Below the pieces are notes generated by a model. It made no database searches. It was not told where the DNA came from and saw only the letters and a list, made by a program, of their open reading frames with translations. The translations under genes and the position numbers were made by a program. This document shows, one piece after another, positions 1 to 64,000 of a stretch of DNA of 64,000 nucleotides. Within the stretch, counting starts at the first letter, position 1. The number at the start of each line of letters is the position of its first letter. Origin of the DNA: an uncultured SAR86 cluster bacterium (GTDB lineage Bacteria > Pseudomonadota > Gammaproteobacteria > Magnimaribacterales > D2472); NCBI GenBank assembly GCA_964275585.1, contig CAXYCJ010000006.1, positions 83,387 through 147,386 of the forward strand, written 5' to 3'.

Positions 1-264
1 TTTTGTACTTTTATACTATCTTTTTTAATTATTAGCTGTGAGTCTCAACCCATAAATCCTTACGATGAAGCCGCTAAACCATACGCGCCATTTGGTATAG
101 AGGGACACATGGGAGCTGTAATGACATCATGCTTAGGCATGCCACCTCAATCACCTCCAATTAAAACTAGTAGTAAGGGCCCATTGATAGAGCATAAAAA
201 TTATTTTGATTGTGTTGATGATGAGCTTTTAAAAAAGGAAGAACGTGATAGAGACAATCGCTAA
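1..264 (+). CDS. C-terminal part of a lipoprotein-like hypothetical protein (5' end outside the window)
   Basis: Frame 1 is open from base 1 to the TAA at 262-264. The translation begins ..FILSFLIISCESQP, which is lipobox-like. No family recognised. Confidence 0.35.
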   Translation, partial: FCTFILSFLIISCESQPINPYDEAAKPYAPFGIEGHMGAVMTSCLGMPPQSPPIKTSSKGPLIEHKNYFDCVDDELLKKEERDRDNR

Positions 265-276
265 CTAAGAGCACAC

Positions 277-1428
277 TTACTCTAAAGCAATATTAATACC
301 ATCAACCAGATCATCTATATCCTCTAAGCCTGCAGAGATTCTAATTAAACCTTTAGAGATTCCTGAAGCTTTCTTTTCACCTTCCGAGAGAGGTGCATGC
401 GTCATGGTATAGGGATGACACACTAAACTTTCAAAACCACCAAGAGATTCAGCAAGAGTAAAGTTTTTTATTTTTTTAAAGAATTTTTTAACAGCAGGCA
501 ATCCTCCTTCTAATTCAAAACTTAACATCCCCCCAAATCCTTTTTGCTGAGCTTTGGCAATTGCATGCGAGGGATGGTGTGATAAACCTGGATAGTTCAC
601 CGTCTTTACTTTTTTATTATTTGATAGCACTTCCGCTAGGGCGAAAGCATTTTTTTCATGTTGATTCATTCTCAGACTCAGAGTTCTAAGACCTCTTAAT
701 GTTTGATAGCTATCAAAGGGCGCACCTGTGATTCCAAGATTATTAGCCCAAAACTTCAGCTTAGTTAAAGTGTCTTCGTTGTTGGTTATAACAGCGCCGC
801 CAACAACATCAGAATGCCCATTAATATATTTTGTTGTTGAGTGGACAACAATATCAGCTCCTAGTTTTAGGGGGTTTTGAAGGGCAGGGGAAAGAAACGT
901 GTTATCAACAGCAACCATTGCGTGTATTAATTTTGCTTCAGCGCATATAGCTTTGATATCCACAGCTTGAAGCAGCGGGTTAGAGGGGCTCTCTAGCCAA
1001 ATTAGATTGGGTTGAAAATCATGAATAGTATTGAATAATTCTTTTTTATTTCCTTGGTTAATAAAACGAATATTCAGCACACCTTTTGCTTCGAGGGATG
1101 AAAAGAGCCTATGAGTTCCTCCATAACAATCATGCGGAAGTATCACACTGTCATTTAATTCAAGAATATTTGCTACTAGAGAGATTGCAGACATCCCTGA
1201 GCTGGTAATTTCTGCTCCAACTCCATATTCAAGTTCAGCTAGCGCTGAGGCTAAGATATCTCTAGTAGGGTTGGCTGATCTTGTGTAGTCATATTGCTGC
1301 TCTTTACCAAATTCTTGGAAAGCAAAATTTGATGATAAGTATAAAGGAGGAATTACTGCTCCATGTTGATTATCTGATTCTACGCCAGCCCTTGTGGCGA
1401 TAGTGTCTTTATTTAATTTCTTATCCAT
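277..1428 (-). CDS. metB: Cystathionine gamma-synthase (PLP-dependent Cys/Met metabolism family)
   Basis: 383-aa ORF, colinear by eye with E. coli MetB (PHDCYGGTHRLF, VDNTFLSPALQNPLKLGAD, LRISAGLEDIDDL). PLP-lysine motif STTKYINGHSD. GAGG Shine-Dalgarno upstream. Confidence 0.85.
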   Translation of the reverse strand: MDKKLNKDTIATRAGVESDNQHGAVIPPLYLSSNFAFQEFGKEQQYDYTRSANPTRDILASALAELEYGVGAEITSSGMSAISLVANILELNDSVILPHDCYGGTHRLFSSLEAKGVLNIRFINQGNKKELFNTIHDFQPNLIWLESPSNPLLQAVDIKAICAEAKLIHAMVAVDNTFLSPALQNPLKLGADIVVHSTTKYINGHSDVVGGAVITNNEDTLTKLKFWANNLGITGAPFDSYQTLRGLRTLSLRMNQHEKNAFALAEVLSNNKKVKTVNYPGLSHHPSHAIAKAQQKGFGGMLSFELEGGLPAVKKFFKKIKNFTLAESLGGFESLVCHPYTMTHAPLSEGEKKASGISKGLIRISAGLEDIDDLVDGINIALE

Positions 1429-1593
1429 GATTATTACCTCATTGCCATTTTCATTTGGTCAGGCAAAAAAAAACCCATCTGCTTTGCTAGATAGGTTTTT
1501 ATACTTCTATTTAGCTGAATTTATAAAGCACCCGCAAGCGGAGTTCAAATCGGTGCTGAACCTATATTCTAGTTAGATTTGATTAAGTTGCAA
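1429..1593 (-). promoter_or_regulatory. metB promoter plus ~130-nt structured leader with mutually exclusive terminator and antiterminator (riboswitch/attenuator candidate)
   Basis: Minus strand: -35 TTGCAA (1593-1588), 16-nt spacer, -10 TAGAAT (1571-1566). Hairpin AGCACC..GGTGCT (1557-1527). GCTAAATAG (1516-1508) is complementary at 8 of 9 positions to CTATCTAGC (1494-1486), which lies inside the terminator. Confidence 0.45.
1465..1496 (-). terminator. Intrinsic terminator inside the metB leader
   Basis: Minus strand reads ACCTATCT-AGCAAAGC-AGATGGGT followed by T9. It lies ~35 nt upstream of the metB start codon. Confidence 0.6.
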
Positions 1594-1652
1594 GATTTTA
1601 ATTCTTTAATAGCTCTTAGAGACATGAAATAAAATTATGATACAGTTTTAAA

Positions 1653-2243
1653 ATGCCGTTAATTAATCCCTTAAATAAAATTTCTGATCCAGATGTTCAG
1701 GAGCTTGTCGATTTCTTTAATGAAACTTTGGGCTTTTGTCCAAACTCCGTGCTTACTATGCAAAGAAGGCCTCAGATTGCAAAAGCTTTTGTGCAACTTA
1801 ATATGGCTGTTATGGAGAATCATGGAAAATTAACCTCTGAATTTAAGCGTTTAATTGCTTTTGTTAGCAGCAATACAACAGGCTGCAGATATTGCCAAGC
1901 TCACACCATAAGAGCTGCTGAGAGATATGGATCAACGTCCTTGCGCTTATTAAATGTTTGGGATTTTCAAAATCATGATTGTTTTAGTCCAGAAGAAAAA
2001 TCTGCATTGAGATTTGCTCAAGAAGCTAGCTCCGTCCCAGTCAACGTTAAACCTTTAACAGAGGAGGAATTAAAATTCTATTGGTCTGATGAAGATATAG
2101 TAGAGATTATGGGAGTGATTTCATTGTTTGGCTATCTCAATCGCTGGAATGACGTCATGGGTACTTCCATAGAAGATGGTGCAAAGGCTTCAGGAGAAGA
2201 ACTTCTACAAAATATTTCCTGGACCCCAGGAAAGCATGGTTAA
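1653..2243 (+). CDS. AhpD-like / carboxymuconolactone decarboxylase family, peroxidase-related protein
   Basis: 196 aa. CxxC-H motif TGCRYCQAH typical of the AhpD/CMD fold. Confidence 0.65.
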   Translation: MPLINPLNKISDPDVQELVDFFNETLGFCPNSVLTMQRRPQIAKAFVQLNMAVMENHGKLTSEFKRLIAFVSSNTTGCRYCQAHTIRAAERYGSTSLRLLNVWDFQNHDCFSPEEKSALRFAQEASSVPVNVKPLTEEELKFYWSDEDIVEIMGVISLFGYLNRWNDVMGTSIEDGAKASGEELLQNISWTPGKHG

Positions 2244-2246
2244 TTT

Positions 2247-3578
2247 TTATTGAGGTTTTTTAGTTTTTTTCCAGCGAGTTTTTGCTTTTGAACCTTTTTT
2301 CTTATTTCTCGCACCTGGAGGTTTTCCGGCTCCACCTGACGAAGGCTTTTTAAAATTTGAATTACCTCTATTGCCTGGTTTGCCCCTGCTAAAACTAGGT
2401 TTTTTACCTCTAAAGTTTCTTGATTTAGGTGCGTTTGAAGGTTTGGCTGTTGGCTTGAAGCCTCCTTCAATTTTTTGATCAATTTTACTATTAAGCAAAC
2501 TTTCAATTCCTCTGAGGTATTTATGCTCATCAACACTCATAAAAGAAATTGCAGTTCCTTCTTGCCCAGCTCTCCCTGTTCTTCCTATTCTATGGATGTA
2601 ATCATTTGGGTAAGTGGGCATATCAAAATTAACAACATATGGCAGATTGCTAATATCAATTCCACGAGCAGCCACATCTGTTGCAACTAAAACCCTCACA
2701 TCCTTTTCTTTGAACTCTCTTAAAGCCCTTGTTCGTGCACCTTGAGTCTTGTCACCATGAATTGTTACGGCTTGGATATCTGCTGCATTCAGTTGTTTAG
2801 CAATTTTTTCTGATCCATGTTTTGTTCTAGAAAAAACAAGAGCCTGAGGCCATTGCTCAGAATGAATTAGATGATTTAACAGCGCTGATTTTTTTTCTTT
2901 ATCCACATGATAGACGACTTGCTTAATAGCGCTCACTGTTGTGTTGGGCGAGTGTGCAGCTATTTCTATCATATCGGAGCCAAGAGACTGGGCTAGCTTT
3001 TTAATCTCAGATGAAAAAGTAGCTGAAAAAAGTAAATTTTGTCTTTCTGGGGGGGTCATTCCAATAATCTTCTTGATGTCATGAATAAAGCCCATATCTA
3101 GCATATGATCAGCTTCATCTAGAACTAGAATTTGAACCTTATCAAGCTTTACAGATTTTTGATTAACTAAATCTAACAGTCTTCCAGGGGTAGCAACCAG
3201 AATATCTAAACCTTTTTTGAGTTTAGATTTTTGAGGAAATATTTTAGCGCCACCAAACACAGCAGTTGATGTTATGGATGTGAACTTTCCATAGGTGTAA
3301 ACACTTTCTCTTACTTGAGCAGCAAGCTCACGAGTAGGCGTTAAAATTAAGGCATGAACATGTTTGCTGTAAGGCTTAGCTTGCTCTTGAAGTAACTCAA
3401 TCATAGGCAAAACAAAACTACCTGTTTTACCAGTGCCTGTTTGAGCCGCTGCCATGAGATTCTTGCCATCTAGAACAATGGGAATTGCTTGTTTTTGGAT
3501 TTCTGAAGGTTCTGAGTGATCTAAATCTTTAAGAGATCTTAAAATAGGATCGGATAAACCTAGTTCTTTGAATGACAT
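2247..3578 (-). CDS. rhlE: DEAD-box ATP-dependent RNA helicase with a Lys/Arg/Gly-rich C-terminal tail
   Basis: Q-motif and AQTGTGKT (motif I), VLDEADHMLD (DEAD), SAT, HRIGRTGRAG (motif VI). Basic tail of ~70 aa. Confidence 0.9.
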   Translation of the reverse strand: MSFKELGLSDPILRSLKDLDHSEPSEIQKQAIPIVLDGKNLMAAAQTGTGKTGSFVLPMIELLQEQAKPYSKHVHALILTPTRELAAQVRESVYTYGKFTSITSTAVFGGAKIFPQKSKLKKGLDILVATPGRLLDLVNQKSVKLDKVQILVLDEADHMLDMGFIHDIKKIIGMTPPERQNLLFSATFSSEIKKLAQSLGSDMIEIAAHSPNTTVSAIKQVVYHVDKEKKSALLNHLIHSEQWPQALVFSRTKHGSEKIAKQLNAADIQAVTIHGDKTQGARTRALREFKEKDVRVLVATDVAARGIDISNLPYVVNFDMPTYPNDYIHRIGRTGRAGQEGTAISFMSVDEHKYLRGIESLLNSKIDQKIEGGFKPTAKPSNAPKSRNFRGKKPSFSRGKPGNRGNSNFKKPSSGGAGKPPGARNKKKGSKAKTRWKKTKKPQ

Positions 3579-3740
3579 TTTAAATTTTATAAATTTTGCT
3601 GATAAATATCAGATGACTGCAGGGTATAGGCTTACTACCTCATGGTCAATGAAGCATGGAATATATATTTCAATTAAGTTTTAAATGAGGGTATTCCTTT
3701 TCTAATATTGCCCTATAATCCCCAAGAATTAAAACGCATC

Positions 3741-5525
3741 ATGAATAAAAATACACTTCGAAATATTGCAATCATTGCCCATGTTGATCATGGTAAGACT
3801 ACTTTAGTGGATAAATTATTGCAGCAATCTGGAACTTTAGATCGTAAAAGCATGACCACTGAACGGATAATGGATTCAAATGATCAGGAGAGAGAGCGCG
3901 GTATTACAATTCTTGCAAAAAATACTTCCATTAATTGGAAAGATCATCGCATAAATATTGTCGACACTCCTGGGCATGCAGACTTTGGTGGAGAGGTTGA
4001 AAGGGTTCTATCGATGGTTGACTCAGTTTTACTTTTAGTGGATGCAGTGGACGGCCCAATGCCCCAAACTAGATTTGTTACTCAAAAAGCATTTGAAAAA
4101 GGATTGAAACCAATTCTTGTTGTTAATAAAGTAGATAGACCTGAGGCAAGACCTCACTGGGTTCTAGATCAAGTCTTTGAGCTTTTTGATAACCTTGGCG
4201 CAACAGATGATCAGTTAGATTTTACTGTGATATATGCTTCTGCAATTAACGGCATGGCTGGTCATGAACCAGATGAATTGGCAGATGACATGACACCGCT
4301 TTTGGATATGATTATTGATAAGGTTTCAGCCCCTGATGTTGATGAGGAGTCTCCATTTAGAATGCAAATTAGTGCCTTAGATAGTAACAGTTATGTAGGT
4401 GTTATTGGTATAGGTAGGATCACGGGTGGATCTCTGAAGCCAAATGATCGAGCTGTAGTCATTAATAAAGATGGCAAGGAGCGTAAAGTAAAAATTTTAC
4501 AAGTTTTGGGTCATCATGGTTTAGAGCGAGTGGAGATCGATATCGCTAAAGCAGGAGATATTGTTTGTATTACTGGCGTTGAAGCATTAAATATTTCAGA
4601 TACCCTCTGTGATCCTGAGCACATAAATCCCATGCCATTATTGTCGGTCGACGAGCCAACTGTTAGCATGGTTTTCCAAGTAAATGACTCACCATTTTGT
4701 GGCAAAGAAGGAAAATATGTTACTTCTAGAAATATTAAAGATAGGTTAGACCAAGAGTTAATTCATAACGTTGCGCTAAGGGTTGAAGAGGGAGGGAGCG
4801 CTGACAAATTCAAAGTTTCTGGAAGGGGCGAACTTCATTTATCAGTATTGATAGAAAGCATGAGAAGAGAAAATTATGAAGTGGCGGTCTCTAAACCTCA
4901 GGTTATCCAAAAAGAAGTTGGCGATGAAATACATGAGCCCTTTGAAGTGGTGGTAATTGACATTGAAGAGGAGCATCAAGGATCAATTATGGAGGAGATG
5001 GGAAATCGAAAGGCTGATTTAAAATCTCTCGTGATTACCGAAAACGGCAGAATGAGACTTGAGTTTATGGCTCCATCAAGAGGAATGATTGGCTTTCGCT
5101 CACAGTTCTTAACTTTAACAAGTGGCAGTGGAGTTCTAACGAGCGTCTTTGATCATTATGGGCTTGCAAAAAAGGGTGAAATAGCTCAGAGGCAAAATGG
5201 TGTAATGGTCTCAATGATTGGTGGAAAGACTCTGGCTTACGCTCTATTTAACCTCCAAAACAGAGGTAGAATGTTTGTTGGACATGGGCTAGAGGTATAC
5301 AAAGGTCAGATTGTTGGCTTGCACTCAAGAGATAATGACTTACCAGTTAATCCAACTAAAGCTAAGCAATTAAATAATATTCGAGCAGCTGGTACTGACG
5401 AAAACCTTATTTTAACTCCTCATATACAACATACACTCGAGCAGGCTCTTGAATTTATTGAGGATGATGAATTGGTTGAGGTGACCCCTAAAAGCATTAG
5501 ATTAAGAAAAAAAACTATTAAATAA
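3741..5525 (+). CDS. typA: Translational GTPase TypA/BipA
   Basis: AHVDHGKTT (G1), DTPGH (G3), NKVD (G4), in an EF-G-like multidomain protein of the expected length. The ATG at 3741 ([12 protein letters not shown]) is preferred to the TTG at 3708 given in the ORF track. Confidence 0.95.
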
Positions 5526-5542
5526 TAATTTCTTCATTTTAC

Positions 5543-6457
5543 TCATGAAGATAGAATAATTTTTTTGAATATTTGCTTGTAACCAAATGCAATCTCCATC
5601 TTGGGAAGATAGCCTTTTTCTTTTAGCATTTGATGTGCCTTTGGCAGGTTGTACCATGGGCAGAAAGTAAATAAATGATGCTCAATATGATAATTCACAT
5701 TCAATGGAGCTAAAAAATATTTAAGATACCAAGGAGCAATGGTAGTTCTTGTGTTTGTGTAATCATCCTCGCCCATAACCCCTGAATGCTCTGTAATACT
5801 TCTAATGCGATAAAATAGACTAAAAAAAGTTAGCATGGGTATCCACCACAGGCCAAGATACAGCCAGCTATTACCTGAGACATATAGAGCTCCAAAGAGT
5901 ATTAGATTGGTTATCAAAAAACCTTTTAATTTTAAAAAAAAATGTTTTATATGGCCTGAAAAAGATAGATCTTTGCCCCAGGAAGAAACTATTGCAGCCG
6001 AATACCTTCTTATGCCTGCAATGCCAGTTAAATCTCTAAATACTTTTCTTATCAGGCTTAATCTTGAGGTTGGAAAGGCTTCCGTTAGACCTATGTCAGG
6101 ATCTCTTTCAGTTTCAGTATATTTATGGTGCAGAGAGTGATATTTACGGTAAGGAATTGTGTCAGTCATTACTGGATAGGCGCAAAACCACTGGGATGCA
6201 AAATCATTCAGTTTTCTGTCTTTAAAAATAAGACCATGAGCGCCATCATGCATAAGAATGCTTAGTTGAAATTGCTTTGCGCCAATAATTAATGCGGAAA
6301 TAATAAAAACAATAAAACTTGGATACAAAATAAATAGGACAAAAGCAAAAGCTATTTGCAGCCAGATTGATAGGATTGTAAGGACGCTGAGCCAGCTTTT
6401 TAGCTTGCGTAAAACAGCCATCTCCTCTTGGCTTAATAAGTCACCTGCTTTAATCAT
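5543..6457 (-). CDS. Membrane fatty-acid desaturase family protein
   Basis: Three histidine boxes (HDGAHG, HSLHHKY, HIEHHLF) and several transmembrane segments. Confidence 0.8.
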   Translation of the reverse strand: MIKAGDLLSQEEMAVLRKLKSWLSVLTILSIWLQIAFAFVLFILYPSFIVFIISALIIGAKQFQLSILMHDGAHGLIFKDRKLNDFASQWFCAYPVMTDTIPYRKYHSLHHKYTETERDPDIGLTEAFPTSRLSLIRKVFRDLTGIAGIRRYSAAIVSSWGKDLSFSGHIKHFFLKLKGFLITNLILFGALYVSGNSWLYLGLWWIPMLTFFSLFYRIRSITEHSGVMGEDDYTNTRTTIAPWYLKYFLAPLNVNYHIEHHLFTFCPWYNLPKAHQMLKEKGYLPKMEIAFGYKQIFKKIILSS

Positions 6458-6733
6458 CGGGTTTATTATAGCTTAGAGGAGAGGGAGTCTCTAAATTACA
6501 CCCAATTAAGAGTGCTGCTTGTTTGATATTCGATCGCTCGGGTTTCAAAGAAGTTCTTCTATTTTCTTAAATTCATGACCTCAGACATCCATGGCAGAGG
6601 ATTGGTCTCACATTTAAATTCTTCCTCTAGACCAATTTGAGTTAACCTTTTGTTTACAATAAAAAGGTTGTCCAATTGAGTCTGAGCCATATAAGATTAA
6701 GTGTTTTTAATTAATTTTATAAGGTAGGCTCTG

Positions 6734-7636
6734 GTGCTGTATTTAATTTTTTCTTTATTAGTTGTTTTATCTATATATATAGGTAATGCAGCAGCATCAA
6801 TTTTTCTTGGAATTATTTTTGCCATCATCATGAAGCCTGAGAAAATTTTCTTTTCTCGACAAATTGGCACCATACCCTTGCAAATTGGAATCGTTATATT
6901 GGGCGCAACCATTAGCCTCCCTTATGCTTGGAGTGTCAGCGCGGATTATCTCCCATGGATATCTTTGTTTGTTCTAGCGTCATTCTTTATGGGGTTATTG
7001 CTAGGTAAGATTCTTGGTATACATCATCGAATTGCATTCTTACTTTCTGCAGGTGCGGCAATATGTGGAGGCACGGCTATGGCAGCCATTGCTCCAATAA
7101 TTAAAGCTAAGCCTCAAGAGCTTTTAGTAGCCATGACAATAGTGTTTTTGTTAAATGCCTTAGCGATTCTTTTTTTCCCAATAGTTGGTAACTATTTAGA
7201 GATGTCTAATTTTGAATTTGGTGCATGGTCTGCACTTGCCATTCATGACACTAGCTCTGTAGTTGGCTCGGCTCAAACCTTTAGCAATGAATCAGTTCAA
7301 GTTGCAGCAACCTTAAAATTAGGAAGAACTATTTGGTTAATACCTTTAATTCTTATTACAAATTGGATGTTTAATCGTCAAACAGAGGCAGCTAAGTTTC
7401 CTCGTTTTATTCTTTTCTTTATTTTGGCGATTATTGCCAACACTGCTTTAAATTTTGACGAAATCATCTTAGAAATATTACAAAAAGCAAGTAAAAGTTT
7501 TCTAATGCTTGGTCTATTTTGTATAGGCACTCAGTTTAATGCTTATGAATTAAAATCTATTAGTGGAAAGCCGCTAATCCTCGCTTTGTTGCTTTGGTTT
7601 ATGGTTATCCCATTTGCCTATTTGCTGGTCACATAA
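6734..7636 (+). CDS. YeiH/UPF0324 family integral membrane protein (putative sulfate exporter family)
   Basis: 300 aa, polytopic. Motif GAAICGGTAMAAIAP resembles the family signature. GTG start. Confidence 0.6.
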   Translation: MLYLIFSLLVVLSIYIGNAAASIFLGIIFAIIMKPEKIFFSRQIGTIPLQIGIVILGATISLPYAWSVSADYLPWISLFVLASFFMGLLLGKILGIHHRIAFLLSAGAAICGGTAMAAIAPIIKAKPQELLVAMTIVFLLNALAILFFPIVGNYLEMSNFEFGAWSALAIHDTSSVVGSAQTFSNESVQVAATLKLGRTIWLIPLILITNWMFNRQTEAAKFPRFILFFILAIIANTALNFDEIILEILQKASKSFLMLGLFCIGTQFNAYELKSISGKPLILALLLWFMVIPFAYLLVT

Positions 7637-7703
7637 TTTTAAAATTTAAGTAAGATAAAATTGTTGTCATGGTCTATGATTTGTTAACTTATAGGGAGTA
7701 TTA

Positions 7704-8540
7704 ATGAAAGATTTAAAAAATAAAGTTGCGGTTATAACTGGTGCAGGCAGTGGCATTGGTAGGGGAATTGCAGAACATGCAGCGTCAGAAGGAATGCACA
7801 TTGTCTTAGCAGACATTAATGAGGAAGGATTAAATGAAACTCTTGAAATCGTAAAGGGAATAGGCGTTGAAGCAATCGCACGAGTTACAGATGTCAGCAG
7901 TATTAATGAGGTAGAGAATTTAGCGAGCCAAACATATGAAACCTTTCAAAATTGCCATCTTCTATTTAATAATGCAGGAGTGCTAGGACCTGCCCCCCTG
8001 ACCCAGGTGAGCAGAGATATGTATGACTGGTTAATTAATATTAATTTGGGAGGTTGCTTTAATGGAGTTCATGCATTTTTACCTAAAATGCAAAATTCAG
8101 GAGAGGAGTCTCGCATCATTGCTACTTGCTCAACCTCAGGGTTTATTGCTTATCCGATGCTAGGGCTCTATTCTGCTTCAAAATTTGGAATCCGTGGGCT
8201 CATGTCTTCTTTGAGAGCAGAGCTAGGAGACTCTCCAGTTGGGGTAAGCATCGTTTGTCCTGGAGAAGTTACTACAAATATTGTTAATAGCACCTTTGAA
8301 TCTCATAAGCCTCAAGCCAGCACTAATGCTGAAGGCTCAAGCCCAAATGAATTATTGGAGGTTGCTGCAGAAGATGCACAAAATACTTATCCCATTTCGC
8401 CCCTTGATGCAGCACAAGCTATATTTGCTGGTATTCAAAATAAGGATTTCTATATCTTTACTCATAAAGGTTACAAGCGTCAATTGGAGGAGATTTCAGA
8501 TGAATACTTGGAAGCTTTCAATCAATCAATGTTTCAATAG
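7704..8540 (+). CDS. Short-chain dehydrogenase/reductase (SDR)
   Basis: TGAGSGIGRG cofactor motif, NNAG, catalytic YSASK. Confidence 0.85.
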   Translation: MKDLKNKVAVITGAGSGIGRGIAEHAASEGMHIVLADINEEGLNETLEIVKGIGVEAIARVTDVSSINEVENLASQTYETFQNCHLLFNNAGVLGPAPLTQVSRDMYDWLININLGGCFNGVHAFLPKMQNSGEESRIIATCSTSGFIAYPMLGLYSASKFGIRGLMSSLRAELGDSPVGVSIVCPGEVTTNIVNSTFESHKPQASTNAEGSSPNELLEVAAEDAQNTYPISPLDAAQAIFAGIQNKDFYIFTHKGYKRQLEEISDEYLEAFNQSMFQ

Positions 8541-8549
8541 ATTTTAAAG

Positions 8550-8861
8550 ATGCTAAATGAAATATTTATAGGAATTTTTATACTTATTTTATTGATTGCT
8601 TTTATTTATGGGCCCAAAGCTTTATGGGTATATAAAATGATCCATCTCTATGACGAAGAATGGTGGATACCTGGTTTTCCAAATACAGATTACCTTGCAG
8701 CAGGCATATATAATCAGTATATTTGTATTGATCCAATAACCAATGTGGTTATTGCTAAAACTTCATCGAATTTCAAGTTTAATGAAGAGCGACAATATTC
8801 TAAAGATGCTCATGTTGCTATCTTTCGAACAATCGCTCAATCTGCCGGAGAAAACCTTTGA
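8550..8861 (+). CDS. Small membrane-anchored protein resembling only the C-terminal segment of beta-lactamase-family serine hydrolases
   Basis: 103 aa with an N-terminal transmembrane helix. GIYNQYICIDPITNVVIAKTSS resembles the G-x-G-Q-x-I-x-V-D-P..V-V-V-x-T block near the C-terminus of class C-like serine hydrolases. No SxxK motif is present. Confidence 0.3.
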   Translation: MLNEIFIGIFILILLIAFIYGPKALWVYKMIHLYDEEWWIPGFPNTDYLAAGIYNQYICIDPITNVVIAKTSSNFKFNEERQYSKDAHVAIFRTIAQSAGENL

Positions 8862-9646
8862 TTATAAATAAAAACTTTTTATTTGCCTTGATGTTTTGTA
8901 GCTCTATGCATGTAGGTGCGTGGTGGGATACAGGGCATAAAATGGTCTGTAATCAAGCATATGAATTACTTACTCCTATCGCTGCAAAAGGAGTGGACGC
9001 TATGATCGAAGAGCATGGCTCTTTAGGCAGGGCATGTCTTTGGGCAGATTTTATTAAGGGTGAGAGAAAAGATACTAGATCTTGGCATTACCTTAACTTA
9101 CCAGACGATGAGCAAAATACATTCAATGCTATATGCCCACAAAACGGGTGCATTATTGATGCATTTTATAAACAACTAGCGATACTTCAAAATAACAATA
9201 AATCATTGCAAGAGCGCCAAGAGGCTTTATGGTTTGTTGGCCATTTTGTTGGAGATATCCATCAACCAATGCATGTTGGGTATCCCCATGATTTAGGAGG
9301 CAACAGGCATAGACTTGAATTCTCTCATGGAGCAAAGACAAACATGCATAAAATGTGGGATGGTCAAATTATTGAACACATGGAATTAAGGATGGGACCG
9401 GAAGCATTCCAGAATAAGGTGCAAGAAAAAATATCAATATTTTTAACGCAAAAGCATTCCTCTCAGATAGAAGTCTGGGCTCAGGAGAGTAGAGATTTAG
9501 CAATGGATGAAACAGTCGGATATCGAGGCAATACGCTAGAAGTAGTCACAGACGAATACATGGAAGGTCATTTTGAAATTGTTCAAGAGCGATTAGCTCT
9601 TGGAGCTATCAGACTTAGCCAAATACTTAATAATGTTTTTAAATAG
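8858..9646 (+). CDS. Secreted S1/P1-family zinc nuclease
   Basis: Signal peptide followed by a mature N-terminus WWDTGH. Also SWHYLNLP and HFVGDIHQPMH metal-ligand blocks. TTG start overlapping the upstream stop. Confidence 0.8.
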   Translation: MIINKNFLFALMFCSSMHVGAWWDTGHKMVCNQAYELLTPIAAKGVDAMIEEHGSLGRACLWADFIKGERKDTRSWHYLNLPDDEQNTFNAICPQNGCIIDAFYKQLAILQNNNKSLQERQEALWFVGHFVGDIHQPMHVGYPHDLGGNRHRLEFSHGAKTNMHKMWDGQIIEHMELRMGPEAFQNKVQEKISIFLTQKHSSQIEVWAQESRDLAMDETVGYRGNTLEVVTDEYMEGHFEIVQERLALGAIRLSQILNNVFK

Positions 9647-9665
9647 GCAGGGCCATCAGTAATAC

Positions 9666-10592
9666 ATGCGTCGTTTTTTTAAACTTTTCTCAACTTCTAG
9701 GAAAAAAACTAAATACGTTTTGTCTTTTGATGGGGGTGGTGTCCGAGCAATAGCAGCCGTAGTTTTTTTAAAGCAGCTAGAGGTTGCTTCTGGGAAGAGA
9801 ATTTTTGATATCTTTGATTTTTTTATTGGCACAAGTGCTGGCGGAATTAATGCATTGAACATTGGCGGCAGAGGCCTAAGTTGTTTTGATCTTGAGGATT
9901 TTTGGTCAAAAGATAATCTAAAGAAAACCATGTCTAAATCCTTTTGGGATACTGCTTCCTTCCTGCAAACCAAGCCCAAGTATGATGGAAAAGGTAAAAG
10001 GGAAGTTTTGCTTAACTATTTTCAAGATCTTTCGCTTGGAGAATCAAAGAAACCCGTTGCAGTTTTGGCTTATGATGTCGAGAATAGAAAGCCTCGTTTG
10101 TTAAGTTCATATGATTCTCCTGGTATTAAGATGGTTAGTGCGGCAAGTGCAACAAGTGCAGCACCCATCTATTACTCCACTCAAGAAATTGATGATGGAA
10201 CCTGGTTAATAGACGGCGGAATTGTTGCCAACAATCCATCTTTACTAGGCTATTCAGAGGCTAGAAAACTTTTTCCAGGCCATCAAATTAAAGTTTTGAG
10301 CATTGGCACGGGGATTAATCGCCGCAAGATAAATGGGAAGCATTCTGCTAAATGGGGTGCCTTAAATTGGTTTAATCACGATATTTTAGGGGTGATGCTG
10401 GAATCCAGTGTGTTTGATGAAATAGCCACTGACTTGATGGGAGAAGACTATTTAAGGATTAATTCACCAACAGGACTAGTGAACAGAAGAATGGATGATA
10501 GTTCAGGCGTTAATCTTGAAAGGATTCATCTAATGGGAATGCATTGGTGGTCTGAGTTTGGCGAGCATACGGAAGAATTCTTAAATCTCTAA
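9666..10592 (+). CDS. Patatin-like phospholipase
   Basis: GGGVRA oxyanion motif, GTSAGG (GxSxG nucleophile), DGG catalytic Asp motif. Confidence 0.85.
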   Translation: MRRFFKLFSTSRKKTKYVLSFDGGGVRAIAAVVFLKQLEVASGKRIFDIFDFFIGTSAGGINALNIGGRGLSCFDLEDFWSKDNLKKTMSKSFWDTASFLQTKPKYDGKGKREVLLNYFQDLSLGESKKPVAVLAYDVENRKPRLLSSYDSPGIKMVSAASATSAAPIYYSTQEIDDGTWLIDGGIVANNPSLLGYSEARKLFPGHQIKVLSIGTGINRRKINGKHSAKWGALNWFNHDILGVMLESSVFDEIATDLMGEDYLRINSPTGLVNRRMDDSSGVNLERIHLMGMHWWSEFGEHTEEFLNL

Positions 10593-10658
10593 TTTATTAA
10601 GTTTTATCTAAAAAAATGCTGTACACTTCATTTTTGTTTTTTATTAGAAAGGAATTAT

Positions 10659-10901
10659 ATGAATATTTATGTTGGAAACCTCCCATGGAGTATTGATGAC
10701 TCAGGTCTTGAGCAAGTTTTTGCTGAACATGGAACTGTAACATCGGCTAGAGTTATCACGGATCGTCAAACTAACCGCTCACGCGGGTTTGGTTTTGTTG
10801 AAATGTCTGATGGCGGCGAAAATGCCATTCAAGCATTGAACGATGCTGAAGTTGACGGTAGAAAATTAGTTGTTAACGAGTCTCGTCCAAGAGACGAATA
10901 G
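10659..10901 (+). CDS. RRM-type RNA-binding protein (copy 1)
   Basis: 80 aa. RNP-2 IYVGNL and RNP-1 RGFGFVEM. Confidence 0.9.
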
Positions 10902-10912
10902 GAAGGATTTAT

Positions 10913-11152
10913 ATGAATATTTACGTAGGAAATCTCCCTTGGAGTATAGATAGCTCAGGTCTCGAGCAAGTTTTTGCTGAACACGGTACCGTAACCTCTG
11001 CTAAAGTTGTCACTGATCGTGAGACTAATCGCTCACGTGGGTTTGGTTTTGTTGAAATGTCTGATGGCGGAGAAAATGCCATTCAAGCATTGAACGATGC
11101 TGAAGTTGACGGTAGAAAATTAGTCGTTAACGAGTCTCGTCCTAGAGATTAA
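10913..11152 (+). CDS. RRM-type RNA-binding protein (copy 2, tandem paralog)
   Basis: 79 aa. Four aa substitutions relative to copy 1, with the same RNP motifs. Own Shine-Dalgarno (GGAAGGA). Confidence 0.9.
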   Translation: MNIYVGNLPWSIDSSGLEQVFAEHGTVTSAKVVTDRETNRSRGFGFVEMSDGGENAIQALNDAEVDGRKLVVNESRPRD

Positions 11153-11156
11153 TTTT

Positions 11157-11435
11157 ATGGGCTACCTTGGGTTAGTTGGATTATTTGGTCTAATTGGCTT
11201 AACAGGTCTGCTCAACAAAGTACATCCAGCTCAATCCGGAAGCTCAATAAGATTATTGGGCTTGCTGGGTTTGCTTGGTTTAGTAGCATTGTTGGTAGAT
11301 ATCCCACTTGGTGCCTGCGGTGCTTTTGGTGCTTTGGGAGTTTGGAACCATCAAAACACATCCATTGCCCGTTTAGCTCATTTCGGCTGGCTTGGGTTTA
11401 TTGGCCTCCTGCAGACAATTAGCTTTTATCTTTAG
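11157..11435 (+). CDS. Small glycine-zipper membrane protein (GLxGLxGL repeats, C-terminal WLGFIGLL)
   Basis: 92 aa. Starts 4 nt after the second RRM gene. Repeated G-L-x-G-L periodicity. Family assignment (WGxxGxxG-like) is tentative. Confidence 0.45.
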   Translation: MGYLGLVGLFGLIGLTGLLNKVHPAQSGSSIRLLGLLGLLGLVALLVDIPLGACGAFGALGVWNHQNTSIARLAHFGWLGFIGLLQTISFYL

Positions 11436-11799
11436 TAGCCAGGATTAGTAATCCTGCGGCAATTGCTAAATTCTTAACAAAATTTTGTATTTCATCTGGA
11501 TCTCCTGCGACTGACCAGAAGTCATGGATGTAGATATTTATTAAAATAGTCAGACCAAATAAAAGCAAAGAAGAAACCCTAAGGCTCTTACCAAGAACTA
11601 AAAATATTCCTCCTATAATCTGTACCGCTATAGTTATGGGCAGCAAGACAGAGCTAAATGGAACACCTTTTGAGATCATCAAGGTTAATGTTCCTGCAAA
11701 ATCGAATATCTTACTTGCCCCAGGAATAATAAAGTAGAGCCCAAGTAAAGTTCTTCCAACAGTAAAATACAAAGTATCAAATTTTTTTAAGGATTGCAT
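11419..11799 (-). CDS. DoxX family membrane protein
   Basis: 126 aa with four predicted transmembrane segments. N-terminal RTLLGLYFIIPGASKI is typical of DoxX. Confidence 0.65.
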   Translation of the reverse strand: MQSLKKFDTLYFTVGRTLLGLYFIIPGASKIFDFAGTLTLMISKGVPFSSVLLPITIAVQIIGGIFLVLGKSLRVSSLLLFGLTILINIYIHDFWSVAGDPDEIQNFVKNLAIAAGLLILATKDKS

Positions 11800-11868
11800 T
11801 TTTTGCCTATTATAAAGTGCGTTTGTAGATTAATATTATCCTCAAATAGTTTTTATACAATAGGAGAG

Positions 11869-12675
11869 ATGATGCAGAATTTAAATAGATTTTCTTTAAA
11901 ATTTCTAGCGTTGATATGTTTTGCTTGGAGTCCGCTTGGTTTTACAGATAGTGCATTAAAGATGGCAATTAATAACACTGATCGGAATCCAGCTTACACT
12001 GCTAGAGATCAATCTCGGCATCCTTATGAAACACTTTCATTTTTTAGGATTAATTCTTCAATGAATGTTTTAGAGCTTGCAGCTGGAGGAGGTTGGTACA
12101 CAGAAATTCTAGCTCCATACTTGCATGACTCTGGCAAGTTAACAGTCACTCATTACAATCCAGATGCAGGAGAGTATCAAAAGCGCTCTAGGGATAAATA
12201 TGACTCAAAGGTAGCATCTAATAAACTTTTTAGAGGGGTAAAGGTTATGACTGGAGATGTTCCTCCCAAGCAACCATATGCTGAGCCTGGCTCACATGAT
12301 TTAGTCTTAACTTTCAGAAACCTACATAATTGGTATGCACGTGATGCAATGAAAAATGTTATGGATGAAGCCTTTAATGCGCTTAAGACTGGAGGTTATT
12401 TTGGGGTCGTAGAGCATAGAGCACCTGAAGGTTCTAGCGTTGAATTTATGAAAACAAGTGGGTATGTTACCCAGTCTTTGGCTATTCAGGTTGCAGAAAG
12501 TGCTGGTTTTAAGCTAGTAGACACTTCTGAAATTAACGCTAATCCTCGAGACACAAAGGATTATCCAAAAGGGGTATGGACATTACCTCCATCATATCGG
12601 TTGAAAGACGAGAATAAATCTACGTATCAGACAATTGGTGAATCAGATAGGATGACTCTTTTGTTTAAGAAGTAA
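11869..12675 (+). CDS. Secreted class I SAM-dependent methyltransferase-fold protein
   Basis: The ATG at 11869 is preceded by AGGAGA, followed by a signal-peptide-like N-terminus. Motif I LELAAGGGWY. The upstream extension to 11794 in the ORF track is unlikely. Confidence 0.65.
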   Translation: MMQNLNRFSLKFLALICFAWSPLGFTDSALKMAINNTDRNPAYTARDQSRHPYETLSFFRINSSMNVLELAAGGGWYTEILAPYLHDSGKLTVTHYNPDAGEYQKRSRDKYDSKVASNKLFRGVKVMTGDVPPKQPYAEPGSHDLVLTFRNLHNWYARDAMKNVMDEAFNALKTGGYFGVVEHRAPEGSSVEFMKTSGYVTQSLAIQVAESAGFKLVDTSEINANPRDTKDYPKGVWTLPPSYRLKDENKSTYQTIGESDRMTLLFKK

Positions 12676-13324
12676 CTTTCTTTTGAGTCGTAAAAAATAA
12701 TACAACTCCTGACAAAGAACTTATAAGAGCAAGTACAGAAAAAATTTTCATTAATAGATTATTAATATTGTCTCTTTCTATGTAGTCCATTATATGGAGA
12801 CTCCACATGAAATCCCATATTCTCCAGCCAGAGGATCTTATGGCCACAATTTCTCCAGTCATACCATCTACGTAGGCATTAATATTTTTTTTATGATCTG
12901 TTATGACCTGAAAAAGGGGCAAATTTCTTCCTCTATATTCAGAGCCGCGAGGAGTTTCAAAGATTTCTTGTGCGGAAATAGAGTTAAGGGATGTTTTGGT
13001 ATCAACAATCTCCATTGCTTGAATTGAATCAATGGGCTGGACTGCCAAGCCGGCAGTATCTTTGTATATTATTCCTTCTTTTGTTTCAATTTTCAGCACC
13101 GGATGACCAAGCCTGATAAATGCTGTAATTGAAGTTGCTTCTAATTTAGGGACGTCTTGAAGATTAAAGACTATTTGTCCATCCTGTGAATTTCTGAGGT
13201 GCTCACCTCTAATCATTTCAATTTTATTGTAAGCAAAATAAATTCCAGAGATAGTCCACAGCAGCAATTGCAATGAGATAAAGAGACTCAAGTACTTATG
13301 GATTTTTCGAATTGTCAGCTTCAT
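12665..13324 (-). CDS. PepSY-type membrane protein
   Basis: 219 aa. N-terminal and C-terminal transmembrane helices flank a periplasmic domain. KIHKYLSLFISLQLLLWTISGIYF resembles a PepSY-associated TM helix. Its start overlaps the csoR-like stop by 4 nt. Confidence 0.55.
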   Translation of the reverse strand: MKLTIRKIHKYLSLFISLQLLLWTISGIYFAYNKIEMIRGEHLRNSQDGQIVFNLQDVPKLEATSITAFIRLGHPVLKIETKEGIIYKDTAGLAVQPIDSIQAMEIVDTKTSLNSISAQEIFETPRGSEYRGRNLPLFQVITDHKKNINAYVDGMTGEIVAIRSSGWRIWDFMWSLHIMDYIERDNINNLLMKIFSVLALISSLSGVVLFFTTQKKVTS

Positions 13325-13581
13325 CTTTTTAGCAATTTCATTATTTCCTCGACCTTACCATCAAATGATTCTTTCTCATTCAATGACTCTTTTAAGCATG
13401 CCTTAAGGTGCGATTTAAGAATACTCCCCTCAACTGTTATTACTGCATTTTTCACTGCTTTAATTTGATTAAGAATATCTATGCAATATTTACCTTCATT
13501 TATCATGGATTGAACGCCTCTTACCTGACCTTCAATTCTCTTCAGACTTGTAATTTGATCTTTATGATTATTATGTTTCAC
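13321..13581 (-). CDS. CsoR/RcnR/FrmR-family metal-sensing repressor (x-C-H-C fingerprint, CsoR-like)
   Basis: 86 aa all-helical protein. Cys in GKYCIDIL, then His and Cys in KSHLKAC spaced as in Cu(I)-sensing CsoR. Confidence 0.8.
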   Translation of the reverse strand: MKHNNHKDQITSLKRIEGQVRGVQSMINEGKYCIDILNQIKAVKNAVITVEGSILKSHLKACLKESLNEKESFDGKVEEIMKLLKR

Positions 13582-13584
13582 GGC

Positions 13585-13968
13585 TTACAGAAAATATGGA
13601 ACAACGTAAGTAAACATTGATGCAAATATAAAAATACCAGCAGAATAATAATATAAGATTCTTGATCTTTTTCTTGTCTGCATACACAAACGACCCAATT
13701 CAGGGTCAGCTGGGCAGGGCATGTAATAGGTTTTGTAATTTGCATACCCTGCGATAAAAAGCATCACTAAAGCAAAAAAAGTAATGTAAAGAGAGTATCG
13801 CGACAAGGTTATTAAAAATGGAAATGTACTTACCAGGCTTGCAAAACTTGCGCCAGCACCTAGAGCAACAAACATAGCTGGAAGGGCGCAACATACCAAT
13901 GTTGATGATGAGGCAAACAGCGCAAAAAGATTTGCTGTTTTCTCATTGATAACTTGCTCTGATTCCAT
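13585..13968 (-). CDS. MerT-like heavy-metal transport membrane protein
   Basis: 127 aa with 3 transmembrane helices. Vicinal Cys pair in TM1 (LVCCALPA) and a second Cys pair in the TM2-TM3 loop (CPADPELGRLC). This is the MerT arrangement. Confidence 0.55.
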   Translation of the reverse strand: MESEQVINEKTANLFALFASSSTLVCCALPAMFVALGAGASFASLVSTFPFLITLSRYSLYITFFALVMLFIAGYANYKTYYMPCPADPELGRLCMQTRKRSRILYYYSAGIFIFASMFTYVVPYFL

Positions 13969-13970
13969 GA

Positions 13971-14384
13971 CTACATTTTAATTATCTGAAGGTCAGTTGC
14001 ATTTTGACCATTTGAAAGAATCTTCTTTTTAATATCTTCAAAATTTATATTTTTGTCTGGGCTATAAGCAATTAAAACCTTTCCGCCACTCAAATCTACA
14101 TCAACTTTTAGAACTGTTTTATCTTTAATAAAGGTTTTCTCAATTCCTCTTGCGCAAAAATCGCAAACCATTCCACTGACACTGATAACAGCTACCTGTT
14201 TTCCTTTCAGGGTCGATACGAAGCGATCAAATCGCTCTGGATTAACCTTTAAAAGTTTACCATCTACCATCGTGTCGTGAAGATGACCTTCGTGATCATG
14301 GCCTTCCATATCATGCATAGCATGATCTTGAGAGACAGCAGAAATAGACAGCATCATCAGAAATAAATAATAAAAATGTTTCAT
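13971..14384 (-). CDS. Periplasmic heavy-metal-associated (HMA) domain protein with a His-rich N-terminus (MerP/CopZ-like)
   Basis: Signal peptide, His-rich stretch HAMHDMEGHDHEGHLHD, and HMA metal site GMVCDFC. Confidence 0.75.
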   Translation of the reverse strand: MKHFYYLFLMMLSISAVSQDHAMHDMEGHDHEGHLHDTMVDGKLLKVNPERFDRFVSTLKGKQVAVISVSGMVCDFCARGIEKTFIKDKTVLKVDVDLSGGKVLIAYSPDKNINFEDIKKKILSNGQNATDLQIIKM

Positions 14385-14393
14385 ATCTTCTCC

Positions 14394-15044
14394 TTAAAAC
14401 CTATACATTATGTGAATGTCCCATGTTGAGGTATCGCTATACCCAAACTCAACAAGAGCATTCCCCTTAAAAAATTTTAGAACTGGGTACGTATCCCAAT
14501 TACTCGTTAAATCATTCTTCTTAGATTTTAACATCAGCCAGGTGTGAAGATCGCCATATTCTCCAATGTATGGAGCCACACCAACTTGAAGGTATTGCTC
14601 TATATAATCCAATGTCTCCGCCATAGTTTTTTTGTAACCAAATCCTACGAATAATCGTCTAGTCTCCCAATCTCCATGTGCACCATAAAAATAATGATCA
14701 AGGCCATCGGATGATAAGCCAGATTGGAAGTAAAGGTTTCTCTGTGAGTTTTGCGTATTCCGTCGATTTAGTAAGTAGGTAAATCTTAGGTATGAGTAAT
14801 TCGAATTAAAATATTTATCTTTTATGTGCTGAATACCAAGTGAGTACTTGTATGTTGGTGAATAGTGGTAGTAAGCAGAATCTTGCATATTATTTGATAC
14901 CATCATAAATGTGGAGCCACCAGAGTAAGAGATAGGGCGCGCTTCGAGTTGTAAACAATTAAATAATAAGACTAAAGCAGTTAATTCTTTTATACCCATA
15001 GGGGGTATATTAACTCTTAAATTTTTTATGTCAATTAACCTCAT
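14394..15044 (-). CDS. Putative small outer-membrane beta-barrel protein
   Basis: 216 aa. Alternating aromatic/hydrophilic pattern, rich in Y and G, with C-terminal ..MYRF (terminal Phe). First gene of the metal operon. Confidence 0.45.
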   Translation of the reverse strand: MRLIDIKNLRVNIPPMGIKELTALVLLFNCLQLEARPISYSGGSTFMMVSNNMQDSAYYHYSPTYKYSLGIQHIKDKYFNSNYSYLRFTYLLNRRNTQNSQRNLYFQSGLSSDGLDHYFYGAHGDWETRRLFVGFGYKKTMAETLDYIEQYLQVGVAPYIGEYGDLHTWLMLKSKKNDLTSNWDTYPVLKFFKGNALVEFGYSDTSTWDIHIMYRF

Positions 15045-15112
15045 CTACATTGCTTAATTGTGTGCAATCATTACACTTAAATTTAAGTTAATTATTTATT
15101 GGAGACTTTTAA

Positions 15113-15805
15113 ATGAAATATTTATTTACACTGTGCGTTCTTGCTTTTAGCTTTAGCGCTTTCGCAGCGCATCATGAAGAGGGTGAAAACTCAGCTGATA
15201 TGCATTCAAATAGCTTTGTCTATATCTCAACTTATGTTCAGACTGTTGGCAAGAATCCAGAGGTCTTAAAGAAAAATCTTCTAAACAATATTAAGACGTT
15301 AGAAGAAAATGGCTATAACACTTGCGGTATGTTGAGACACCAATTTGGTGGCGAAAGATCCTTTATGACATATTGTTATTTTGATGACTGGGATCAGTTT
15401 GCAAAAATTAACGATAACAATGAACCTTTAGGTGGCAACCCTAGGCAATTATTTGGTGATCATACTGATAAATTAGCTGCAGTACTTGTCCGAAATCTCA
15501 AAAAACCAACGCCTTATGTATTGGAAGCAAAGTACTCTTTTGGTCCTTATCTTTCAAATAATCAAAGAAGAGCAAATGCACAGACACTTTTTGCTGCATA
15601 TGACACAGCTTTTGGTGGCTGCAACATGACAGAGCATATGTGGGGGCCTGAGCTAACATGGAATTTCTACTGTGGATATGACAGTTATGCAGATTGGGCC
15701 AATAAAGTTGAAGCGGTGTCTGCAATTCATGAAGCAGAGATTGCTGATCTGGACCTTGGTGTTTTAAATCACTCAGATCATCTGATGGTTAGAGTGGATA
15801 GATAA
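15113..15805 (+). CDS. Secreted hypothetical protein with an internal two-domain duplication
   Basis: Signal peptide (..SFSAFA/AHHEEG). Two ~100-aa halves share the pattern ..C(G/N)M..H..G.E.....YC.(F/Y)D....(F/W)A. Confidence 0.5.
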   Translation: MKYLFTLCVLAFSFSAFAAHHEEGENSADMHSNSFVYISTYVQTVGKNPEVLKKNLLNNIKTLEENGYNTCGMLRHQFGGERSFMTYCYFDDWDQFAKINDNNEPLGGNPRQLFGDHTDKLAAVLVRNLKKPTPYVLEAKYSFGPYLSNNQRRANAQTLFAAYDTAFGGCNMTEHMWGPELTWNFYCGYDSYADWANKVEAVSAIHEAEIADLDLGVLNHSDHLMVRVDR

Positions 15806-15826
15806 GCGAAATATAAATTAAAAAAA

Positions 15827-15851
15827 AGAGGGCATTTGCCCTCTTTTTTTT
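15827..15851 (+). terminator. Intrinsic terminator
   Basis: AGAGGGC-ATTT-GCCCTCT followed by a T-run, with an A-run upstream (potentially bidirectional). Confidence 0.75.
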
Positions 15852-15914
15852 AGCCTTAATTCTTGTTATGTGTATTCTCCTAAATCCCCTTGTTTAAACG
15901 TTCTTTGTGCATAC

Positions 15915-15951
15915 ATGTATTAAAAATACATATAGTTGACAACATTGTCAA
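15915..15951. promoter_or_regulatory. Two adjacent palindromes (candidate operators) overlapping the promoter of the TonB-dependent receptor gene
   Basis: ATGTATT-AAA-AATACAT (15915-15931) and TTGACAA-CA-TTGTCAA (15936-15951). The second contains a -35-like TTGACA, and GATAAT lies 15 nt downstream. Confidence 0.4.
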
Positions 15952-15999
15952 TTTACGATAATTTCACCTTATACGTATTCTTTTTTTGGTGAAAAAATA

Positions 16000-18900
16000 A
16001 TGAAATTCTTAAAGATTAGCTTTTTAATGGTGTTACCATTTTTTATACTTGCGGACAACCCTGTATCGCCTATGGATGTTGATTCTCCTGAAAGTTCACA
16101 ACCCTTGCCTGAGCCTCAGGTTGAATCAAGAGCCGTGCAAGTTTCTGGTTACGAGACTTCAAGTTCTTACACATCTGATGAACAAGGTGTTGAAGAGGTA
16201 GTTGTCACCGGTATAAGGCGTAGCTTAGAAAGCGCTATCAATATTAAACGTAATAATGTTGGAATTGTAGATGCAATTACCGCAGAGGACTTTGGTAAAT
16301 TCCCTGATGGAAATTTAGCTGAATCCCTAGCAAGAGTTGTTGGTATCGGCATTGATCGAAGTAACGTGGAGGGAGCAAGAGTTGCTGTTCGTGGTTTTGG
16401 GCCCGAGTTAAATCTTGTAACTTTGAATGGGCGTCAAATGCCAACAGTTCCTGGCCAATATGAAGGCGGTAGATCATTTAATTTTGGTGATATTTCCTCT
16501 CATGGAATTGCAGCAGTAGAAGTATATAAATCTGTAAACAGTTCATTGCCCTCAGGCGGCATTGGTGCAGCTGTGAACATGGTTACAACCAAACCATTGG
16601 ATATTAAAGGAACTCTTACTTCTGGCAGCATTAATTCTTTATTTGATTCCAGCAGCAAGGAGTCTTCAAATCCTCTTGAGGCAGCTTTTGTCCATAGTGC
16701 AAATAAAGGAAAATGGGGTTATGCAATCTCAGGATCAATTCAAGAAAGGAACAATAGGGAAGAAGGCACCAGAGAATCAAATTGGATCACAGTAGAAGAT
16801 CAAGCACTTGTAGAGGGTTATTTTAGAGTTGATAAGAATGCAGCTGGCATTAGCAATGGCAACAAACGCGCAGATGGCAAAACCTTCTACCAAGAGCCGA
16901 CCGCATACTTGATTAAGGATAATGATAGAGAAAGAGTGAATGCTCAAGCTTCTGTTCAATATGACTTTGAATCAGCTAGAGCAACGATAGATTACACATA
17001 CTCAAAAGTGGATTTTAGTTCGAATGGTCAAATGTTTGGGTCATGGCTCGGGGGTTGGGGCACAACCTCAGGAACAATTAATGCTAATGGAGCTTACACA
17101 GATGTCACTGTTGGCGGAAGAGGTTATGACCATCAGTTGATTTGGGGAAATACTGAGAGTGAGAACAAATCCTTAGGATTTAATCTAGCTATTGAGTATT
17201 CCGATGCACTCAGTTTTGAGATTGATTATCACAATTCCTCTGCAGAGAAACTAGGAACAGAATTGCCAAATGAAATGGGTTTTGTCACTCCTGCTGATGC
17301 AGTAGTAACTCATAGAAATGGTGGGAGCGATGGTATCAACACTTTTACTTACTCCAAAGATTTTACTGTCGATGATTTTAGTCATTCTGGCTTGTATTAT
17401 AGAGATGCCTCTAAAGAAAATGATATGGAGCAACTTCAAGTGAAAGGAGAGTGGCTTAATCTAGATGGTGGATTTTTAAAATCTATTCAATTTGGTGTTT
17501 CAAACAATGAATCAGAGTTTAGCGATGTTAGATCTGAGCTCAATACTCCGTTGGCTCCAGTAGTTGCGGCTTCCCCAAGTCTCTTTACAAAAACTCCATT
17601 GAATGGCTTTATGGACGGATTCGATCCACGTTTTGGTTCAAGTTATTATTTTGCAATTGATCCTCAGGCTGCAAAAAATGCTTGGCAAGTCAATGTTGGT
17701 CTTTTCAATTCTGGTCCAGTGGACACAAACGATAGAGTTGAAGAAACTTTAGATTCAATCTTTATTCAGGCGGATATGGAATTTACTGTTAATGAAAAAC
17801 CTCTTTTAGTGGTTGCTGGTTTGAGGTATGAAGAGTCAGAGGTTATCTCAACAGGATTAGAATCTACACCAACAAATATTAGGTGGGATATGATTGAAGG
17901 ACTAACTTATTTAACTGGCGGGGCAGTAGACGCACCTAAAATGGGAAGCAGTGATATGGTTTTGCCTTCACTTGCTATGTCGTATGCAATTGAAGAAGAT
18001 AAAATTTTAAGATTTTCAGCCAGTCGCTCTATGGCAAGGCCAAGCCTTCAAGATTTAAGATCATCTCTTTCTTTTGGCAATAAAGACTTTTTCACACCCA
18101 CTGCCTCTGGAGGAAATCCTGGGCTAGAGCCGCTTAAGTCAACAAACTTTGATCTAGCATATGAATGGTATTACGCAGATGGGAGTTATTTCTCTGTGAA
18201 TTACTTCTTTAAAGAAATCGAGGACTTTATCAGCAGTGAAATTTCAACTGGTAACCTCTATGGTTTAACTAACCCAGCTTTTTCAGAAATTGGTCAATAT
18301 GCTCAAAACTGTGTGAATGCCTGGGATGCAGCGGGAAGACCCGATCCAGGATTTCCTGGTGAATGGGGTTCAAATGACTGCGTTTCTCAGCAAGCTTTGT
18401 GGGCTCAAAGTTGGATGACTCCTCAGCAGCATATGGGATGGGTTGCGTTAGCTATGAGTCGAGGGATAGATGTTTCAGGTGGATTTCCATATGGTGCATG
18501 TGATTACGATGGGTGGTGGAGATGTGAGCCTGGATACATTGATGGAACTGCAAGCGATCCAGCTGCTAACTTTCAAATTACTAGACCAGCTAATTTAGAA
18601 ACAGGCGATGTTGATGGTTTTGAAGTTGTGCTTCAGCATTTATTTGCTGATACTGGTTTCGGTGCTCAGCTTAATGCAACTATTGTTAACGGTGGTGATG
18701 TAGATGTTGACACCACTAAGATTGGAAGACAATTTATTTTGCCGGGTCTGGGTGATTCAGGCAATGCATCAGTTTTCTATGAAGATGATAAAATTACAGC
18801 TCGAATTGCATTAAATAGAAGGGGCGAAACCATTGTAGGATTTGGTAACTATGACCAACCGCTATATGTAATGGAAAGAGATCAAATTGATGCCTCTTTC

Positions 18901-19053
18901 TCATATCGTATCAATGAAAATGCAACTGTTTTTGTTGATGGTCAGAATCTAAATGATGAAAATACAAGACTGTTTGCTAGGCATCCTGAGATGCTTTTCT
19001 TAGCTCAAGATCATGGTCCAATTTATAGACTTGGGTTTAGATATAAATACTAA
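16000..19053 (+). CDS. TonB-dependent outer-membrane receptor (large, carbohydrate-type subfamily by N-terminal plug motifs)
   Basis: 1017 aa. Signal peptide, plug region VVVTGIRRSLESA..DAITAEDFGKFPDGNLAESL, and C-terminal ..RLGFRYKY. Confidence 0.9.
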   Translation: MKFLKISFLMVLPFFILADNPVSPMDVDSPESSQPLPEPQVESRAVQVSGYETSSSYTSDEQGVEEVVVTGIRRSLESAINIKRNNVGIVDAITAEDFGKFPDGNLAESLARVVGIGIDRSNVEGARVAVRGFGPELNLVTLNGRQMPTVPGQYEGGRSFNFGDISSHGIAAVEVYKSVNSSLPSGGIGAAVNMVTTKPLDIKGTLTSGSINSLFDSSSKESSNPLEAAFVHSANKGKWGYAISGSIQERNNREEGTRESNWITVEDQALVEGYFRVDKNAAGISNGNKRADGKTFYQEPTAYLIKDNDRERVNAQASVQYDFESARATIDYTYSKVDFSSNGQMFGSWLGGWGTTSGTINANGAYTDVTVGGRGYDHQLIWGNTESENKSLGFNLAIEYSDALSFEIDYHNSSAEKLGTELPNEMGFVTPADAVVTHRNGGSDGINTFTYSKDFTVDDFSHSGLYYRDASKENDMEQLQVKGEWLNLDGGFLKSIQFGVSNNESEFSDVRSELNTPLAPVVAASPSLFTKTPLNGFMDGFDPRFGSSYYFAIDPQAAKNAWQVNVGLFNSGPVDTNDRVEETLDSIFIQADMEFTVNEKPLLVVAGLRYEESEVISTGLESTPTNIRWDMIEGLTYLTGGAVDAPKMGSSDMVLPSLAMSYAIEEDKILRFSASRSMARPSLQDLRSSLSFGNKDFFTPTASGGNPGLEPLKSTNFDLAYEWYYADGSYFSVNYFFKEIEDFISSEISTGNLYGLTNPAFSEIGQYAQNCVNAWDAAGRPDPGFPGEWGSNDCVSQQALWAQSWMTPQQHMGWVALAMSRGIDVSGGFPYGACDYDGWWRCEPGYIDGTASDPAANFQITRPANLETGDVDGFEVVLQHLFADTGFGAQLNATIVNGGDVDVDTTKIGRQFILPGLGDSGNASVFYEDDKITARIALNRRGETIVGFGNYDQPLYVMERDQIDASFSYRINENATVFVDGQNLNDENTRLFARHPEMLFLAQDHGPIYRLGFRYKY

Positions 19054-19075
19054 TCCTGAGTTTTTGAATTATAAA

Positions 19076-19100
19076 AGAGGGCGCCAGCCCTCTTTTTTTT
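19076..19100 (+). terminator. Intrinsic terminator
   Basis: AGAGGGC-GCCA-GCCCTCT followed by T8. Confidence 0.8.
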
Positions 19101-19114
19101 GTTAAACTTTTAGC

Positions 19115-20107
19115 ATGAGAATTTTTTTTATATTTTCCCTTTTCTTTATCCTGTTGGGCTGCTCATCAGAGGCTATTGAAAAACCTAATTACCTTCAAGA
19201 AAAAATCTTCTACTCATCAAAAAATATATTAGGTTTTGAAAATATATTTGATGAAGGTCGCGATACTCAGACTGACATAGAAATTTTTGGAGTGATGCAT
19301 TTTCCTGACGAGTATGATTCATCTCGTAAGTATCCTATGGTAGTAGCTTCTCACGGTTCTTCAAATTGGAGAGCCCATCATTTGAAATATTTAGAACAAA
19401 TAAGACAAGCTAATTTTATAGTTTTTGCTATGCATCCATTTGATTCTAGGGGAGTGAATAGCACTGTTGGTAATCAAATTAATGTTACCAGTGAGTCTGT
19501 TATTTATGATATGGCGATGAGCTTAAATCTGTTTTGGAATGATCCAAGAGTGAATAATAAAAAAATATATGCAGCTGGGTGGAGTCTTGGTGGAACAGCT
19601 GCCTTGTTTAATTCATGGCTGCCGCTTCAAAAGACTTTGAATAAACCTGATGCATCTTTTGCTGGGTATTTAATGTGGTACCCAGGATGTTTGGCTCTTC
19701 CAGATCTAAATGAATGGGATACAGATTTTATGCAAATTTATATTGGCGAGGAAGATAATTGGACTCCGCCTCAGCCATGCAAAGAATTAGTTTCTGTGAT
19801 GAATAAAAGAGGAGGCAATGCTCATATAGAGTTTTACCCAAATTCTTTCCATTCTTTTGATGGACCTCTCCCACTAAGATTAGTACCCGAAGCATACAGT
19901 TGGGCTAACTGTAAATTAAAATTAAACGGAGAAACAAAAAAGGTATATGACCCTACAAATATGGAATTAGACTTCTCAGATCCCAAAGCCCGTAAAAGTG
20001 CGTATGAAAGTTGTGCTGTAAAAGGGGAGGTTATGGCCGGTGCTAGCCCAGAGTATCAAAATGCTGCATATGTTCACCTCGCAACCTTACTGCCAGATTT
20101 AGACTAA
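19115..20107 (+). CDS. Alpha/beta-hydrolase lipoprotein (dienelactone-hydrolase-like)
   Basis: Lipobox LLGC, nucleophile elbow GWSLGG, C-terminal His in FHSFD. Confidence 0.65.
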   Translation: MRIFFIFSLFFILLGCSSEAIEKPNYLQEKIFYSSKNILGFENIFDEGRDTQTDIEIFGVMHFPDEYDSSRKYPMVVASHGSSNWRAHHLKYLEQIRQANFIVFAMHPFDSRGVNSTVGNQINVTSESVIYDMAMSLNLFWNDPRVNNKKIYAAGWSLGGTAALFNSWLPLQKTLNKPDASFAGYLMWYPGCLALPDLNEWDTDFMQIYIGEEDNWTPPQPCKELVSVMNKRGGNAHIEFYPNSFHSFDGPLPLRLVPEAYSWANCKLKLNGETKKVYDPTNMELDFSDPKARKSAYESCAVKGEVMAGASPEYQNAAYVHLATLLPDLD

Positions 20108-20448
20108 ACAGAAAACTCCTTCCAGCCTCTGAATCCACCCTCTAAATTTTGAACATTGGAGAAACCTATTTCTTTTAAGGTCTTTCCAGCAAGCGATGCT
20201 CGGCTTCCTCCGCCGCAATAAACTACAATAGCGGTATCAGCTTTGATGTCATCACCTGGACTTAATTTCATTTCAATTAGACCTCTTGGAATATTTAGGG
20301 CATTATTTATTTGCCCAGTTTCTTTAATCTCAGATCCCTCTCTAACATCAATAATAAAGAACTTATCTAGGTTAGAAGAAAGCTCTTTGCAAGAAATTCT
20401 AGGTACTATTGAATGAGCTTCTGCTATTAAATCTTTTAATGTGTTCAT
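20104..20448 (-). CDS. Rhodanese-domain sulfurtransferase
   Basis: 114 aa. Active-site loop YCGGGSRAS. Confidence 0.85.
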   Translation of the reverse strand: MNTLKDLIAEAHSIVPRISCKELSSNLDKFFIIDVREGSEIKETGQINNALNIPRGLIEMKLSPGDDIKADTAIVVYCGGGSRASLAGKTLKEIGFSNVQNLEGGFRGWKEFSV

Positions 20449-20520
20449 AACTTTATTATCTTATTATATTTTTAATATTAATACTTTCAGATAAAAGAAT
20501 CCTAAGCTTATCAGTTCATT

Positions 20521-20549
20521 GAAGAGGGGCTTTAGCCCCTCTTTTTTTT
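20521..20549 (+). terminator. Orphan plus-strand intrinsic terminator (no plus-strand gene upstream)
   Basis: AGAGGGGC-TTTA-GCCCCTCT followed by T8. The nearest upstream plus-strand gene ends at 20107 and a minus-strand gene lies between them. Confidence 0.6.
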
Positions 20550-20835
20550 GTTATTTATTTTGAATGATCCATCAGGTATTGTTACACCAAACCCCAGCAA
20601 GGCAAGGCTGGTAGATAATTTTGCTATTAAATAACCTTGGTTTTATGCATTTTTTCTTGCATACTGCTTTTTCTATGAAAAGAGCACTGTTACATTCTAA
20701 ACATCATCAAAACACTGTAGCTAAGGTTGAACTGGACTATGAGACTTTCTGTGCCTTAGAAACTGTCTTGGATATTCCTGCTCAAAAACTTAGATCGCTT
20801 TAATCTACTCCTGTAATGGCGTGCCTTCATAATTA

Positions 20836-21831
20836 ATGATGAAAAATTTTATATCAACTCAATCATGGTCTAGATCTGAACTACAAGATATTCTTGATTT
20901 TGCTCAACAATTGAAAGATATGCCATTTCAACCTTTATTACAAAATAAATCAGTTGCAATGGTATTTTTTAATCCCTCTTTACGAACAAAAACGAGTTTC
21001 GAGGTGGGGATACGTGAGATGAATGGTACAGCTGTCATTTTGGAACCAGGCAAGGATGCGTGGCCCATAGCATTTGAAGAAAATATTATTATGGATGGTT
21101 ATGCTGAGGAGCATGTCAAAGAAGTTGCTCAAGTCTTATCATCTTATTGTGATTGCATTGCTATCCGGGCTTTTCCAAAGTTTTTAGACTGGAATATTGA
21201 TAGAACGGACCACGTGATTAATAGTTTTGCTAAATTTGCCTCTGTTCCAGTTATAAACATGGAAACTATTGAGCATCCATGTCAGGAACTTGCTCACATA
21301 TTGACTCTTCAAGAACATTATGGTGATTTACAGGGGAGGAACTATCTTTTAACTTGGACCTATCATCCCAAACCCCTAAACACAGCCGTTGCAAACTCTA
21401 GCCTTATGATAGCTAGTAAATTTGGCATGAATGTTAAATTATTGTGTCCTTCAGAGGACTATCTATTAGATGACAGGTATCTTCAAGCTGCAAAAAATAA
21501 TTGTGAGCATGAGGGTTCTTCATTCAGCATTACACATGATATTCAAGAGGGTTATTCCAGTGCTGAAATTGTTTACGCAAAGAGCTGGGGCTCTTTAAAA
21601 TATTATGGTGATTTAGCCAAAGAAAAAGCTTGCCGTGAAAATTTTAAACATTTTATTGTTGATGAAGAGAAGATGAGCATTACAAATAATGCAGTATTCA
21701 GCCACTGCCTTCCATTAAGAAGAAATATCAAGGCAACTGATGGTGTCATGGATGCTGATTATTGTTTGGCAGTTAAAGAAGCATCAAATAGAAAACATGT
21801 ACAGAAATCTATGCTGTCAAAAATTTTATAG
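20836..21831 (+). CDS. argF': N-acyl-ornithine carbamoyltransferase-like transcarbamylase (argF' type)
   Basis: 331 aa. NPSLRTKTSFE replaces the canonical OTC STRTR. Also HPCQ and SHCLPLRR motifs. Sits in the Xanthomonas-type arg operon context. Confidence 0.75.
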   Translation: MMKNFISTQSWSRSELQDILDFAQQLKDMPFQPLLQNKSVAMVFFNPSLRTKTSFEVGIREMNGTAVILEPGKDAWPIAFEENIIMDGYAEEHVKEVAQVLSSYCDCIAIRAFPKFLDWNIDRTDHVINSFAKFASVPVINMETIEHPCQELAHILTLQEHYGDLQGRNYLLTWTYHPKPLNTAVANSSLMIASKFGMNVKLLCPSEDYLLDDRYLQAAKNNCEHEGSSFSITHDIQEGYSSAEIVYAKSWGSLKYYGDLAKEKACRENFKHFIVDEEKMSITNNAVFSHCLPLRRNIKATDGVMDADYCLAVKEASNRKHVQKSMLSKIL

Positions 21832-21841
21832 GATTAAAAAA

Positions 21842-23035
21842 ATGAGTAAAAAAATAGTTTTAGCATTCTCTGGAGGACTAGATACTAGTTTCTGCATCCC
21901 ATATCTTCTTGATCAGGGATATGAAGTACACACTTTGTTTGTAAACACAGGCGGGACCCCAGCAAAAGAAGAGCTAGCCATCACCCAAAGAGCTAAAAAG
22001 CTTGGAGCTAAAAAACACGTTAATATTAATGTTGAAAAAAGTTTATGGTCTGAAATCCTTGTTCCGTTGATTCAGTCAGGTTCTTTATATCAAAATAAAT
22101 ATCCAGCTCTATGCTCAGATAGATATTTGATAGTTAAAGAGTCAATTAAGTTATGTCGCAAGCTTAAAACAAAAAATATAGCTCATGGATGCACAGGAAT
22201 GGGCAATGATCAAATTAGATTTGATTTATCCATCAGAGCCCATGGAAGTTACAACATCATTACCCCAATTCGAGAAATTCAAAATATTACAAAAAATGTT
22301 CGAATCTATGAAGAAGATTATCTCAAAGATAAGGGGTTTAGTGTGTCCTCTTTGCATAAAAAATATAGCGTCAACGAAAACCTTATGGGTGCTACTATCT
22401 CAGGCTCTGAAATAGATGAGTGGAGTGAACCATCCAAGGAAACTTTTGTTCTATGCAAACTCCCCCATCAGTACCCTAAAAAATCTAAATCTTTAAAATT
22501 TAAATTTTCGAAGGGCAAGGTAACGACTTTAAATGATAAAAAAATACCAGGCGCAGATCTTTTAAGAACTTTAAATAATTTGGGCGGTTCATTTGGTGTT
22601 GGTAGATCAGTTTTCTCTAGCGATACGATTATTGGCCTTAAGGGTAGGTTTGTATTTGAGGCTCCAGGAATTGCAATTTTAATGACTGCTCATCGAGCTT
22701 TAGAAGAATCAGTGTTAACTGACAAACAAAATGTTGTGAAGTCTAAGATTGGTCAGGAATGGGTAGATTTAGTTTATAAAGGCTTTTACTTTGAGCCGTT
22801 GAGAGAGAACCTTGAAGCATTTTTAACTGATTCTCAGAAATTAGTTACTGGAGAAGTCATTGTTCAGCTTAGCCCAGGGAAGGCTGATGCAGTTGCTGTT
22901 AAATCTAAAAATATACTCATTAGCAATGAGGGCTCTTATGCTCAATCAGCTACTTGGAGCGAAGCTGAGTCTAAAGGCTTTATTAAGTTGATAGGTCAAA
23001 GCACGTCAACTTGGTCTTCAATTCATAAAAAATGA
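21842..23035 (+). CDS. argG: Argininosuccinate synthase
   Basis: The ATG at 21842 gives MSKKIVLAFSGGLDTS (ATP-PPase motif). The ORF-track start at 21740 overlaps argF' and is rejected. Confidence 0.9.
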   Translation: MSKKIVLAFSGGLDTSFCIPYLLDQGYEVHTLFVNTGGTPAKEELAITQRAKKLGAKKHVNINVEKSLWSEILVPLIQSGSLYQNKYPALCSDRYLIVKESIKLCRKLKTKNIAHGCTGMGNDQIRFDLSIRAHGSYNIITPIREIQNITKNVRIYEEDYLKDKGFSVSSLHKKYSVNENLMGATISGSEIDEWSEPSKETFVLCKLPHQYPKKSKSLKFKFSKGKVTTLNDKKIPGADLLRTLNNLGGSFGVGRSVFSSDTIIGLKGRFVFEAPGIAILMTAHRALEESVLTDKQNVVKSKIGQEWVDLVYKGFYFEPLRENLEAFLTDSQKLVTGEVIVQLSPGKADAVAVKSKNILISNEGSYAQSATWSEAESKGFIKLIGQSTSTWSSIHKK

Positions 23036-24096
23036 ATACTGAATTAGAGCTATGTTTAAAACATTTAAAGGCTCTAATTGCTTGCGATACATCAAATCCA
23101 CCTAGAAAGATTGAAGATTCTGGGTTAATTACTTATTTACATTCTCTAGATTTTATAAACCCGCATATTACTGATTTAGGTGAGGGCTCTTTTAATATAT
23201 TACTTACCAAGGGATCACCTAAATATCTCTTTAATGTACATCTTGATACTGTTCCAGCAGGAGAGGGCTGGAATTATAAGCCATACGATCTAACCATTGA
23301 GAGCGGCAAGGCTTTTGGACTGGGTGCTTGTGATATTAAAGGTGCAGCTGCATGCCTATTAACTTTAATTGAGCAAGGGCTTGAGAATTATGCAATTTTA
23401 TTCTCAACTGATGAAGAGGCTGGTCAAAGCACTTGCATCAAAGAATTTATTAAAACTAAACCTAGCTTTGAGGGCATTATTGTTTCCGAGCCTACACAAA
23501 ACTTAGCTGTAACCTGCCATCGAGGAATTTTTACCGGAACTCAGGAATTTTTTGGAATTGCTGGGCACAGCTCTAATAAAAGAGCTATGAGTGATAATGC
23601 CATTCATAAACTAGCTAATTGGTCTCAATCAGCCTTGTTAAATGCGCAGTCTCTTGACGGAGAGTCAATTGGACCATTGCAGGGGATAGCTTTTAACCTT
23701 GGTACAATTCAAGGAGGCGTGAAACCAAATATAATTGCAGATCATGCCCAGGTTAAATTTGGCTTTAGACCTTTGCCTGGTCAGTCAGTTGAAGATTTAT
23801 TATCTAGCCTAGCAATTGAATCAATTGAAAATAACTCTAAGTTTACACCTGGCTTTATTGCTCCTTCTTTACCAGCTACTGGAGATACAAGCCTGTTGGA
23901 GGCATTCGCAACAAAATTATGCTTAGATTTATCACCGCCAGTTAATTTTTGGACTGAAGCTGCCTTGTTCAGCGAAGCAGGTTATTTAGCTATTGTTTTT
24001 GGTCCAGGTAATATAGCCAATGCCCATCAACCCAATGAATTCGTAGAACTCGATCAGCTCATTCAAGCGCTTAGTATTTACAAGGAGATAGCTTGA
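23032..24096 (+). CDS. argE: M20-family deacetylase (acetylornithine/acetylcitrulline deacetylase, ArgE-like)
   Basis: HLDTVP, GLGACDIKG, STDEEAG, SEPT metal and catalytic blocks. ATGA overlap with argG. Confidence 0.8.
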   Translation: MNTELELCLKHLKALIACDTSNPPRKIEDSGLITYLHSLDFINPHITDLGEGSFNILLTKGSPKYLFNVHLDTVPAGEGWNYKPYDLTIESGKAFGLGACDIKGAAACLLTLIEQGLENYAILFSTDEEAGQSTCIKEFIKTKPSFEGIIVSEPTQNLAVTCHRGIFTGTQEFFGIAGHSSNKRAMSDNAIHKLANWSQSALLNAQSLDGESIGPLQGIAFNLGTIQGGVKPNIIADHAQVKFGFRPLPGQSVEDLLSSLAIESIENNSKFTPGFIAPSLPATGDTSLLEAFATKLCLDLSPPVNFWTEAALFSEAGYLAIVFGPGNIANAHQPNEFVELDQLIQALSIYKEIA

Positions 24097-25406
24097 TGAG
24101 CAATCCCACAAATCAATTTATCAAAGACACAATTTTAAAATTACTGGGAGCCATTGGTTCGGAAAAAGAAATTAATAAATATATTGAAAAGTTTTCTTCA
24201 CCTGACCAGCGCTTTGCTGTGATCAAGGTTGGTGGATCAGTTATACAAGATGATTTGGAGAACCTGATTGCTTCTTTGGTGTTTTTGGATCAAGTAGGTC
24301 TCAAGCCAGTAATACTGCACGGAGCTGGACCGATGATCTCAGAAGCCCTGGAGAAAGATGGCATTGAATTTTCATTTGTAGATGGCCAAAGAGTTACCTC
24401 TGATGAAGTAAGAAATGTTGCTATAGAAGTCTTTCATTCAACAAATCAAACCATTGTTGATGCTTTAGAATCTCAGGGCGCAAAAGCTCAAGGATTGGTC
24501 TCAGATGTTTTTCAATGCAATAAAGCCAAACCTGAGCTAGGGTTAGTTGGTGAAATTAATGCTGTGAATGTAGAACGCGTAAACAGTATTCTTGAATCAG
24601 ACATAATTCCTGTCATAGCACCCATGGGTTATGAAGGTGAAGAGATTTTAAATATCAATGCTGATATAGCCACTGTTGAGCTTGTGAAGGCAATTAATCC
24701 TTATAAGGTAATTTTCTTATCGGAAACAGGCGGAATTTTTAATGAAACAGATCAACTCATTGAAACAATTAACCTAGTTTTAGAGTATGAAGACTTAATG
24801 CAACAAGAATGGTTGCATTCAGGAATGAAACTAAAGCTAGAGCAAATAAAAATTCTATTGGATCATCTTCCTAAGACATCTTCTGTTTCTATTGCTCAAC
24901 CCATTAACCTCCCAAAAGAACTATTTACAGACTCTGGATCAGGAACCCTTGTAAAGCATGGGTACAGCATTAATAAGCATTCATTGCCAGATCAAGATAT
25001 AGAAGATCAATTCAAGGTAATAATTGAGTCCTCATTTAATGGCTCTTTAATAGAAAATTTTTTTGATCAATCAGATGATTTAAGTATTTTTATGACCTCA
25101 TGTAAAAGAGCAACAATTGCAATTTCTACAGCATTTGTCGTACCTTACATGGACAAGTTTGGTGTTATCCCCGAAGCTAAAGGCGAGGGCTTGGGAGCTG
25201 GTATCTGGCACGAGATGCGCAAAGCTTATCCTCAAGTTTTTTGGCGATCACGGGCTAATAACCCAATCAATAAATTTTATACCTCAATTTGTGAAGGTTG
25301 CCAAAAACAAGATGAATGGCATATCTTTTGGATTGGCATTTCTGATTATGGGGTTTTAAAAGATTGCATTGAATATGCTTTAGCTAAACCCAAGAGTGTG
25401 ACCTAG
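24096..25406 (+). CDS. argB: Acetylglutamate kinase fused to a C-terminal N-acetyltransferase-like domain (bifunctional NAGS/NAGK type)
   Basis: AAK-fold motifs AVIKVGGSVI and HGAGP, plus ~150 extra C-terminal residues. Start overlaps the argE stop (TGATG). Confidence 0.75.
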   Translation: MSNPTNQFIKDTILKLLGAIGSEKEINKYIEKFSSPDQRFAVIKVGGSVIQDDLENLIASLVFLDQVGLKPVILHGAGPMISEALEKDGIEFSFVDGQRVTSDEVRNVAIEVFHSTNQTIVDALESQGAKAQGLVSDVFQCNKAKPELGLVGEINAVNVERVNSILESDIIPVIAPMGYEGEEILNINADIATVELVKAINPYKVIFLSETGGIFNETDQLIETINLVLEYEDLMQQEWLHSGMKLKLEQIKILLDHLPKTSSVSIAQPINLPKELFTDSGSGTLVKHGYSINKHSLPDQDIEDQFKVIIESSFNGSLIENFFDQSDDLSIFMTSCKRATIAISTAFVVPYMDKFGVIPEAKGEGLGAGIWHEMRKAYPQVFWRSRANNPINKFYTSICEGCQKQDEWHIFWIGISDYGVLKDCIEYALAKPKSVT

Positions 25407-26345
25407 ATGAAAATTAAAAATATAGGCTTAATTGGCGGAAGAGGGTATGTGGGTCAGGAGATTTTAGCTTTGCTTTCTGAGCACCAATCCATTGAAGTAA
25501 CCTCAGTTTTTTCTTCCAGCATGAAAGGTGAGTTAGTTAGTGGCTATCCAAAAAACCCTTCTCTGAAATATTCAGATATCAACATTGATAATTTAAATTT
25601 AACCAATGAGGATGCATTTATTCTTGCCCTTCCTGACGGCCAGGCACAACCTTATGTTGATGTCATCATTAAGCATAACCCTAATGCATTTATCATTGAT
25701 TTAAGCTCAGATCATCGTTTTGATAGTAATTGGCAGTACAGAGTCCCAGAAATCTTTGATCCCATAAATTCTCGTTTAATAAGCAATCCTGGCTGCTATT
25801 CAACTGCTATGCAATTTATGCTTTTTCCTCTGGCTAACTTACTTGAAGGATATGTCAACTTCTTTGGAATTTCTGGTTATAGCGGAGCCGGAGCCTCACC
25901 TAATCCCCGAAATAACACTAAACTTTTAAAAGAAAATATTCTTGCATATTCTCTTGTTGGTCATAAGCATGAAGAAGAAGTTAAGAAATACTCTTACCCT
26001 GCTATATTTTTCTCCCCTCATGTTGCAGAATTCTTTCGAGGAATATTAATTACAGGAAATTTCTCACTCGTAGACTCAACTTCTCCTGAAATAATAATCA
26101 AACGATTTAGAGACTTCTATAAAGACCATAAATTGATTTATATTCAAGATGAAGCCCCTCATTTGCAGCAAGTTCGAGGAACTTCAAATGTTATTATTGG
26201 TGGCTTTGAGGTTAATCCAGAGACCAATAGACTGACTTTTTGCTGCGTAATTGATAACCTGCTAAAAGGGGCAGCAACTCAAGCGATACAAAATCTAAAT
26301 AGTGCATTTGGATGGAATGACAATCTAGGAATTATTATAGAATGA
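25407..26345 (+). CDS. argC: N-acetyl-gamma-glutamyl-phosphate reductase (short type)
   Basis: GGRGYVGQE NAD(P) motif and active-site NPGCYST. Confidence 0.9.
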   Translation: MKIKNIGLIGGRGYVGQEILALLSEHQSIEVTSVFSSSMKGELVSGYPKNPSLKYSDINIDNLNLTNEDAFILALPDGQAQPYVDVIIKHNPNAFIIDLSSDHRFDSNWQYRVPEIFDPINSRLISNPGCYSTAMQFMLFPLANLLEGYVNFFGISGYSGAGASPNPRNNTKLLKENILAYSLVGHKHEEEVKKYSYPAIFFSPHVAEFFRGILITGNFSLVDSTSPEIIIKRFRDFYKDHKLIYIQDEAPHLQQVRGTSNVIIGGFEVNPETNRLTFCCVIDNLLKGAATQAIQNLNSAFGWNDNLGIIIE

Positions 26346-27628
26346 AAATTTGGAATAAAAATACGAAAACCAACAACTCTGCCATTGATACATTTTTATC
26401 TGGAGAGGATATTATTCTAGATCAAGAGCTTTTTCTCTATGACATTGAAGCCTCCATAGCACACGCTGAGGAACTCAAGGCAATAGATATTCTTAGCGCT
26501 ACTGAATTTAAAAAAATGGTCTCAGCCTTAAAAAAACTTGCGAAACTATTTCTAAACAAAAAATTTAAGCTAACAAAAAAATATGAAGATTGTCACTCAG
26601 CAATAGAAGATCATTTAATTAAAGAATTAGGGGATTTGGGTAAAAAAATTCATACCGGTAGAAGCCGCAATGACCAAGTATTAGTTGCTATGCGTCTATA
26701 TGCCAGGGATCATCTTGATAACATTCAAACATTAAATCTCAAGATTGCTAAATCTTTTCTTGATAAGGCATCTAAATATTCCTCAGATGTTATGCCGGGT
26801 TACACTCATTTGCAAAGAGCCATGCCATCAACTTGGGGCTTATGGTTTGGAGCTTTTGCAGAATCCTTTATGGACAATGCTGAATTGCTTTCTAACACCC
26901 AGTCTTGGATAAATTTAAATCCATTGGGTACGGCAGCTGGTTATGGAGTTAACTTACCTATCAAGAGAGACATAAGTACAAAAAAATTACAATTTAAAAG
27001 AAAACAGCTCAATAGTCTTTACGTTCAAAACAGCAGAGGAAAATTTGAATTAGAGCTTTTAGGTGCTCTCAAACAACCTATGTTGGATTTAAGAAAATTT
27101 TCTTGGGACGTTAGTATCTTTATGACGCAGGAATTTAATCTTTTGACTATGAGCTCTCAATACTTAACAGGTTCATCTATGATGCCCAACAAATCAAACC
27201 CAGATGTCATTGAGCTTATGCGTTCAAGTTACTCCATAGTTGCAGGCCACTACTCAGAGTTAGAAAATCTAATCTCATTGCCAAGTGGATATCATAGAGA
27301 TTTGCAGCTAACTAAGCGCTCATTGATCCACTCACTTAATTCTGTTACCCAATCCCTGGCATTACTGCCTGATTTAATTAATTCCATAAAAATTAATAAA
27401 TTACAATCCAAAGCTTTTATTGATGAGAATATGAAGATGACAGATCAGGCTTATGACTTAGTTCAATCCGGCATGCCCTTCAGAGATGCTTATATGATGG
27501 TCAAGGATAATCAAGATATGGATGCAAGTCCTGTGAAGAAATCAAAAAATCTGGCCTCAGCCGGCTCACCGTTTAATTTAGAACTCAATCTATTGACATC
27601 AAGATTAAAAAAACTATTAAAGCCTTAG
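26342..27628 (+). CDS. argH: Argininosuccinate lyase
   Basis: Fumarate-lyase signature GSSMMPNKSNPD and TGRSRNDQV. ATGA overlap with argC. Confidence 0.9.
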   Translation: MKIWNKNTKTNNSAIDTFLSGEDIILDQELFLYDIEASIAHAEELKAIDILSATEFKKMVSALKKLAKLFLNKKFKLTKKYEDCHSAIEDHLIKELGDLGKKIHTGRSRNDQVLVAMRLYARDHLDNIQTLNLKIAKSFLDKASKYSSDVMPGYTHLQRAMPSTWGLWFGAFAESFMDNAELLSNTQSWINLNPLGTAAGYGVNLPIKRDISTKKLQFKRKQLNSLYVQNSRGKFELELLGALKQPMLDLRKFSWDVSIFMTQEFNLLTMSSQYLTGSSMMPNKSNPDVIELMRSSYSIVAGHYSELENLISLPSGYHRDLQLTKRSLIHSLNSVTQSLALLPDLINSIKINKLQSKAFIDENMKMTDQAYDLVQSGMPFRDAYMMVKDNQDMDASPVKKSKNLASAGSPFNLELNLLTSRLKKLLKP

Positions 27629-27673
27629 CTTGCTTTTGCTTTTCATTTTTTAATATGAGAGTATTAAGGGAGA

Positions 27674-27802
27674 ATGAATAGGGCTATCAGAATTCAAAAA
27701 TCTGAAGCAGCTAGGAATAAACGTCATGCAAAACGTGATTTAGCTTCTAAAAAACTTCTTAATGAGTATGCTCGATTAAGAAAGTTAAAAAAAAGCAAGT
27801 AA
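27674..27802 (+). CDS. Candidate 42-aa highly basic small protein
   Basis: ATG at 27674 preceded by AAGGGAGA. Translation MNRAIRIQKSEAARNKRHAKRDLASKKLLNEYARLRKLKKSK. Below the ORF-track length cutoff. No family recognised. Confidence 0.35.
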   Translation: MNRAIRIQKSEAARNKRHAKRDLASKKLLNEYARLRKLKKSK

Positions 27803-27861
27803 CTGGCAGCTTCGTAAAATTATATGCATTCCTTAGTGCAGGGCTATTTTTTAACTTAAAT

Positions 27862-28302
27862 ATGCTTGCAAATCAGCCTCTTGAACCTTTTAATACCTCT
27901 ATGACTGAAACAAAAAAATTTTTAGAAAAATGGTATAAAGCCTATAGATCTGATGATCCTAAATTTCTCGATGAAATATTAGATGAGTTCGTTATCTTCT
28001 CTTCGCCCATTGTCTTTAAGCCTATAGAAGGCAAAGAAATGACAAAGCTCTATTTAATGGGTGCTGGCAAAACTTTTAACATGGATAAGTTTGCATATGT
28101 GCGCGAGGTAATTGATGGCTTGGATGTTATCTTGGAGTTTGAAACATACATAGATAATATTTCAGTCAATGGAGTTGATATGATTCGATGGAACACTGAA
28201 GGCAAGATTATTGATTTTAAAGTCATGGTCAGACCCTTACAAGCTATAAATAAGCTCCAAATAAAAATGTCGGAGTCTTTAGACAGCCTTCAGAAAAAGT
28301 AG
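27862..28302 (+). CDS. NTF2/SnoaL-like fold protein
   Basis: 146 aa. The size and the pattern W..AY...D...L..L.DD.V and similar are typical of SnoaL-like proteins. Weak call. Confidence 0.45.
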   Translation: MLANQPLEPFNTSMTETKKFLEKWYKAYRSDDPKFLDEILDEFVIFSSPIVFKPIEGKEMTKLYLMGAGKTFNMDKFAYVREVIDGLDVILEFETYIDNISVNGVDMIRWNTEGKIIDFKVMVRPLQAINKLQIKMSESLDSLQKK

Positions 28303-28349
28303 CTAAAATCTATTAACCCGATCAGAAAGTTTTAAACAAGGAGGTCAAA

Positions 28350-28772
28350 ATGCCAGATATCAACCAAACAGGCAGTTGCTTATGCGGCAACATCCAATAC
28401 AATTTTAATCAATCCAAAGCTCTCTCAGCCCATCATTGCCATTGCATAGACTGTCAAAAATCTACTGGCAGTGGTAAAGCTACTATAGTAATAATTCCTG
28501 AAGATGAATTATCCATAACCGGAAATCTAAAATTTTATTCTGTCACCGGCTCACAGGGCTCTCAAATTAATCGAGGCTTTTGTCAAAACTGTGGCTCACC
28601 TGTGATTAGTTTTATGAAAGAAAACCCAGGCATGAAGTTTATAAAAGCAGGCACTTTGAACGATTCATCGTGGCTAACTATTGCCTCTAACTTCTGGAGT
28701 TCAACTGCTAATAACTGGTCTCCAATCCAAGACGAGGTTGAGACTTTTACCCACAATCCAGATTTAGGATAA
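28350..28772 (+). CDS. GFA (glutathione-dependent formaldehyde-activating / CENP-V) family zinc protein
   Basis: GSCLCGNIQY, CHCIDCQKSTGS and FCQNCGSP cysteine clusters. Confidence 0.8.
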   Translation: MPDINQTGSCLCGNIQYNFNQSKALSAHHCHCIDCQKSTGSGKATIVIIPEDELSITGNLKFYSVTGSQGSQINRGFCQNCGSPVISFMKENPGMKFIKAGTLNDSSWLTIASNFWSSTANNWSPIQDEVETFTHNPDLG

Positions 28773-28842
28773 AGCACTTAATATTTCCTTGAGTTGATCA
28801 TGTCTTAGATGTATATTGGCTCTTCAAAAATTTATAATTCAA

Positions 28843-29124
28843 ATGAAAAACTTACTTTTTCCAATACTATTTCTTGCTATAACAACAGGATGTGCCTCAA
28901 ATCCTGAGCAGTTGTCTGATCAAGTTCAATCTAATGAAGAAGAAAGCGAAAAGATTTGCAGGTATGAAAAAGTTGTAGGAACAAGAATACCTGAAAGGTT
29001 TTGTTATACGAAAGAAGAATTAGAGCGGTTAGAAGAAGCCAGTCAAAAAATGCTTGAAAAAGAGCAACGCATGGGAGAGAGAAGGCAAACCCAAGAAACT
29101 TTGGGCAACTCGAATCCTGGGTAA
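28843..29124 (+). CDS. Small lipoprotein, hypothetical
   Basis: The ATG at 28843 gives MKNLLFPILFLAITTGCAS (lipobox). The remainder is charged. Confidence 0.5.
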   Translation: MKNLLFPILFLAITTGCASNPEQLSDQVQSNEEESEKICRYEKVVGTRIPERFCYTKEELERLEEASQKMLEKEQRMGERRQTQETLGNSNPG

Positions 29125-29170
29125 AGAAGCTAACGATTTTCATCTATATTAGCTTTGATTGTTTATAAAG

Positions 29171-30895
29171 TCAGTTGGCCACAGGATGCAAAGGATAGCT
29201 CATCCCCTTCACTACTGTTCCAATAACTGTAATGTCTTTAATGTCAGTAATTGGTACCGTTAAAGGATTTTTTTGAAGAATAGTAAAATTTGCATATTTA
29301 CCTATTTCAATAGACCCATACATTTTCTCTAATCGTAGAACGTAAGCTGAATTTATTGTGACACCCTTCAATGCTTCTAGGGCCGAGATTCTTTGTTCAG
29401 GTCCAGCTACCTTATTGGCAAAATTTGTTCTATTAACCGCTGAATGCATTAACTGTAGCGGAGAAGCTGGCGCCATTGGCATATCAGAATGAAGAGACAC
29501 AACAATGTTCTCTCTAACCACGTCTCCTAATCTGACCATTTCCTGTGATCTCTCATAGCCCACCCCTTGGCGGCTATATAAATCTGATAATGCTGTTACA
29601 TAATAGGGGTTTGCGCTAACAACAACACCCAAATCTTTCATCCTTTTGAGTTGATCTTTTGCGGAATAGCCAAAATGAACAACTGTCGTCCGATGATCTT
29701 GTCTAGGGTTATTAATTAAGTTTTCTTCTAAATTGTTTAACAATCTATCCAATGCAGCATCTCCATTTTGATGAACATGAATTTGATAATTCGCATCCCA
29801 AAAAAGTTTAAATAGTTCCTTGTAGTTTTTGCTGTCCATTAACCAGGATCCCTGATGATTATCTATATAGCCCTCTCTCATCATCATATTTTGGGAGTAC
29901 ATAGCCCCATCTGTAAAAAGCTTTATGTGATTAGGTAAAAACTGAACTTTTCCTGCCCCCCAAGTGGTTTGTTCTTTGGCAGCATCAAGAATCTCACTTA
30001 AATCAAATTGCTCGGAAAGATTTAGCCCGCTCGGAAAAAAATATGACTCAAAGGGAGTATCTAAACTCCCCAGGGTATAGTTTTTTGCCATTTGAATTTC
30101 CTGGCTGTACATTGAACCTGGATTGCCAATGACAGTAATGCCATTGGCATGAATGTAATCTTTTGTTTTTTGAAGACCTAGTATTAATTTTTTAGGAGCT
30201 GCTAACACAGCCATTAAATTAGGTAAAACAACAATAGCTCCTCTTTCGGAAAAATGGCCCTCTTCGAAATTTACTAAATGCTTTTCTTCCTCAAGATCTG
30301 GAAATGCATTGCGACTAATTCCCAATAATTTCATCGCCGGTGTATTTAAAATAAATTCATGAAAAGATCGATGCACAACAATAATTGGTCTGATCATAGA
30401 AATATTATCTAAATCATTTTTAGTTAAGCGGCCATGAAAATAATGATGAAACCCCCAAGAGACTAATGGTTGATCGCTTGGGTGGTTTGCCTCAACTTCA
30501 CTTAGCCTATTCAAATAATCTTTCCTATTTTTAACGCCCTTAGAGATTTTTTCCTGCAGGACCCAATCATCAATAGCAATAATCTCAGAATTCATTGTCA
30601 CGGCAGCCAAAAAAGGGTGAATATGGTGCTCAATAAAACCAGGGACAATTACATGGTCCTGATAATCAAGAACAACATCCGCATCAGGATAGGATGTTGA
30701 TAATATTTCTGCAGAACCAACATCAATAATTTTTGAGTTCTGCACTGCTACTGCCTCTACCTCATCATTTTTTGTATTGAGCGTAATTATCTGATTGGCA
30801 ACATAAATCTTAATTGCTTGCTCTTCCTCAGAGGCAATTAAAGGCGAGGTAAAAACAAAGATGAATATAAAAAGATATGAGTGTATTTTGCGCAT
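29171..30895 (-). CDS. Secreted metal-dependent amidohydrolase (YtcJ-like / amidohydrolase-3)
   Basis: 574 aa. Signal peptide, PGFIEHHIHP metal site, HQNGDAA, HSDMP. Confidence 0.8.
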   Translation of the reverse strand: MRKIHSYLFIFIFVFTSPLIASEEEQAIKIYVANQIITLNTKNDEVEAVAVQNSKIIDVGSAEILSTSYPDADVVLDYQDHVIVPGFIEHHIHPFLAAVTMNSEIIAIDDWVLQEKISKGVKNRKDYLNRLSEVEANHPSDQPLVSWGFHHYFHGRLTKNDLDNISMIRPIIVVHRSFHEFILNTPAMKLLGISRNAFPDLEEEKHLVNFEEGHFSERGAIVVLPNLMAVLAAPKKLILGLQKTKDYIHANGITVIGNPGSMYSQEIQMAKNYTLGSLDTPFESYFFPSGLNLSEQFDLSEILDAAKEQTTWGAGKVQFLPNHIKLFTDGAMYSQNMMMREGYIDNHQGSWLMDSKNYKELFKLFWDANYQIHVHQNGDAALDRLLNNLEENLINNPRQDHRTTVVHFGYSAKDQLKRMKDLGVVVSANPYYVTALSDLYSRQGVGYERSQEMVRLGDVVRENIVVSLHSDMPMAPASPLQLMHSAVNRTNFANKVAGPEQRISALEALKGVTINSAYVLRLEKMYGSIEIGKYANFTILQKNPLTVPITDIKDITVIGTVVKGMSYPLHPVAN

Positions 30896-31091
30896 ATTTT
30901 ATTAAATCCTAATGAAAATAAATATCAAGCTTAAACAAAACTAGCCTACATAAAGATAGGAGATTTGTGCTTGAACGCTGCATCTCTTGGATGTATATTC
31001 ATAATAGCAGGTAGATAGTTGCTTAGAACTCTTCTGTCAGAGGAGAACTTCAAAAGTTTTCAAAGTTTTCAAATTGGGTAATACTGGTTAT

Positions 31092-31564
31092 ATGAAAACA
31101 TTAATCCTCATCGCAGCCACCTTTTTCATAATCAATATCTATGCATTACCTCAATGTCCATCCGACACAGCTGCAAGATGGCATAACTGTTTTGGCACTT
31201 ACACTTTTGCCAGTGGAAGCAAATACGTTGGCGAGTTAAAGATGGCAAGCGGCACGGACAAGGCACTTCCACTTTTCCCAGTGGAGACAAATACGTTGGG
31301 GAGTATAAAGATGGCAAGTACCACGGACAAGGCACTTTCACTGTTGCCAGTGGAGGCAAATACGTTGGCGAGTACCAAGATGGCAAGAGGCACGGACAAG
31401 GCCACGGACAAGGCACTTACACTTCTAAGGGTGGGACTGAACAGACTGGATTTTTTTTGAATGGTTCATTTGTACCCTATCTCTGTGAAGAAATGGGGTT
31501 AACTCGAGGCACTGATGCATATGGGCAGTGTGTTATTAAATTAATAGAAGAAGTAACTAAATGA
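31092..31564 (+). pseudogene. Secreted MORN-repeat protein gene interrupted by a 1-nt frameshift
   Basis: Signal peptide MKTLILIAATFFIINIYA, then GSKYVGE. After 31236 the MORN consensus (YKDGKRHGQGT..) continues only in the +2 frame through to the TGA at 31562-31564. Repeat 1 is 68 bp against 69 bp for repeats 2 and 3 (GAGTTAAAG vs GAGTATAAAG). Confidence 0.7.
31194..31399 (+). repeat. Three tandem ~69-bp MORN-coding repeats
   Basis: Units start at 31194, 31262 and 31331, each GGCACTT..AAATACGTTGG.GAGTA..GATGGCAAG..CACGGACAA. An extra 12-bp GGCCACGGACAA partial repeat follows. Confidence 0.85.
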
Positions 31565-31583
31565 AACACACCCTTGCCTTAGT
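31560..31583 (+). repeat. 24-bp perfect direct repeat, left copy
   Basis: AATGAAACACACCCTTGCCTTAGT, identical to 32283-32306. Overlaps the MORN gene stop codon. Confidence 0.95.
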
Positions 31584-31588
31584 AGACA

Positions 31589-31744
31589 ATGTTAACTGCT
31601 CAAATTGCTCTGTTAGTTATGGTCATTATGGGAGTCATTAATGGTGGGACAATCTATGAGATTGGCACTTTTTATTTTGTATCATTTGCAGTCTTGTCTG
31701 CGATGCAAGTAGTAATATCAAGTCTGTTGTTTAAGGAGTCCTAA
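31589..31744 (+). CDS. Candidate 51-aa hydrophobic peptide
   Basis: MLTAQIALLVMVIMGVINGGTIYEIGTFYFVSFAVLSAMQVVISSLLFKES. Two hydrophobic segments. Could equally be a remnant of a membrane-protein gene. Confidence 0.25.
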   Translation: MLTAQIALLVMVIMGVINGGTIYEIGTFYFVSFAVLSAMQVVISSLLFKES

Positions 31745-31768
31745 TTGATAGCAAAGATGGAAGAATGA

Positions 31769-32212
31769 ATGGCAACCGATAAACAGAAATTAGGTGACTT
31801 TGGTGAGGAGTTAATTAAAAAGAAATTTGATTGTCCAAAATGCAAAAGAACTAAAACCCTGAAAAAACTTCCACCCAATTTTAAATGTGCAGATATTATT
31901 TGTGATTTCTGTGGATACCTGGCACAGGTAAAGACAAAAACAGTCACAGATATTGACAAGTTTCCATCAAAGATTTTAGGTGCTGCGTGGCAACCTCAAA
32001 AAGATAGAATGGATGCAGGTATATATTTTCCATTATTTGTTGTATTAAAAAATAAGAATAAACATTCTGTATTTTATCTATCATCAGATTTGCAAACAGA
32101 AGAGATGTTCATCGAGAGAAAACCCTTATCTAGTTCTGCAAAAAGAGCAGGTTGGCAAGGATATTATTTTGATGGCACCTTATTGGAAAAATTTATCTCT
32201 AGATTAGTATGA
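31769..32212 (+). CDS. DpnI-like PD-(D/E)xK nuclease catalytic domain with embedded Cys4 zinc ribbon (no winged-helix domain)
   Basis: 147 aa. CPKC..(19)..D-IICDFCGYLAQVK (D..QxK nuclease core with CxxC pairs) and RKPLSSSAKRAGWQGYYF. From memory these correspond to the DpnI blocks CPNC..ADFYCNHC..ELKSK and RKPL..ARRAGWIGC. Confidence 0.55.
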   Translation: MATDKQKLGDFGEELIKKKFDCPKCKRTKTLKKLPPNFKCADIICDFCGYLAQVKTKTVTDIDKFPSKILGAAWQPQKDRMDAGIYFPLFVVLKNKNKHSVFYLSSDLQTEEMFIERKPLSSSAKRAGWQGYYFDGTLLEKFISRLV

Positions 32213-32282
32213 AGAGTTTAAAGTTGAGAATAAAAGCAATTTTCTTTTGCCAATGGGCAATGTTATAAAGCTGACAAAATCT

Positions 32283-32306
32283 AATGAAACACACCCTTGC
32301 CTTAGT
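32283..32306 (+). repeat. 24-bp perfect direct repeat, right copy
   Basis: AATGAAACACACCCTTGCCTTAGT. Here it begins a 23-codon ORF, MKHTLALVLLVFGSFGAFAEISM, which is a signal peptide followed by a stop. Confidence 0.95.
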
Positions 32307-32367
32307 TTTGTTGGTCTTTGGAAGCTTTGGAGCTTTTGCTGAAATAAGTATGTGATAGTATTAAATT

Positions 32368-32742
32368 ATGAAAAATTTTATAAGTTATTTGTACTTTTTC
32401 ATTAAACCAATTCTCATATTTGGACTCTTGATGTCTGCTCATGGCTTTCAAATGAGTATAAATTGGGAGTATTATGACCAATACGGCAAATCAGGAGGCT
32501 ATTCAGCTCAAGCATATTTTTTCGTCGGGGTTGGATATTTATTAACTACCTTGATTTTGTGGGTAACACTTTATTATAAAAAGAAAAAGCACTTTGGAAG
32601 TGCTGAGATATTATTTGATAAGGGTCAAAACAAATATCTTTCTGTGATTGTAAGGTTTTTAATTGTATTGCTTATATTTTCTTTCATAGTGCTTGGGATT
32701 CCATACTGGATTATAGATGTGCCTAATGGAGATTTTGGTTAA
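32368..32742 (+). CDS. Hypothetical membrane protein (about 3 TM)
   Basis: 124-aa ORF with three hydrophobic segments. No family recognised. Confidence 0.45.
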   Translation: MKNFISYLYFFIKPILIFGLLMSAHGFQMSINWEYYDQYGKSGGYSAQAYFFVGVGYLLTTLILWVTLYYKKKKHFGSAEILFDKGQNKYLSVIVRFLIVLLIFSFIVLGIPYWIIDVPNGDFG

Positions 32743-33072
32743 ATGAGTGAATTTGATGACTTGGAAAGTTTTCAAAGTAATTGGGACAAACATCCTCCTA
32801 GTTTTTTCTAGTTAACGACTCAAAATACCCTCAAAATATTCGAACTTTAGATACTATATGGGTAGGTGGTATGGCGGTTCCTGCCTACCCCCCAAAGAAC
32901 AAAGGTTCAGACAGAACAAAAGACTTTATTTCGTGGCGGAATTTAGTATCATATGCAGTCTTTCTACAGGACAATTACTGTACCTACATGAAAGGTCTAA
33001 GTTACGGAGAAGTTACGGTGGCATGTAACTAGAACTAACTCCTAGCTAAGAATGTTGCAACCATGCACATTA

Positions 33073-33148
33073 GCGGGAATAGCTCAGTTGGTAGAGCGCA
33101 ACCTTGCCAAGGTTGAGGTCGCCAGTTCGAACCTGGTTTCCCGCTCCA
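33073..33148 (+). tRNA. tRNA-Gly (anticodon GCC)
   Basis: GCGGGAATAGCTCAGTTGGTAGAGCGCAACCTTGCCAAGGTTGAGGTCGCCAGTTCGAACCTGGTTTCCCGCTCCA. Full cloverleaf, anticodon loop TTGCCAA, encoded CCA. Confidence 0.95.
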
Positions 33149-33281
33149 GTCTTAATAAGCTTTAAGCCTTAGTTTTGATTATCTTTGGAATTGTTGGTTG
33201 ATTGGGTTTCTTTGAGAAACCCAATAAATTCATGGCTTGTAAGTTTTTTTAGCTAATTGACTTATCTAAAGCTTACAATTG

Positions 33282-33557
33282 CTATTCTACTAGCCATGTA
33301 ATATTTTCACCATCATATGTAACTTTCACAGTATAAGTAAAACTACCGTTGGGTTCTGTGGTGTTCATTACGCCTGTGTATATATTTGATTCAGATGATT
33401 CTCTGGTTAATATAAGTGATTCAATTTTGATATCCATTCCTGCATAACCTTCTTCCAGCCCGCTTATAACTTGACTGGTTAAGTCTGAGTTGCTTAGTCT
33501 AGTATCACAAGCAGCTATTACAAATATTGCACATAATAAAATTAGATATTTCTTCAT
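33282..33557 (-). CDS. Small lipoprotein, hypothetical
   Basis: 91 aa. MKKYLILLCAIFVIAACD lipobox. AGGAGAAA Shine-Dalgarno upstream. Confidence 0.55.
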   Translation of the reverse strand: MKKYLILLCAIFVIAACDTRLSNSDLTSQVISGLEEGYAGMDIKIESLILTRESSESNIYTGVMNTTEPNGSFTYTVKVTYDGENITWLVE

Positions 33558-33837
33558 TAGTTTTCTCCTTTTTATAAATATATTACATCAATAAAGAGTG
33601 CTTTTAAGAAAAAGTAACTCAATGTGAAGGTTGTGAATCTAATGCAGTGTTTAAAAGGCTCTATAGCAACGGGGTAGGTTTGAATGCAGAATTAAAAAAA
33701 TCTTTGGTCTTGAATTTTTCTTATTTGATCTTAAATAAGTTATCAGGGATGCCAATTGGATCCACGTTTATTAACCGCATGTGCCGTAAGGATATGCATA
33801 TTAGATTAGTTAGTCGCTACCAAGGAGGACTATATTT

Positions 33838-33990
33838 ATGGTACTTAATTTTACCAATCCGTTCCTAACCACTCGTGTGTTAGGGTTTGAAAACCTATTT
33901 GATAGACTGCAGAGATTCTCTGAAACCACAGAGAAATCTTCAAGCTATCCGCCCTACAATATTATAAGAAAAGCACTCTTTGTTTCATGA
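33838..33990 (+). pseudogene. N-terminal 50-codon remnant of an IbpA/Hsp20-type small heat-shock protein gene
   Basis: Strong Shine-Dalgarno AAGGAGG 9 nt upstream. MVLNFTNPFLTTRVLGFENLFDRLQRFSETTEKSSSYPPYNIIRK matches the IbpA N-terminal arm (GFDRLF..YPPYN). It ends (ALFVS*) before any alpha-crystallin domain. Confidence 0.6.
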
Positions 33991-35465
33991 GGCACCATAT
34001 ATTATTTTGTATAATTTTAATCTTTGCATCTTGCTCGGGTAGCTCATCAAAAGATTCTTCAGGGCTTAATTCCTTGAGTGGCCTATCAAATCAAATTTTG
34101 ATTACCAAGGTGATTGATGGCTATATTAGCGGAGCAAACGTTTTTATAGACTTGAATTGGAACCTTACCCAAGACCTAAATGAACCAAGTGCATATGAGG
34201 ATACCGAAAATCAGCTTTATTACTTTGAAGAATCTCAGTTTAGCGGAATAGAGAATTGGACAATTCTCCAATGCAGCCAAAGAAGGCCCAGGGTTGCAGA
34301 AATACCTGTTGGTGCAAATGACTCGGAGAGAGGAGAGGTGACCAGCGCATATAATTTATATTACTTTCCATATTTTGGAAATTCAAATGGGCAACAAGGT
34401 GTCCAAGGAGAGTACAGAGCAAATGTAACGCCTTTAACCTCTCTTTTTTTAGGTTACGTCAATAATTTATTAGGAGATGGAACTATTTCTGATATTGATG
34501 GTTGTGGAGCTGCTGCGGATTCCATTGCTGATCGAGTAATGGTGGAAGTTGAGGATGTATTGCGACAACTCAATGATCGTTTTGAAGTGAATGTTTATTC
34601 TTTTTATGATGATTTTATTGCAAACAGTGATGAGGCTTTACAAAGTTTTGGTGAAAAAATAGTAGACTTCTTGAAGGTCACCAATGAGGTTTCTTTTCTT
34701 TTAGAGAATGAATACGATATTAATCTAAGGACAGCATTAGATACTGAATTGGTTGAAACAATCCTAAAGCAAGAAGCTTTTGAAACTATTAGATTCCATC
34801 TGTTTAGTGATTCTCCTCGGGAAGAGCTAAGCGATGGGTTTTATACCTATGATATTTATATGTTTGCAAATGTAATTGCAGACTCTAATGGTAATCTACT
34901 GGATGTAAATAATAATCCATATGATTTAAATATCGAGAATCTAAAGTTAAATAGCACCTTTAAGATCCGTAATATTATTTTTTCTGAAGAAAATATATTT
35001 GGCGATACTAAGGTCTTGTTTGAGCAATCTGAGACAACAGCTAAAGGAGTAGAAAGACATATTGATTTTGGCAGCTTTGTTATTGGTGATGACCTGATTC
35101 GGATATCTAAAAATAGTTCTGAACGTCACATCAGAAATAAAATGACAACAGGATTAACTGTATCAATTTATAGTATCAATAATCCCTACTTTGATTATGA
35201 TTTTGAGAGGATATTCTCTACTCGTGATCCTGGAGAAATAGAGACTATTTATAATGAGATTATAGCTCTGCCTACCTCGATACAAGACATCTCTGATAAC
35301 CGCTATCTTCTATTTCATGGAGATTCCCAGGCAATATTCACTCCTGAATGGAGTTATTATGAAAGCCAAAATTCCTCATTAGACTTGTCTTGTAGAAATA
35401 ATCTGTCTAATGAAATTATTTATGGAGCTGATGCCTTTTCGTTGTGCAGTCAGCACATAAACTAG
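33987..35465 (+). CDS. Lipoprotein of unknown function
   Basis: 492 aa. Lipobox LIFASCSGSS and a Ser-rich linker. No family recognised. Start overlaps the remnant's stop (ATGA). Confidence 0.6.
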   Translation: MRHHILFCIILIFASCSGSSSKDSSGLNSLSGLSNQILITKVIDGYISGANVFIDLNWNLTQDLNEPSAYEDTENQLYYFEESQFSGIENWTILQCSQRRPRVAEIPVGANDSERGEVTSAYNLYYFPYFGNSNGQQGVQGEYRANVTPLTSLFLGYVNNLLGDGTISDIDGCGAAADSIADRVMVEVEDVLRQLNDRFEVNVYSFYDDFIANSDEALQSFGEKIVDFLKVTNEVSFLLENEYDINLRTALDTELVETILKQEAFETIRFHLFSDSPREELSDGFYTYDIYMFANVIADSNGNLLDVNNNPYDLNIENLKLNSTFKIRNIIFSEENIFGDTKVLFEQSETTAKGVERHIDFGSFVIGDDLIRISKNSSERHIRNKMTTGLTVSIYSINNPYFDYDFERIFSTRDPGEIETIYNEIIALPTSIQDISDNRYLLFHGDSQAIFTPEWSYYESQNSSLDLSCRNNLSNEIIYGADAFSLCSQHIN

Positions 35466-35549
35466 GTAAAGACAAAAGTCACTAATTCATTTTTTAAGCT
35501 TAAAAATCTCTTGTCAAAAGTAAAACAATAAATATATGCATTTGAAGAC

Positions 35550-37349
35550 ATGACATTGCCGAATCATCAAACAGTTTGGTTGGCCCTCATTATTCCATTA
35601 TTAATTTCTTGTGGAGGGGGAGGTGGTGGCTCTGCCCTTGAAATTCCTGCAGTCACTCCATCCTTTAACATCTCAGCAGCAGCTGGTGTCAATGGATCTA
35701 TTTCTCCCTCAATGGTTTCGGTTGACCAGGGTCAGACTGCCACATTCACAGTAACGCCTGAGATAGGATATTCTGTGTTATCTGTATCCGGCTGCAATGG
35801 CACATTGAGCGAAAATACCTTTACTACCGGCACTATTGTAGCGGCATGTTCAGTAACAGCTCAATTTGCAAAGTATATGAGTACGGTGTTTGAAGCAGTG
35901 GCGTATGAATTTCCTTATCCAAGCAATACTTTGGATAACCTATGCATTGAAAATCCAACTTCTGTAGGGGCAGCCACATCCATTCTTTTACCTTTAGATC
36001 TAAATCTCGATACCTTCAACGACTTAATAGTAAGTTACTTTTGTAGTCCACAAATATCTGGGCAGTATCTAGATACCCCAACACCAGACGCAATAATCAC
36101 TTTTAAAAATAATGGCGATCAAACTTTTTCACTTGCTAACTCAGAAGTTTTCGGCGACGAAACTATTAAGCTTGGTGGCGCCACCCGAAAAGGTATTTTG
36201 GCTGACTTTAATGGTGATAATTATCCTGATATTTTGTATGCCTTGAACAGAGAGGATGGAAGAGGTCAGAGCTGTAAGAATTGTGGTGCATCGAATGAAG
36301 CGCCCCAAAAAATTATTCTATCTAATGGCGATGGTACTTATGCAGTTACTGAGCTAGGTTTTAGCGAATGGACTCATGCTGTTGATGCAGTGCATATGCC
36401 ATCTGGTAATTATGATGCAGTGATTTCTGGTTTTCGAAATAACACTGTGACTGGCTTCAGATATATAGATGGCTCTATGCAAGAAGTATCAGACTATGCA
36501 AATCCAGGCGGACCTGTTAACCGTTTTGGTGCAAGCACCCTGAGATTTTTTCCAGAACTTACGCCTGCAGCTGGAAGCATGCTTGCTGTTTCTGACAGTG
36601 GAGATTGTGGCATTCAAGTTAATCTAAGCAGTTTTTCAAAAGCCAGCGGTGCATGGAGCTTTGTCAACAAAACTGATTTTAATTGCCGCACTATCCCTAA
36701 TGCATATGAGGGATATACCAACGAAGTTGGAGATCTCCCTCTCATCACTATTGATGGACAAGATTATACGGGAGGAGGATTTGGTAACGAGGAATCATGC
36801 ATCCTTGAACTCACTCCAGGGGATGCTCCTGTGGCCGTGGTTCAATTCTCAGCGCAACCCATCGCAGGTAACTATGTTGAAGGCGTTGTATACAAGCAAG
36901 CAGATCTTCCAGTGCAAAATAGACTTAATGTTTTTGATGTCAGCGATACAGCGCTTGAGCTTAAAACAGGGGTGGTTGTAAATGAAAAAATTGATGCTTT
37001 ATACAGGATTGATGCTTGTAGAGACATAAACAATGATGGTTACGATGATGTGGTGCTGCTTCAAAATGCAGGCGGTGGCGGAGAGGCAACAAACACCAGA
37101 GCTGAACCAATTGTCTATTTAAACGACAAAGATAATCATCTAGTCAAACTTGATCTTGCTGGGATACCTCTGGTTGATAAAAGTGAAGACTACCTTGTCC
37201 ATGGGTTTTTAGCAGATATGAATGGAGATGGTATTGAAGATTTAGTTTATTTCAGAGCATCAAGAGGATACATCTCATCTGACACCCTTGATCCTAGTCA
37301 GGAAAACTTTATACGTGTTTATTGGGGAGCTAAAAACCTAAAGCTCTAG
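35550..37349 (+). CDS. Lipoprotein with an N-terminal Ig-like repeat and FG-GAP/VCBS-type calcium-binding repeats
   Basis: Lipobox LLISCGGGGGGS. Bacterial Ig-like repeat segment (GVNGSISPS..VDQGQTATFTVTPEIGY..). DFNGDNYPDIL, DINNDGYDDVV and DMNGDGIEDLV loops. Confidence 0.65.
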   Translation: MTLPNHQTVWLALIIPLLISCGGGGGGSALEIPAVTPSFNISAAAGVNGSISPSMVSVDQGQTATFTVTPEIGYSVLSVSGCNGTLSENTFTTGTIVAACSVTAQFAKYMSTVFEAVAYEFPYPSNTLDNLCIENPTSVGAATSILLPLDLNLDTFNDLIVSYFCSPQISGQYLDTPTPDAIITFKNNGDQTFSLANSEVFGDETIKLGGATRKGILADFNGDNYPDILYALNREDGRGQSCKNCGASNEAPQKIILSNGDGTYAVTELGFSEWTHAVDAVHMPSGNYDAVISGFRNNTVTGFRYIDGSMQEVSDYANPGGPVNRFGASTLRFFPELTPAAGSMLAVSDSGDCGIQVNLSSFSKASGAWSFVNKTDFNCRTIPNAYEGYTNEVGDLPLITIDGQDYTGGGFGNEESCILELTPGDAPVAVVQFSAQPIAGNYVEGVVYKQADLPVQNRLNVFDVSDTALELKTGVVVNEKIDALYRIDACRDINNDGYDDVVLLQNAGGGGEATNTRAEPIVYLNDKDNHLVKLDLAGIPLVDKSEDYLVHGFLADMNGDGIEDLVYFRASRGYISSDTLDPSQENFIRVYWGAKNLKL

Positions 37350-37351
37350 GC

Positions 37352-39046
37352 TTATAAGGTTTTAAGGGTAGCTTTATAGATTTCCTGCCCATGGGAGTAG
37401 GTAGCCACAACTCTAAGGTTTAACAAATCTTGAGTTTGCATGGATAGGGGATTTTCCGATAGCACAACAAGATCAGCTAATTTGCCAACTTCAATGGTCC
37501 CTTTGATGTCTTCCTCAAAATGCTGATATGCAGCATTTATTGTCATAGCCTTTAGCGCGTCATAGGTCGAAATCCTTTGGTCTGGTCCAAGTACTTTCCC
37601 GGATCTAGTAAGACGATTTGTGGTCGACCAAAGCAGCCTAATCATGTCTGGTGGAACAATAGGAGCATCATTGTGGACAGTGAAGGGCATCTTTCTTTTG
37701 AGGGTTGAGTTTGTTGGGCTTATTCGCGAGGCTCTTTCATTGCCAAAGACAGAATCTCTATGCCAGTCTCCCCAGTAAAAAGTATGCGTTGAGAAATAAG
37801 ATGGAATAATTTTAAGCTCCTTCATTTGATCAAGTTGATCTTCTCTAACAGTTTGCGCATGAATCATGACTGTGCGATGGTCCGAAGCAATAGAAGATTT
37901 CCGCACAGCTTCAAGCAACATGTCTGCCGCTGCATCTCCATTTGCGTGAGCCATGATTGGAATTTCTGCCATTGAATATTTGTTAATGAGCTGATCAACT
38001 GACTCTTGAGGAATCAGGGGATAGCCTTTGTATTGTTCATCTTGACCATGGGGTGGGACGAGATAGGGCTTAGTAATGTATGCAGTTTTACCTTGCGGAG
38101 AGCCGTCTAAAATTAATTTAACCCCTCCCATTTTTAATCTACCTGCATAACCCCCAAAGTTGAGCGATTGAATTGATTCATCTGGAACGCCTTGAGCGAT
38201 TGGAAAGCTAATTACATCTAAGGTCAGAAGATTTTGAGTATCAGCTGCCTGCAAGAGCCCAATGGATGATTGATTTGATGCTCCGTCTTGCGCTGTGGTA
38301 ATACCATTACTTGCATAGACTTGCATGGCTTTAACAACACTGCCCATAGGATCTTTGTATGAAGCCATGGCCAATTGCTGGACAGGATATGCAGCTGTCT
38401 CCTCTAAAACACCATTTGGTTGAGAGGAATTCATCTCTCTGCGGATTTTGCCACCTGGCGGATCTTGTGACTCAAAGGTAATGTTGGCCAAAGATAAGCC
38501 AAGCGTGTTTGCTGCACCCAGATGACCTGATACATGAATTAAATATATAGGATTGATTGTGCTCACTGCATCTAAATCTTCTCTTGTTGGATGTCTTTGT
38601 TCTGTTAAGAGAGAATCATCGTAACCCATGCCTATAACCCATTCTCCTGGTTCAAGATCAGCCTTATCAATAAACTCTCTTAACTCTGACTGAATATTCC
38701 TGATTGTATTAACAGGACCAACAGGCGGCGATGCAATGTTTGCTACTTGAGTCGAAAAAGCTACAAAAGAAGCATGTCCATGCGCATCAATAAAACCTGG
38801 CAATATTGATTGATCACCATAATCTATATGCTTTCCTTCAATCTTTCTACCCTCTTCAATTGTCCCAACCCAAACAATCTTTTTATCGGTGATAGCTATT
38901 GATAGGGACGCAGCTTCCATGTCTCCGGTCATTAAAATTACATTATTAGAGCTTAATATTAGATCTGCTTCGTTGATTGCATAAGAGAGAGTAGAAAAAA
39001 TTATTCCTATAAAGATTCCAAAAGATCGAGTGGTATTTATGAGCAT
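37352..39046 (-). CDS. Secreted metal-dependent amidohydrolase (YtcJ-like), paralog of 29171-30895
   Basis: Start moved to the Met at 39046 (MLINTTRSFGIFIGIIFSTLSYA signal peptide). PGFIDAHGH, HANGDAA and HNDAP motifs. Confidence 0.8.
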   Translation of the reverse strand: MLINTTRSFGIFIGIIFSTLSYAINEADLILSSNNVILMTGDMEAASLSIAITDKKIVWVGTIEEGRKIEGKHIDYGDQSILPGFIDAHGHASFVAFSTQVANIASPPVGPVNTIRNIQSELREFIDKADLEPGEWVIGMGYDDSLLTEQRHPTREDLDAVSTINPIYLIHVSGHLGAANTLGLSLANITFESQDPPGGKIRREMNSSQPNGVLEETAAYPVQQLAMASYKDPMGSVVKAMQVYASNGITTAQDGASNQSSIGLLQAADTQNLLTLDVISFPIAQGVPDESIQSLNFGGYAGRLKMGGVKLILDGSPQGKTAYITKPYLVPPHGQDEQYKGYPLIPQESVDQLINKYSMAEIPIMAHANGDAAADMLLEAVRKSSIASDHRTVMIHAQTVREDQLDQMKELKIIPSYFSTHTFYWGDWHRDSVFGNERASRISPTNSTLKRKMPFTVHNDAPIVPPDMIRLLWSTTNRLTRSGKVLGPDQRISTYDALKAMTINAAYQHFEEDIKGTIEVGKLADLVVLSENPLSMQTQDLLNLRVVATYSHGQEIYKATLKTL

Positions 39047-39276
39047 ATTTTTTTTGTAGCTAATTAATAAAGAGCTTAATGGTATCTCATTAAATTTTAT
39101 ACACATAACCATCAGAAATTTAATTCTAATTATCCCCCTGTAACTAAAGAGAAAAACTTTAAGCAATATTCATATTGTTTATTTTATTTTGTGGATATAT
39201 ATGAATTTTTAATGTTAGGATTATAAATAACACATTTATCTTGATACATTTTACTTTGTTTAGGAGGAGTAAACCC

Positions 39277-42174
39277 ATGAAGAATTTATTATTTACAACC
39301 ACTCTGCGGGCTTCTGTTTTGGCTTTTAGTCTGTTGCTTATTTCATATCCAGCGCTATCTCAAGAAGCTTCTTCAAATACTATTGAAGAGATAATTGTTA
39401 CATCTCAAAGAACCGAAGAAAGTCTTCAAGATGTGCCAATAGCGGTTACAGCTTTAACCTCAGACATGCTTGAAGATATGCAAATCGAAGGTGGGTCAGA
39501 TCTTCAGTTAGTTACTCCTAGTTTAAGTTTTCAAGGAAGTGATGCATCAGGAGGCTCATTTAATATTCGTGGTATTACCAATCTAGCAGTTTCTGCAACA
39601 TCTGAATCAGGGGTTGAGATTCATGTTAATGACATACCTGTTGGCGCAACAACTATGCAAGATGGTGAATTTTTAGACATGGAGCGTATTGAAGTCTTAA
39701 GAGGTCCACAAGGAACGCTTTATGGAAAAAATTCAGTGGGCGGAGTGATTAACTTGATCACAGCCAGACCTAAGTTTGGTGAAACTTTTGGAAAATTTTC
39801 TGTAGATATGGGCAGTTTTGATCTATTGAAATCTAAGGTTACTTTAAACATTCCCTTGGGTGACACTCTTGCTATGAGAGTTGCCATGGCCTCAATTGGA
39901 AGAGATGGGGACATTAAAAATATTTACTCTAAAGCCAAAACAAGCCATGTTAATGATAGACATTCAAACAATTTTAGAATTTCTTTAGCATGGGACGCAA
40001 ATGATCGAACAGATGTTTTGTTTGTTCATGAACGCTATAAAGAAGACTCAAACAGGCATTATGTTAATAATGTTTACTGTCAACGCGATCCGTCTTTTGT
40101 ATCTGGTTGTGTCCCTGGCGGAGCAAGAGTGCATGAGCTGACCCATCCTATGGCAACGTTTGTTGAAAATTTAGCTGTGTTAACTGGGATTCTAGATTTT
40201 ACTCCATTCACCGATATGTCCGGAGCTCCAAAAGGTTTTTGGGAGGCTAATATTAGAGGTAATCCTAAATATGTAGTTGATCAAGACATCACTCAGTTGA
40301 TAGTTAACCATGAATTGAATGATGATTGGAATTTAACTTTTTCAGCACAACAAAAAGATAGGCTCTATGACAGAACGGGTTCTTACGCATCCGAAGAGAT
40401 GGATAGATTAAGATTTAAAGATAATCCATATTTTCCTGGAGGGAATATTCCCATGAGTGGATATGGATCAAACTGTAATATTGAGGATGGAACCATGGGT
40501 GTCTATGGAGGTTGTATTACAGACACGATGAATTACCCAGATGGTTTTGACAGGAATGTTGCACAAGGAGAAAGCGAAGTTGTTGAGATAAGAATTCAAT
40601 CAAACCTTGATGGTAATTGGAATTATTTATTCGGTGCAATTCATGCTGAATCAAGTTCTAAAGTCGTCTATGATATCGCTGCAAATGGACTCGACGCTTT
40701 GGCTCTAGCTCCTCCTCCAGTTCTTACTGGCGGCGTCCCTCAAGGATATGTTCAGCTATATGCACCCTTGTATCAAACAAACACCAAAGCTGCTACAAGA
40801 AGCACAGCAATTTTTGGTGAGGTTTACTATCAAGCAAGCGATAGGCTTAAATACACAGTTGGTCTAAGGAACACTGAAGATTACAAAGAGCAATATGGCT
40901 TCTCACCTTTCTTGAGCGCACCAGGCTTCGGCAGCATAGGCGGTGGATTCACTGCTATGCCTGGGACAAGTCTGCCAACTTATGGTGATTCTTGGTATGC
41001 CTCAGGAACTCCAGGAGATCCAGAAACCGAATATAGCAATACGACAGGAAGGTTTGTGGTCGACTATGCTTTAAGTGACAACTCACTTGTTTATGGATCC
41101 ATATCAAAAGGATTTAAAGGAGGAGGGTTTAATCCACCTCTTGATCCAGCAAAATATCCTGATACGCCTCAAGTCTTCCCAGACACAGAGCTAATGGCTT
41201 ATGAGGTTGGCATCAAAATTGATTTTCCTGAAAGAGGTATGAGGTTAAATACTTCAGCTTATATGTACGATGCTTCAGATTATCAAGTCACCAAGATTCA
41301 GAATAAAACACGTGTCAACGAAGGTATTGATGTTGACATGATGGGTGTAGAGTCTGAATTTATCTGGGTTCCATTGAGTGCCCCCCAATGGCAAATTAAT
41401 GTTGGGTTAAGTTTTGAGGAGTCTGAAGTTGCAAGCGGTAACATGCTTCTTAATCCAGCCAATGCTGATCTGTGTTTAACCACAGGATGTGGTAATTGGC
41501 ATCTAATGAAAGATGGTTCGGATGGAGAAGTTTTTGTGGTGCGAAAGGATATTGCAACAGCTATTTTGCAAACATGGCAGGCTGGTGCATTTGGGCCTTT
41601 GCAAAATGGTATTCTACTTCCAGCTGAATTCCATGGTGATAGGGCCTCTGGAGTTCCAACTCCTGTGAGTTATCTTCAAACTGGTTTAACGCCAGGGCAC
41701 TTACCTTCACTCACTGCCTCAAGAACTTACTATGAATACATGGCAGGAGCTATGTGTGCAGCCTTTGGCTGCGCTGTTAGCGATGTTGTTAAAGATGGTT
41801 TGCTTTCAGATATTAGTGGCAATTCTCTAACTCATCCAGAATTTATGGCTAATGTTGGAGTGCAATACACCATGTCAACTGAGAGCTATAAGGTAAACTT
41901 TAGGTTGGATGCTTATCACCAAGGTGAGAGATACACTTCATTGTTTAATTTAGATTGGGACAAAGTTGATCCATGGACTGAATACAATGCAATGATCTCC
42001 ATTACTCCGACTCGAGAGGATGCGAATTGGCGTGTTGATATTTACGGTCAAAATATTACTGATGAAGAAAATGTTATGAATATAGGAGATGCTACTGCGC
42101 CTCTTGGTTTTAATAAAAGTATATGGGCAAGACCTCAGGCTACCTATGGAATTAAGTGGACTCTTAACTTCTAG
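39277..42174 (+). CDS. TonB-dependent outer-membrane receptor
   Basis: ATG at 39277 behind AGGAGG. Signal peptide, plug (IEEIIVTSQRTEESLQDVPIAVTAL), C-terminal ..YGIKWTLNF. Confidence 0.9.
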   Translation: MKNLLFTTTLRASVLAFSLLLISYPALSQEASSNTIEEIIVTSQRTEESLQDVPIAVTALTSDMLEDMQIEGGSDLQLVTPSLSFQGSDASGGSFNIRGITNLAVSATSESGVEIHVNDIPVGATTMQDGEFLDMERIEVLRGPQGTLYGKNSVGGVINLITARPKFGETFGKFSVDMGSFDLLKSKVTLNIPLGDTLAMRVAMASIGRDGDIKNIYSKAKTSHVNDRHSNNFRISLAWDANDRTDVLFVHERYKEDSNRHYVNNVYCQRDPSFVSGCVPGGARVHELTHPMATFVENLAVLTGILDFTPFTDMSGAPKGFWEANIRGNPKYVVDQDITQLIVNHELNDDWNLTFSAQQKDRLYDRTGSYASEEMDRLRFKDNPYFPGGNIPMSGYGSNCNIEDGTMGVYGGCITDTMNYPDGFDRNVAQGESEVVEIRIQSNLDGNWNYLFGAIHAESSSKVVYDIAANGLDALALAPPPVLTGGVPQGYVQLYAPLYQTNTKAATRSTAIFGEVYYQASDRLKYTVGLRNTEDYKEQYGFSPFLSAPGFGSIGGGFTAMPGTSLPTYGDSWYASGTPGDPETEYSNTTGRFVVDYALSDNSLVYGSISKGFKGGGFNPPLDPAKYPDTPQVFPDTELMAYEVGIKIDFPERGMRLNTSAYMYDASDYQVTKIQNKTRVNEGIDVDMMGVESEFIWVPLSAPQWQINVGLSFEESEVASGNMLLNPANADLCLTTGCGNWHLMKDGSDGEVFVVRKDIATAILQTWQAGAFGPLQNGILLPAEFHGDRASGVPTPVSYLQTGLTPGHLPSLTASRTYYEYMAGAMCAAFGCAVSDVVKDGLLSDISGNSLTHPEFMANVGVQYTMSTESYKVNFRLDAYHQGERYTSLFNLDWDKVDPWTEYNAMISITPTREDANWRVDIYGQNITDEENVMNIGDATAPLGFNKSIWARPQATYGIKWTLNF

Positions 42175-42196
42175 ACCTCAGCCTTTTAAATTTAAA

Positions 42197-42222
42197 GACC
42201 TCGCATTTGCGGGGTCTTTTTT
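42197..42222. terminator. Hairpin terminator between convergent genes
   Basis: GACCTCGC-ATTT-GCGGGGTC followed by T6. Lies between the TBDR stop and the esterase stop. Confidence 0.6.
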
Positions 42223-43207
42223 ATTGTATGACACCATTAATGTCATACTTTGAAAAGAAGTCCCAAACTTTTTGACTGGCATCGGGGTCCTTGATGCTCA
42301 CGAAGATAGATCCCGGCCAAATATGATCAGCGCCTTGAACATAAAGATGAATATTTTGAGTGCCGTTTAGACAATTATCATATAAATATGTCTCAGTCCA
42401 AGATGTTGTTCCTGGAGTAATTCCAGGTGTTGCAAGCAAGTAGTCATCGCAGCCATTGTTCCCTTTCCAATACTCCATAACCTCCATAATTGATTTCATG
42501 TTTCTTGTATCTGATCCCTTGTGGGGAACGGTGGCATCAAGCGAGCCATGTATCTGCAAAACTGGAGTAGGCTTTCTAGGGTTGCAGTTATCAAATGTGC
42601 TGTATGTCATCGAGCCAGTTACAGATGCAACTGCGGCAAAGCTCGCACTTAAATTGCATGCTAGATGAAAACTAAAAAAACCGCCATTTGACATTCCAGT
42701 TGAGTAAATTCTCTCTGCATTGATGGAGTATTTATCCATTAATAAATTAATAAGATTTTCAGTAAATTTGACATCATCATGCACGCTTTCTGACCAGCCT
42801 TTAATATTCCAATAACTGGTTCCAAAAATATCATCAAGGGCCTCAGGATGCACCAGAATAAATCCATTGGCATCAGCTTGAGAGCGCAGATCTCCATATG
42901 CCATTTGCTGGCTGGCATTACTGCCATAACCATGAAAATTAAATACCAAAGGTTGTTTTGATGAACTGTTATAGCTTGATGGGACATAAAGAATAAACGT
43001 ACGATCAATGTCTTCGTAGCTTATGGTTCCATTTATCGTGCCCTGTGCTTGAGATTTAAGATTACTTGATACGGCTGGCATTGGCGGAGTGACTGGAGCG
43101 GTTGGAGTTGGCTGAATCGATGGGCCGCTGCCTCCGCCTCCACCACCACAAGAAATGAGAAGTTGAGCAGCAAGTAAAGTTACAAATAAATGGGATACTT
43201 TCATCAT
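42221..43207 (-). CDS. Lipoprotein esterase of the PHB-depolymerase/feruloyl-esterase (LpqC-like) family
   Basis: Lipobox LLISCGGGGGGSG. FNFHGYG oxyanion region, nucleophile GMSNGG, HGSLD. Confidence 0.7.
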   Translation of the reverse strand: MMKVSHLFVTLLAAQLLISCGGGGGGSGPSIQPTPTAPVTPPMPAVSSNLKSQAQGTINGTISYEDIDRTFILYVPSSYNSSSKQPLVFNFHGYGSNASQQMAYGDLRSQADANGFILVHPEALDDIFGTSYWNIKGWSESVHDDVKFTENLINLLMDKYSINAERIYSTGMSNGGFFSFHLACNLSASFAAVASVTGSMTYSTFDNCNPRKPTPVLQIHGSLDATVPHKGSDTRNMKSIMEVMEYWKGNNGCDDYLLATPGITPGTTSWTETYLYDNCLNGTQNIHLYVQGADHIWPGSIFVSIKDPDASQKVWDFFSKYDINGVIQ

Positions 43208-43337
43208 GGTTATCTATCTTAAGGCGAGTTTAAATTTCGTACAAATTTACTTTCAATACTTCACTATTAATTATTATTAAGAGGATCAATTTTATTTGTT
43301 AGACTATAATTTTAATTTTTAACAAGCGAGATACACA

Positions 43338-45509
43338 GTGTCAGACAATTATATTGCTAAAGGCTCCTTATCAGTTTCCATTAAGTTAGATGAATTCTTA
43401 ACCTCAGAGGTCTTACCTGGTCTGAATATTACACCAGATCATTTTTGGAATAGTCTTGAGGCAATAGTGCAAGAATTTGGCCCTCGCAATAGAAAGCTTT
43501 TAGAGTTCAGAGAGACACTTCAAAAGAAAATTGATGATTGGCATTTGTCCAATAAAGGTCAAACTCATGAATTTGAATCCTACAAATCTTTTCTTAAGGA
43601 AATCGCCTATTTAACCGAAGATAAAGGCGAATTTACAATCGAAACTCAAAACGTTGACCCTGAAATTGCAACCATTGCTGGGCCTCAGTTAGTCGTTCCA
43701 GTCATGAATGCTAGATTTGCATTGAACGCAGCCAATGCTAGATGGGGAAGCTTATATGATGCTCTTTATGGCACAGATATGATTGCCGAGGATGATGGAG
43801 CAACTCGGTCTGGGACATACAACCCTGTTCGTGGAGATAGAGTCATTGCATTTGCCAAAAATTTTTTAGATAAGCATTTTCCTTTAAGTCAGGGATCTTA
43901 CAATGATGTTTTATCATTCTCCTTGGTTGATAACACTCTTAGCATGGGCACAGTTAATGGAGAATTAATTTCTTTAATAGATGCTGCTCAGTTTCAAGGA
44001 TATCAAGGCTCTGCTGAAAACCCTTCAGGCATTCTGCTTAAAAATAATAATCTGCATGCAGAAATTCAAATTGACCCTAGTCATTCTATTGGTGCAACAG
44101 ATAAAGCAGGGATTAAGGACGTCTTATTAGAGTCTGCGATAACTACTATTCAAGATTGCGAGGATTCAGTTGCTGCTGTAGATGGTGAAGACAAAGTAGA
44201 AGTTTATAGAAACTGGCTTGGCTTAATGAAAGGAGATCTTAAAGAAACATTTGTTAAGGGTGACAGTGAAATGACCAGATCTCTCAATCCTGATCGAGAG
44301 TATCTGTCACCAAATGGATCTCAATTCTCAGTACCAGGAAGAAGTTTAATGCTAGTGAGAAATGTAGGTCATTTAATGACTAACCCAGCCATACTTGATC
44401 AAGACGGCCTAGAAATTCCAGAAGGAATACTTGATTCTATGTTCACAATTTGTATTGCTATGCATGACCTTAATGGAACCGGCCCCATCAAGAATTCTAG
44501 AGCTGGAAGTATTTATATTGTAAAGCCGAAGATGCATGGGCCAGATGAAGTTCAGTTTACTTGTGATTTATTTTCTGCTGTTGAGAAAGCCTTGGGCATG
44601 AAACATTTAACTGCCAAAGTTGGAATTATGGACGAGGAGAGGAGAACAACCGTAAATCTTAAAGAATGTATTCGCGTTGCAAAAGAACGTGTCATTTTTA
44701 TCAATACGGGATTCTTGGATAGAACTGGAGATGAAATTCATACAAGCATGGAGGCTGGTCCTATGATCCCAAAAGCTGAAATGAAGCAACAACCATGGAT
44801 CATTGCATACGAAGATTGGAATGTAGATTGTGGTCTTGAGACAGGCTTTATGGGCAAAGCACAAATCGGTAAAGGCATGTGGCCTATGCCCGATGAAATG
44901 CTCAACATGTATAAAATGAAAACAATGCATCCTGAGTCTGGTGCCAACTGCGCATGGGTTCCTTCTCCGACAGGGGCAACATTACATGCGATGCATTATC
45001 ATCAAATCTTAGTCTCCGATCAGCAGGAAAAACATATCAATAGACTTAAGGCGAGTCTTGACGATATCTTAACTATTCCATTAATGACTGATCCAACTTC
45101 ATTGTCCAGTGAGGCTATCCAGAATGAACTGGATAACAATGCTCAAGGTATATTGGGTTATGTTGTGCGCTGGATTGATCAAGGTGTTGGATGTTCAAAA
45201 GTTCCCGATATTAATAACGTAGGACTTATGGAGGATAGGGCAACGTGCAGAATATCAAGCCAACATATTACTAATTGGTTGCATCATGGCATTTGCTCTC
45301 AAGAGCAAGTGATTGAAACGATGAAGCGAATGGCTGTAATTGTAGATCAGCAGAATTCTGGAGATCCTCAATACCAATCCATGTTCCCATCTTATGACGG
45401 CATCGCTTTTGAAGCAGCATGCAATCTGGCTATTGAAGGGCGCACACAACCAAGCGGATATACTGAGCCCATTTTGCATGAGATGAGACTAAAGTTTAAA
45501 GCACAATGA
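43338..45509 (+). CDS. glcB: Malate synthase G
   Basis: 723 aa, colinear by eye with E. coli GlcB ([73 protein letters not shown]). GTG start. Confidence 0.95.
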
Positions 45510-45793
45510 AGGCGTATTGGATCACTCGCTGTCACGTTCACAATGTAAAAGAATACGATGAGTATATTAAATTAGCTGGTCCAGCCATTACAAAATTTGG
45601 TGGAAGTTTTCTTGTTAGAGGTGGAGATCAAATTGAATTAGAGGGCGGTCCATACGAAAGGACCGTGTTAGTTGAATTTGACTCTATGGAAAAAGCAGAA
45701 TTTTGCTATCAGTCTGATGACTATCAAGAAGCGCTAATGTATTCTAAAAATTCATCAAATCGTCATGTTGTTCTAGTTGAGGGAGTCAAATAA
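45506..45793 (+). CDS. DUF1330 family protein
   Basis: 95 aa. [34 protein letters not shown] pattern. Overlaps the glcB stop. Confidence 0.65.
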
Positions 45794-47154
45794 TGATCAA
45801 AAAATGCTTCTTATTAAATACTTTGTTTGCTCTAAGTCTTACTGTCTATGCTGAGGCTCTTGATCCTGTAAAGCTATTGTCTGACTATGTTGGTGTAGAC
45901 ACAGTAAATCCTCCTGGCAATGAGTCAAGGGCAGTTGATTTCTACGCTAATCTTTTTGATCAAGAGGGCATTGAATACTTTAGTGCAGAGAGCGCCCCTG
46001 GCAGAGGAAATATTTGGGCTCGAATTAAAGGTGGAGATCTCCCAGCTTTAGTTCTCTTGCAGCACACAGATGTTGTGCCTGCAACTAAAGAGTATTGGAA
46101 TACTGATCCTTTTGTAGCTGAGATTAAAGATGGCTACCTTTATGGAAGAGGAGTGATTGACATGAAGGGTGCGGGCATTTCTCAACTAGTATCTTTTATT
46201 AGAATGCACAGAAGTGGTCTAAGCCTCAACAGAGATTTAGTGTTTGTAGCAACTGCCGACGAAGAAGCGGGTGGTATGTATGGAGCTGGCTGGTTAATTG
46301 ATAACCATCCTGAGGTTTTTGAAGGAGCAGGTTTTGTCATCAATGAAGGTGGCAGCGGTCAAATTATTGATGGAGAAAAAGTCTTTGCGGTAGAAATAAC
46401 TCAAAAGGTTCCTGTCTGGTTGAGATTCACTGCAGTGGATACTCCCGGTCATGGCTCATCACCAAGAACTACCAGCTCTGTTTCTAGAATAGTTCATGCA
46501 TTAAATTTAGTAAGAGAAAATCCTTTTGAGCCGAGAATTATTCCTTCAGTAGATACTTACTTTAAGAGCCTCTCCTTGAAGATGGATGGCAAGCAGGCTA
46601 AAGCTTTTGCGAATATGAAAGAATTCATTACGACCAAGAAATTTCAACAAGAGCTTCAAGAGTCCTCGCCTTCCTATCATGCGCTTACAAGAGATACCTG
46701 CTCGTTAACAATGTTAGAAGGCTCGAAGAAAATTAACGTTGTGCCACCAGTTGCAGCTGCAGAGATTGATTGCAGGATGCTTCCGGATAGAACCTCTGAG
46801 GAATTCATCCAGGACATTAAAGATTTAGTGGAGCCAGCAGGAGTAGATGTTGAGGTGATTCTAGCATTTAGTCCAGCAGTATCCTCTGTTGATTCAGAGT
46901 TCTTTAAACATATTACGAATGTTACTCAGAAACTTCATCCTGGGTCACGCATCGTGCCTGCGGTCAGTACTGGGTTCACTGATAGTCATTTTACTAGAGA
47001 CTTAGGCATAGATAGCTATGGTTTTAATCCTGTCTTGTTTGATGCCAAGGATTGGAGAGGTGTTCATGGTAATAATGAGAGAGTGAGTATTGCTGGTTAC
47101 CTTCAAGGTACCGAAGATTTGCATCAGATAGTTAGTGAATTTGTTACAGACTAA
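45793..47154 (+). CDS. Secreted M20/M25/M40-family metallopeptidase
   Basis: Signal peptide. HTDVVP, GRGVIDMKG, ADEEAGG and NEGG blocks. Confidence 0.8.
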   Translation: MIKKCFLLNTLFALSLTVYAEALDPVKLLSDYVGVDTVNPPGNESRAVDFYANLFDQEGIEYFSAESAPGRGNIWARIKGGDLPALVLLQHTDVVPATKEYWNTDPFVAEIKDGYLYGRGVIDMKGAGISQLVSFIRMHRSGLSLNRDLVFVATADEEAGGMYGAGWLIDNHPEVFEGAGFVINEGGSGQIIDGEKVFAVEITQKVPVWLRFTAVDTPGHGSSPRTTSSVSRIVHALNLVRENPFEPRIIPSVDTYFKSLSLKMDGKQAKAFANMKEFITTKKFQQELQESSPSYHALTRDTCSLTMLEGSKKINVVPPVAAAEIDCRMLPDRTSEEFIQDIKDLVEPAGVDVEVILAFSPAVSSVDSEFFKHITNVTQKLHPGSRIVPAVSTGFTDSHFTRDLGIDSYGFNPVLFDAKDWRGVHGNNERVSIAGYLQGTEDLHQIVSEFVTD

Positions 47155-47161
47155 TTTTTTA

Positions 47162-49177
47162 ATGAGCAGATTTAAGGGGTACCTATTTTTCTTAGTAACG
47201 GTATTTGTTTTTGCCTTAAATGCTCAGGATTCTTCAGACGCGAGTGATTTCTTTGATAGACCTCCACAAACCTATAATACTCCAGACAAGCTGTTAGGTT
47301 GGATTGACTCTAGGAATCTAACCTCTCTAAACGGTGAGTGGAGTTATATTGTTGATCCAATGAATAATGGATTGCCTGAGTCATCCTTTTTTGGAGGATT
47401 TCCAAAAAATAAAACTCAAAAAACTGGGATGGAGCTTATTGAGTATAACTTTGAAACTGCAGCAAAAATTTCAATTCCTGGTGCCTGGAATGCAGCAGAC
47501 CAACAGTTACTTTTTTATCGAGGCCCTGTCTGGCTGTTTAAAAAATTTGACCATTCAAAGCAGGATAAACAGTTAACTCACATATATTTTGAGGGAAGCA
47601 ATTTTACAACCAAGATTTTTTTAAATGGACAATCAGTCGGAGAATTTAAAGGTGGATATGTCCCATTTAACTTTGACATAACAGATTATGTGAAAGAGGG
47701 AGAGAACATCTTGTTGGTTCTAACAGATAATACTCTCAATAAATCCACTGTTCCTACAAATAAAACTGATTGGTGGCCATGGGGAGGACTTATAGGAGAT
47801 GTTTACTTAATTGAAACACCTGAGACATTCATCCTTAATGCTTTCGTGCAACTAGACTCAGAAACTTTTGATCAGGCGCTATTAAAAGTACAACTTTCTA
47901 AGCCATTGCAAAATTCAACTGTGACTATCACTATCCCCGAATTGAAATTTCAACAATCGTTTTTAACAGATTCTTCAGGATCCATAGCGGAAGAAATATC
48001 ATTTAACCCAATCCTATGGTCTCCTGATAACCCCAAGCTTTATAAAGTAAATATCTCAAATTCAAGCGACTTTATCACCGATCAAATAGGTTTCAGGTCT
48101 ATTCATATTAACGGCCAACAAATATTTCTTAATGGCAAGCAAATTAAGTTTAAGGGTATTTCTATGCATGCTGAGCCAATTGCTGAGACTGGACCGGCAT
48201 TTTCTAAGAATCATTTTAAGAAATTATTAAAAACAGCTAAAGATTTAAATACAAATTTTGTCAGAGCTGCTCATTATCCATATTCACGCCATTTAGCGAA
48301 GACAGCTGATGAAATAGGCTTAATGCTCTGGGAAGAGGTACCAGTTTATTGGAATATTGATTGGACAAATCCCGAAACATTTACCATAGCAAAAAATCAA
48401 ATATCACGTCTTGTTCAAAGGGACTGGAATAGAAGCTCAGTTGTTGTTTGGTCTGTTGCTAATGAAACACCTTTTTCTACTGATCGAATGGACTTTTTAA
48501 ATAATTTGATTGCTGAAATTAAACTCAATGATGAGACTCGATTAACAACTGCAGCTTTATTATCAGGCAGTGAGGAGCAATTTAAGTTACTTGTATTAGC
48601 GCTCGCATTACAAGGAACAAAATCAGAATGGGTCAATGCAGAGGAAAAAATAATTTTTAAATCAATTCTTAAGCAAGTAAATTTTCCCGAGGATTCAACA
48701 TTAGACTTTTCCATCTCTATTGACGATCCTTTGGGTGAGTCACTTGATCTCATTTCTTATAACGAATATTTTGGCTGGTACTACGTCACTTTTTTTGTTG
48801 ATCAGATGCAAGTAGAGGAGGGCACACTAAGAAGGTTGATGTTTGAAATTTTAGAGGACATCAAAATTACCTCTGTGTACAATAAACCAATTCATATTTC
48901 AGAATTTGGAGCTGGAGCGAAATATGGAACAACAGGTCATAAGATTTGGTCAGAAGCATACCAAGCAAATGTCTATCGACATCAATTAAAAATGATTTCT
49001 AATAATCCACAAATTCAAGGAATTACCCCATGGATACTCAAAGATTTTAGGGCAATGTTAAGGCCTCTTCCTGGAATCCAAGATTTTTATAACCGAAAAG
49101 GTTTAATTGATGAGAATGGAAACAAGAAGGAAGCTTTTATGGTCCTTCAAGATTTTTATGACACTCAATGGAAATAG
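47162..49177 (+). CDS. Glycoside hydrolase family 2 (beta-glucuronidase/beta-galactosidase-like), secreted
   Basis: The ATG at 47162 gives a signal peptide. Acid/base block VVVWSVANETP and nucleophile block HISEFGAG, compared with GUS WSIANEP and ITEYG. Confidence 0.8.
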   Translation: MSRFKGYLFFLVTVFVFALNAQDSSDASDFFDRPPQTYNTPDKLLGWIDSRNLTSLNGEWSYIVDPMNNGLPESSFFGGFPKNKTQKTGMELIEYNFETAAKISIPGAWNAADQQLLFYRGPVWLFKKFDHSKQDKQLTHIYFEGSNFTTKIFLNGQSVGEFKGGYVPFNFDITDYVKEGENILLVLTDNTLNKSTVPTNKTDWWPWGGLIGDVYLIETPETFILNAFVQLDSETFDQALLKVQLSKPLQNSTVTITIPELKFQQSFLTDSSGSIAEEISFNPILWSPDNPKLYKVNISNSSDFITDQIGFRSIHINGQQIFLNGKQIKFKGISMHAEPIAETGPAFSKNHFKKLLKTAKDLNTNFVRAAHYPYSRHLAKTADEIGLMLWEEVPVYWNIDWTNPETFTIAKNQISRLVQRDWNRSSVVVWSVANETPFSTDRMDFLNNLIAEIKLNDETRLTTAALLSGSEEQFKLLVLALALQGTKSEWVNAEEKIIFKSILKQVNFPEDSTLDFSISIDDPLGESLDLISYNEYFGWYYVTFFVDQMQVEEGTLRRLMFEILEDIKITSVYNKPIHISEFGAGAKYGTTGHKIWSEAYQANVYRHQLKMISNNPQIQGITPWILKDFRAMLRPLPGIQDFYNRKGLIDENGNKKEAFMVLQDFYDTQWK

Positions 49178-49267
49178 ATTAATGCCTTTGAAATATAACT
49201 AAAACCCTTAGAAATTCGCAATCAACTTATATGTAAGAAAAAACTTCAACTTTTTTACAAAAAGGTG

Positions 49268-49295
49268 TTGACACTTTTAATCAGAAGCGTATATT
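49268..49295 (+). promoter_or_regulatory. Sigma70-type promoter of module copy 1
   Basis: -35 TTGACA (49268-49273), 16-nt spacer, -10 TATATT (49290-49295). A/T tracts upstream resemble an UP element. Confidence 0.65.
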
Positions 49296-49300
49296 AAATA

Positions 49301-49519
49301 GACCAACTCGGACCGACTTACAAACAACTGCAGACGGGAGTAAGAGAGAAAGAGAAGGTAGAGACGAAGGGCGAAAGCGATACTAAGAGTCGACGATAAA
49401 AAAGAGCTTAGTACCCCACCAAGAAGGCAAGAGAAAACCTTCAAGGAGCTAAAGAAAATCTCACTTTAGACCCCTTCTAACCTCGAACTGAAGAAACAGA
49501 GCTTGCTCTGTTTTTTTTT
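49301..49519 (+). ncRNA. Predicted ~220-nt purine-rich RNA (unknown family), copy 1
   Basis: Bounded by the promoter above and the terminator ACAGAG-CTTG-CTCTGT + T9 (49496-49519). No ATG anywhere in the segment and no ORF of 60 aa or more on either strand. Confidence 0.55.
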
Positions 49520-49547
49520 GCCTCAAATTACTTATATTTTATTGCTT

Positions 49548-50390
49548 ATGGATGATGATATAAAAGCTTTAATTGTAGAGGGTGGTGGCAGTCGAGGGGT
49601 CTTCTCATTTGGGGTAATAGACTCATTCATTCAAGCCTCATATAATCCTTTCAATCTTCATATCGGTGTCTCTAATGGCGGAGTAGTGCAGCTCTGGTAT
49701 TTACTTAAAACCAGTGATTACAACCTTGATAAGATGTTATTTTCCGCATCAAAAAAATACATTAGTTATAAAAATATTTTTTCTAACAAAAGTATCATGG
49801 ACTTTGAGAGGCTCTACCAGGATGCCAATAAAGTCTTCCCTATAGATTTTGATCGCTTGAAAGCAAATCTAGAGAATAAAAATTTTTACGTCGTTGTAAC
49901 CGATGCTGTTTCTGGCAAGCCAGAATATATTGAGCTCACAAGACAGAACTATGTAAATGAAATGCTAGCAACTGGATCTTTACCTGTGTTGATGAAGAAT
50001 CCTATTTTGTTAAATGGTAAGCGCAAATACGATGGAGGAATTGCTGATCCACTGCCGGTTCAAAAAGCTTATGAGATGGGCGCAAAAGATATTGTAATTA
50101 TCAGAACGTATGAAGAGTCTTTTATTAGAAAAACTAAATTAGAAAATCACATTGCTGCATTCCTGACTAAGTCATACCCCAATATTTCTGAGGCACTAAA
50201 AGTTAACTCTACTACTTATAATTCTTCATTAGAGTTTATAAATAACCCGCCTGCTGATTGCAGGATTAGACAAATTTGTCCACCTCAGAGATTAACTGCC
50301 AAACGGACTACAACTGATCTAAAAATTATGAAGGCGGACTATGCTATTGGTTTAGAATGCGGGACAAAATTTCTTCAGGAAGAGATATAG
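49548..50390 (+). CDS. Patatin-like phospholipase
   Basis: The ATG at 49548 gives MDDDIKALIVEGGGSRG (GGGxRG). GVSNGG nucleophile and DGG Asp motif. The ORF-track start at 49503 lies inside the upstream terminator. Confidence 0.8.
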   Translation: MDDDIKALIVEGGGSRGVFSFGVIDSFIQASYNPFNLHIGVSNGGVVQLWYLLKTSDYNLDKMLFSASKKYISYKNIFSNKSIMDFERLYQDANKVFPIDFDRLKANLENKNFYVVVTDAVSGKPEYIELTRQNYVNEMLATGSLPVLMKNPILLNGKRKYDGGIADPLPVQKAYEMGAKDIVIIRTYEESFIRKTKLENHIAAFLTKSYPNISEALKVNSTTYNSSLEFINNPPADCRIRQICPPQRLTAKRTTTDLKIMKADYAIGLECGTKFLQEEI

Positions 50391-50391
50391 A

Positions 50392-51291
50392 TTATTTTTC
50401 TTTTGCGAGCCAAGCTGTCATTCTTCCACCTAAAGGCGCCTTTAGTTGATCAGCACAGTAATCAACTATCTCAGATAGTTTTTGGAGATCCACACCAGTT
50501 TTATAGCCCATTTGATCAAGCATATTAGCTAGATCTTCTGTAGCAAGATTTCCTGCCGCGCCAGGAGCAAATGGGCAGCCGCCTAACCCCCCAATACAGC
50601 TATCAAATTTTCTAATTCCCTCAGCAAGTGCTGCGCACACATTAGCCAGTGCCATTGCTCGAGTGTCATGGAAATGACCTGATAAAATATTATGCTCAAA
50701 CTCATGAACGCATTTTTTAAATAATGAACCAACACTTGCTGGGTTAGCAGCACCAATAGTGTCAGCGAGTATAATTTCATCCGCTCCTGCACTTAGTAAC
50801 TTATTTGCTATATCAAGAACGGTTGCATTCTGTACCTTGCCTTCAAAAGGGCATTCCCAAGCAACTGAAACGTATGCTCGCGTTTTTAGATTTGAGTTTT
50901 TAGCATTTTTGAGGATATCGCAAGAGCTTTGAATAGTTTCGTTTAAGCTCATATTAATATTTTTTTGATTCATGGTTTCAGTTGCAGATGGCACAACTGT
51001 AATAATTTTTGCACCTGCTTCTTGCGCCATTTCAAAACCTTTCATATTTGGAACTAAGACAGAAATTTCACAACCTTTAGTCTCACCTAAGCCGTTAATA
51101 ATTTCTCCTGCTCCACTCATAGCTGGAACAGCTCTAGGATTAACAAAACTAGCAACTTCTATACCTGGAAGTTTAGCGTCAATAAGATGATTAATAAGCT
51201 CTAAGCGAGCCGCTGGATCTAAGATTGTTTTTTGGTTCTGGAGGCCATCTCTAGGTCCAACTTCGTTGATGTATACAAATTCTGAATTCAT
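50392..51291 (-). CDS. HMG-CoA-lyase-like (HMGL family) acyl-CoA lyase
   Basis: EVGPRDGLQN and GLGGCPFAPGAAGN signatures. Confidence 0.85.
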   Translation of the reverse strand: MNSEFVYINEVGPRDGLQNQKTILDPAARLELINHLIDAKLPGIEVASFVNPRAVPAMSGAGEIINGLGETKGCEISVLVPNMKGFEMAQEAGAKIITVVPSATETMNQKNINMSLNETIQSSCDILKNAKNSNLKTRAYVSVAWECPFEGKVQNATVLDIANKLLSAGADEIILADTIGAANPASVGSLFKKCVHEFEHNILSGHFHDTRAMALANVCAALAEGIRKFDSCIGGLGGCPFAPGAAGNLATEDLANMLDQMGYKTGVDLQKLSEIVDYCADQLKAPLGGRMTAWLAKEK

Positions 51292-52508
51292 TTAAGCATC
51301 TCAATTATTTTCTGAGCATCTAAGGACTCCAAATCTTCATCCGAATATCCTAACCACTCCATTAAAACCTCTCTAGTGTGCTCTCCCAAAAGAGGTGGTG
51401 CAAGAAACTCTTCATCTGTTACCTCTGATAGCTTAATCGGATTGCCTGGAATTTTTACTGAACCACCATTTCGATGAGGAACATCAACAAGCATATTTCT
51501 GTGCTTTACTTGCTCATCATTTATAGCTTGCTCAACATTATTTACTCTTGCGCATGGAACAGATTCTTTTTCTAGTAACTTTAGCCAATGCGAAGATTTT
51601 TCTTTTATTAATTCATCCTGAATAATTTTTTCAAGCTTGTCTTTATCTTTTTGCCTTTCATATGCCGTTACATATTTCGGGTCTTGCAATTCTCTGTTAT
51701 TGAACAATTTCAATAACCTTGGCCAGAATTGATCACCCACTGCTGCAATCACTATGGGATAATCTTTAGTAAGAAATGAGTTGTAAGGCATATGTACAAA
51801 ATGAGAATTACCAATAGGCTCTGGAACTATTCCTGACATGGTTTGCATGGTCGCCATGTAATTTAGCATGGAGATCTGACAATCAAGCATTGAAATATCT
51901 ACATGCTGACCCATTCCTGTATTAGCTCTATCAATAATGGCTGCCTGGATACCCATAACCGCAAACATGCCACCACTTAAATCTCCTATAGGTATTCCGG
52001 CTCGCATTGGCTCAGATGAGGAGAGACCAGTAATGGACATACCGCCCCCAAGCGCTTGAGCAATTTGATCAAATGCTGGGCGTTTAAAATTAGGCCCTGA
52101 CTCACCAAAACCGCTGACTGAGCAAGTAATTATCTTAGAATTAATAATTTTCAAACTCTCAAAATCAATTTTTAGTTTCTTGGTAACCCCAGCTGAGAAA
52201 TTACTTATTACTACATCTGCTTGCTCAACAAGCTCATAGAAAATTTTTAAACCTTCGGGTTTTTTTAAATCTAACGAGAGACTTTTCTTATTCCTGTTGA
52301 GCGTATAAAAATAAGCACCCATTCCATTAAAAGAATAATCTGGATCATTCTCTAATAGACGCCTCGTGCCTTCACCTTTTACTGGAGGCTCAATTTTTAT
52401 AACCTCACATCCTAGATCTGCAAGAATCATTCCACCATATGGTCCAGATAACATATGGGTTAAATCAAGCATTTTAATATTTTTTAGTGGCTTTCTAGAG
52501 GCTGTCAT
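51288..52508 (-). CDS. Family III CoA-transferase (CaiB/BaiF type)
   Basis: 406 aa. N-terminal LKNIKMLDLTHMLSGPYGGMILADLGCEVIKIEPP is typical of the family. Overlaps the lyase start by 4 nt. Confidence 0.85.
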   Translation of the reverse strand: MTASRKPLKNIKMLDLTHMLSGPYGGMILADLGCEVIKIEPPVKGEGTRRLLENDPDYSFNGMGAYFYTLNRNKKSLSLDLKKPEGLKIFYELVEQADVVISNFSAGVTKKLKIDFESLKIINSKIITCSVSGFGESGPNFKRPAFDQIAQALGGGMSITGLSSSEPMRAGIPIGDLSGGMFAVMGIQAAIIDRANTGMGQHVDISMLDCQISMLNYMATMQTMSGIVPEPIGNSHFVHMPYNSFLTKDYPIVIAAVGDQFWPRLLKLFNNRELQDPKYVTAYERQKDKDKLEKIIQDELIKEKSSHWLKLLEKESVPCARVNNVEQAINDEQVKHRNMLVDVPHRNGGSVKIPGNPIKLSEVTDEEFLAPPLLGEHTREVLMEWLGYSDEDLESLDAQKIIEMLK

Positions 52509-52670
52509 TTGTCTATTATATACAGATAGAAGTTAAGAGAAATATGTATCAAAATAGGACATATATCGATTATATAAATTTACTATTTTATGCTTTTAAA
52601 TAAGCATTGTTTAAATGATTGTTATGGTGTATAAAATTAGGACTACCATTGTTTTACTAGGGGGTAAAAT

Positions 52671-55130
52671 ATGTCTGTTTCTAACACATTTATTCGTTTT
52701 GCATTAGCGATTCCATTTTTCTTTATTTCATTAGCTTTACTTGCTGAGCCAACCCTTGAAGAAGTTGTTGTTTCAGCTAGGAAGGTAGATGAAAGTGTCC
52801 AGGATGTTCCAATTGCTATGAGTGTTTTCACTTCCAGTGATATAGAAGATGCTGGCATAGAGAGGCCTGAAGATTTTATAGCCTTGACACCGAATGTTGT
52901 CATGGCAAATACAGTTAATGTTGGAGATACCTTGGTAACAATTCGGGGCTTGACTTCAACTAGAGACGCAGAATCTAATTTTGCTTTCGTGGTAGATGGA
53001 GTCTTGCAAACCAACCCTAATGCATTCAACAGAGAGCTTTTGGATATAGCTCAAATTGAAGTTCTTAAAGGCCCCCAAGGAGCTCTTTATGGAAGAAATG
53101 CTACATCTGGAGCTATTTTGATAACAACCAAAGCTCCTTCCGAAGAATCCGAAAGTACAGCAGTCCTTGGAATGGGTATTAATAATTCCTCCAAGTTGCA
53201 ATATGTAAATTCTGGAAAAATAGGTGATAACGTATACACAAGATTTTCAGTGAGCACACGCGAAACTGATGGAGAGCACACAAACGTCTATTCAAATCTT
53301 AAAAATGTAGATTTCTTTGAAGACACAACTTTAAGAGGAAGGGTGTTAGTAGAGGAAGACGATAGTTCTTGGGATTTTAGGTTTGGAATGAGTGAGGCAA
53401 GTGGGGGAACCATTAATTTTAATGCTGTTTTTGCACTACCGGCATTCCAAGGGTTTGGAACCCCAGGGGCAACTCAGTTCTTTAAAGATGTTAATGAACA
53501 TCAATTTACATATATGTTCAATGTCCCTCCGGTCAATGAACAAGAAACATCAGACCTTTCTGTTAAATATACAGAAGACCTTGTGAACGGAAGAGAGTTT
53601 TCTGCGATATTTGCTTACAACCACCTTGAAGAGTTTTTACTTTCTGATGGTACCTCAGGTGCTTTCGGTGGTTACTTTGGAGTTCCTGCTTGCGCCGCTT
53701 CAAATACAGCAGCTAATTTAGCTTTGATTAATTCTTTACCTCCCGGTTTTTCATTTGCTGCTCCCGGAACAGCTCCTTCTGGAGCTAACTCTGTTTTAGG
53801 ACCATACTTGCCTCATACATGCGATGGGTATCAATTCCAATCACGTGATCAGGACGATATTTCTATCGAAGTAAAATTAACTAGCAATCAAAATGAATCA
53901 ACTCGATGGTTAGTTGGCGGATACTATGCTGAAATTGAAAGAGATGTTGCAGTTTCATACGGAGCTGATTTAGGCAAAGGTTTTGAATACAAGTCTTATG
54001 TTCCTTCAACGGGAAAAAATCCTACAGATTTAGCATTTGACGATACCTTCACTACAGACGTTTTCTCAATTTTTGGGCAATATTCCATAGACTTATCTGA
54101 GGTTACAGAGCTTTCGTTTGAAGGTAGGTATGACAAGGAAAAACGTTCTGTTGATAACAATGTTCCTGCTAGATCTTCGGCCCTATACTATGGTGGCGGC
54201 GCTCCAATTAATCCTGCTATGACAGCAGGTGGAAGTAAAATTCCCTCGCGAGAAAAATCATATGATCAGTTTCAACCTAAAATTTCTTTAACAACCAGCG
54301 CTGAAAATACAACAGTTTATGCTTCTTATGGAGTTGGCTTTAGATCAGGAGGATTTAATTCATCTGGAAGTGCTGCTTTAATAAATTCTCAGCTAAATAT
54401 TCCCGTTGGAGCTGGGTTAGGTGTTTCGGATTCATTTAATAAAGAAGTCTCTAAATCATTTGAAGTTGGGTTTAAGGGTAGATATTTAGACGGAAGATTG
54501 GAAATCAATGGCGCTCTTTTTGAAACTGAAGTTGATGATAATCAATTTTTTGAATTTTTTGCTGGACCTTGGGGCTTACTGAGAGTCGTAACTTCTATTG
54601 ACCAACTTGATCTTAGTGGCTCAGAGTTAGACTTTAAATATGCGCTTACTGATAATATCAAATTAGATGGCGGTGTTGGTTTTACAGATGGTGAAATTAA
54701 GAAGAATGCTCATCGACCTAACACTGTCGGCAATAATGCACCCTTAGCTCCTGAGCATACCTACAATCTTGGTATGCAATACGAAACATCTTTCTCAGCA
54801 AATTATGATCTCATAGTTAGGGTAGATTACATGGAAGTTGGTGAAACTTGGTTCCATACCGTGCAAAATAATCAGCAACCTTCGGTCTGGGGAGCTTTAC
54901 TTGGATTTCCAGTTGCATCTGATATGAGCAAAGCAGTTCGTGATCCTTATACTTTAGTTGACCTAAGAGCATCTATTATTGGAGAAAAATTAAGCCTTAC
55001 TCTATGGGGTAGAAATATTACTGACGAAGAGTATCTTGCAGAGATTATTCCAGCTCCAGAATTTGGTGGATCTTTTATTCATCAGGCACCTTATGCTACT
55101 TATGGGTTAGACTTAAAATATAATTTTTAA
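52671..55130 (+). CDS. TonB-dependent outer-membrane receptor
   Basis: 819 aa. Signal peptide, plug LEEVVVSARKVDESVQDVPIAMSVF, C-terminal ..YGLDLKYNF. Confidence 0.9.
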   Translation: MSVSNTFIRFALAIPFFFISLALLAEPTLEEVVVSARKVDESVQDVPIAMSVFTSSDIEDAGIERPEDFIALTPNVVMANTVNVGDTLVTIRGLTSTRDAESNFAFVVDGVLQTNPNAFNRELLDIAQIEVLKGPQGALYGRNATSGAILITTKAPSEESESTAVLGMGINNSSKLQYVNSGKIGDNVYTRFSVSTRETDGEHTNVYSNLKNVDFFEDTTLRGRVLVEEDDSSWDFRFGMSEASGGTINFNAVFALPAFQGFGTPGATQFFKDVNEHQFTYMFNVPPVNEQETSDLSVKYTEDLVNGREFSAIFAYNHLEEFLLSDGTSGAFGGYFGVPACAASNTAANLALINSLPPGFSFAAPGTAPSGANSVLGPYLPHTCDGYQFQSRDQDDISIEVKLTSNQNESTRWLVGGYYAEIERDVAVSYGADLGKGFEYKSYVPSTGKNPTDLAFDDTFTTDVFSIFGQYSIDLSEVTELSFEGRYDKEKRSVDNNVPARSSALYYGGGAPINPAMTAGGSKIPSREKSYDQFQPKISLTTSAENTTVYASYGVGFRSGGFNSSGSAALINSQLNIPVGAGLGVSDSFNKEVSKSFEVGFKGRYLDGRLEINGALFETEVDDNQFFEFFAGPWGLLRVVTSIDQLDLSGSELDFKYALTDNIKLDGGVGFTDGEIKKNAHRPNTVGNNAPLAPEHTYNLGMQYETSFSANYDLIVRVDYMEVGETWFHTVQNNQQPSVWGALLGFPVASDMSKAVRDPYTLVDLRASIIGEKLSLTLWGRNITDEEYLAEIIPAPEFGGSFIHQAPYATYGLDLKYNF

Positions 55131-55147
55131 CTAGGAATTAAATTTTT

Positions 55148-57208
55148 ATGTCGTATCGATTAGGCGTTGATGTTGGTGGAACCTTTACTGATTTTTTATT
55201 AATTAATGAATCTGATGGTTCCACGCATACTGCCAAGGTTCCTTCCACCCCCGAAGATTCATCGATAGGCGTCCTAAATGGTGTTTCAAGAATTTGCGAT
55301 CAATCAGGTGTAGATCCTAAAGATATCAAGCTAGTCATGCATGGAACTACAGTTGCAACTAATGCAGTTCTAACTGGTAATGGAGCAAAAGTAGGCCTAT
55401 TAACTACCGCAGGATACGAAAGTGTGCTCCAAGTTGCTCGTTCATTCTGTCCTGGTGGGCTTGGTGGCTGGGTTAGCTTTGTAAAGGGTCCTTTGCTAGC
55501 ACCTTTAGAGCTTACTTATGGGATAAAAGAAAGAACTGATGCATCGGGCGAAATTTCAATACCTTTAGATGAGCAGCACCTCAGAGAGCAATTAACCAAA
55601 TTAAAAACATTGGATCAAGTCGAAGCCTTAACAATTAGCTTTGTCAATTCATATATCAATAATAAGAATGAAGTTCTTGCTGCAAAAATTGCAAGTGAAA
55701 TTTTTACAGATGTACCTATTTCCATATCTAGTGAAGTTATTCCTGAGATGCAAGAATATGAAAGAGCTGAAACAACTGTCCTGAATTCTTATGTCCGTCC
55801 ACAAGTATCAAACTACGTTAACAACTTACAATCAAATCTAGAACAATCACTGGGAAGAGATGTTCAGTTATCTATTTTGAGATCTGATGGAGGGCTTGCG
55901 TCAAGTAGAGCTACTGGAGAGTCTCCAGTAAATCATTTGATGTCTGGTCCAGCTGGAGGAGTTGCAGGGGCAGTGCATTTCTGCAATCAAGCAGGCTATG
56001 AAAATATTTTAACCTTTGATATGGGTGGAACATCTACTGATGTAGCTTTGATACAGAATTCTAAAGCAAAGGTTAGAAGAGAGACTTTAGTTGGAGATGT
56101 GAGAGTCAAAGCTCCATCCGTTGACGTTAGAACTGTTGGTGCTGGTGGTGGCTCAATTGCTTTTGTACCCGAACTCACTAAAGCACTTCGTGTTGGACCA
56201 GAATCTGCTGGAGCAGTCCCTGGACCAGCAGCGTATATGAAAGGTGGAGATTTGCCTACAGTTTGTGATGCTAATATTGTTTTGGGTGTCCTTCCAAGCG
56301 ATGTTCAGCTTGGCGGTGATATGGTCATTGATAAAGAAGCGGCTGAAAAAGCAGTTCAAATAATTGCTGATGGAATTGGTATTGATCTTATGGAGGCAGC
56401 AGAAGGAATTGTCAGAATTGTAAATGAATCTATGTTTGGAGCCTTGAGATTAGTTTCAGTTGAACAAGGCTTTGACCCGAGAGATTTTGCTTTAGTTGGG
56501 TTCGGAGGCGCTGGACCCCTTCATGCAAATGCCCTTGGAATTCTCTCAAATTCTTTTCCTGTAATCATTCCGCCTGGTCCAGGAGTTTTATGTGCTTATG
56601 GTGATGCAACAACTCAAATTCAAGACGAAGCATCAAGGTCATATTTGGCTATGGCTCAGGACATCACTACAGACAAATTTTTATCAGATTTAAATGATCT
56701 TAAGATTAAAGCATCACAATCTTTATTAAAAGATGGTGTTAGTGATTCTAACCTTGAGGTAACTTATCAAGCAGATGTTAGGTATGCAGGCCAAGCATTT
56801 CAAATTACTGTTGAGTTTGATGAGAGGGAATACAAGTCGAAGGGAATTCAATTAATTACAGAAGCATTTGATGATGAGCATTATCAACTATTCACCTTTA
56901 AATTAAGTGATGGCCATGAAATCTTAATGATTAGAGCTATTGCAAAAGTTGCTCAGTCCGAAATTAAAGCACCTTCAATGACAGGCTCTTCTGGGTCCTT
57001 GCAAGATGCTGTTATTCAAGACTCACGCTTTTATAATGAAGCCAAATGGCATGATGCTAAAATTTATGATCGTAATAAGTTACATTCAGAATTAGTTATT
57101 CCAGGTCCTGCAATTGTTTCTGAGATGGACTCAACAACGGTGATACTTCCCAATCATGAAGCGGCGGTTGATCAAGTCGGTAACTTAATTATCAATCCTA
57201 TAACATAG
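55148..57208 (+). CDS. hyuA: Hydantoinase/oxoprolinase family, A subunit
   Basis: MSYRLGVDVGGTFTDFLL N-terminus, DMGGTSTDV, ~690 aa. Confidence 0.85.
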   Translation: MSYRLGVDVGGTFTDFLLINESDGSTHTAKVPSTPEDSSIGVLNGVSRICDQSGVDPKDIKLVMHGTTVATNAVLTGNGAKVGLLTTAGYESVLQVARSFCPGGLGGWVSFVKGPLLAPLELTYGIKERTDASGEISIPLDEQHLREQLTKLKTLDQVEALTISFVNSYINNKNEVLAAKIASEIFTDVPISISSEVIPEMQEYERAETTVLNSYVRPQVSNYVNNLQSNLEQSLGRDVQLSILRSDGGLASSRATGESPVNHLMSGPAGGVAGAVHFCNQAGYENILTFDMGGTSTDVALIQNSKAKVRRETLVGDVRVKAPSVDVRTVGAGGGSIAFVPELTKALRVGPESAGAVPGPAAYMKGGDLPTVCDANIVLGVLPSDVQLGGDMVIDKEAAEKAVQIIADGIGIDLMEAAEGIVRIVNESMFGALRLVSVEQGFDPRDFALVGFGGAGPLHANALGILSNSFPVIIPPGPGVLCAYGDATTQIQDEASRSYLAMAQDITTDKFLSDLNDLKIKASQSLLKDGVSDSNLEVTYQADVRYAGQAFQITVEFDEREYKSKGIQLITEAFDDEHYQLFTFKLSDGHEILMIRAIAKVAQSEIKAPSMTGSSGSLQDAVIQDSRFYNEAKWHDAKIYDRNKLHSELVIPGPAIVSEMDSTTVILPNHEAAVDQVGNLIINPIT

Positions 57209-57210
57209 AT

Positions 57211-59076
57211 ATGTCAGCAAAAATAATTGAAACTAATAACTCTCCTTTAAAGACAATAGATGTTGATGGCATCACTGTTGATTTAATTGAAAATGCCTTA
57301 AAGAATGCTAGAGAAGAGATGGATGCTTTAGTTAGTAGAACTGCTCTATCACCCGGAATTAGAGAACAGGGAGATTGCTTTCCAATGATAGCAAATCGCG
57401 AAGGAAAAATGGTTGTTGGTCAATTTGGTTCATTTATTCATGGTTTTACAGAAGCTTATGATGAAGAGATAGAAGAAGGCGATATCATCCTTACCAATGA
57501 TCCTTACATGTGCAATGCAGCAGTTTCACATTTACCAGATTGGATGGTTTTAAAACCTGTATTCAGAGATGGAAGGCACATAGCATGGTCTGCAATGTTT
57601 GGGCATATGTCTGATAATGGAGGGATGGTTCCAGGCTCTATACCAACCGAAGCGACAACCATCTTTCAAGAAGGGATTAGAATTCCTCCAATAAAACTTT
57701 ATAAAAAAGGAGAACTTCAGTCAGATGTATTGGAGCTTATTCTTCATAATGTCAGAACATCTCAATGGAATCGTTTTGATTTAAATGCACTTGTTGCTGC
57801 ATGCAATACTGCCGCGAAAAGATGTAATGAGATTGCAGATCGATTTGGGGATGATATTTTCTGCTCAACAATGAAAATTATGCTGCAAAGGAACTATGAT
57901 GCTATGAAGCATATTATTTCTATGTTTATTCCTGAAGAACCAAGAGAGTTCTCTGATTATATTTGTGATGATGGTATGGGCATGGGTCCTTATAAAATTC
58001 ATTGCAAGATGTGGCGGGAAGGAGATAAAGCTATTTTTGATTTCGTAGGCACAGATCCACAAGCTCAAAGTTCAGTTAATTTTTATCTTAACGAGGATAT
58101 GTTCAAAATGTTTTTTGGATCTTTCACCATTAACGTTGTTGATCCTCAAATTGTATTTAATGATGGGTTCTACGACTTGGTTGATGTCAGAATTCCACAA
58201 GGAACCCTCTTAAAACCTAATTATCCTGCCGCACTATCTGGAAGGACTCATGCACTGGGAAGAATTTTTGATGTTTTGGGAGCTCTATTAGGTATGGGTG
58301 CCCCTAACGAAATGTTGAATGCAGCAGGTTTTTCAGATTCACCCCATTTATTTTTCTCAGGTTACGATGATAAGGGAGAGTGGTTTCAGTTGTTCCAGAT
58401 AGGGTTTGGTGGAGTTCCAGGAAGGCCAATCGGTGATGGTCCTGATGGGCATTCCTTATGGCCATCATTCACAAATGTACCAAATGAATTTGTTGAGGCA
58501 TATTTTCCCCTAAGAGTAGAAACATATGAATTCATTGTTGACTCAGGTGGAGCTGGACTTCACAGAGGAGGCAACGGATTGTCAGTAGCATATAGATTTT
58601 TAGTAGACGGTCATATTGGCATTCATGATGATCGTTGGCTCACATATCCATGGGGAGTTAATGGAGGCAAGCCTGGCAAGAGATCAACTAAATTGCTTGT
58701 AAGAGCAGATGGATCCAAAGAGTACATTCCAGCAAAATGTGAGGGAGTAAAGGTTGAGAAAGGCGATCTTCTTTATTTTAATACTTGGGGCGGAGGAGGC
58801 TGGGGCGACCCCCTTCAACGTGATGCGGCTGTAGTCGCATCAGATGTCTCAAAAAAACTTGTTTCTATTGAGGGCGCCCTTAGATACGGCGTTGTAATTA
58901 ATGATGATCTCACAGTAAATGATAAAGAAACGGAATTATTAAGATCAGAGATGTCTAAGGATACTGTTCAAGATGAGATGTTTAATTTTGGCGGAACTAT
59001 AGAAGAAATCAAAGCCCGGTGTCTAGAAGAAACTCATCTAGAGCCACCTGTCTCTCCAACATTTCTGAATCAATAG
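57211..59076 (+). CDS. hyuB: Hydantoinase/oxoprolinase family, B subunit
   Basis: 621 aa. Blocks LTNDPYMCNAAVSHLPDW and SGGAGLHRGGNG are typical of HyuB. Starts 2 nt after hyuA. Confidence 0.85.
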   Translation: MSAKIIETNNSPLKTIDVDGITVDLIENALKNAREEMDALVSRTALSPGIREQGDCFPMIANREGKMVVGQFGSFIHGFTEAYDEEIEEGDIILTNDPYMCNAAVSHLPDWMVLKPVFRDGRHIAWSAMFGHMSDNGGMVPGSIPTEATTIFQEGIRIPPIKLYKKGELQSDVLELILHNVRTSQWNRFDLNALVAACNTAAKRCNEIADRFGDDIFCSTMKIMLQRNYDAMKHIISMFIPEEPREFSDYICDDGMGMGPYKIHCKMWREGDKAIFDFVGTDPQAQSSVNFYLNEDMFKMFFGSFTINVVDPQIVFNDGFYDLVDVRIPQGTLLKPNYPAALSGRTHALGRIFDVLGALLGMGAPNEMLNAAGFSDSPHLFFSGYDDKGEWFQLFQIGFGGVPGRPIGDGPDGHSLWPSFTNVPNEFVEAYFPLRVETYEFIVDSGGAGLHRGGNGLSVAYRFLVDGHIGIHDDRWLTYPWGVNGGKPGKRSTKLLVRADGSKEYIPAKCEGVKVEKGDLLYFNTWGGGGWGDPLQRDAAVVASDVSKKLVSIEGALRYGVVINDDLTVNDKETELLRSEMSKDTVQDEMFNFGGTIEEIKARCLEETHLEPPVSPTFLNQ

Positions 59077-59079
59077 CAC

Positions 59080-59670
59080 TTGAGTAAGCTCGAATCACAT
59101 CCTACTGGAATTGGCAGCTCTCCCGCTTTAGTGGTTGTTGATATGTGTCGAGGCTTTATTGATCCCACATCACCTCTTGGCTTTGAATGCGATGAATTAA
59201 TTGAAGCGAATATTAGATTGGTTAGTGAATTTCGAGAAAAGAATTTGCCTGTCATTTTTACTACCACTATCTATAGAGATCAATCTGAAGCAAGTGTTTT
59301 TAGATTAAAAATTCCTGCTTTAAATATTTTAAAACCCGGGTCTGAGGAAACATCATTTCTAGAAGAGCTGTCACCCAGTTCAAGTGATACGCTGATTGAA
59401 AAGAAATTTGCGAGTGCTTTTTTTGAGACTAATTTAGCCATTGAACTCCATCAAATGCATGTAGACTCAGTGGTTGTTTCTGGTGTTACAACAAGTGGCT
59501 GTGTTCGAGCCACAGCATTAGACTCTTTACAAAATAATTTTCTTACAATAATTGCAGAGGACTGCGTGGGCGACAGGGATTTGAATGCCCATCAAGCTAA
59601 TTTATTCGATCTACAAGCCAAGTATGCTGATGTAATTCTTTCTGAAGCAATTTGGAGAGAAAAAACTTAA
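59080..59670 (+). CDS. Isochorismatase-fold cysteine hydrolase (N-carbamoylsarcosine-amidase-like)
   Basis: ALVVVDMCRGF (Asp), EKKFASAFF (Lys), GVTTSGCVRAT (Cys) triad. TTG start 3 nt after the hyuB stop. Confidence 0.7.
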   Translation: MSKLESHPTGIGSSPALVVVDMCRGFIDPTSPLGFECDELIEANIRLVSEFREKNLPVIFTTTIYRDQSEASVFRLKIPALNILKPGSEETSFLEELSPSSSDTLIEKKFASAFFETNLAIELHQMHVDSVVVSGVTTSGCVRATALDSLQNNFLTIIAEDCVGDRDLNAHQANLFDLQAKYADVILSEAIWREKT

Positions 59671-59689
59671 ACTTTTTTGCAAAAAGGTG

Positions 59690-59717
59690 TTGACACTTTT
59701 AATCAGAAGCGTATATT
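59690..59717 (+). promoter_or_regulatory. Sigma70-type promoter of module copy 2
   Basis: -35 TTGACA (59690-59695), 16-nt spacer, -10 TATATT (59712-59717). Confidence 0.65.
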
Positions 59718-59722
59718 TAATA

Positions 59723-59941
59723 GACCAACTCGGACCGACTTACAAACAACTGCAGACGGGAGTAAGAGAGAAAGAGAAGGAAGAGACGAAGGGCGAAAGC
59801 GATACTAAGAGTCGACAATAAAAAAGAGCTTAGTACCCCACCAAGAAGGCAAGAGAAAACCTTCAAGGAGCTAAAGAAAATCTCACTTTAGACCCCTTCC
59901 AATCTCGAACTTAAAGAAACAGAGCTAGCTCTGTTTTTTTT
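59723..59941 (+). ncRNA. Predicted ~220-nt purine-rich RNA (unknown family), copy 2
   Basis: Terminator ACAGAG-CTAG-CTCTGT + T8. The stem is identical to copy 1 and the only change is in the loop. Confidence 0.55.
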
Positions 59942-59979
59942 CGCCTTAAATAAATTCATTTCATGTATGATTCGCGATT

Positions 59980-61392
59980 ATGACCCCTATTAAGACAAAA
60001 ATTATTGCAACCACTGGACCGAGCACGAACTCTTATCCAATGCTTAAAAAAATGCATGCTAACGGTATGGATGTTGTTCGATTAAATATGTCTCATGCGA
60101 CTCACAAAGAAGCTGCATTAATTATCGATCATGTTAATCAGTTAAATAAATTGCAATCAAATAGGTTTGGCCCACTTGGAATTTTACTTGATACCCAAGG
60201 TCCAGAGATTAGAACAGGAATTAGTAATCAGGATATAGATCTTAAGGTTGGCGATATTGTGAATCTAACCATAAGAGATGATGTGGATGTGGAAACATCA
60301 TCTATTAAAATTAACTACAAAGGTTTAATCAAAAGTGTTTCTAAGGGCTCAAAAATTACCATTGATAATGGTTTGATGAATTTTAAAGTACTGGCAAAAG
60401 ATAAAGAAAACCTGAGATGTAGAGTTTTAGATGGAGGCACCCTTGGAAGTAAGCGACATGTAAACCTTCCCGGTGTTAGAGTTGATCTCCCATCAATAAC
60501 AAAAAAAGATAAAAAAGATATTGCATTTGCTATTAAAAATAATGTTCCTTTTATCGCCTTATCTTTTGTGAGGAGTCCAAGTGATGTAATGGAACTCCGC
60601 GCTATTTTAAAGCGAAACAAATCATCTGCAAAAATCATTGCAAAAATTGAAAATCAGGAAGGGCTTGATAATATTCACGACATAACAAAAGCAGCAGATA
60701 TTATTATGGTTGCCAGAGGTGACCTTGGGATAGAGACAAATTTAGCTGATTTACCAAACATTCAGAGAAGAATAATGTACTCTACAGCCAAATGGGGAAA
60801 GCGCTCTATTGTTGCAACACATCTACTTGAGTCAATGATCGCTCATCCAGCCCCAACGAGAGCTGAAGTTACCGATGTAGCAAATGCAATATATGAGGGC
60901 GCCGATGCAGTTATGCTCTCAGGGGAGACTAGCGTAGGACAATATCCCCTTAAATGTTTGCAAATGCTTAAAAATATTGCAAGTAAAACAGAGCAATATA
61001 GAACTTTGGGTTATGAAGAGCATTTAACAGTTGATTCAGATTGGCAGAATATCGCTCTTGGAGCTAGAGATCTAGCTGAGCGTATTAAAGCAGATGGTAT
61101 CTTGGTTATTACAAGATCTGGTCAAACAGCCAACGTCATATCTAACACGAAGCCATTTAGAATGCCTATATATGCATTCACAAATAATCAAGAAACATAT
61201 CATCACCTGAGCTTAATAGGAGGCATTCAAGCTAAATTTATTAAATCCATTAGAAACCAAGCACAAACTATTTTAAAAATTAAAGCAGAATTACATAAAA
61301 CCATTAAACCTAGAAAAAACTTAAAATTTGTTTTGATTTCAGGTCTTTATTCAGAATCTCATACAGATTCCATTCAAGTTATTAAAATATAA
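59980..61392 (+). CDS. pyk: Pyruvate kinase
   Basis: TKIIATTGPS, RLNMSHATH, MVARGDLGIE, and a C-terminal regulatory domain. 470 aa. Confidence 0.92.
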   Translation: MTPIKTKIIATTGPSTNSYPMLKKMHANGMDVVRLNMSHATHKEAALIIDHVNQLNKLQSNRFGPLGILLDTQGPEIRTGISNQDIDLKVGDIVNLTIRDDVDVETSSIKINYKGLIKSVSKGSKITIDNGLMNFKVLAKDKENLRCRVLDGGTLGSKRHVNLPGVRVDLPSITKKDKKDIAFAIKNNVPFIALSFVRSPSDVMELRAILKRNKSSAKIIAKIENQEGLDNIHDITKAADIIMVARGDLGIETNLADLPNIQRRIMYSTAKWGKRSIVATHLLESMIAHPAPTRAEVTDVANAIYEGADAVMLSGETSVGQYPLKCLQMLKNIASKTEQYRTLGYEEHLTVDSDWQNIALGARDLAERIKADGILVITRSGQTANVISNTKPFRMPIYAFTNNQETYHHLSLIGGIQAKFIKSIRNQAQTILKIKAELHKTIKPRKNLKFVLISGLYSESHTDSIQVIKI

Positions 61393-61394
61393 GC

Positions 61395-62021
61395 ATGTTC
61401 GATCAAGTTATAGAAAGCATTATCTTGTTATTTGTTGCTGTAGACCCCATTGCTTTGATTCCAATTTTTGCAAGCTTAACTCAAGGCATGAGCAAGCAAG
61501 ATATGAGGAAAGTATACGTTCATGCTAGCTTAGTTTCCTTTTGTATCTTGTCAGCGTTTTGGTTATTTGGAGCATCAGTGCTTAGCGTTATGGGCATTTC
61601 AATGAGTTCTTTTAAAATTATTGGAGGGTTATTTTTAATTGCAATTGCTTTCCAAATGGTTTTAGAGCAAAGGCAGGAAAGAAGACAAAATACGGCTGAC
61701 ATTGCCTTAGATGATGAGTCTCTTCAATCTTTAGCTATTTTTCCGATTGCTACCCCATTGATAGCTGGACCAGGCGCCATGACAGCTGCGTTATTGCTAG
61801 CAGAAGAAAGGTCTAATGTACCTTTAGAAATATTAATTAACTTTATTCCGATTATGGCTATTGTTTTGATGGCAGCCATAGCCATGTGGCTATCAGCAAA
61901 TCTTGCCAACAAGGTAAGCCCAACAATTATTATTGTGATTCAAAAAATATTTGGCATTCTCTTAGGAGCCCTTGCAATTGAGTTTGTGGTCACAGGTATT
62001 ATCGAGTCTTTTAATCTATAG
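61395..62021 (+). CDS. MarC/UPF0056 family integral membrane protein
   Basis: 208 aa with about 6 transmembrane helices. N-terminal LLFVAVDPIALIPIFASLT is typical of the family. Confidence 0.75.
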   Translation: MFDQVIESIILLFVAVDPIALIPIFASLTQGMSKQDMRKVYVHASLVSFCILSAFWLFGASVLSVMGISMSSFKIIGGLFLIAIAFQMVLEQRQERRQNTADIALDDESLQSLAIFPIATPLIAGPGAMTAALLLAEERSNVPLEILINFIPIMAIVLMAAIAMWLSANLANKVSPTIIIVIQKIFGILLGALAIEFVVTGIIESFNL

Positions 62022-63023
62022 CTTTTGTAAAGATTCGCGCATTACTAACTCTGATTTAAATTCCTTAGAGTTTGTTTGTTCGCTTAAACCATCAAATTTA
62101 GCCATTAATACTTTTGCGGCATGATTAGCCATTTTTTCGACTGGCTGTTTCACAGTTGTCAATGCTGGCCAGAGTTGATGAGCTATAGGTGAGTCATCAA
62201 AGCCAACTACCGACAGATCTGTTGGGATTTTAAGTCCTTTCATTTGAGCTGATTTCATAATTCCAGCTGCCATAGAATCATTGCTTGCAAATATTGCTGT
62301 TGGAGTATTACTTGAATGAAAAATCTCGACCCCGGCATCAAAACCAGATTTAAAACTAAAATTTCCTTGCTTAATCCAATGGTCATTTTGAGCAATATCA
62401 TTATTTTTTATTGCATCTAGATACCCGTTAAATCGAAGGGTGGACGCAGAGTGCTTTGAATGACCTTTGATGAAACCTATGTCTTTGTGACCATGTTTGA
62501 TAATTTCTGATGTAAGGGTGTATGCAGCTTCATAATCATTTGATGAAACATATAAAGAGTCAGGATTCATAATCTTAGGTGCAATAACTGAAAAATTAAT
62601 TTGATTTGAGGTTAAGTGGTTTAAAAAATCTTCCATATCACTCAGAGGAGGGGTGATAATTAATCCGTCAATTTTTAGATCCTCTACAAATTCAACAATT
62701 TCATTATTTAAGCTGGGAGATTGGTAATCACATTCTTGTATTACTAAATTGTAGCCAGTAAGCTTGCAAGCTTTAAAGATACCGCTTTGAACATCTGCTA
62801 AATATGCTTTATTCGGATTATCATAGAGTAAAGCAATTATATATGATCTTTTTGATCTTAAGCTTTGAGCGCTTTTATTTGGCTTAAAGCCAAGTTTTTT
62901 TACAGATGCAAGAACCTTATCCTTTGTTAAGTCTGCTACATTGACTTCATTATTGATAACCCTTGAAACAGTTTTAATTGATACTGCTGCGTCTTTTGAA
63001 ACATCTTTAATTGTTACTGACAT
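62016..63023 (-). CDS. LacI-family transcriptional regulator
   Basis: N-terminal HTH TIKDVSKDAAVSIKTVSRVINN plus a periplasmic-binding-protein-like sugar-binding core. Confidence 0.9.
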   Translation of the reverse strand: MSVTIKDVSKDAAVSIKTVSRVINNEVNVADLTKDKVLASVKKLGFKPNKSAQSLRSKRSYIIALLYDNPNKAYLADVQSGIFKACKLTGYNLVIQECDYQSPSLNNEIVEFVEDLKIDGLIITPPLSDMEDFLNHLTSNQINFSVIAPKIMNPDSLYVSSNDYEAAYTLTSEIIKHGHKDIGFIKGHSKHSASTLRFNGYLDAIKNNDIAQNDHWIKQGNFSFKSGFDAGVEIFHSSNTPTAIFASNDSMAAGIMKSAQMKGLKIPTDLSVVGFDDSPIAHQLWPALTTVKQPVEKMANHAAKVLMAKFDGLSEQTNSKEFKSELVMRESLQKL

Positions 63024-63077
63024 ATGTTTTTAATTATGATTGCCTTATCTTACTATTTTAATGATAATGTATGTTCT

Positions 63078-63093
63078 TTGACAACGATATCAA
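63078..63093. promoter_or_regulatory. LacI-family operator-like site
   Basis: TTGACAACGATATCAA. The inner 14 nt fit TGWNANCGNTNWCA. Lies in the divergent region between the LacI gene and the symporter gene, 14 nt before the symporter ATG. Confidence 0.4.
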
Positions 63094-63106
63094 TCAGGCA
63101 GTATTA

Positions 63107-64000
63107 ATGTTATTTAGCAACTTAGATATATTTATTGTCGCATTCTATTGCGTTGGAATTATATTTTTAGCTCAATATGTATCACGCTCTCAATCTGGCG
63201 TAGAAAAAACTACAGAAGATTACTTTTTAGCTGGTAGGTCGCTGCCATGGTGGGCGATTGGAGCTTCTTTAATTGCAGCAAATATTTCAGCTGAGCAAAT
63301 TATAGGTATGTCTGGTCAAGGCTTTGCGGTGGGGATGGCGATTGCTACATATGAGCTCACTGCAGCAATTGCTTTAATTGTAATGGCAAAATATTTCCTT
63401 CCACTATTTTTAGAGAAAAAAATCTATACCATGCCCCAATTTCTTGAGCAAAGATTTGATAAAAGAGTGAGTCTTGTTTTGTCATTTTTTTGGCTTGCTG
63501 TTTATGTATTTATTAATCTAACAAGTGTACTCTGGCTAGGGTCGCTAGCGATTAGCTCTTTGACGGGCTTAGATTTATTTTATGGTCTAGTTCTATTGGC
63601 ACTTTTATCTCTTGCATATTCATTATGGGGCGGTCTAAAAGCGGTAGCAATGACTGATATTATTCAAGTTGTCTTGTTAATTTTTGGAGGCCTATCAGTA
63701 TCTTACATAGCGTTAAATCAGATTTCTGATGGTGCTGGAATACTCAATGGCTTGGGTCAAGTTTATCAATTACTACCAGAGAAATTTGACATGATTCTGT
63801 CTCCTGATCATGAGGCTTATCAAGATTTGCCAGGTGTTTGGGTCTTGATTGGTGGTCTTTGGATCGCGCATTTTGCATACTGGGGCTTTAATCAATACAT
63901 AACTCAAAGAGCCTTGGGAGCTAAATCTTTGCCAGAGGCGCAAAAAGGAGTCATGTTTGCTGCATATTTAAAGCTTTTGATGCCTTTTGTTGTAGTGCTT
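63107..64000 (+). CDS. Sodium:solute symporter (SSS/SGLT family), 3' end outside the window
   Basis: The ATG at 63107 is open to the window end (298 codons). YFLAGRSLPWWAIGASLIAANISAEQIIG signature region. Confidence 0.85.
   Translation, partial: MLFSNLDIFIVAFYCVGIIFLAQYVSRSQSGVEKTTEDYFLAGRSLPWWAIGASLIAANISAEQIIGMSGQGFAVGMAIATYELTAAIALIVMAKYFLPLFLEKKIYTMPQFLEQRFDKRVSLVLSFFWLAVYVFINLTSVLWLGSLAISSLTGLDLFYGLVLLALLSLAYSLWGGLKAVAMTDIIQVVLLIFGGLSVSYIALNQISDGAGILNGLGQVYQLLPEKFDMILSPDHEAYQDLPGVWVLIGGLWIAHFAYWGFNQYITQRALGAKSLPEAQKGVMFAAYLKLLMPFVVVL

Follow-up and report, generated by a model that had tools for sequence, protein, structure and literature searches.

Gene content of the locus

The locus comprises five genes on one strand of the 64,000-nucleotide stretch of SAR86 DNA analyzed here (the window), encoding, in order of transcription, a predicted outer-membrane barrel protein, an exported HMA-domain protein, a MerT-like inner-membrane protein, a CsoR-family repressor and a PepSY_TM membrane protein, preceded by a predicted promoter and operator (Table 1). 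Intergenic gaps of 9, 2 and 3 nt are followed by a 4-nt overlap, and a convincing internal promoter or terminator was not found within the five-gene set. The preliminary description of this DNA had listed five tightly spaced minus-strand reading frames, with a YRF terminus on the barrel, a GMVCDFC motif, the MerT cysteine layout and the CsoR Cys/His residues, all of which are present. Its remark that merA and merR are missing was borne out as well: neither lies near the operon, and the whole window holds no P-type ATPase gene either.

Table 1. Coordinates of the genes and predicted regulatory elements in the window
Feature	Position	Strand	Basis
Barrel gene	14394-15044 as listed, 14394-14999 revised	-	ORF list, conserved start
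HMA-domain protein gene, exported	13971-14384	-	PF00403 match
MerT-like inner-membrane protein gene	13585-13968	-	Remote PF02411 match and cysteine layout
CsoR-family repressor gene, GTG start, 86 aa	13321-13581	-	PF02583 match
PepSY_TM membrane protein gene, 219 aa	12665-13324	-	PF03929 match
-35 hexamer TTGACA, operon promoter	15029..15034	-	Best sigma-70-type match
-10 hexamer TAATAT, overlaps left arm of CsoR box	15007..15012	-	Same promoter match
Candidate CsoR operator TATACCCCCTATGGGTATA, TAC-X9-GTA form	14991..15009	-	Conserved, fits published consensus

The five proteins were searched against Pfam and NCBIfam and judged by the curated cut-offs. Three of the domain assignments proposed earlier (HMA, CsoR and PepSY_TM) exceed their Pfam cut-offs, whereas the MerT-like protein falls under its own and the barrel protein has zero matches in either collection. 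The listed barrel reading frame exists and ends in YRF, but not its start at 15044: orthologues all begin MGI... at an ATG within the CsoR box, and the start revised to 14999 gives a product of 201 aa, the database gene calls for this family being mostly 198-201 aa. The sequence reads as a signal-like N-terminal segment at one end and YRF at the other, and the AlphaFold2 model of the protein has 12 strands at a pLDDT of 75 (the other four models, 36-63). Foldseek places four 12-stranded barrels on top among PDB entries, namely a designed barrel, FapF, KdgM and NanC, with TM-scores of ~0.5 and E-values of ~1e-3. The protein represents a new family with about 12 predicted strands, putatively of small monomeric outer-membrane barrels of the KdgM/NanC-like kind.

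The HMA gene has an AAGGAG Shine-Dalgarno sequence 5' of its ATG, and its product matches PF00403 with 36.8 bits (cut-off 24.8). Because this general profile is passed while every NCBIfam CopZ and MerP cut-off is missed (16.3 bits against 92.55 for MerP TIGR02052, and 38.3 against 91 for CopZ NF033795), the protein appears to form a distinct subfamily, with the metal-site motif G[LM]VC[DAGS]FCA, which reads GMVCDFCA in the window. A His-rich N-terminus occurs in 45 of 105 homologues; the window protein carries a His/Met-rich N-terminal tail of the kind typical of periplasmic copper binders.

The assignment of the inner-membrane protein to MerT stood in part. Three transmembrane helices and the CC-plus-loop-cysteine layout are there (C26-C27 in TM1, C85-P-x8-C95 in the TM2-TM3 loop), but Pfam and NCBIfam membership is not: the protein scores 21.2 bits against PF02411 (cut-off 32.9), covering 15-115 of 116 positions, and 21.7 bits against NF010314 (cut-off 150). 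Matches to PF02411 at E <= 0.01 were obtained for just 14 of the 73 members of the family. The family profile aligned by hhalign with Tn501 MerT gives a probability of 94% and an E-value of 1.3e-7, with the CC pair and both loop cysteines, four in all, in register. In the AlphaFold2 model (pLDDT 82) helices span 4-35, 59-82 and 89-126, with a further short helical hairpin. All 73 sequences, a set pre-selected for the cysteine motifs, keep C26, C27, P30, C85 and C95. We take the protein to be a remote relative of MerT, as these profile alignments show.

The repressor matches PF02583 with 94.3 bits (cut-off 22.8), its best NCBIfam match being RicR, at 68 bits and under the RicR cut-off. It shows the Cu(I)-type pattern Y32, C33, H58, x3, C62, E78, by which it is assigned to the Cu(I)-sensing branch of PF02583, and all 33 aligned CsoRs (the window sequence plus 32 from related loci) keep the Y-C, H and C ligand columns. 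The window CsoR also has two histidines, His3 and His6, near its N-terminus. The last gene overlaps csoR through ATGA, an arrangement by which its translation is predicted to be coupled to that of csoR. Its product, 35.5 bits against PF03929 (cut-off 28.8), has hydrophobic segments at 12-31 and 189-214 and two conserved histidines, H10 and one in WSLHIMD. At 219 aa and two helices it is shorter than the four-helix PepSY reductases; by analogy with the family member FoxB, it may be a haem-dependent reductase.

Promoter and candidate CsoR operator

The best sigma-70-type promoter between 12500 and 15300 consists of TTGACA, a 16-nt spacer and TAATAT, matching at 10 of 12 positions. TTGACA with 16-nt spacing recurs in loci L002 and L004, and across the SAR86 loci a TAATAT or TATTAT hexamer lies immediately 5' of the CsoR box. 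This box, TATACCCCCTATGGGTATA, agrees with the published CsoR operator consensus ATATACCCCTNAGGGGTATAT of TAC-X9-GTA form (PMC3902906), is the single match to TACCC-N5-GGGTA in the window, where 0.03 are expected, and is kept at the same position in all 19 SAR86 loci with upstream DNA. It overlaps the -10 hexamer and includes the ATG of the barrel gene. This canonical predicted operator on the promoter of every SAR86 locus supports CsoR control of the operon. The first base of the ATG is only 8 nt 3' of the -10 hexamer, and from this spacing the mRNA is possibly leaderless or near-leaderless. Only ~113 bp separate the barrel gene start from the divergent gene, and this interval holds no CutF/CruR-type leader ORF.

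The AT-only palindrome ACTTAAATTTAAGT, which the preliminary description had singled out upstream, does lie at 15075-15088, but was rejected as a regulatory site in favor of the operator at 14991-15009: perfect 14-bp palindromes occur at chance level (9 observed in the window, 6.6 expected under a first-order Markov model), and the sole recurrence of this one, an imperfect copy, is in L004, the closest relative. The fragment 15045-15112, earlier put forward for EMSA, leaves the operator outside.

Conservation of the module and its copper sensors

The order barrel, HMA, MerT-like is kept in 61-68 of 71 loci of Alpha-, Beta- and Gammaproteobacteria, and in 68 of the 71 a barrel homologue stands 5' of the other two genes; examples outside SAR86 include Alphaproteobacteria and Casimicrobiaceae. 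Every SAR86 locus with that stretch of DNA has the order barrel, HMA, MerT-like, CsoR (20 of 22 have all four), and csoR stands immediately 3' of the MerT-like gene in 22/22. The PepSY_TM gene is found in nine of the 22 SAR86 loci, each time right after csoR, and is absent from the loci of other lineages. The conserved unit is thus three genes, four with csoR in SAR86, and PepSY_TM is an optional accessory. Neither merA nor merR is present in the window or in the related loci examined.

Three types of copper-sensing device accompany the module across lineages: CsoR, CueR and CutF/CruR-like leader ORFs. CsoR lies 5' or 3' of the module in 32 loci, and TAC-X9-GTA boxes precede csoR in L057, L068, L071 and L072. 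In Pelagibacterales-type loci, so named from a cluster look-up, a divergent CueR stands beside the module, and the promoter there shows a dyad and a spacer of 19 bp. One regulator of this group passes the CueR equivalog TIGR02044 (147.6 bits, cut-off 147.4), and the MerR-type regulators of L023 and L024 score about equally as ZntR and CueR, under both cut-offs. In L108 the module adjoins copA and a cueR-like gene. Leader ORFs head the module in 23 loci and have an N-terminal hydrophobic, signal-peptide-like segment and a Cys motif 35-45 residues ahead of an [RK]PP motif located 2-6 residues from the C-terminus, in agreement with the published architecture of CruR and CutF; one of five tested small ORFs matched DUF2946, weakly (E 0.036). 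With leaders of this type copper may turn genes on or off, some CutF-like leaders are thought to lack copper specificity, and published CutF/CruR context surveys list no HMA or MerT-like neighbors. Because related modules sit under CueR or CutF/CruR-like leader ORFs, copper is supported independently of the SAR86 CsoR, and it is very probably the substrate of the module, as far as regulator and operator sequences can tell. The earlier proposal, in which mer-type parts serve an envelope-spanning system for a thiophilic metal (probably copper) and answer to a regulator from outside the mer group, holds in its core, with support from the conserved CsoR operator and from these CueR and leader-ORF relatives.

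Proposed mechanism, alternatives and relation to known systems

The reading that we lean toward, by a modest degree, is that the operon encodes a Cu(I)-inducible system that moves copper over the cell envelope by thiol relay, with net movement outward. Apo-CsoR on the TAC-X9-GTA box would repress the operon by covering part of the -10 hexamer, the probable site of transcription initiation and the opening codons of the barrel gene. A rise in cytoplasmic Cu(I) would fill the C33/H58/C62 site and release CsoR from the DNA, and derepression would yield a single transcript for the barrel, HMA, MerT-like and CsoR proteins, plus PepSY_TM in this strain. Copper would then be handed along a chain of soft ligands by ligand exchange, as Hg(II) is from MerP to MerT: from C85/C95 of the MerT-like protein, facing the cytoplasm, to its membrane-embedded C26/C27, to the CxxC that the HMA protein presents in the periplasm, aided by the His/Met tail, and on to the dedicated 12-stranded outer-membrane channel, the net path leading from cytoplasm to periplasm to the outside. 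We propose outward movement because the only sensors found with the module report excess cytoplasmic Cu(I) and there is no MerA-like cytoplasmic sink, so that feedback would be stable only if the module reduced copper in the cytoplasm or the periplasm. MerT, however, is an importer, the inside-negative membrane potential favors entry of cations over their exit, and the MerT-like protein is small, three-helical and without evident energy coupling. Taken on its own, outward movement is close to an even call, tipping slightly to the negative.

A bolder form of the outward reading, which we regard as doubtful, would make the trio an ATP-independent Cu(I) thiol-relay exporter across both membranes and the main copper defence of SAR86 and Pelagibacterales/SAR11, ocean bacteria with streamlined genomes that would lack CopA, a pump otherwise near-universal. 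SAR11 has been reported to be devoid of copA, yet 54% of its genomes have 'copZ' (PMC4771312), and an exporter, if true, would explain this published puzzle of copZ without copA.

The foremost alternative, unlikely in our estimate but to be taken seriously, runs in the mer direction: the barrel admits copper, the HMA protein binds Cu(I) in the periplasm and the MerT-like protein moves it to the cytoplasm, clearing the more vulnerable periplasm or feeding cytoplasmic buffering. Homology to an importer with all four cysteines aligned, a membrane potential that favors cation entry and operon proteins devoid of an energy-coupling domain all suit import, PepSY_TM, from a family that includes a metal reductase, could supply Cu(I) for the thiol route, and Pseudomonas syringae offers a precedent for import under stress in its copper-induced CopC/CopD. 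Induction by CsoR and CueR, sensors of excess cytoplasmic Cu(I), would nevertheless create positive feedback in an operon with no sink, a dedicated outer-membrane entry channel would be hard to account for in an operon induced by stress, and most SAR86 loci, like the other lineages, lack PepSY. Electron transfer is a distinctly less probable role: the MerT-like protein would carry electrons from cytoplasmic thioredoxin to the periplasm, in the manner of CcdA and DsbD, and keep the HMA CxxC reduced for Cu(I) sequestration and hand-over to the barrel. Cysteine pairs on opposite membrane faces follow DsbD/CcdA logic, and in Alteromonadales-type variants the MerT-like gene is directly followed by one for a thioredoxin-fold CxxC protein, with extra exported HMA proteins also encoded; the Phenol_MetA_deg barrels of these variants show no BLAST similarity to the window barrel. 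A thioredoxin-like gene is, however, absent from SAR86 and most other modules, and the detectable homology of the MerT-like protein is to MerT, whereas solved chains of CcdA or DsbD type gave no match. Another soft metal (Ag(I), Hg(II), Cd(II) or Ni(II)) sensed by cross-reacting or mis-assigned copper-type regulators is very improbable: the homology to a mercury transporter, the ambiguous ZntR/CueR scores in L023 and L024, His3 and His6 of the window CsoR and the doubtful copper specificity of some CutF-like leaders are to be set against the Y-C-H-C-E pattern with its G-tract TAC-X9-GTA operator of Cu(I)-CsoR type, a linked regulator over the CueR equivalog cut-off, leader-ORF Cys motifs resembling copper-type CutF and CruR, and the lack of merA and merR.

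That the arrangement is not a described system, as had been suggested, still holds, since no published account of a barrel/HMA/MerT-like module was found in the literature; the undescribed three-gene core is widespread in bacteria, including the abundant SAR11 group. Its closest parallel is MerP-MerT of mer operons, with which it shares an exported CxxC HMA protein and a small three-helix inner-membrane protein that has CCxxP in helix 1, a second cysteine pair in the cytoplasmic loop and remote but detectable homology. The loop cysteines are spaced Cx9C here and Cx5C in MerT, the window proteins score under the MerT and MerP cut-offs of Pfam and NCBIfam, and the operon lacks the MerA and MerR of mer while adding a dedicated, putative outer-membrane barrel; copper-sensor control makes Cu(I) the likely substrate, and the direction may be reversed. 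With the CsoR-copZA systems of Bacillus, Streptomyces and Mycobacterium the operon has in common a CsoR with a C-H-C Cu(I) site, a promoter covered by a G-tract TAC-X9-GTA operator, autoregulation and control of a gene for an HMA chaperone. Those Gram-positive hosts use a P1B ATPase in the membrane and a cytoplasmic HMA protein, whereas here a MerT-like protein takes the place of the ATPase, the HMA protein is exported, a predicted outer-membrane protein is added, the host is a gammaproteobacterium and the first gene has its start codon within the operator.

CusCFBA is similar by analogy of layout, with outer-membrane, periplasmic metallochaperone and inner-membrane parts induced by copper stress, but its ligands are methionines, whereas the window system has thiols and no evident proton-motive pump; RND, membrane-fusion, TolC-type and CusF families had no match among the five proteins in Pfam and NCBIfam. 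In CopC/CopD (PcoC/PcoD), too, a copper-induced operon joins a copper binder of the periplasm to a small protein of the inner membrane, but the two pairs belong to unrelated protein families, and CopCD has no dedicated outer-membrane barrel. In the manner of CutF/CruR (DUF2946), an exported small ORF with Cys and [RK]PP motifs heads the 23 related loci noted above, where the window uses CsoR instead.

The five-gene operon and its products

All five minus-strand genes named in the preliminary description are present (see the table), the first four separated by gaps of 9, 2 and 3 nt and the last two overlapping by 4 nt (ATGA). Its statement that merA and merR are missing also holds throughout the window, which contains no P-type ATPase and no CopA. 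The HMA, CsoR and PepSY_TM proteins match the Pfam families of those names at 36.8, 94.3 and 35.5 bits (cut-offs 24.8, 22.8 and 28.8, respectively), the MerT-like protein matches Pfam MerT over its full length at 21.2 bits, under the cut-off of 32.9, and the putative β-barrel protein, with no match in Pfam or NCBIfam, represents a family for which neither has an existing model.

Coordinates of the operon, its candidate control sites and other features of the window
Feature	Position	Strand	Product or remark
RRM-type gene, first copy	10659-10901	+	80 aa
RRM-type gene, second copy	10913-11152	+	79 aa
G-L-repeat ORF	11157-11435	+	92 aa
DoxX-family gene	11419-11799	-	
Methyltransferase gene	11794-12675	+	
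PepSY_TM gene	12665-13324	-	219 aa
CsoR gene	13321-13581	-	86 aa, GTG start
MerT-like protein gene	13585-13968	-	127 aa
HMA protein gene	13971-14384	-	137 aa
Putative barrel gene, as listed	14394-15044	-	216 aa
Candidate CsoR operator	14991-15009	-	TATACCCCCTATGGGTATA
AT palindrome	15075-15088		ACTTAAATTTAAGT
Divergent gene	15113-15805	+	230 aa
Poly-glycine protein gene	35550-37349	+	
Gene between the poly-glycine protein genes	39277-42174	+	965 aa
Poly-glycine protein gene	42221-43207	-	

The AlphaFold2 model of the barrel protein (pLDDT 75) has 12 strands and retrieves 12-stranded barrels from the PDB in a Foldseek search (a designed barrel, FapF, KdgM and NanC) at TM-scores of about 0.5; residues conserved among 72 homologues include M32, R79, N81, Q86, N88, D110, E112, W154, M156 and the terminal F. 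The HMA protein runs from a signal-like N-terminus through DHAMHDMEGHDHEGHLHDTM to GMVCDFCA, the family motif being G[LM]VC[DAGS]FCA, and His-rich tails occur in 45 of 105 homologues. A profile of 73 diverse MerT-like relatives aligns with Tn501 MerT at 94% probability and with all four cysteines in register, the loop being Cx9C as against Cx5C in MerT. The model of the MerT-like protein (pLDDT 82) comprises three long helices plus, on the periplasmic side, a short helical hairpin, and no relative of solved structure was found by sequence or fold. CsoR displays the Cu(I)-type pattern (Y32-C33, H58, C62 and E78), its ligand columns being conserved in 33/33 aligned sequences. Most SAR86 orthologues (among loci L005-L022) begin MKHPCHK, with an extra Cys-His pair near the N-terminus that could be an additional metal ligand or redox site; CsoR of the window begins MKHNNHK and is without that Cys. 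PepSY_TM has two membrane segments, a PepSY domain, a conserved His10 and the motif WSLHIMD.

At the far end of the operon, the methyltransferase gene converges on the PepSY gene, and the 3′ ends of the two overlap by 11 nt (12665-12675), with no terminator-like site between them. Beyond lies the DoxX-family membrane protein gene, whose product matches the HvfX copper-binding RiPP maturation family weakly (24.7 bits, cut-off 80), adjoined by an ORF consisting mostly of G-L repeats (MGYLGLVGLFGLIGLTGLL...). The two small RRM-type RNA-binding protein genes that follow are nearly identical, stand in tandem 11 nt apart, both encode RGFGFVEM and look like a recent tandem duplication. Elsewhere in the window, a protein with a signal-peptide-like N-terminus is flanked by two proteins in which a lipoprotein-like N-terminus is followed by a poly-glycine run (…SCGGGGGGS…).

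Operator, promoter and start of the barrel gene

The candidate CsoR operator TATACCCCCTATGGGTATA, read on the coding strand of the operon, agrees with the published CsoR consensus ATATACCCCTNAGGGGTATAT and its general form TAC-X9-GTA (PMC3902906). The TACCC-N5-GGGTA core has a single occurrence in the window (0.03 expected), and each of the 19 SAR86 loci with upstream DNA has the box in this position. The top promoter match of the region, TTGACA (15034-15029) and TAATAT (15012-15007) separated by 16 nt, agrees at 10 of 12 positions, and its -10 hexamer shares bases with the left arm of the box. Since translation from the ATG at 14999, in the centre of the box, would yield a conserved N-terminus (MGI, then a hydrophobic core and (E/D)ARPISYSGG), and since most database gene calls for the barrel family are 198-201 aa long, we place the predicted start of the barrel gene at 14999 and drop the 216-aa start at 15044. 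The operator then spans the -10 hexamer, the probable start of transcription and the initial codons of the barrel gene, of which the mRNA is possibly leaderless. We predict a CsoR-repressed, autoregulated operon, with products that carry soft-metal ligands and are located in outer membrane, periplasm and inner membrane.

The preliminary description had pointed instead to a perfect 14-bp palindrome, ACTTAAATTTAAGT, which does lie at 15075-15088 and is ruled out as the operator by its chance-level frequency (nine perfect 14-bp palindromes in the window, 6.6 expected) and lack of conservation, recurring in the nearest relative only and there imperfectly. The fragment proposed with it for EMSA, 15045-15112, leaves out the CsoR box. 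The palindrome is 25 nt ahead of the start codon of the divergent gene and may belong to the promoter or 5′ end of that gene, which encodes an exported protein that has a AAHHEEGENSADMHS N-terminus and matches no family in Pfam or NCBIfam, and which adjoins the operon only in the closest relatives (loci L001, L003 and L004).

Distribution of the module and its copper-sensing devices

A genome scan yielded 22 SAR86-type loci, two complete genomes among them, and by tblastn the order barrel, HMA, MerT-like, CsoR is found in every SAR86 locus covering that DNA, with all four genes present in 20 of the 22. PepSY follows csoR in only nine, so that the SAR86 unit is four genes and PepSY an accessory; being absent from the other lineages, it is ruled out as a core component. 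Close relatives of the MerT-like protein number more than 1,200, and hardly any of them has a name. A whole-library profile search (E ≤ 1e-3) gave 612 representatives of the family at the 50% identity level and a second search at least 6,796 clusters at 90% identity, with no Pfam annotation among the 120 clusters listed of these; the module is thus large, and sources naming it nearly always say "hypothetical", as does RefSeq. It is almost absent from plasmids: a search for plasmid-borne copies in annotated metal-resistance islands returned only four partial Variovorax hits, all "hypothetical".

Genes for barrel, HMA and MerT-like proteins also follow one another in that order in an alphaproteobacterium, in a MAG of the Casimicrobiaceae and in one unassigned contig, the barrel homologues there having about 35% identity (E 1e-32). 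Context was counted over the earlier loci and 80 metagenome loci found by a scan with a narrow alignment. In the 71 loci that reach 1.3 kb or more upstream of the MerT-like gene, the barrel is present in 68 and the HMA gene in 64, with 61 having the pair, and the order is almost invariably unchanged. CopA as a neighbour of the module was rejected, copA adjoining it in just 2/109 loci; in one, L108, a cueR-like gene is adjacent too. A divergent Alteromonadales/Enterobacterales-type variant (L023 904-4268, L024 227-2797) combines a Phenol_MetA_deg barrel, one to three exported HMA proteins, a MerT-like protein, a thioredoxin-fold CxxC protein and a MerR-type regulator scoring about equally for ZntR and CueR. 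BLAST found no similarity between its barrels and that of SAR86, and homology of the two was not retained.

Thirty-two loci in total carry CsoR, downstream of the module in SAR86 and a few others and elsewhere upstream, in L057, L068, L071 and L072 with a TAC-X9-GTA box of its own. In loci with proteins named Pelagibacterales or Alphaproteobacteria by their sources, a divergently transcribed CueR is found, one of which meets the CueR equivalog cut-off (147.6 vs 147.4 bits). Between cueR and the barrel gene, the Pelagibacterales-type loci L034, L035, L044, L048 and L076 share a conserved MerR-type promoter, TTGAC(A/C)-TTAACGTTAGGGTATAC-, with a 19-bp spacer and an ACCTTAA/TTAGGGT dyad. In 23 non-SAR86 loci (L026, L029-L031, L042, L074, L078, L104 and others), the module is headed by a small exported ORF with a hydrophobic, signal-peptide-like N-terminal segment and a Cys motif 35-45 residues ahead of [RK]PP, itself 2-6 residues from the C-terminus. 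The copper-sensing leaders CruR and CutF are built in this way, and the context surveys published for them name no HMA or MerT-like neighbours (PMC9426467, PMC9973294). Cys-rich ORFs ending ...LALLCTFLI take this place in L056, L066, L075, L095 and L109 and may be a second leader type. The convergence of three unrelated copper-sensing devices on one module is the strongest evidence for copper as its substrate, and makes this assignment unusually strong for an uncharacterised system.

Proposed direction of copper movement and relation to known systems

Cu(I) would be handed on by ligand exchange, involving both Cys pairs of the MerT-like protein (loop and helix 1), the CxxC of the HMA protein and the barrel. 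CsoR and CueR turn on their genes in response to excess cytoplasmic Cu(I); with such induction and no MerA-like cytoplasmic sink, only outward movement or exclusion gives negative feedback, and net outward movement of copper is our tentative preference. MerT is an importer, no energy coupling is evident in the MerT-like protein and entry is the direction favoured by the membrane potential, all of which speak for copper import; this, however, would close no negative feedback loop under CsoR or CueR, and the dedicated outer-membrane channel fits exit better than entry, and we consider import unlikely. A redox-relay role, suggested by the thioredoxin-like gene of the Alteromonadales-type variants, is improbable. 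As a Cu(I) exporter, the module would be a new route across both membranes, without P-type ATPase or RND pump; as an importer, it would be to copper what the mer uptake system is to mercury, with an outer-membrane gate dedicated to it.

The module takes up the design of MerP-MerT, the regulatory logic of CsoR-copZA and a three-compartment layout like that of Cus, yet belongs to none of these systems; its proteins fall under the MerT, MerP and CopZ family cut-offs, and no published description of it was found in the literature searched. The neighbouring TonB-dependent receptor belongs to the TonB-Xanth-Caul subfamily and is ruled out as an OprC-type copper receptor.

Microbial communities of the ocean are shaped by the toxicity of copper as well as by its limitation, and copper sensing and disposal in the most abundant streamlined heterotrophs are poorly known. 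SAR11 is reported to be without copA, yet to have "copZ" in 54% of its genomes (Hogle et al., PMC4771312); going by the Pelagibacterales loci, this gene may correspond to the module's HMA gene, whose product is exported.

Follow-up and report, generated by a model that had tools for sequence, protein, structure and literature searches.

Two copies of the IMES-1 RNA at a variable SAR86 locus, and possible self-association through their loop hexamers

The description of the IMES-1 RNA motif is attributed to Weinberg et al. 2009 (Nature) and the first observation of its transcripts to Shi, Tyson and DeLong 2009, and in both accounts the abundance of these transcripts is reported to be exceptionally high. 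Among RNAs that pair with themselves, the dimerisation initiation site of HIV-1 is a 6-nt self-complementary, purine-flanked sequence in a 9-nt hairpin loop of the viral genomic RNA, and its natural variants GCGCGC and GUGCAC stay palindromic. Among bacterial small RNAs, those that bind Hfq typically have their own promoter and end in a terminator whose U-tail is long. The OLE RNA forms a homodimer through the L4:L4' and L9.3:L9.3' kissing loops, HYER1 relies on palindromic pairing, and the natural RNA homo-oligomers other than OLE include ROOL, GOLLD, HYER1 and ARRPOF (PMC12990946; Kretsch et al. 2025, PMC12286853). For SAR86, an abundant ncRNA, occurring as a discrete transcript, was described in a variable carbon-assimilation region of the SAR86A/B genomes, and RNA-based regulation of carbon assimilation was inferred in general terms (Dupont et al. 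2012, PMC3358033). This ncRNA and IMES-1 have the SAR86 host and the kind of locus in common; the name IMES-1 is absent from that paper, and the identity of the two is taken from the SAR86A genome rather than from the text, the SAR86A scaffold of that study (L014) carrying IMES-1 at 199.7 bits between malate synthase G and pyruvate kinase. Full-text literature searches for IMES-1 by name and by related terms returned nothing relevant.

The window analyzed here, that is, the whole stretch of 64,000 nucleotides from an uncultured SAR86 cluster bacterium, contained a module of about 300 nt in two copies, at 49236–49533 and 59658–59956, which were 96–97% identical when the window was compared with itself, in agreement with the first-pass annotation. 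The identity was 97% over 257 nt (49236–49492 versus 59658–59914) and 88% between the terminator segments (49491–49533 versus 59914–59956). The same annotation had recognized no Rfam family in this module, but this is incorrect; the two copies match IMES-1 (RF02034) over its full length, with more than twice the curated gathering score of the covariance model (81 bits). Copy 1 matched at 49307–49496 (196.5 bits, E-value = 1 × 10−44) and copy 2 at 59729–59919 (193.5 bits, E-value = 8 × 10−44), both on the plus strand and both over model positions 1–191 of 191. No other Rfam family came near this score, and no match to CsrB, CsrC, RsmX, RsmY, RsmZ or 6S was found at E-values up to 10. Consequently, the duplicated module is a rediscovery of a family that is already catalogued, and the finding therefore opens no new RNA class. 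With respect to the published motif, there was no family-level difference, and both window copies share its helices; what is added here is the surrounding conserved promoter, A/T tracts and terminator, the SAR86-wide range and the loop hexamers.

As had been reported at first pass, each copy was preceded on the plus strand by TTGACA, a 16-nt spacer and TATATT, matching 11 of 12 consensus positions (49268–49295 in copy 1, with the hexamers at 49268–49273 and 49290–49295; 59690–59717 in copy 2). This is a sigma-70 promoter close to the consensus. An A6-N7-T6 tract resembling an UP element lay 5' of the −35 hexamer at 49238–49256 in copy 1, with its counterpart at 59660–59678 in copy 2 (both plus strand), and we infer that these A/T tracts act as an UP element. 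A −35 hexamer was present in all 73 modules compared (TTGACA in 57 of them), the spacer was 16 nt in 72, the −10 hexamer was TAATAT or TATATT in 63, and the 40 nt upstream of the −35 hexamer likewise held runs of A and of T, each 5 nt or longer, in 63. The predicted transcripts extend from about 49302 to 49519 and from about 59724 to 59941, the 5' ends being placed from the position of the −10 hexamer. Neither of these RNAs of approximately 218 nt contained an ATG, as previously stated, whereas the core that had been called purine-only was 84% purine; the IMES-1 RNA as a whole was 61% purine versus 51% for the window. The Shine–Dalgarno (SD)-like motif CAAGGAGC was confirmed at 49442–49449 and 59864–59871 and occurred in 71 of the 73 relatives. 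The terminator hairpin ACAGAGC-loop-GCUCUGU was also confirmed on the plus strand, at 49496–49519 with a UU loop and U9 in copy 1 and at 59919–59941 with a UA loop and U8 in copy 2, and its stem (helix 8) showed no variation among the 73 sequences. The terminator scan missed both on the plus strand because an A-U extension of the stem consumes the U-run, and it picked up the copy 2 hairpin on the minus strand only; in the fold, the hairpins were seen.

Five helices of IMES-1 showed strong covariation among 73 distinct sequences, with 92.2% of the alignment cells paired versus 28–52% when the partners were slid. Changes on both sides were found in 26 base pairs, and the observed covariation score was reached by none of 500 shuffles. 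The helices were also recovered in the minimum-free-energy fold of copy 1, in which the first helix could be extended on its 5' side by ACC pairing with GGU. IMES-1 folds into a large-looped 5' hairpin and a domain of several helices that a long-range helix closes, and this domain holds a GAAA-capped mini-hairpin and three more hairpins. The mini-hairpin, GCGAAAGC at 49371–49378 of copy 1 (plus strand), has two predicted base pairs (RNAalifold columns 84/91 and 85/90) and an invariant GAAA tetraloop, and the alignment columns G-GAAAGC were invariant at this site. Two of the pairings proposed at first pass, GAAGGG/CCCUUC and GAAGG-N10-CCUUC, correspond to real helices (4 and 6) with covariation, whereas the proposed long-range pairing CGACUU/GAGUCG showed no compensatory change and performed no better than shuffles. 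The unpaired segments CCACCAAG, AAUCUCAC and GACCCCU were invariant in the alignment. That the GAAA tetraloop docks with a receptor-like element, CCUAAG, was considered but is not claimed, the receptor-like sequence being present in about 29 of the 73 sequences and absent from the window.

IMES-1 was found almost only in SAR86 genomes (order Magnimaribacterales): a 20-base pattern occurred at 86 places in species-representative genomes, nearly all of them titled SAR86, and marine metagenome contigs carried it as well, with the window itself matching Fram Strait metagenome contigs. The cultured isolate HIMB1674 also carried it (L039, 145.5 bits), with an IMES-1 RNA at 5697–5880 of this locus. 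The RNA usually has malate synthase G on its upstream side, as a conserved anchor of the locus (43338–45509 in the window, plus strand), and pyruvate kinase on its downstream side, as its most widely conserved neighbor there (59980–61392, plus strand, Pfam). In the window, the two copies enclose a 10.1-kb cassette (49548–59670, no strand assigned, Pfam), which is context and not part of the RNA; its genes encode a patatin-like lipase, an HMGL-like lyase and a CoA-transferase III (both on the minus strand), a TonB-dependent receptor, hydantoinases A and B and an isochorismatase. The same cassette with two flanking IMES-1 copies was found at L040/L043 and L115. Gene conversion between the window copies was not evident, the paralogues being 95.7% identical to each other versus 93.5–95.2% to their orthologues, and the duplication most likely reflects homologous recombination within a variable locus. 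Elsewhere, tandem paralogues were 87.5–89% identical, with the structure retained in both.

Two hairpin loops of about 18–19 nt carried self-complementary hexamers, both on the plus strand: CUGCAG in the large loop of the 5' hairpin (49328–49333 in copy 1 and 59750–59755 in copy 2) and GUCGAC, followed by an A-rich tail, in the approximately 19-nt loop of the longest hairpin (49389–49394 and 59811–59816). Among 180 six-column windows of the alignment, the two hexamers ranked first and second, with 100% and 94.5% self-complementary sequences, respectively (median 0). Self-pairs of the hexamers formed in 97.9% of cells versus 22–60% when slid. The hexamer of the 5' hairpin was CUGCAG in 70 of the 73 sequences and CUCGAG in three from the HIMB1674 clade, and was thus self-complementary in all; the support for this loop comes from one deep clade, in which a single double substitution took place. 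The second site had eight in-register types (GUCGAC, GUCGAU, GUCGGC, GUUGAC, GUUAAC, GUAUAC, GUGCAU and GUGCGC), all of which self-pair through Watson–Crick or G·U pairs. A metagenome scan with a pattern in which position 3 was forced to be non-C and positions 4–6 were free gave 93 matches, every one self-complementary. Parsimony on a 103-sequence tree required a minimum of 22 changes in the hexamer and of 16 in the central dinucleotide, all to self-pairing states, with the reservation that the tree rests on about 200 nt and that recombination among copies could inflate the counts. The divergent sequence L078 kept only a 4-nt CCGG palindrome, and in the HIMB1674 clade a palindrome, GCUAGC, was displaced by 3 nt.

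Several of the hexamer variants are palindromic solely with G·U wobble, and these are therefore self-complementary as RNA of the given strand, not as DNA. A DNA-level palindrome, such as an operator or a restriction site, was rejected on the same grounds and also because the palindrome stops at 6 nt. Both hexamers were mostly unpaired in the predicted monomer ensembles, and no other part of IMES-1 could pair with either of them in more than 2% of the sequences; some variants form weak computed self-duplexes (−2.6 kcal/mol for GUUGAC and −3.4 kcal/mol for GUUAAC). The retention of self-complementarity together with the lack of a partner in cis points to self-association by kissing loops, and on this comparison of sequences we put it at nearly even that IMES-1 molecules associate with one another through the two loop hexamers. 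If so, the CUGCAG and GUCGAC loops would each pair with their counterparts in further IMES-1 molecules to give a dimer or a higher oligomer, possibly as rings or chains, and the invariant single-stranded CCACCAAG, CAAGGAGC and AAUCUCAC would be left as a multivalent surface for a protein or RNA partner. IMES-1 probably acts in trans as a stable folded particle and not as the leader of a downstream gene. The searchable literature, outside of which the original description lies, contained no mention of such self-association.

Compared with OLE and HYER1, IMES-1 has two self-complementary loops kept by covariation, from which a symmetric loop–loop assembly may be proposed; with OLE, ROOL, GOLLD, HYER1 and ARRPOF it shares no sequence or structural homology, and it is much shorter (approximately 190–218 nt). 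The likeness to the HIV-1 site lies in a palindromic, purine-flanked loop 6-mer with computed self-duplex energies in the same range, whereas the IMES-1 loops are about 18–19 nt long, have A-rich tails and number two per RNA.

The first-pass annotation had left a choice between a multi-copy trans-acting sRNA and an attenuator or riboswitch-like leader of the patatin-like gene, and the comparative data bear on both. The former is broadly supported as far as a discrete, multi-copy RNA gene is concerned: the module, with its own promoter and terminator, is conserved as a unit in 73 SAR86 sequences, its helices covary, and genomes carry it singly, twice or in tandem. In the latter case, the terminator would gate transcription into the downstream gene in response to a ligand, a protein or an RNA. 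The spacing is suggestive of this, both window copies being co-oriented with the next gene at gaps of only 28 nt (the patatin-like ORF, PF01734, does start at 49548, 28 nt past the U-tract, as noted before) and 38 nt (pyruvate kinase); among relatives, the distance from the terminator to the gene start is 23–67 nt for pyruvate kinase (19 of 20 distinct cases) and 22–42 nt for patatin (16 cases), and a consensus scan of the window found no strong plus-strand promoter in the gap after either copy. However, the genes downstream are unrelated (pyruvate kinase, patatin, PDH E1, a TonB-dependent receptor, an SSF symporter, a PhoD phosphatase, an FAD monooxygenase, malate synthase or, in tandem arrays, another IMES-1), and about 40 of 98 evaluable copies had no co-oriented ORF start within 400 nt. 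The terminator stem and its U8–9 were invariant, and inspection revealed no conserved alternative pairing, the best alternative partner of its arms being a 4–5-bp match to UAGAG. Pyruvate kinase has its own TTGCAA-N16/17-TAATAT-like promoter in the gap before it in several genomes, and in the window −10-like hexamers lie 8–17 nt before the ATG (TATGAT for pyruvate kinase and TATATT for patatin), which is compatible with short-leader mRNAs. The missing SD sequence of the patatin gene, noted at first pass, is the norm here, since only 13 of the 47 window genes have an SD-like motif. The literature, moreover, has the RNA as an abundant discrete transcript (Dupont et al. 2012). The diversity of the downstream genes and the approximately 40% of copies without a nearby co-oriented gene therefore favor a stand-alone RNA gene, and a control of the downstream gene by the IMES-1 terminator is very unlikely; some read-through into downstream genes may nevertheless occur, given the proximity of pyruvate kinase in many genomes and the lack of a strong promoter in the gap. 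A repeat without RNA function, namely, a recombination site or a piece or terminus of a mobile element that was copied when the 10-kb cassette inserted, would agree with the direct copies that bracket this cassette in the window, at L040/L043 and at L115 and with the variation of the locus among SAR86 genomes. Nevertheless, its probability is close to nil: the cassette has no integrase or transposase by Pfam, the sequence was present in only two 2-kb contigs of the viral collection, the full module is kept in single-copy genomes, diverged tandem paralogues both keep the structure, and the compensatory changes preserve RNA helices, with G·U-only variants pointing to selection on RNA. The covariation, in particular, effectively refutes a repeat of this kind. 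Thus, the two modules are very probably paralogous, self-contained genes of a structured SAR86 ncRNA.

What such an RNA gene does is a separate matter, and two regulatory roles were weighed against assembly through the loops. As a sponge, IMES-1 could control central carbon metabolism by sequestering either a CsrA/RsmA-type regulator, bound through GGA motifs, or some other RNA-binding protein; like CsrB, RsmY and RsmZ, it is abundant, multi-copy and gammaproteobacterial, has its own promoter and terminator and is linked to carbon metabolism. The very high abundance reported in the literature, the several paralogous copies, the position between malate synthase G and pyruvate kinase, and the two tandem RRM-domain RNA-binding proteins encoded at 10659–11152 of the window all fit this role, and so do two exposed GGA sites that are nearly universal: of 73 sequences, 65 have ACGG(G)A in the 5' loop and 71 have CAAGGAGC. 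On the other hand, GGA was not enriched (5.3 per RNA versus 4.5 in composition shuffles), just two sites are conserved versus many in CsrB/RsmZ, and the CsrB, Rsm and 6S models lacked even sub-threshold similarity. No CsrA, RsmA, Hfq or ProQ was detected by tblastn in the window and the SAR86 loci L001–L086 (about 8 kb per genome), which says little either way because these loci cover a small part of any genome; the supplements of the SAR86 papers searched contained nothing on csrA, hfq or an alignment of the ncRNA. Titration would also leave the self-complementarity of the two loops unexplained, although it is compatible with an oligomeric scaffold, and we consider it unlikely. Equally doubtful is a classical trans-acting sRNA that base-pairs with carbon-assimilation mRNAs through single-stranded seeds. 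Its own promoter, the long U-tail of its terminator, the three invariant unpaired segments and the RNA-based regulation of carbon assimilation proposed in 2012 by Dupont et al. are in line with such a role, whereas an architecture of many strongly covarying helices over about 190 nt and extreme order-wide sequence conservation are unusual for seed-type sRNAs, and the very high abundance suits a structural or stoichiometric role better than that of a catalytic regulator.

IMES-1 is a long-standing orphan RNA, highly conserved, reportedly extremely abundant and with no known function. Originally known only from environmental DNA, it now proves to extend through the entire SAR86 order and to be present in HIMB1674, the first isolate in culture, and experiments are therefore now possible. 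The duplicated copies mark the edges of a variable catabolic cassette, which bears on how SAR86 gains and loses genes for carbon use. The covariation in the loops offers a hypothesis of self-association that is concrete and inexpensive and for which clear mutational controls exist. If this self-association is true, IMES-1 would form a quaternary assembly, RNA-only or RNA-scaffolded, from a short RNA that is abundant in nature, in principle like OLE, ROOL and GOLLD.

The repeat search of the window revealed a 257-nt direct repeat with 97% identity (49236–49492 and 59658–59914), which extended into a 43-nt terminator segment with 88% identity (49491–49533 and 59914–59956). In each copy, an A6-N7-T6 tract preceded a promoter consisting of TTGACA, a 16-nt spacer and TATATT (11 of 12 consensus positions), an encoded RNA of approximately 218 nt containing no ATG, and a terminator, ACAGAGC-loop-GCUCUGU, followed by U9 or U8; a patatin-like ORF (PF01734 and DUF6363) started 28 nt past the U-tract of copy 1. 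The first-pass annotation of this duplicated module was borne out in all these elements; the core that it had described as purine-only proved to be 84% purine, and the missing Shine–Dalgarno sequence of the patatin gene was nothing unusual, an SD-like motif being present in just 13 of the 47 window genes. A second patatin-like phospholipase gene (PF01734) was located at 9666–10592 (+), about 39 kb from the one following copy 1.

The module had been thought to match no Rfam family, which was wrong. At the curated thresholds of Rfam 15, the window as a whole gave three matches, namely, tRNA-Gly and two full-length copies of the IMES-1 RNA motif, RF02034, at 49307–49496 (196.5 bits) and 59729–59919 (193.5 bits), each covering model positions 1–191 of 191 (gathering score 81). 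At permissive thresholds, no other family came close, and similarity to CsrB/Rsm or 6S RNA was not found. The acronym IMES is short for "identified in marine environmental sequences", and IMES-1 is known for its extreme abundance in marine metatranscriptomes. Its transcripts were reportedly first sighted by Shi, Tyson and DeLong (Nature, 2009), and the motif is said to have been described by Weinberg and colleagues (Nature, 2009); it was reportedly missing from every cultivated organism. The module of the window consists of two paralogues from an already catalogued RNA family, present in the host group known for it. The host and context had been published without the Rfam name, as an abundant non-coding RNA from a variable carbon-assimilation region of SAR86A/B genomes (Dupont et al. 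2012, PMC3358033).

A search pattern of 20 bases in the RNA's 3' half, which had no match in window shuffles, occurred 86 times in the collection of species-representative genomes, with titles referring nearly always to SAR86 cluster bacteria or unclassified Gammaproteobacteria. The carriers included closed genomes, the SAR86A scaffold (Dupont et al. 2012) and the isolate Magnimaribacter mokuoloeensis HIMB1674. IMES-1 was confirmed with Rfam in the SAR86A scaffold (199.7 bits), as tandem copies in the genome locus L018, and as a divergent copy in HIMB1674 (CP151794.1, locus L039 5697–5880 (−), 145.5 bits). HIMB1674 is the first cultured SAR86 isolate, and since it encodes IMES-1, this RNA is no longer confined to uncultivated organisms. 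In the SAR86 order, this isolate forms a branch at the root (Freel et al. 2024, PMC11582366), which makes IMES-1 as ancient as the order itself. A few carriers were binned as Neomarinimicrobiota, Flavobacteriales, Woeseiaceae or SAR92 (L026, L047, L063, L072 and L078), probably by mis-binning, which is likely for L026 and L047 because their flanking genes, pyruvate dehydrogenase E1 and pyruvate kinase, resemble those of SAR86. IMES-1 might act as a marker of SAR86 contigs. The window also matched metagenome contigs from Fram Strait. On a handful of metagenomic contigs, the 5' part of IMES-1 gave way to unrelated sequence directly upstream of AACUGCAG, which could reflect a truncated copy, a recombination junction or an assembly chimera.

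The order of the locus was conserved, with malate synthase G upstream and pyruvate kinase, a MarC-family protein and a LacI-type regulator downstream, and with one or two IMES-1 copies and variable genes between malate synthase G and pyruvate kinase. The window copies flanked a 10.1-kb cassette encoding a patatin-like lipase, an HMGL-like lyase, CoA-transferase III, a TonB-dependent receptor, hydantoinases A and B, and an isochorismatase; the same arrangement was found in a related genome (L040/L043) and in the metagenome contig L115, where the copies lay 10.4 kb apart. In other genomes, the copies flanked malate synthase or stood in tandem 303–325 nt apart, as in the head-to-tail genes of L018 (1619–1809 and 1922–2113) and L028 (~2207–2762), each with its own promoter and terminator. 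The tandem paralogues of L018 and L028 were just 87.5–89% identical and both kept the fold, an argument that selection acts on the RNA as such; most of the differences between them lay in the first helix, hinting at two ancient paralogue types.

When the 400 nt following each distinct copy were surveyed for a co-oriented ORF, the first one encoded pyruvate kinase in 20 cases and patatin in 16; others encoded pyruvate dehydrogenase E1, a TonB-dependent receptor, an SSF symporter, a PhoD phosphatase, an FAD monooxygenase or malate synthase. About 40 of the 98 evaluable copies had no such ORF, and in some genomes (L018, L028) the next feature was another IMES-1 copy. Since the downstream ORFs are diverse, often absent or replaced by IMES-1 itself, a sensor dedicated to one pathway is unlikely, and the reading of IMES-1 as a cis-acting leader is poorly supported. 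It had been claimed that the patatin gene leaves no room for a promoter, and the consensus promoter scan of the window gaps after the terminators indeed found none; however, the claim is not compelling, because in several genomes the gap before pyk holds its own TTGCAA-N16/17-TAATAT-like promoter, and the window gaps 59942–59979 and 49520–49547 contain −10-like hexamers just 8–17 nt before the ATG. Low-level read-through into the downstream gene is possible, and this organism may commonly use mRNAs that are leaderless or have short leaders. A mobile-element origin of the repeat is likewise poorly supported, the pattern having matched just two 2-kb contigs in the viral collection.

Across 73 distinct IMES-1 modules, the unit was conserved in its entirety. 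The −35 hexamer was TTGACA in 57 and matched it at five of six positions in the remainder, the spacer was 16 nt in 72, the −10 hexamer was TAATAT in 45 and TATATT in 18, and upstream A and T tracts were present in 63. The Rfam secondary structure, projected on an independent MAFFT alignment, paired 92.2% of cells, versus 28–52% when the partners were slid by 1–3 columns; changes on both sides occurred in 26 pairs, and none of 500 shuffles matched the observed covariation score. RNAalifold independently recovered the three 3' hairpins and the terminator. Two pairings proposed in the first-pass annotation, the long-range helix GAAGGG/CCCUUC and the hairpin GAAGG-N10-CCUUC, lie within this covarying structure; the third, CGACUU/GAGUCG, showed no compensatory changes and did no better than shuffles. 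The predicted 5' end, ACC (49302–49304), can pair with GGU (49357–49359) 3' of the first Rfam helix, which would lengthen this helix past the Rfam model; CC/GG was replaced by CG/CG in one clade, and the pair was broken in other sequences. The invariant unpaired segments included AACUGCAGAC, G-GAAAGC (a mini-hairpin capped by GAAA), CCACCAAG, CAAGGAGC and AAUCUCAC. Unlike the other helices, which covary freely, the terminator stem ACAGAGC/GCUCUGU (49496–49511 and 59919–59933; alignment columns 214–233) did not vary in the 73 sequences across the SAR86 order, which suggests that its sequence is constrained by more than the need to form a hairpin.

Two hexamers in large hairpin loops, CUGCAG of the 5' hairpin (49328–49333 in copy 1) and GUCGAC of the longest hairpin (49389–49394), were self-complementary in essentially all sequences. 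The former was CUGCAG in 70 of 73 and CUCGAG in three sequences of the HIMB1674 clade, the evidence at this loop being a single double substitution. The latter site contained GUCGAU (24), GUCGAC (20), GUUAAC (9), GUAUAC (6), GUCGGC (6), GUGCAU (3) or GUUGAC (1); only CCGG was left in one divergent sequence, and in the HIMB1674 clade the palindrome was GCUAGC, displaced by 3 nt, so that both altered hexamers of HIMB1674 were still self-complementary. Antiparallel self-pairing was scored in 97.9% of cells (22–60% in slid controls), and among 180 six-column alignment windows the two hexamers ranked first and second (100% and 94.5%; median 0). Self-pairing is kept by 3 of the 18 single substitutions of GUCGAC, and the same three were the observed single-step variants. 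In metagenomes, a pattern with hexamer position 3 forced to non-C and positions 4–6 unconstrained gave 93 matches, all self-complementary (GUUGAC 39, GUGCAU 18, GUAUAC 17, GUUAAC 12, GUGCGC 7). Parsimony on a neighbour-joining tree of 103 distinct sequences, built with the hexamer left out, required at least 22 hexamer changes and, in the central dinucleotide, at least 16, every one reaching a self-pairing state (CG, GC, UG, AU or UA).

Many variants are palindromic solely via G·U wobble, which rules out a palindrome at the DNA level and establishes which strand is transcribed. Being adjacent, the central two bases cannot pair with each other inside one molecule, and no window complementary to either hexamer was found elsewhere in the RNA in more than 2% of sequences. 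Given these three observations, the simplest reading is that IMES-1 molecules would be joined through intermolecular kissing-loop pairs; with two self-pairing loops per molecule, dimers, rings or chains would be possible. Predictions for the monomer left the hexamers mostly unpaired (probabilities 0.58 and 0.69), with computed self-duplex energies of −2.6 to −8.2 kcal/mol, compared with −7.9 kcal/mol for the HIV-1 dimerisation hexamer GUGCAC by the same calculation. Natural RNA homodimers and cages formed via kissing loops and palindromic pairing are documented for OLE, HYER1, ARRPOF, ROOL and GOLLD (PMC12990946, PMC12286853). For IMES-1, self-association is a proposal from comparative sequence analysis; IMES-1 is not mentioned in these two papers or in a 2026 preprint on short-RNA assemblies.

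A CsrA-type sponge is an attractive function in view of the abundance, paralogy and carbon-metabolism neighbourhood of IMES-1, but GGA is not enriched (5.3 versus 4.5 expected) and just two GGA sites are conserved. A seed-pairing sRNA is possible, although the large fold with its strong covariation matches this reading poorly. RRM proteins are rarely seen in bacteria; the window encodes two in tandem (RRM_1, PF00076; 10659–10901 and 10913–11152 (+); 80 and 79 residues) as a 254-nt direct repeat with 89% identity, and these might partner an abundant RNA like IMES-1. Separately, three in-frame 69-nt repeats, 65–88% identical, were observed at 31169–31374 (+) inside a 128-residue ORF (31074–31460) with no Pfam match at E-values up to 1e-3. 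The remaining interest lies in the function of this very abundant marine RNA, in its occurrence in a cultured isolate, and in the kissing-loop reading as a new and testable hypothesis of self-association.

Follow-up and report, generated by a model that had tools for sequence, protein, structure and literature searches.

The duplicated module upstream of pyruvate kinase (pyk) is one of two complete IMES-1 (Rfam RF02034) genes in this SAR86 (Magnimaribacterales) genome. Both copies lie on the forward strand of the window, the 64,000-nucleotide stretch of DNA that was analyzed. IMES-1 is an already known family; the window copies are members of it, and nothing sets them outside it. IMES-1 is among the most abundant non-ribosomal RNAs of surface-ocean metatranscriptomes. 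To our knowledge, it has been an orphan since 2009: abundant in the ocean, elaborately folded, without known function, and originally without a known host. Weinberg et al. and Shi et al. reportedly found it to be highly abundant in 2009. Our analysis adds the clade that carries IMES-1, the anatomy of its gene (UP-like tract, promoter, and invariant terminator), its presence in multiple copies, with gene conversion in some genomes, and two palindromic loops. On balance, we consider it probable that IMES-1 is a stand-alone gene whose product acts in trans as a folded particle with symmetric kissing loops, without cis control of pyk or of the patatin-like gene that follows copy 1.

A complete IMES-1 gene lies upstream of pyk

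We found that copy 2 matches RF02034 over model positions 1 to 191 of 191 (E = 8e-44) and that both window copies score far above the gathering score of 81 bits. Both match the whole model and have the five-hairpin architecture of the family: P1/P1a and a multi-branch P2 that encloses P3, P4, and P5. The marine source of the family is shared as well, as the pyk gene of the window is encoded on the Fram Strait metagenome contig FRAM_RAS_F4_06_2017_1-c000000000791. Homologues were found in SAR86 single-cell and metagenome-assembled genomes.

The repeat unit consists of an A/T-rich, UP-like tract, a TTGACA-16-TATATT promoter, a structured RNA of ~215 nt, and a hairpin with U8. In the promoter scan, the -35 and -10 of copy 2 match the consensus at 11 of 12 positions, and we take the A/T tract at 59660-59686 to resemble the rrnB P1 UP consensus. 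The transcript start was predicted at ~6 to 8 nt past the -10 and its end at the last U of the U-tract; the resulting RNA folds at -48.4 kcal/mol (z = -2.2). The features are as follows.

59658-59956, + strand: complete IMES-1 gene, copy 2 (UP-like tract, promoter, RNA, terminator), a direct repeat of 49236-49533
59660-59686, + strand: A/T-tract region AAAAAACTTAAACTTTTTTGCAAAAAG, UP-element-like, directly 5' of the -35; alternating A- and T-tracts kept at 70-95% in 103 homologous loci
59690-59695, + strand: -35 hexamer TTGACA (promoter scan); GTGTTGACA hardly varies across the family alignment
59712-59717, + strand: -10 hexamer TATATT after a 16-nt spacer (promoter scan); TA...T positions conserved in the family
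59723-59941, + strand: predicted IMES-1 transcript, ~219 nt, with ends placed by promoter and terminator geometry
59729-59919, + strand: RF02034 match, 193.5 bits; structure backed by covariation
59750-59755, + strand: self-complementary CUGCAG within the P1a hairpin loop (18 nt), with AA before it and A after it; proposed kissing-loop site 1; palindrome in 100 of 104 homologues
59811-59816, + strand: self-complementary GUCGAC within the P3 hairpin loop (19 nt); proposed kissing-loop site 2; self-complementary hexamer in 104 of 104 homologues
59838-59845, + strand: junction J3/4 CCACCAAG, invariant in 104 sequences
59864-59871, + strand: junction J4/5 CAAGGAGC, Shine-Dalgarno-like, near-invariant, with the sole GGA conserved family-wide
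59918-59941, + strand: intrinsic terminator AACAGAG-CUAG-CUCUGUU plus 8 U (inverted repeat); CAGAGC/GCUCUG stem and U-run nearly invariant family-wide
59966-59971, + strand: -10-like TATGAT outside IMES-1, candidate leaderless-pyk promoter, 8 nt before the pyk ATG; conserved in divergent SAR86 lineages
49236-49533, + strand: IMES-1 gene, copy 1, 196.5 bits (Rfam match 49307-49496)
49268-49273 and 49290-49295, + strand: -35 and -10 of copy 1, from the sequence
49328-49333 and 49389-49394, + strand: palindromes of copy 1, with its U-run at 49511-49519, from the sequence

Near-full-length IMES-1 sequences were fused onto the ends of picorna-like RNA-virus contigs. IMES-1 on such contigs can come only from cDNA. 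This supports transcription of IMES-1. From the near-consensus promoter with its UP-like tract, we infer a very high output of IMES-1 RNA, with the dose raised by the extra copy.

The two copies are kept functional and are homogenized in some genomes

The direct repeat is real. Positions 49236-49492 and 59658-59914 are 97% identical without gaps in a pairwise alignment, and the match runs through the terminator to 49533 and 59956. The substitutions are those listed in the original prediction, about 10 of them plus 1 indel over 59658-59941. Given as copy 1 versus copy 2, they fall in the upstream A/T tracts (CTTCAAC versus CTTAAAC; TTTTTTACA versus TTTTTTGCA), just past the -10 (TATATTA versus TATATTT), in the RNA (GGTAGAG versus GGAAGAG; GACGAT versus GACAAT), near the terminator (TTCTAACC...ACTGAAG versus TTCCAATC...ACTTAAAG, one 1-nt indel included), and in the terminator loop (CTTG versus CTAG). 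The -35, the -10, and both terminator arms are identical between the copies, as had been stated. The claim that the module is functional and not decaying was also borne out: both copies score as full-length IMES-1, every difference between them sits at an unpaired or family-variable position, and the promoter and terminator are kept across ~100 homologues. The 5' edge of the repeat does lie in the isochorismatase-fold gene (ORF 59080-59670; Pfam PF00857), whose TAA at 59668-59670 is inside the repeat and is overlapped by the UP-like tract of copy 2.

IMES-1 homologues occur in >100 SAR86 genome loci, including isolate HIMB1674 (CP151794.1, around 437,660-437,888), and the carriers are SAR86 and a few Porticoccaceae- and 'Woeseia'-labelled genomes, with at least one to two copies per genome. 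The homologues tie IMES-1 to SAR86, a bacterial group that ranks among the most abundant in the surface ocean, and to its only cultured strain. Sequence-pattern matches in Ottowia, Brevundimonas, Pseudomonas, Cocleimonas, and others, and in four viral contigs (L008, L009, L012, and L013), were due to chance; nhmmer found no IMES-1 in them. Searches of the literature on IMES-1, on IMES-2/3/4, and on SAR86 with sRNA or CsrA returned nothing relevant, and non-coding RNAs are absent from the text of the SAR86 isolate paper.

The genome FRAM18_bin297 has IMES-1 at the same two loci as the window. Three relatives (L098, L108, and L087) have the order GH2 - IMES-1 - patatin - IMES-1 - pyk/glk, and their two IMES-1 copies are identical within each genome and different between genomes. 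This pattern points to gene conversion. In the window's own lineage, orthologous IMES-1 copies are closer than paralogues (8 to 10 versus 15 to 21 differences). The near-identity of the copies had been attributed to recent duplication or concerted evolution. Gene conversion in the three genomes agrees with the latter; however, the two-copy arrangement is old, and in the window lineage it is the orthologues that are closer. Together with its homologues, the window shows IMES-1 to be autonomous, driven by a strong promoter and, in some genomes, duplicated, with gene conversion homogenizing the copies.

Covariation supports the multi-stem fold

Across 104 sequences and 34 core pairs, 82% of cells are paired versus 64% in shuffles, although the MAFFT alignment misplaces the terminator and the P3-loop hexamer of the HIMB1674-type clade, so that column-based counts understate the pairing. 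Double-change cells at the core pairs number 749 versus 235 in shuffles, and slid controls have 32-52% of cells paired. The alignment thus shows covariation support for the multi-stem fold. The invariant junctions CCACCAAG, CAAGGAGC, GAAAGC, and AAGAGA would form a tertiary core or a partner-binding surface. Candidate partners are 30S subunits (through AAGGAG), Hfq, CsrA, and the tandem RRM proteins that the window encodes at 10659-11152.

Two palindromic loops suggest that IMES-1 pairs with itself

Loop palindromes were counted by an alignment-free search with shuffles in place of MAFFT columns. In the P1a loop, a palindrome of one of three types (CUGCAG in 77, CUCGAG in 18, and CUUAAG in 5) was found in 100 of the 104 distinct homologues, with a central pair of GC, CG, or UA; four homologues carry AUGCAG, whose core is reduced to 4 bp. 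In the P3 loop, a hexamer that is self-complementary by Watson-Crick or G-U pairing is found in all 104 homologues. It comes in 9 types, which include GUCGAC, GUUAAC, GUAUAC, GCUAGC, GGUACC, and G-U variants, and none of its 312 pair cells departs from standard pairing. With the loops masked in tree building, this hexamer requires at least 15 type changes and at least 19 pair-state changes. A self-complementary hexamer is present in 14% of shuffled loops, and palindrome double-change cells number 43 versus 9.4. The other loops and junctions of IMES-1 have no such hexamer. We also found that 28 P3 hexamers are not Watson-Crick palindromes and that all 28 are G-U compatible. This favors pairing at the RNA level, on the IMES-1 strand.

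Self-complementarity that is kept through many double substitutions is the hallmark of symmetric kissing loops. In HIV-1, the dimerization initiation site is a palindrome flanked by purines, A-A/G-GCGCGC-A, and IMES-1 shares the purine flanks in AA-CUGCAG-A. The L9.3 loop of OLE and the L21a loop of GOLLD likewise have a self-complementary 4- to 6-nt hairpin-loop sequence kept by double substitutions (PMC12286853). There, the palindromic bases are too close to pair within one chain and the pairing must therefore be intermolecular, an argument that was validated by cryo-EM for both loops (Kretsch et al. 2025, PMC12286853). Unlike these RNAs, IMES-1 is small (~215 nt) and has two such loops per molecule, which are larger, at 18 to 19 nt, than classic kissing loops. 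Some of the predicted hexamer duplexes are weak (GUUGAC, -2.6 kcal/mol; CUUAAG, -3.2 kcal/mol; GUUAAC, -3.4 kcal/mol).

IMES-1 RNA probably forms homodimers or oligomers via the two loops. As symmetric kissing loops, CUGCAG in P1a and GUCGAC in P3 would each pair with its counterpart in a second IMES-1 molecule. If both contacts share a two-fold axis, the active form would be a homodimer; if they alternate, it would be a chain or oligomer. The fuller proposal is that of a self-assembling RNA, whose two purine-flanked palindromic loops per ~215-nt monomer would give closed dimers, open chains, and higher oligomers in SAR86 cells; we regard it as evenly balanced between right and wrong. Self-pairing, if true, puts IMES-1 among the recently discovered homo-oligomeric bacterial RNAs, and such an assembly would be smaller and more abundant than any other natural quaternary assembly made of RNA only (or on an RNA scaffold). 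We found no earlier description of the two palindromic loops in the literature searched.

IMES-1 as a stand-alone gene and the alternatives

IMES-1 RNA probably ends at the hairpin and U8 and acts in trans. As an alternative to self-pairing, its loop palindromes could be incidental. The RNA could be a monomeric base-pairing sRNA, or it could bind ribosomes or the 30S subunit through its exposed AAGGAG, with mRNAs as the targets of its conserved unpaired segments. Conserved unpaired CCACCAAG, CAAGGAGC, and CUCGA are consistent with base pairing, as is the long U-tail of the terminator, which resembles those of Hfq-type sRNAs; an invariant, exposed AAGGAG also stands out in SAR86, where Shine-Dalgarno sequences are rare. 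However, this leaves without explanation why the self-complementarity of two hexamers has persisted over at least 15 changes of type, and the extent of the invariant junctions and the elaborate fold are atypical of seed-pairing sRNAs, which makes it unlikely in our view. We consider quite improbable a CsrB/RsmY/RsmZ-type sponge, in which an abundant RNA from several gene copies would titrate a CsrA/RsmA-like regulator via GGA and so control central carbon metabolism. Those RNAs too come from stand-alone, abundantly expressed sRNA genes, often in more than one copy, and are purine- and GGA-rich with a strong terminator; IMES-1 is purine-rich and duplicated, with a strong promoter and a Rho-independent terminator, and has pyk, aceE, oadB, eda, and glk among its neighbors. 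Of the three A(N)GGA-like sites in the window copies (ACGGGAG in the P1a loop, GAAGGAAGAG in the linker, and CAAGGAGC in J4/5), only the last has a conserved GGA: in other clades the P1a site becomes ACGAAGA or AUGCAGA and the linker AGAAGAAGAG or AGAGAAAGAG. The highly conserved junctions and multi-way junction fold are also unlike Csr/Rsm RNAs, and there is no conserved upstream activator box, as positions 5' of the A/T tract vary. A GacA-box-like TGTAAG-N6-CTTCAA precedes copy 1 but not copy 2 and lacks conservation. In tblastn searches of the window and ~1 Mb of SAR86 loci, a small and biased sample, there were no matches to CsrA, RsmA, Hfq, ProQ, or Crc. A mobile or selfish repeat of the MITE/REP type, or a functionless, decaying duplication, might be suspected from copies 10.4 kb apart and from the many assemblies that break at IMES-1 sequence. 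This reading is effectively refuted by the strong covariation and purifying selection in IMES-1 and by the orthology of both loci across genomes; in addition, apart from the complementary A- and T-runs in the UP tract and the terminator, there are no terminal inverted repeats, and one or two copies per genome were seen, as a lower bound.

The original prediction had favored a shared cis input to pyk and the lipase, in which the strong promoter drives pyk (at copy 1, the patatin-like gene) via a structured leader and regulated read-through of the terminator. The order of promoter, structured RNA, and intrinsic terminator ahead of a metabolic gene, seen with pyk at a quarter of the loci, is indeed shared with attenuation leaders and riboswitches. 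No other gene follows IMES-1 as often as pyk (29 of 108 loci in several SAR86 lineages, always on the same strand and 37 to 75 nt past the U-tract), other same-strand neighbors belong to pyruvate metabolism (aceE in ~7 loci, glk in 3), and the consensus promoter scan found no full promoter between the IMES-1 terminator and pyk. However, in ~110 homologous loci the downstream genes fall into 25 unrelated protein families; the downstream gene is convergent in 54 of 108 loci, often abutting the terminator; and a patatin gene is downstream in 3 loci only. Thus, IMES-1 is a stand-alone RNA gene and not a leader. The terminator looks constitutive, its hairpin and U8 being nearly invariant, and no antiterminator pairing appears conserved across the family. 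Pairing is possible between AAAAAAGAGC, at the A-rich end of the P3 loop, and the 3' arm of the terminator with its U-run (GCUCUGUUUUUU); this complementarity is lost in the HIMB1674-type clade, which lacks the GAGC part, and offers no covariation to judge it by. We regard regulated read-through as a very doubtful explanation, and the sRNA model that had been held in reserve is the correct one. Judged by its sequence, IMES-1 is an independently transcribed gene with promoter, RNA, and terminator, found in many genomic contexts, and it exerts no cis control over either pyk or the patatin-like gene. In annotation, the supposed regulatory connection of pyruvate kinase to a lipase is false and falls away.

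The pyk gene itself (59980-61392; PF00224) starts 38 nt past the last T of the U-tract (59941) and has no Shine-Dalgarno sequence before its start, both as originally described. It had also been said to lack an obvious promoter of its own, but the -10-like TATGAT is conserved in relatives. Divergent SAR86 lineages have TATGAT, TATCAT, or TATAGT 7 to 9 nt ahead of the ATG of pyk, and the box is kept in three loci (L089, L039, and L096) that all lack an upstream IMES-1. Most likely, the pyk message is leaderless and initiates at the gene's own -10, with little contribution from terminator read-through; some functional coupling of pyk through read-through may occur, given the 29 same-strand loci. 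Across SAR86 loci, -10-like hexamers show a positional peak 6 to 7 nt before ATGs, and Shine-Dalgarno sequences are present in only about a quarter of SAR86 ORFs.

The repeated module is an IMES-1 RNA gene

We scanned the full window against Rfam 15, and RF02034 (the IMES-1 RNA motif; gathering score, 81) matched twice over its full length; one tRNA was the sole further match. The matches and the promoter of copy 2 are as follows.

49307-49496, RF02034 match in copy 1, 196.5 bits, model positions 1-191 of 191
59729-59919, RF02034 match in copy 2, 193.5 bits, model positions 1-191 of 191
59690-59695, -35 hexamer TTGACA of copy 2, 16 nt before the -10
59712-59717, -10 hexamer TATATT of copy 2, 16-nt spacer, 11/12 versus consensus

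Because the module matches RF02034, it is a member of an already known family and is not new as a kind. IMES-1 was reportedly found by Weinberg and colleagues and by Shi and colleagues, both in 2009, as an exceptionally abundant structured RNA in marine metagenomes and metatranscriptomes. As of those descriptions, we know of no host or function assigned to it.

The pairwise alignment of 49236-49492 with 59658-59914 has no gaps and 97% identity, and the similarity runs on through the hairpin and T-run, up to 49533 and 59956. The differences lie where the original prediction had them (about 10 substitutions plus a single indel of 1 nt), all at unpaired or family-variable positions, and the -35, the -10, and both terminator arms are indeed the same in both copies. 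Its reading of the borders also held: the 5' edge of the repeat covers the stop codon (59668-59670) of the isochorismatase-fold gene (PF00857), and pyk (PF00224/PF02887) starts at 59980, with the end of the U-tract 38 nt before. Its interpretation was partly right, in that the module is a functional element with the behaviour of a small RNA.

We also aligned 103 distinct loci with flanks and 104 distinct RNAs from the homologues described below. The A/T-tract region immediately 5' of GTGTTGACA is kept among the 103 loci and looks like an UP element, judged by the rrnB P1 consensus. The TA...T of the -10 is conserved, and the terminator stem (ACAGAGC/GCUCUG) and U8 run are almost invariant around a variable loop. 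No conservation was found 3' of the U-run in the 103-locus flank alignment. With this succession of conserved tract, -10, RNA, and terminator, and nothing conserved beyond, the repeat unit corresponds exactly to a single complete gene.

IMES-1 is carried mainly by SAR86

Homologues were collected by running the conserved IMES-1 pattern on species-representative genomes, which gave more than 118 loci among the matches listed. An nhmmer check confirmed at least 126 instances, and about a dozen pattern matches were due to chance. Among the matches listed, the hosts are overwhelmingly SAR86, represented by single-cell, metagenome-assembled, and complete genomes. The only SAR86 isolate, Magnimaribacter mokuoloeensis HIMB1674 (named in PMC11582366), carries IMES-1 (145.5 bits; locus L079). 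So do a Porticoccaceae long-read metagenome-assembled genome (168.6 bits; L026) and several metagenome-assembled genomes labelled "Woeseia" (105-112 bits). Many assemblies break off within IMES-1, as expected for a repeated gene. A 66-kb metagenome contig from Fram Strait encodes the pyk protein of the window, and FRAM18_bin297 has the same two IMES-1 loci, 10,430 bp apart (L080 and L083); it is therefore a close relative of the window genome.

IMES-1 is a stand-alone gene, and pyk probably has its own promoter

The module had been proposed to place pyk and the patatin-like lipase gene under shared cis control. We surveyed 108 IMES-1 instances with a callable downstream open reading frame, among the matches listed, and found that this proposal was wrong: the downstream neighbours fall into 25 protein clusters, and 54 of the 108 are on the opposite strand, typically abutting the IMES-1 terminator by their 3' end.

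Table. Downstream neighbours of IMES-1 (product, number of loci, orientation)
pyk, 29, same strand
DUF1285 protein, 18, convergent
Oxaloacetate decarboxylase beta, 12, convergent
Pyruvate dehydrogenase E1, about 7, same strand
SSF symporter, 5, same strand
KDPG aldolase, 4, convergent
Acyl-CoA dehydrogenase, 4, convergent
Patatin-like protein, 3, same strand
LacI-glucokinase fusion, 3, same strand

A convergent gene thus follows in half of the occurrences, which excludes IMES-1 as a 5' leader and makes it a stand-alone RNA gene. Upstream neighbours also vary (IDO-like, ETF-QO, GH2, and isochorismatase), with a divergent IDO-like gene often found there (25 loci). Adjacency to pyk nonetheless recurs in several lineages. 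The neighbours are enriched for genes of the pyruvate node (pyk, aceE, oadB, eda, and glk), which could simply be inherited synteny.

The original prediction also saw no obvious promoter for pyk itself. This was not confirmed: a -10-like box is found 7-9 nt 5' of the pyk ATG (as TATGAT, TATCAT, or TATAGT) in all pyk-adjacent lineages examined. The boxes in the window are as follows.

59966-59971, + strand, pyk -10-like box TATGAT, 8 nt before the ATG
49533-49538, box TATATT of the patatin-like gene, 9 nt before the ATG

The same box is kept in L089, L039, and L096, where pyk is not preceded by IMES-1. In these lineages, a perfect palindrome, TGACAACGATGTCA or TGACAACGGTGTCA, lies about 40 nt 5' of the box; it resembles a LacI-family operator.

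L089, ~1300-1420, - strand, palindrome site
L039, ~3950-4066, palindrome site
L096, ~4970-5086, palindrome site

In a set of 499 SAR86 open reading frame starts, -10-like hexamers are most frequent at 6-7 nt 5' of the ATG, with 43 at those two positions versus a background of about 8 per position, and only ~26% of the starts have a Shine-Dalgarno-like motif. This suggests that leaderless mRNAs are frequent in SAR86. Most likely, pyk is transcribed as a leaderless mRNA from a promoter of its own, which would explain the missing Shine-Dalgarno sequence without the module. Read-through into pyk from the very strong IMES-1 promoter is possible to some extent.

Duplicated copies have different histories

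The identity between the copies had been ascribed to recent duplication or concerted evolution. In three relatives (L098, L108, and L087), the order is GH2, IMES-1, patatin, IMES-1, and pyk or glk; 1.2-3.4 kb separates the copies, and the patatin gene alone lies between them. Both RNAs are identical inside each genome and differ at 2-3 positions between genomes, which indicates that gene conversion makes them evolve in concert. In the window and FRAM18_bin297, however, orthologues show 8-10 differences versus 15-21 for paralogues, which argues that these copies diverge independently under purifying selection. In these two genomes, ~9.3 kb lies between the copies (50392-59670 in the window), with genes for an HMGL-like lyase, CoA-transferase III, a TonB-dependent receptor, hydantoinase A/B, and isochorismatase. 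This segment apparently arose by insertion or by rearrangement between the repeated RNA genes. In L043, L059, and L127, tandem copies lie about 300-400 bp from each other and are only 85-87% identical, and OX044367.1 and CALSPZ010000001.1 each have two copies hundreds of kilobases apart.

Two loops carry conserved self-complementary hexamers

Standard pairs fill 82% of the cells of the Rfam structure, versus 64% after shuffling and 32-52% with partners slid. We counted 749 double-change cells in the helices versus 235 expected, with compensatory changes in every core helix. The covariation strongly supports the Rfam secondary structure. Helix 9, the terminator, scores poorly in this count solely through its misalignment by MAFFT.

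Two hairpin loops of the fold, P1a and P3, contain palindromes.

59750-59755, P1a palindrome CUGCAG, in an 18-nt loop, flanks AA and A invariant
59811-59816, P3 palindrome GUCGAC, in a 19-nt loop

In other clades the P1a hexamer is CUCGAG or CUUAAG, so that its central dinucleotide goes from GC to CG to UA and is always self-complementary; four sequences have AUGCAG, with the 4-nt core kept. In P3, all 104 distinct sequences among the matches listed have a self-complementary hexamer, always followed by an A-rich run. The Watson-Crick types are GUCGAC (42), GCUAGC (15), GUUAAC (10), GUAUAC (5), and GGUACC (4); the G-U-compatible types are GUCGAU (20), GUCGGC (4), GUUGAC (2), and GUGCAU (2). Shuffled loops of the same composition have such a hexamer in 14% of cases, and the same search and shuffles found the property in none of the remaining loops, junctions, and linkers. 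A neighbour-joining tree inferred from loop-masked sequences requires at least 15 type changes and at least 19 pair-state changes of the P3 hexamer, and 312/312 of its pair cells are standard pairs. On MAFFT columns, which are imperfect, the palindromic pairs are 94% paired versus 83% when shuffled and 23-59% when slid, with 43 double-change cells versus 9.4.

Imperfect variants always have G-U and never A-C, which argues that the constraint acts on the transcribed strand as RNA and not on DNA. Since a 6-nt palindrome is unable to pair with itself inside a single RNA molecule, the hexamers would most naturally pair between two IMES-1 molecules as symmetric kissing loops. The purine flanks in IMES-1 recall those of the palindrome in the HIV-1 dimerization loop. 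In the literature searched, none of which mentions IMES-1, we found no prior report of self-complementary IMES-1 loops. The same inference was made from the like palindromic loops of OLE (L9.3) and GOLLD (L21a) and was confirmed by cryo-EM (PMC12286853). With two sites per monomer, IMES-1 could either close into a C2 dimer or extend into alternating chains. Duplexes of the hexamers have predicted energies of -2.6 to -8.2 kcal/mol, so that pairing would be sensitive to tertiary context and to a high RNA concentration.

The CAGAGC/GCUCUG stem of the terminator hairpin (59918-59941 and homologues) is near-invariant across very divergent genes, which is unusual for a terminator. With its variable loop, this suggests that the hairpin belongs to the functional RNA. 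In addition, the A-rich end of the P3 loop, AAUAAAAAAGAGCU (59817-59830), complements the 3' terminator arm and U-tract (59927-59940), with a counterpart in copy 1 (49398-49406 versus 49508-49516). The A-run is kept family-wide and the GAGC part is not. AAUAAAAAAGAGCU might act as a clamp on the 3' U-tail or as a competitor of the terminator.

Possible function and partners of IMES-1

These data show IMES-1 to be an autonomous RNA gene that is conserved and structured and has a near-consensus promoter. We infer an RNA that would be very highly expressed, act in trans, and self-associate. Its transcription is indirectly indicated by IMG/VR contigs labelled viral that end in near-full-length IMES-1 (L010, 1-172; L011, 1877-2060; L007, 1926-2009); the parts joined to L010 and L011 are model positions 19-191 and 1-180. 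L010 codes for a picorna-like RdRP (RdRP_1), an RNA helicase, and an Rhv capsid; it is therefore a picorna-like RNA virus contig assembled from cDNA. Most likely, these fusions are cDNA or assembly chimeras from a very abundant RNA.

One idea for its role is a CsrA/RsmA sponge. This is unlikely, since among its GGA motifs only that of the J4/5 junction, CAAGGAGC, is conserved, those of the loop and linker disappear in other clades, and IMES-1 loci share no upstream activator box. Copy 1 does have a GacA-box-like TGTAAG-N6-CTTCAA at 49233-49250, ~35 nt 5' of its -35; copy 2 lacks the sequence, and the family alignment shows no conservation of it. IMES-1 might also be a Shine-Dalgarno mimic; its AAGGAG is invariant and exposed, which is noteworthy given how few SAR86 genes are Shine-Dalgarno led. 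IMES-1 is of interest as an orphan RNA and for its proposed self-assembly, which is testable in the cultured SAR86 strain.

The window also contains a 254-nt tandem direct repeat, 89% identical, which consists of two adjacent single-RRM protein genes (79-80 amino acids; PF00076, E about 1e-18 each), each with a clear AGGA-type ribosome-binding site.

10659-10901, + strand, RRM gene
10913-11152, + strand, RRM gene

Because the genome duplicates both a small RNA-binding protein and a very abundant RNA, these proteins are a candidate partner of IMES-1. Elsewhere, 31169-31374 holds three direct repeats of 69 nt with 65-88% identity.
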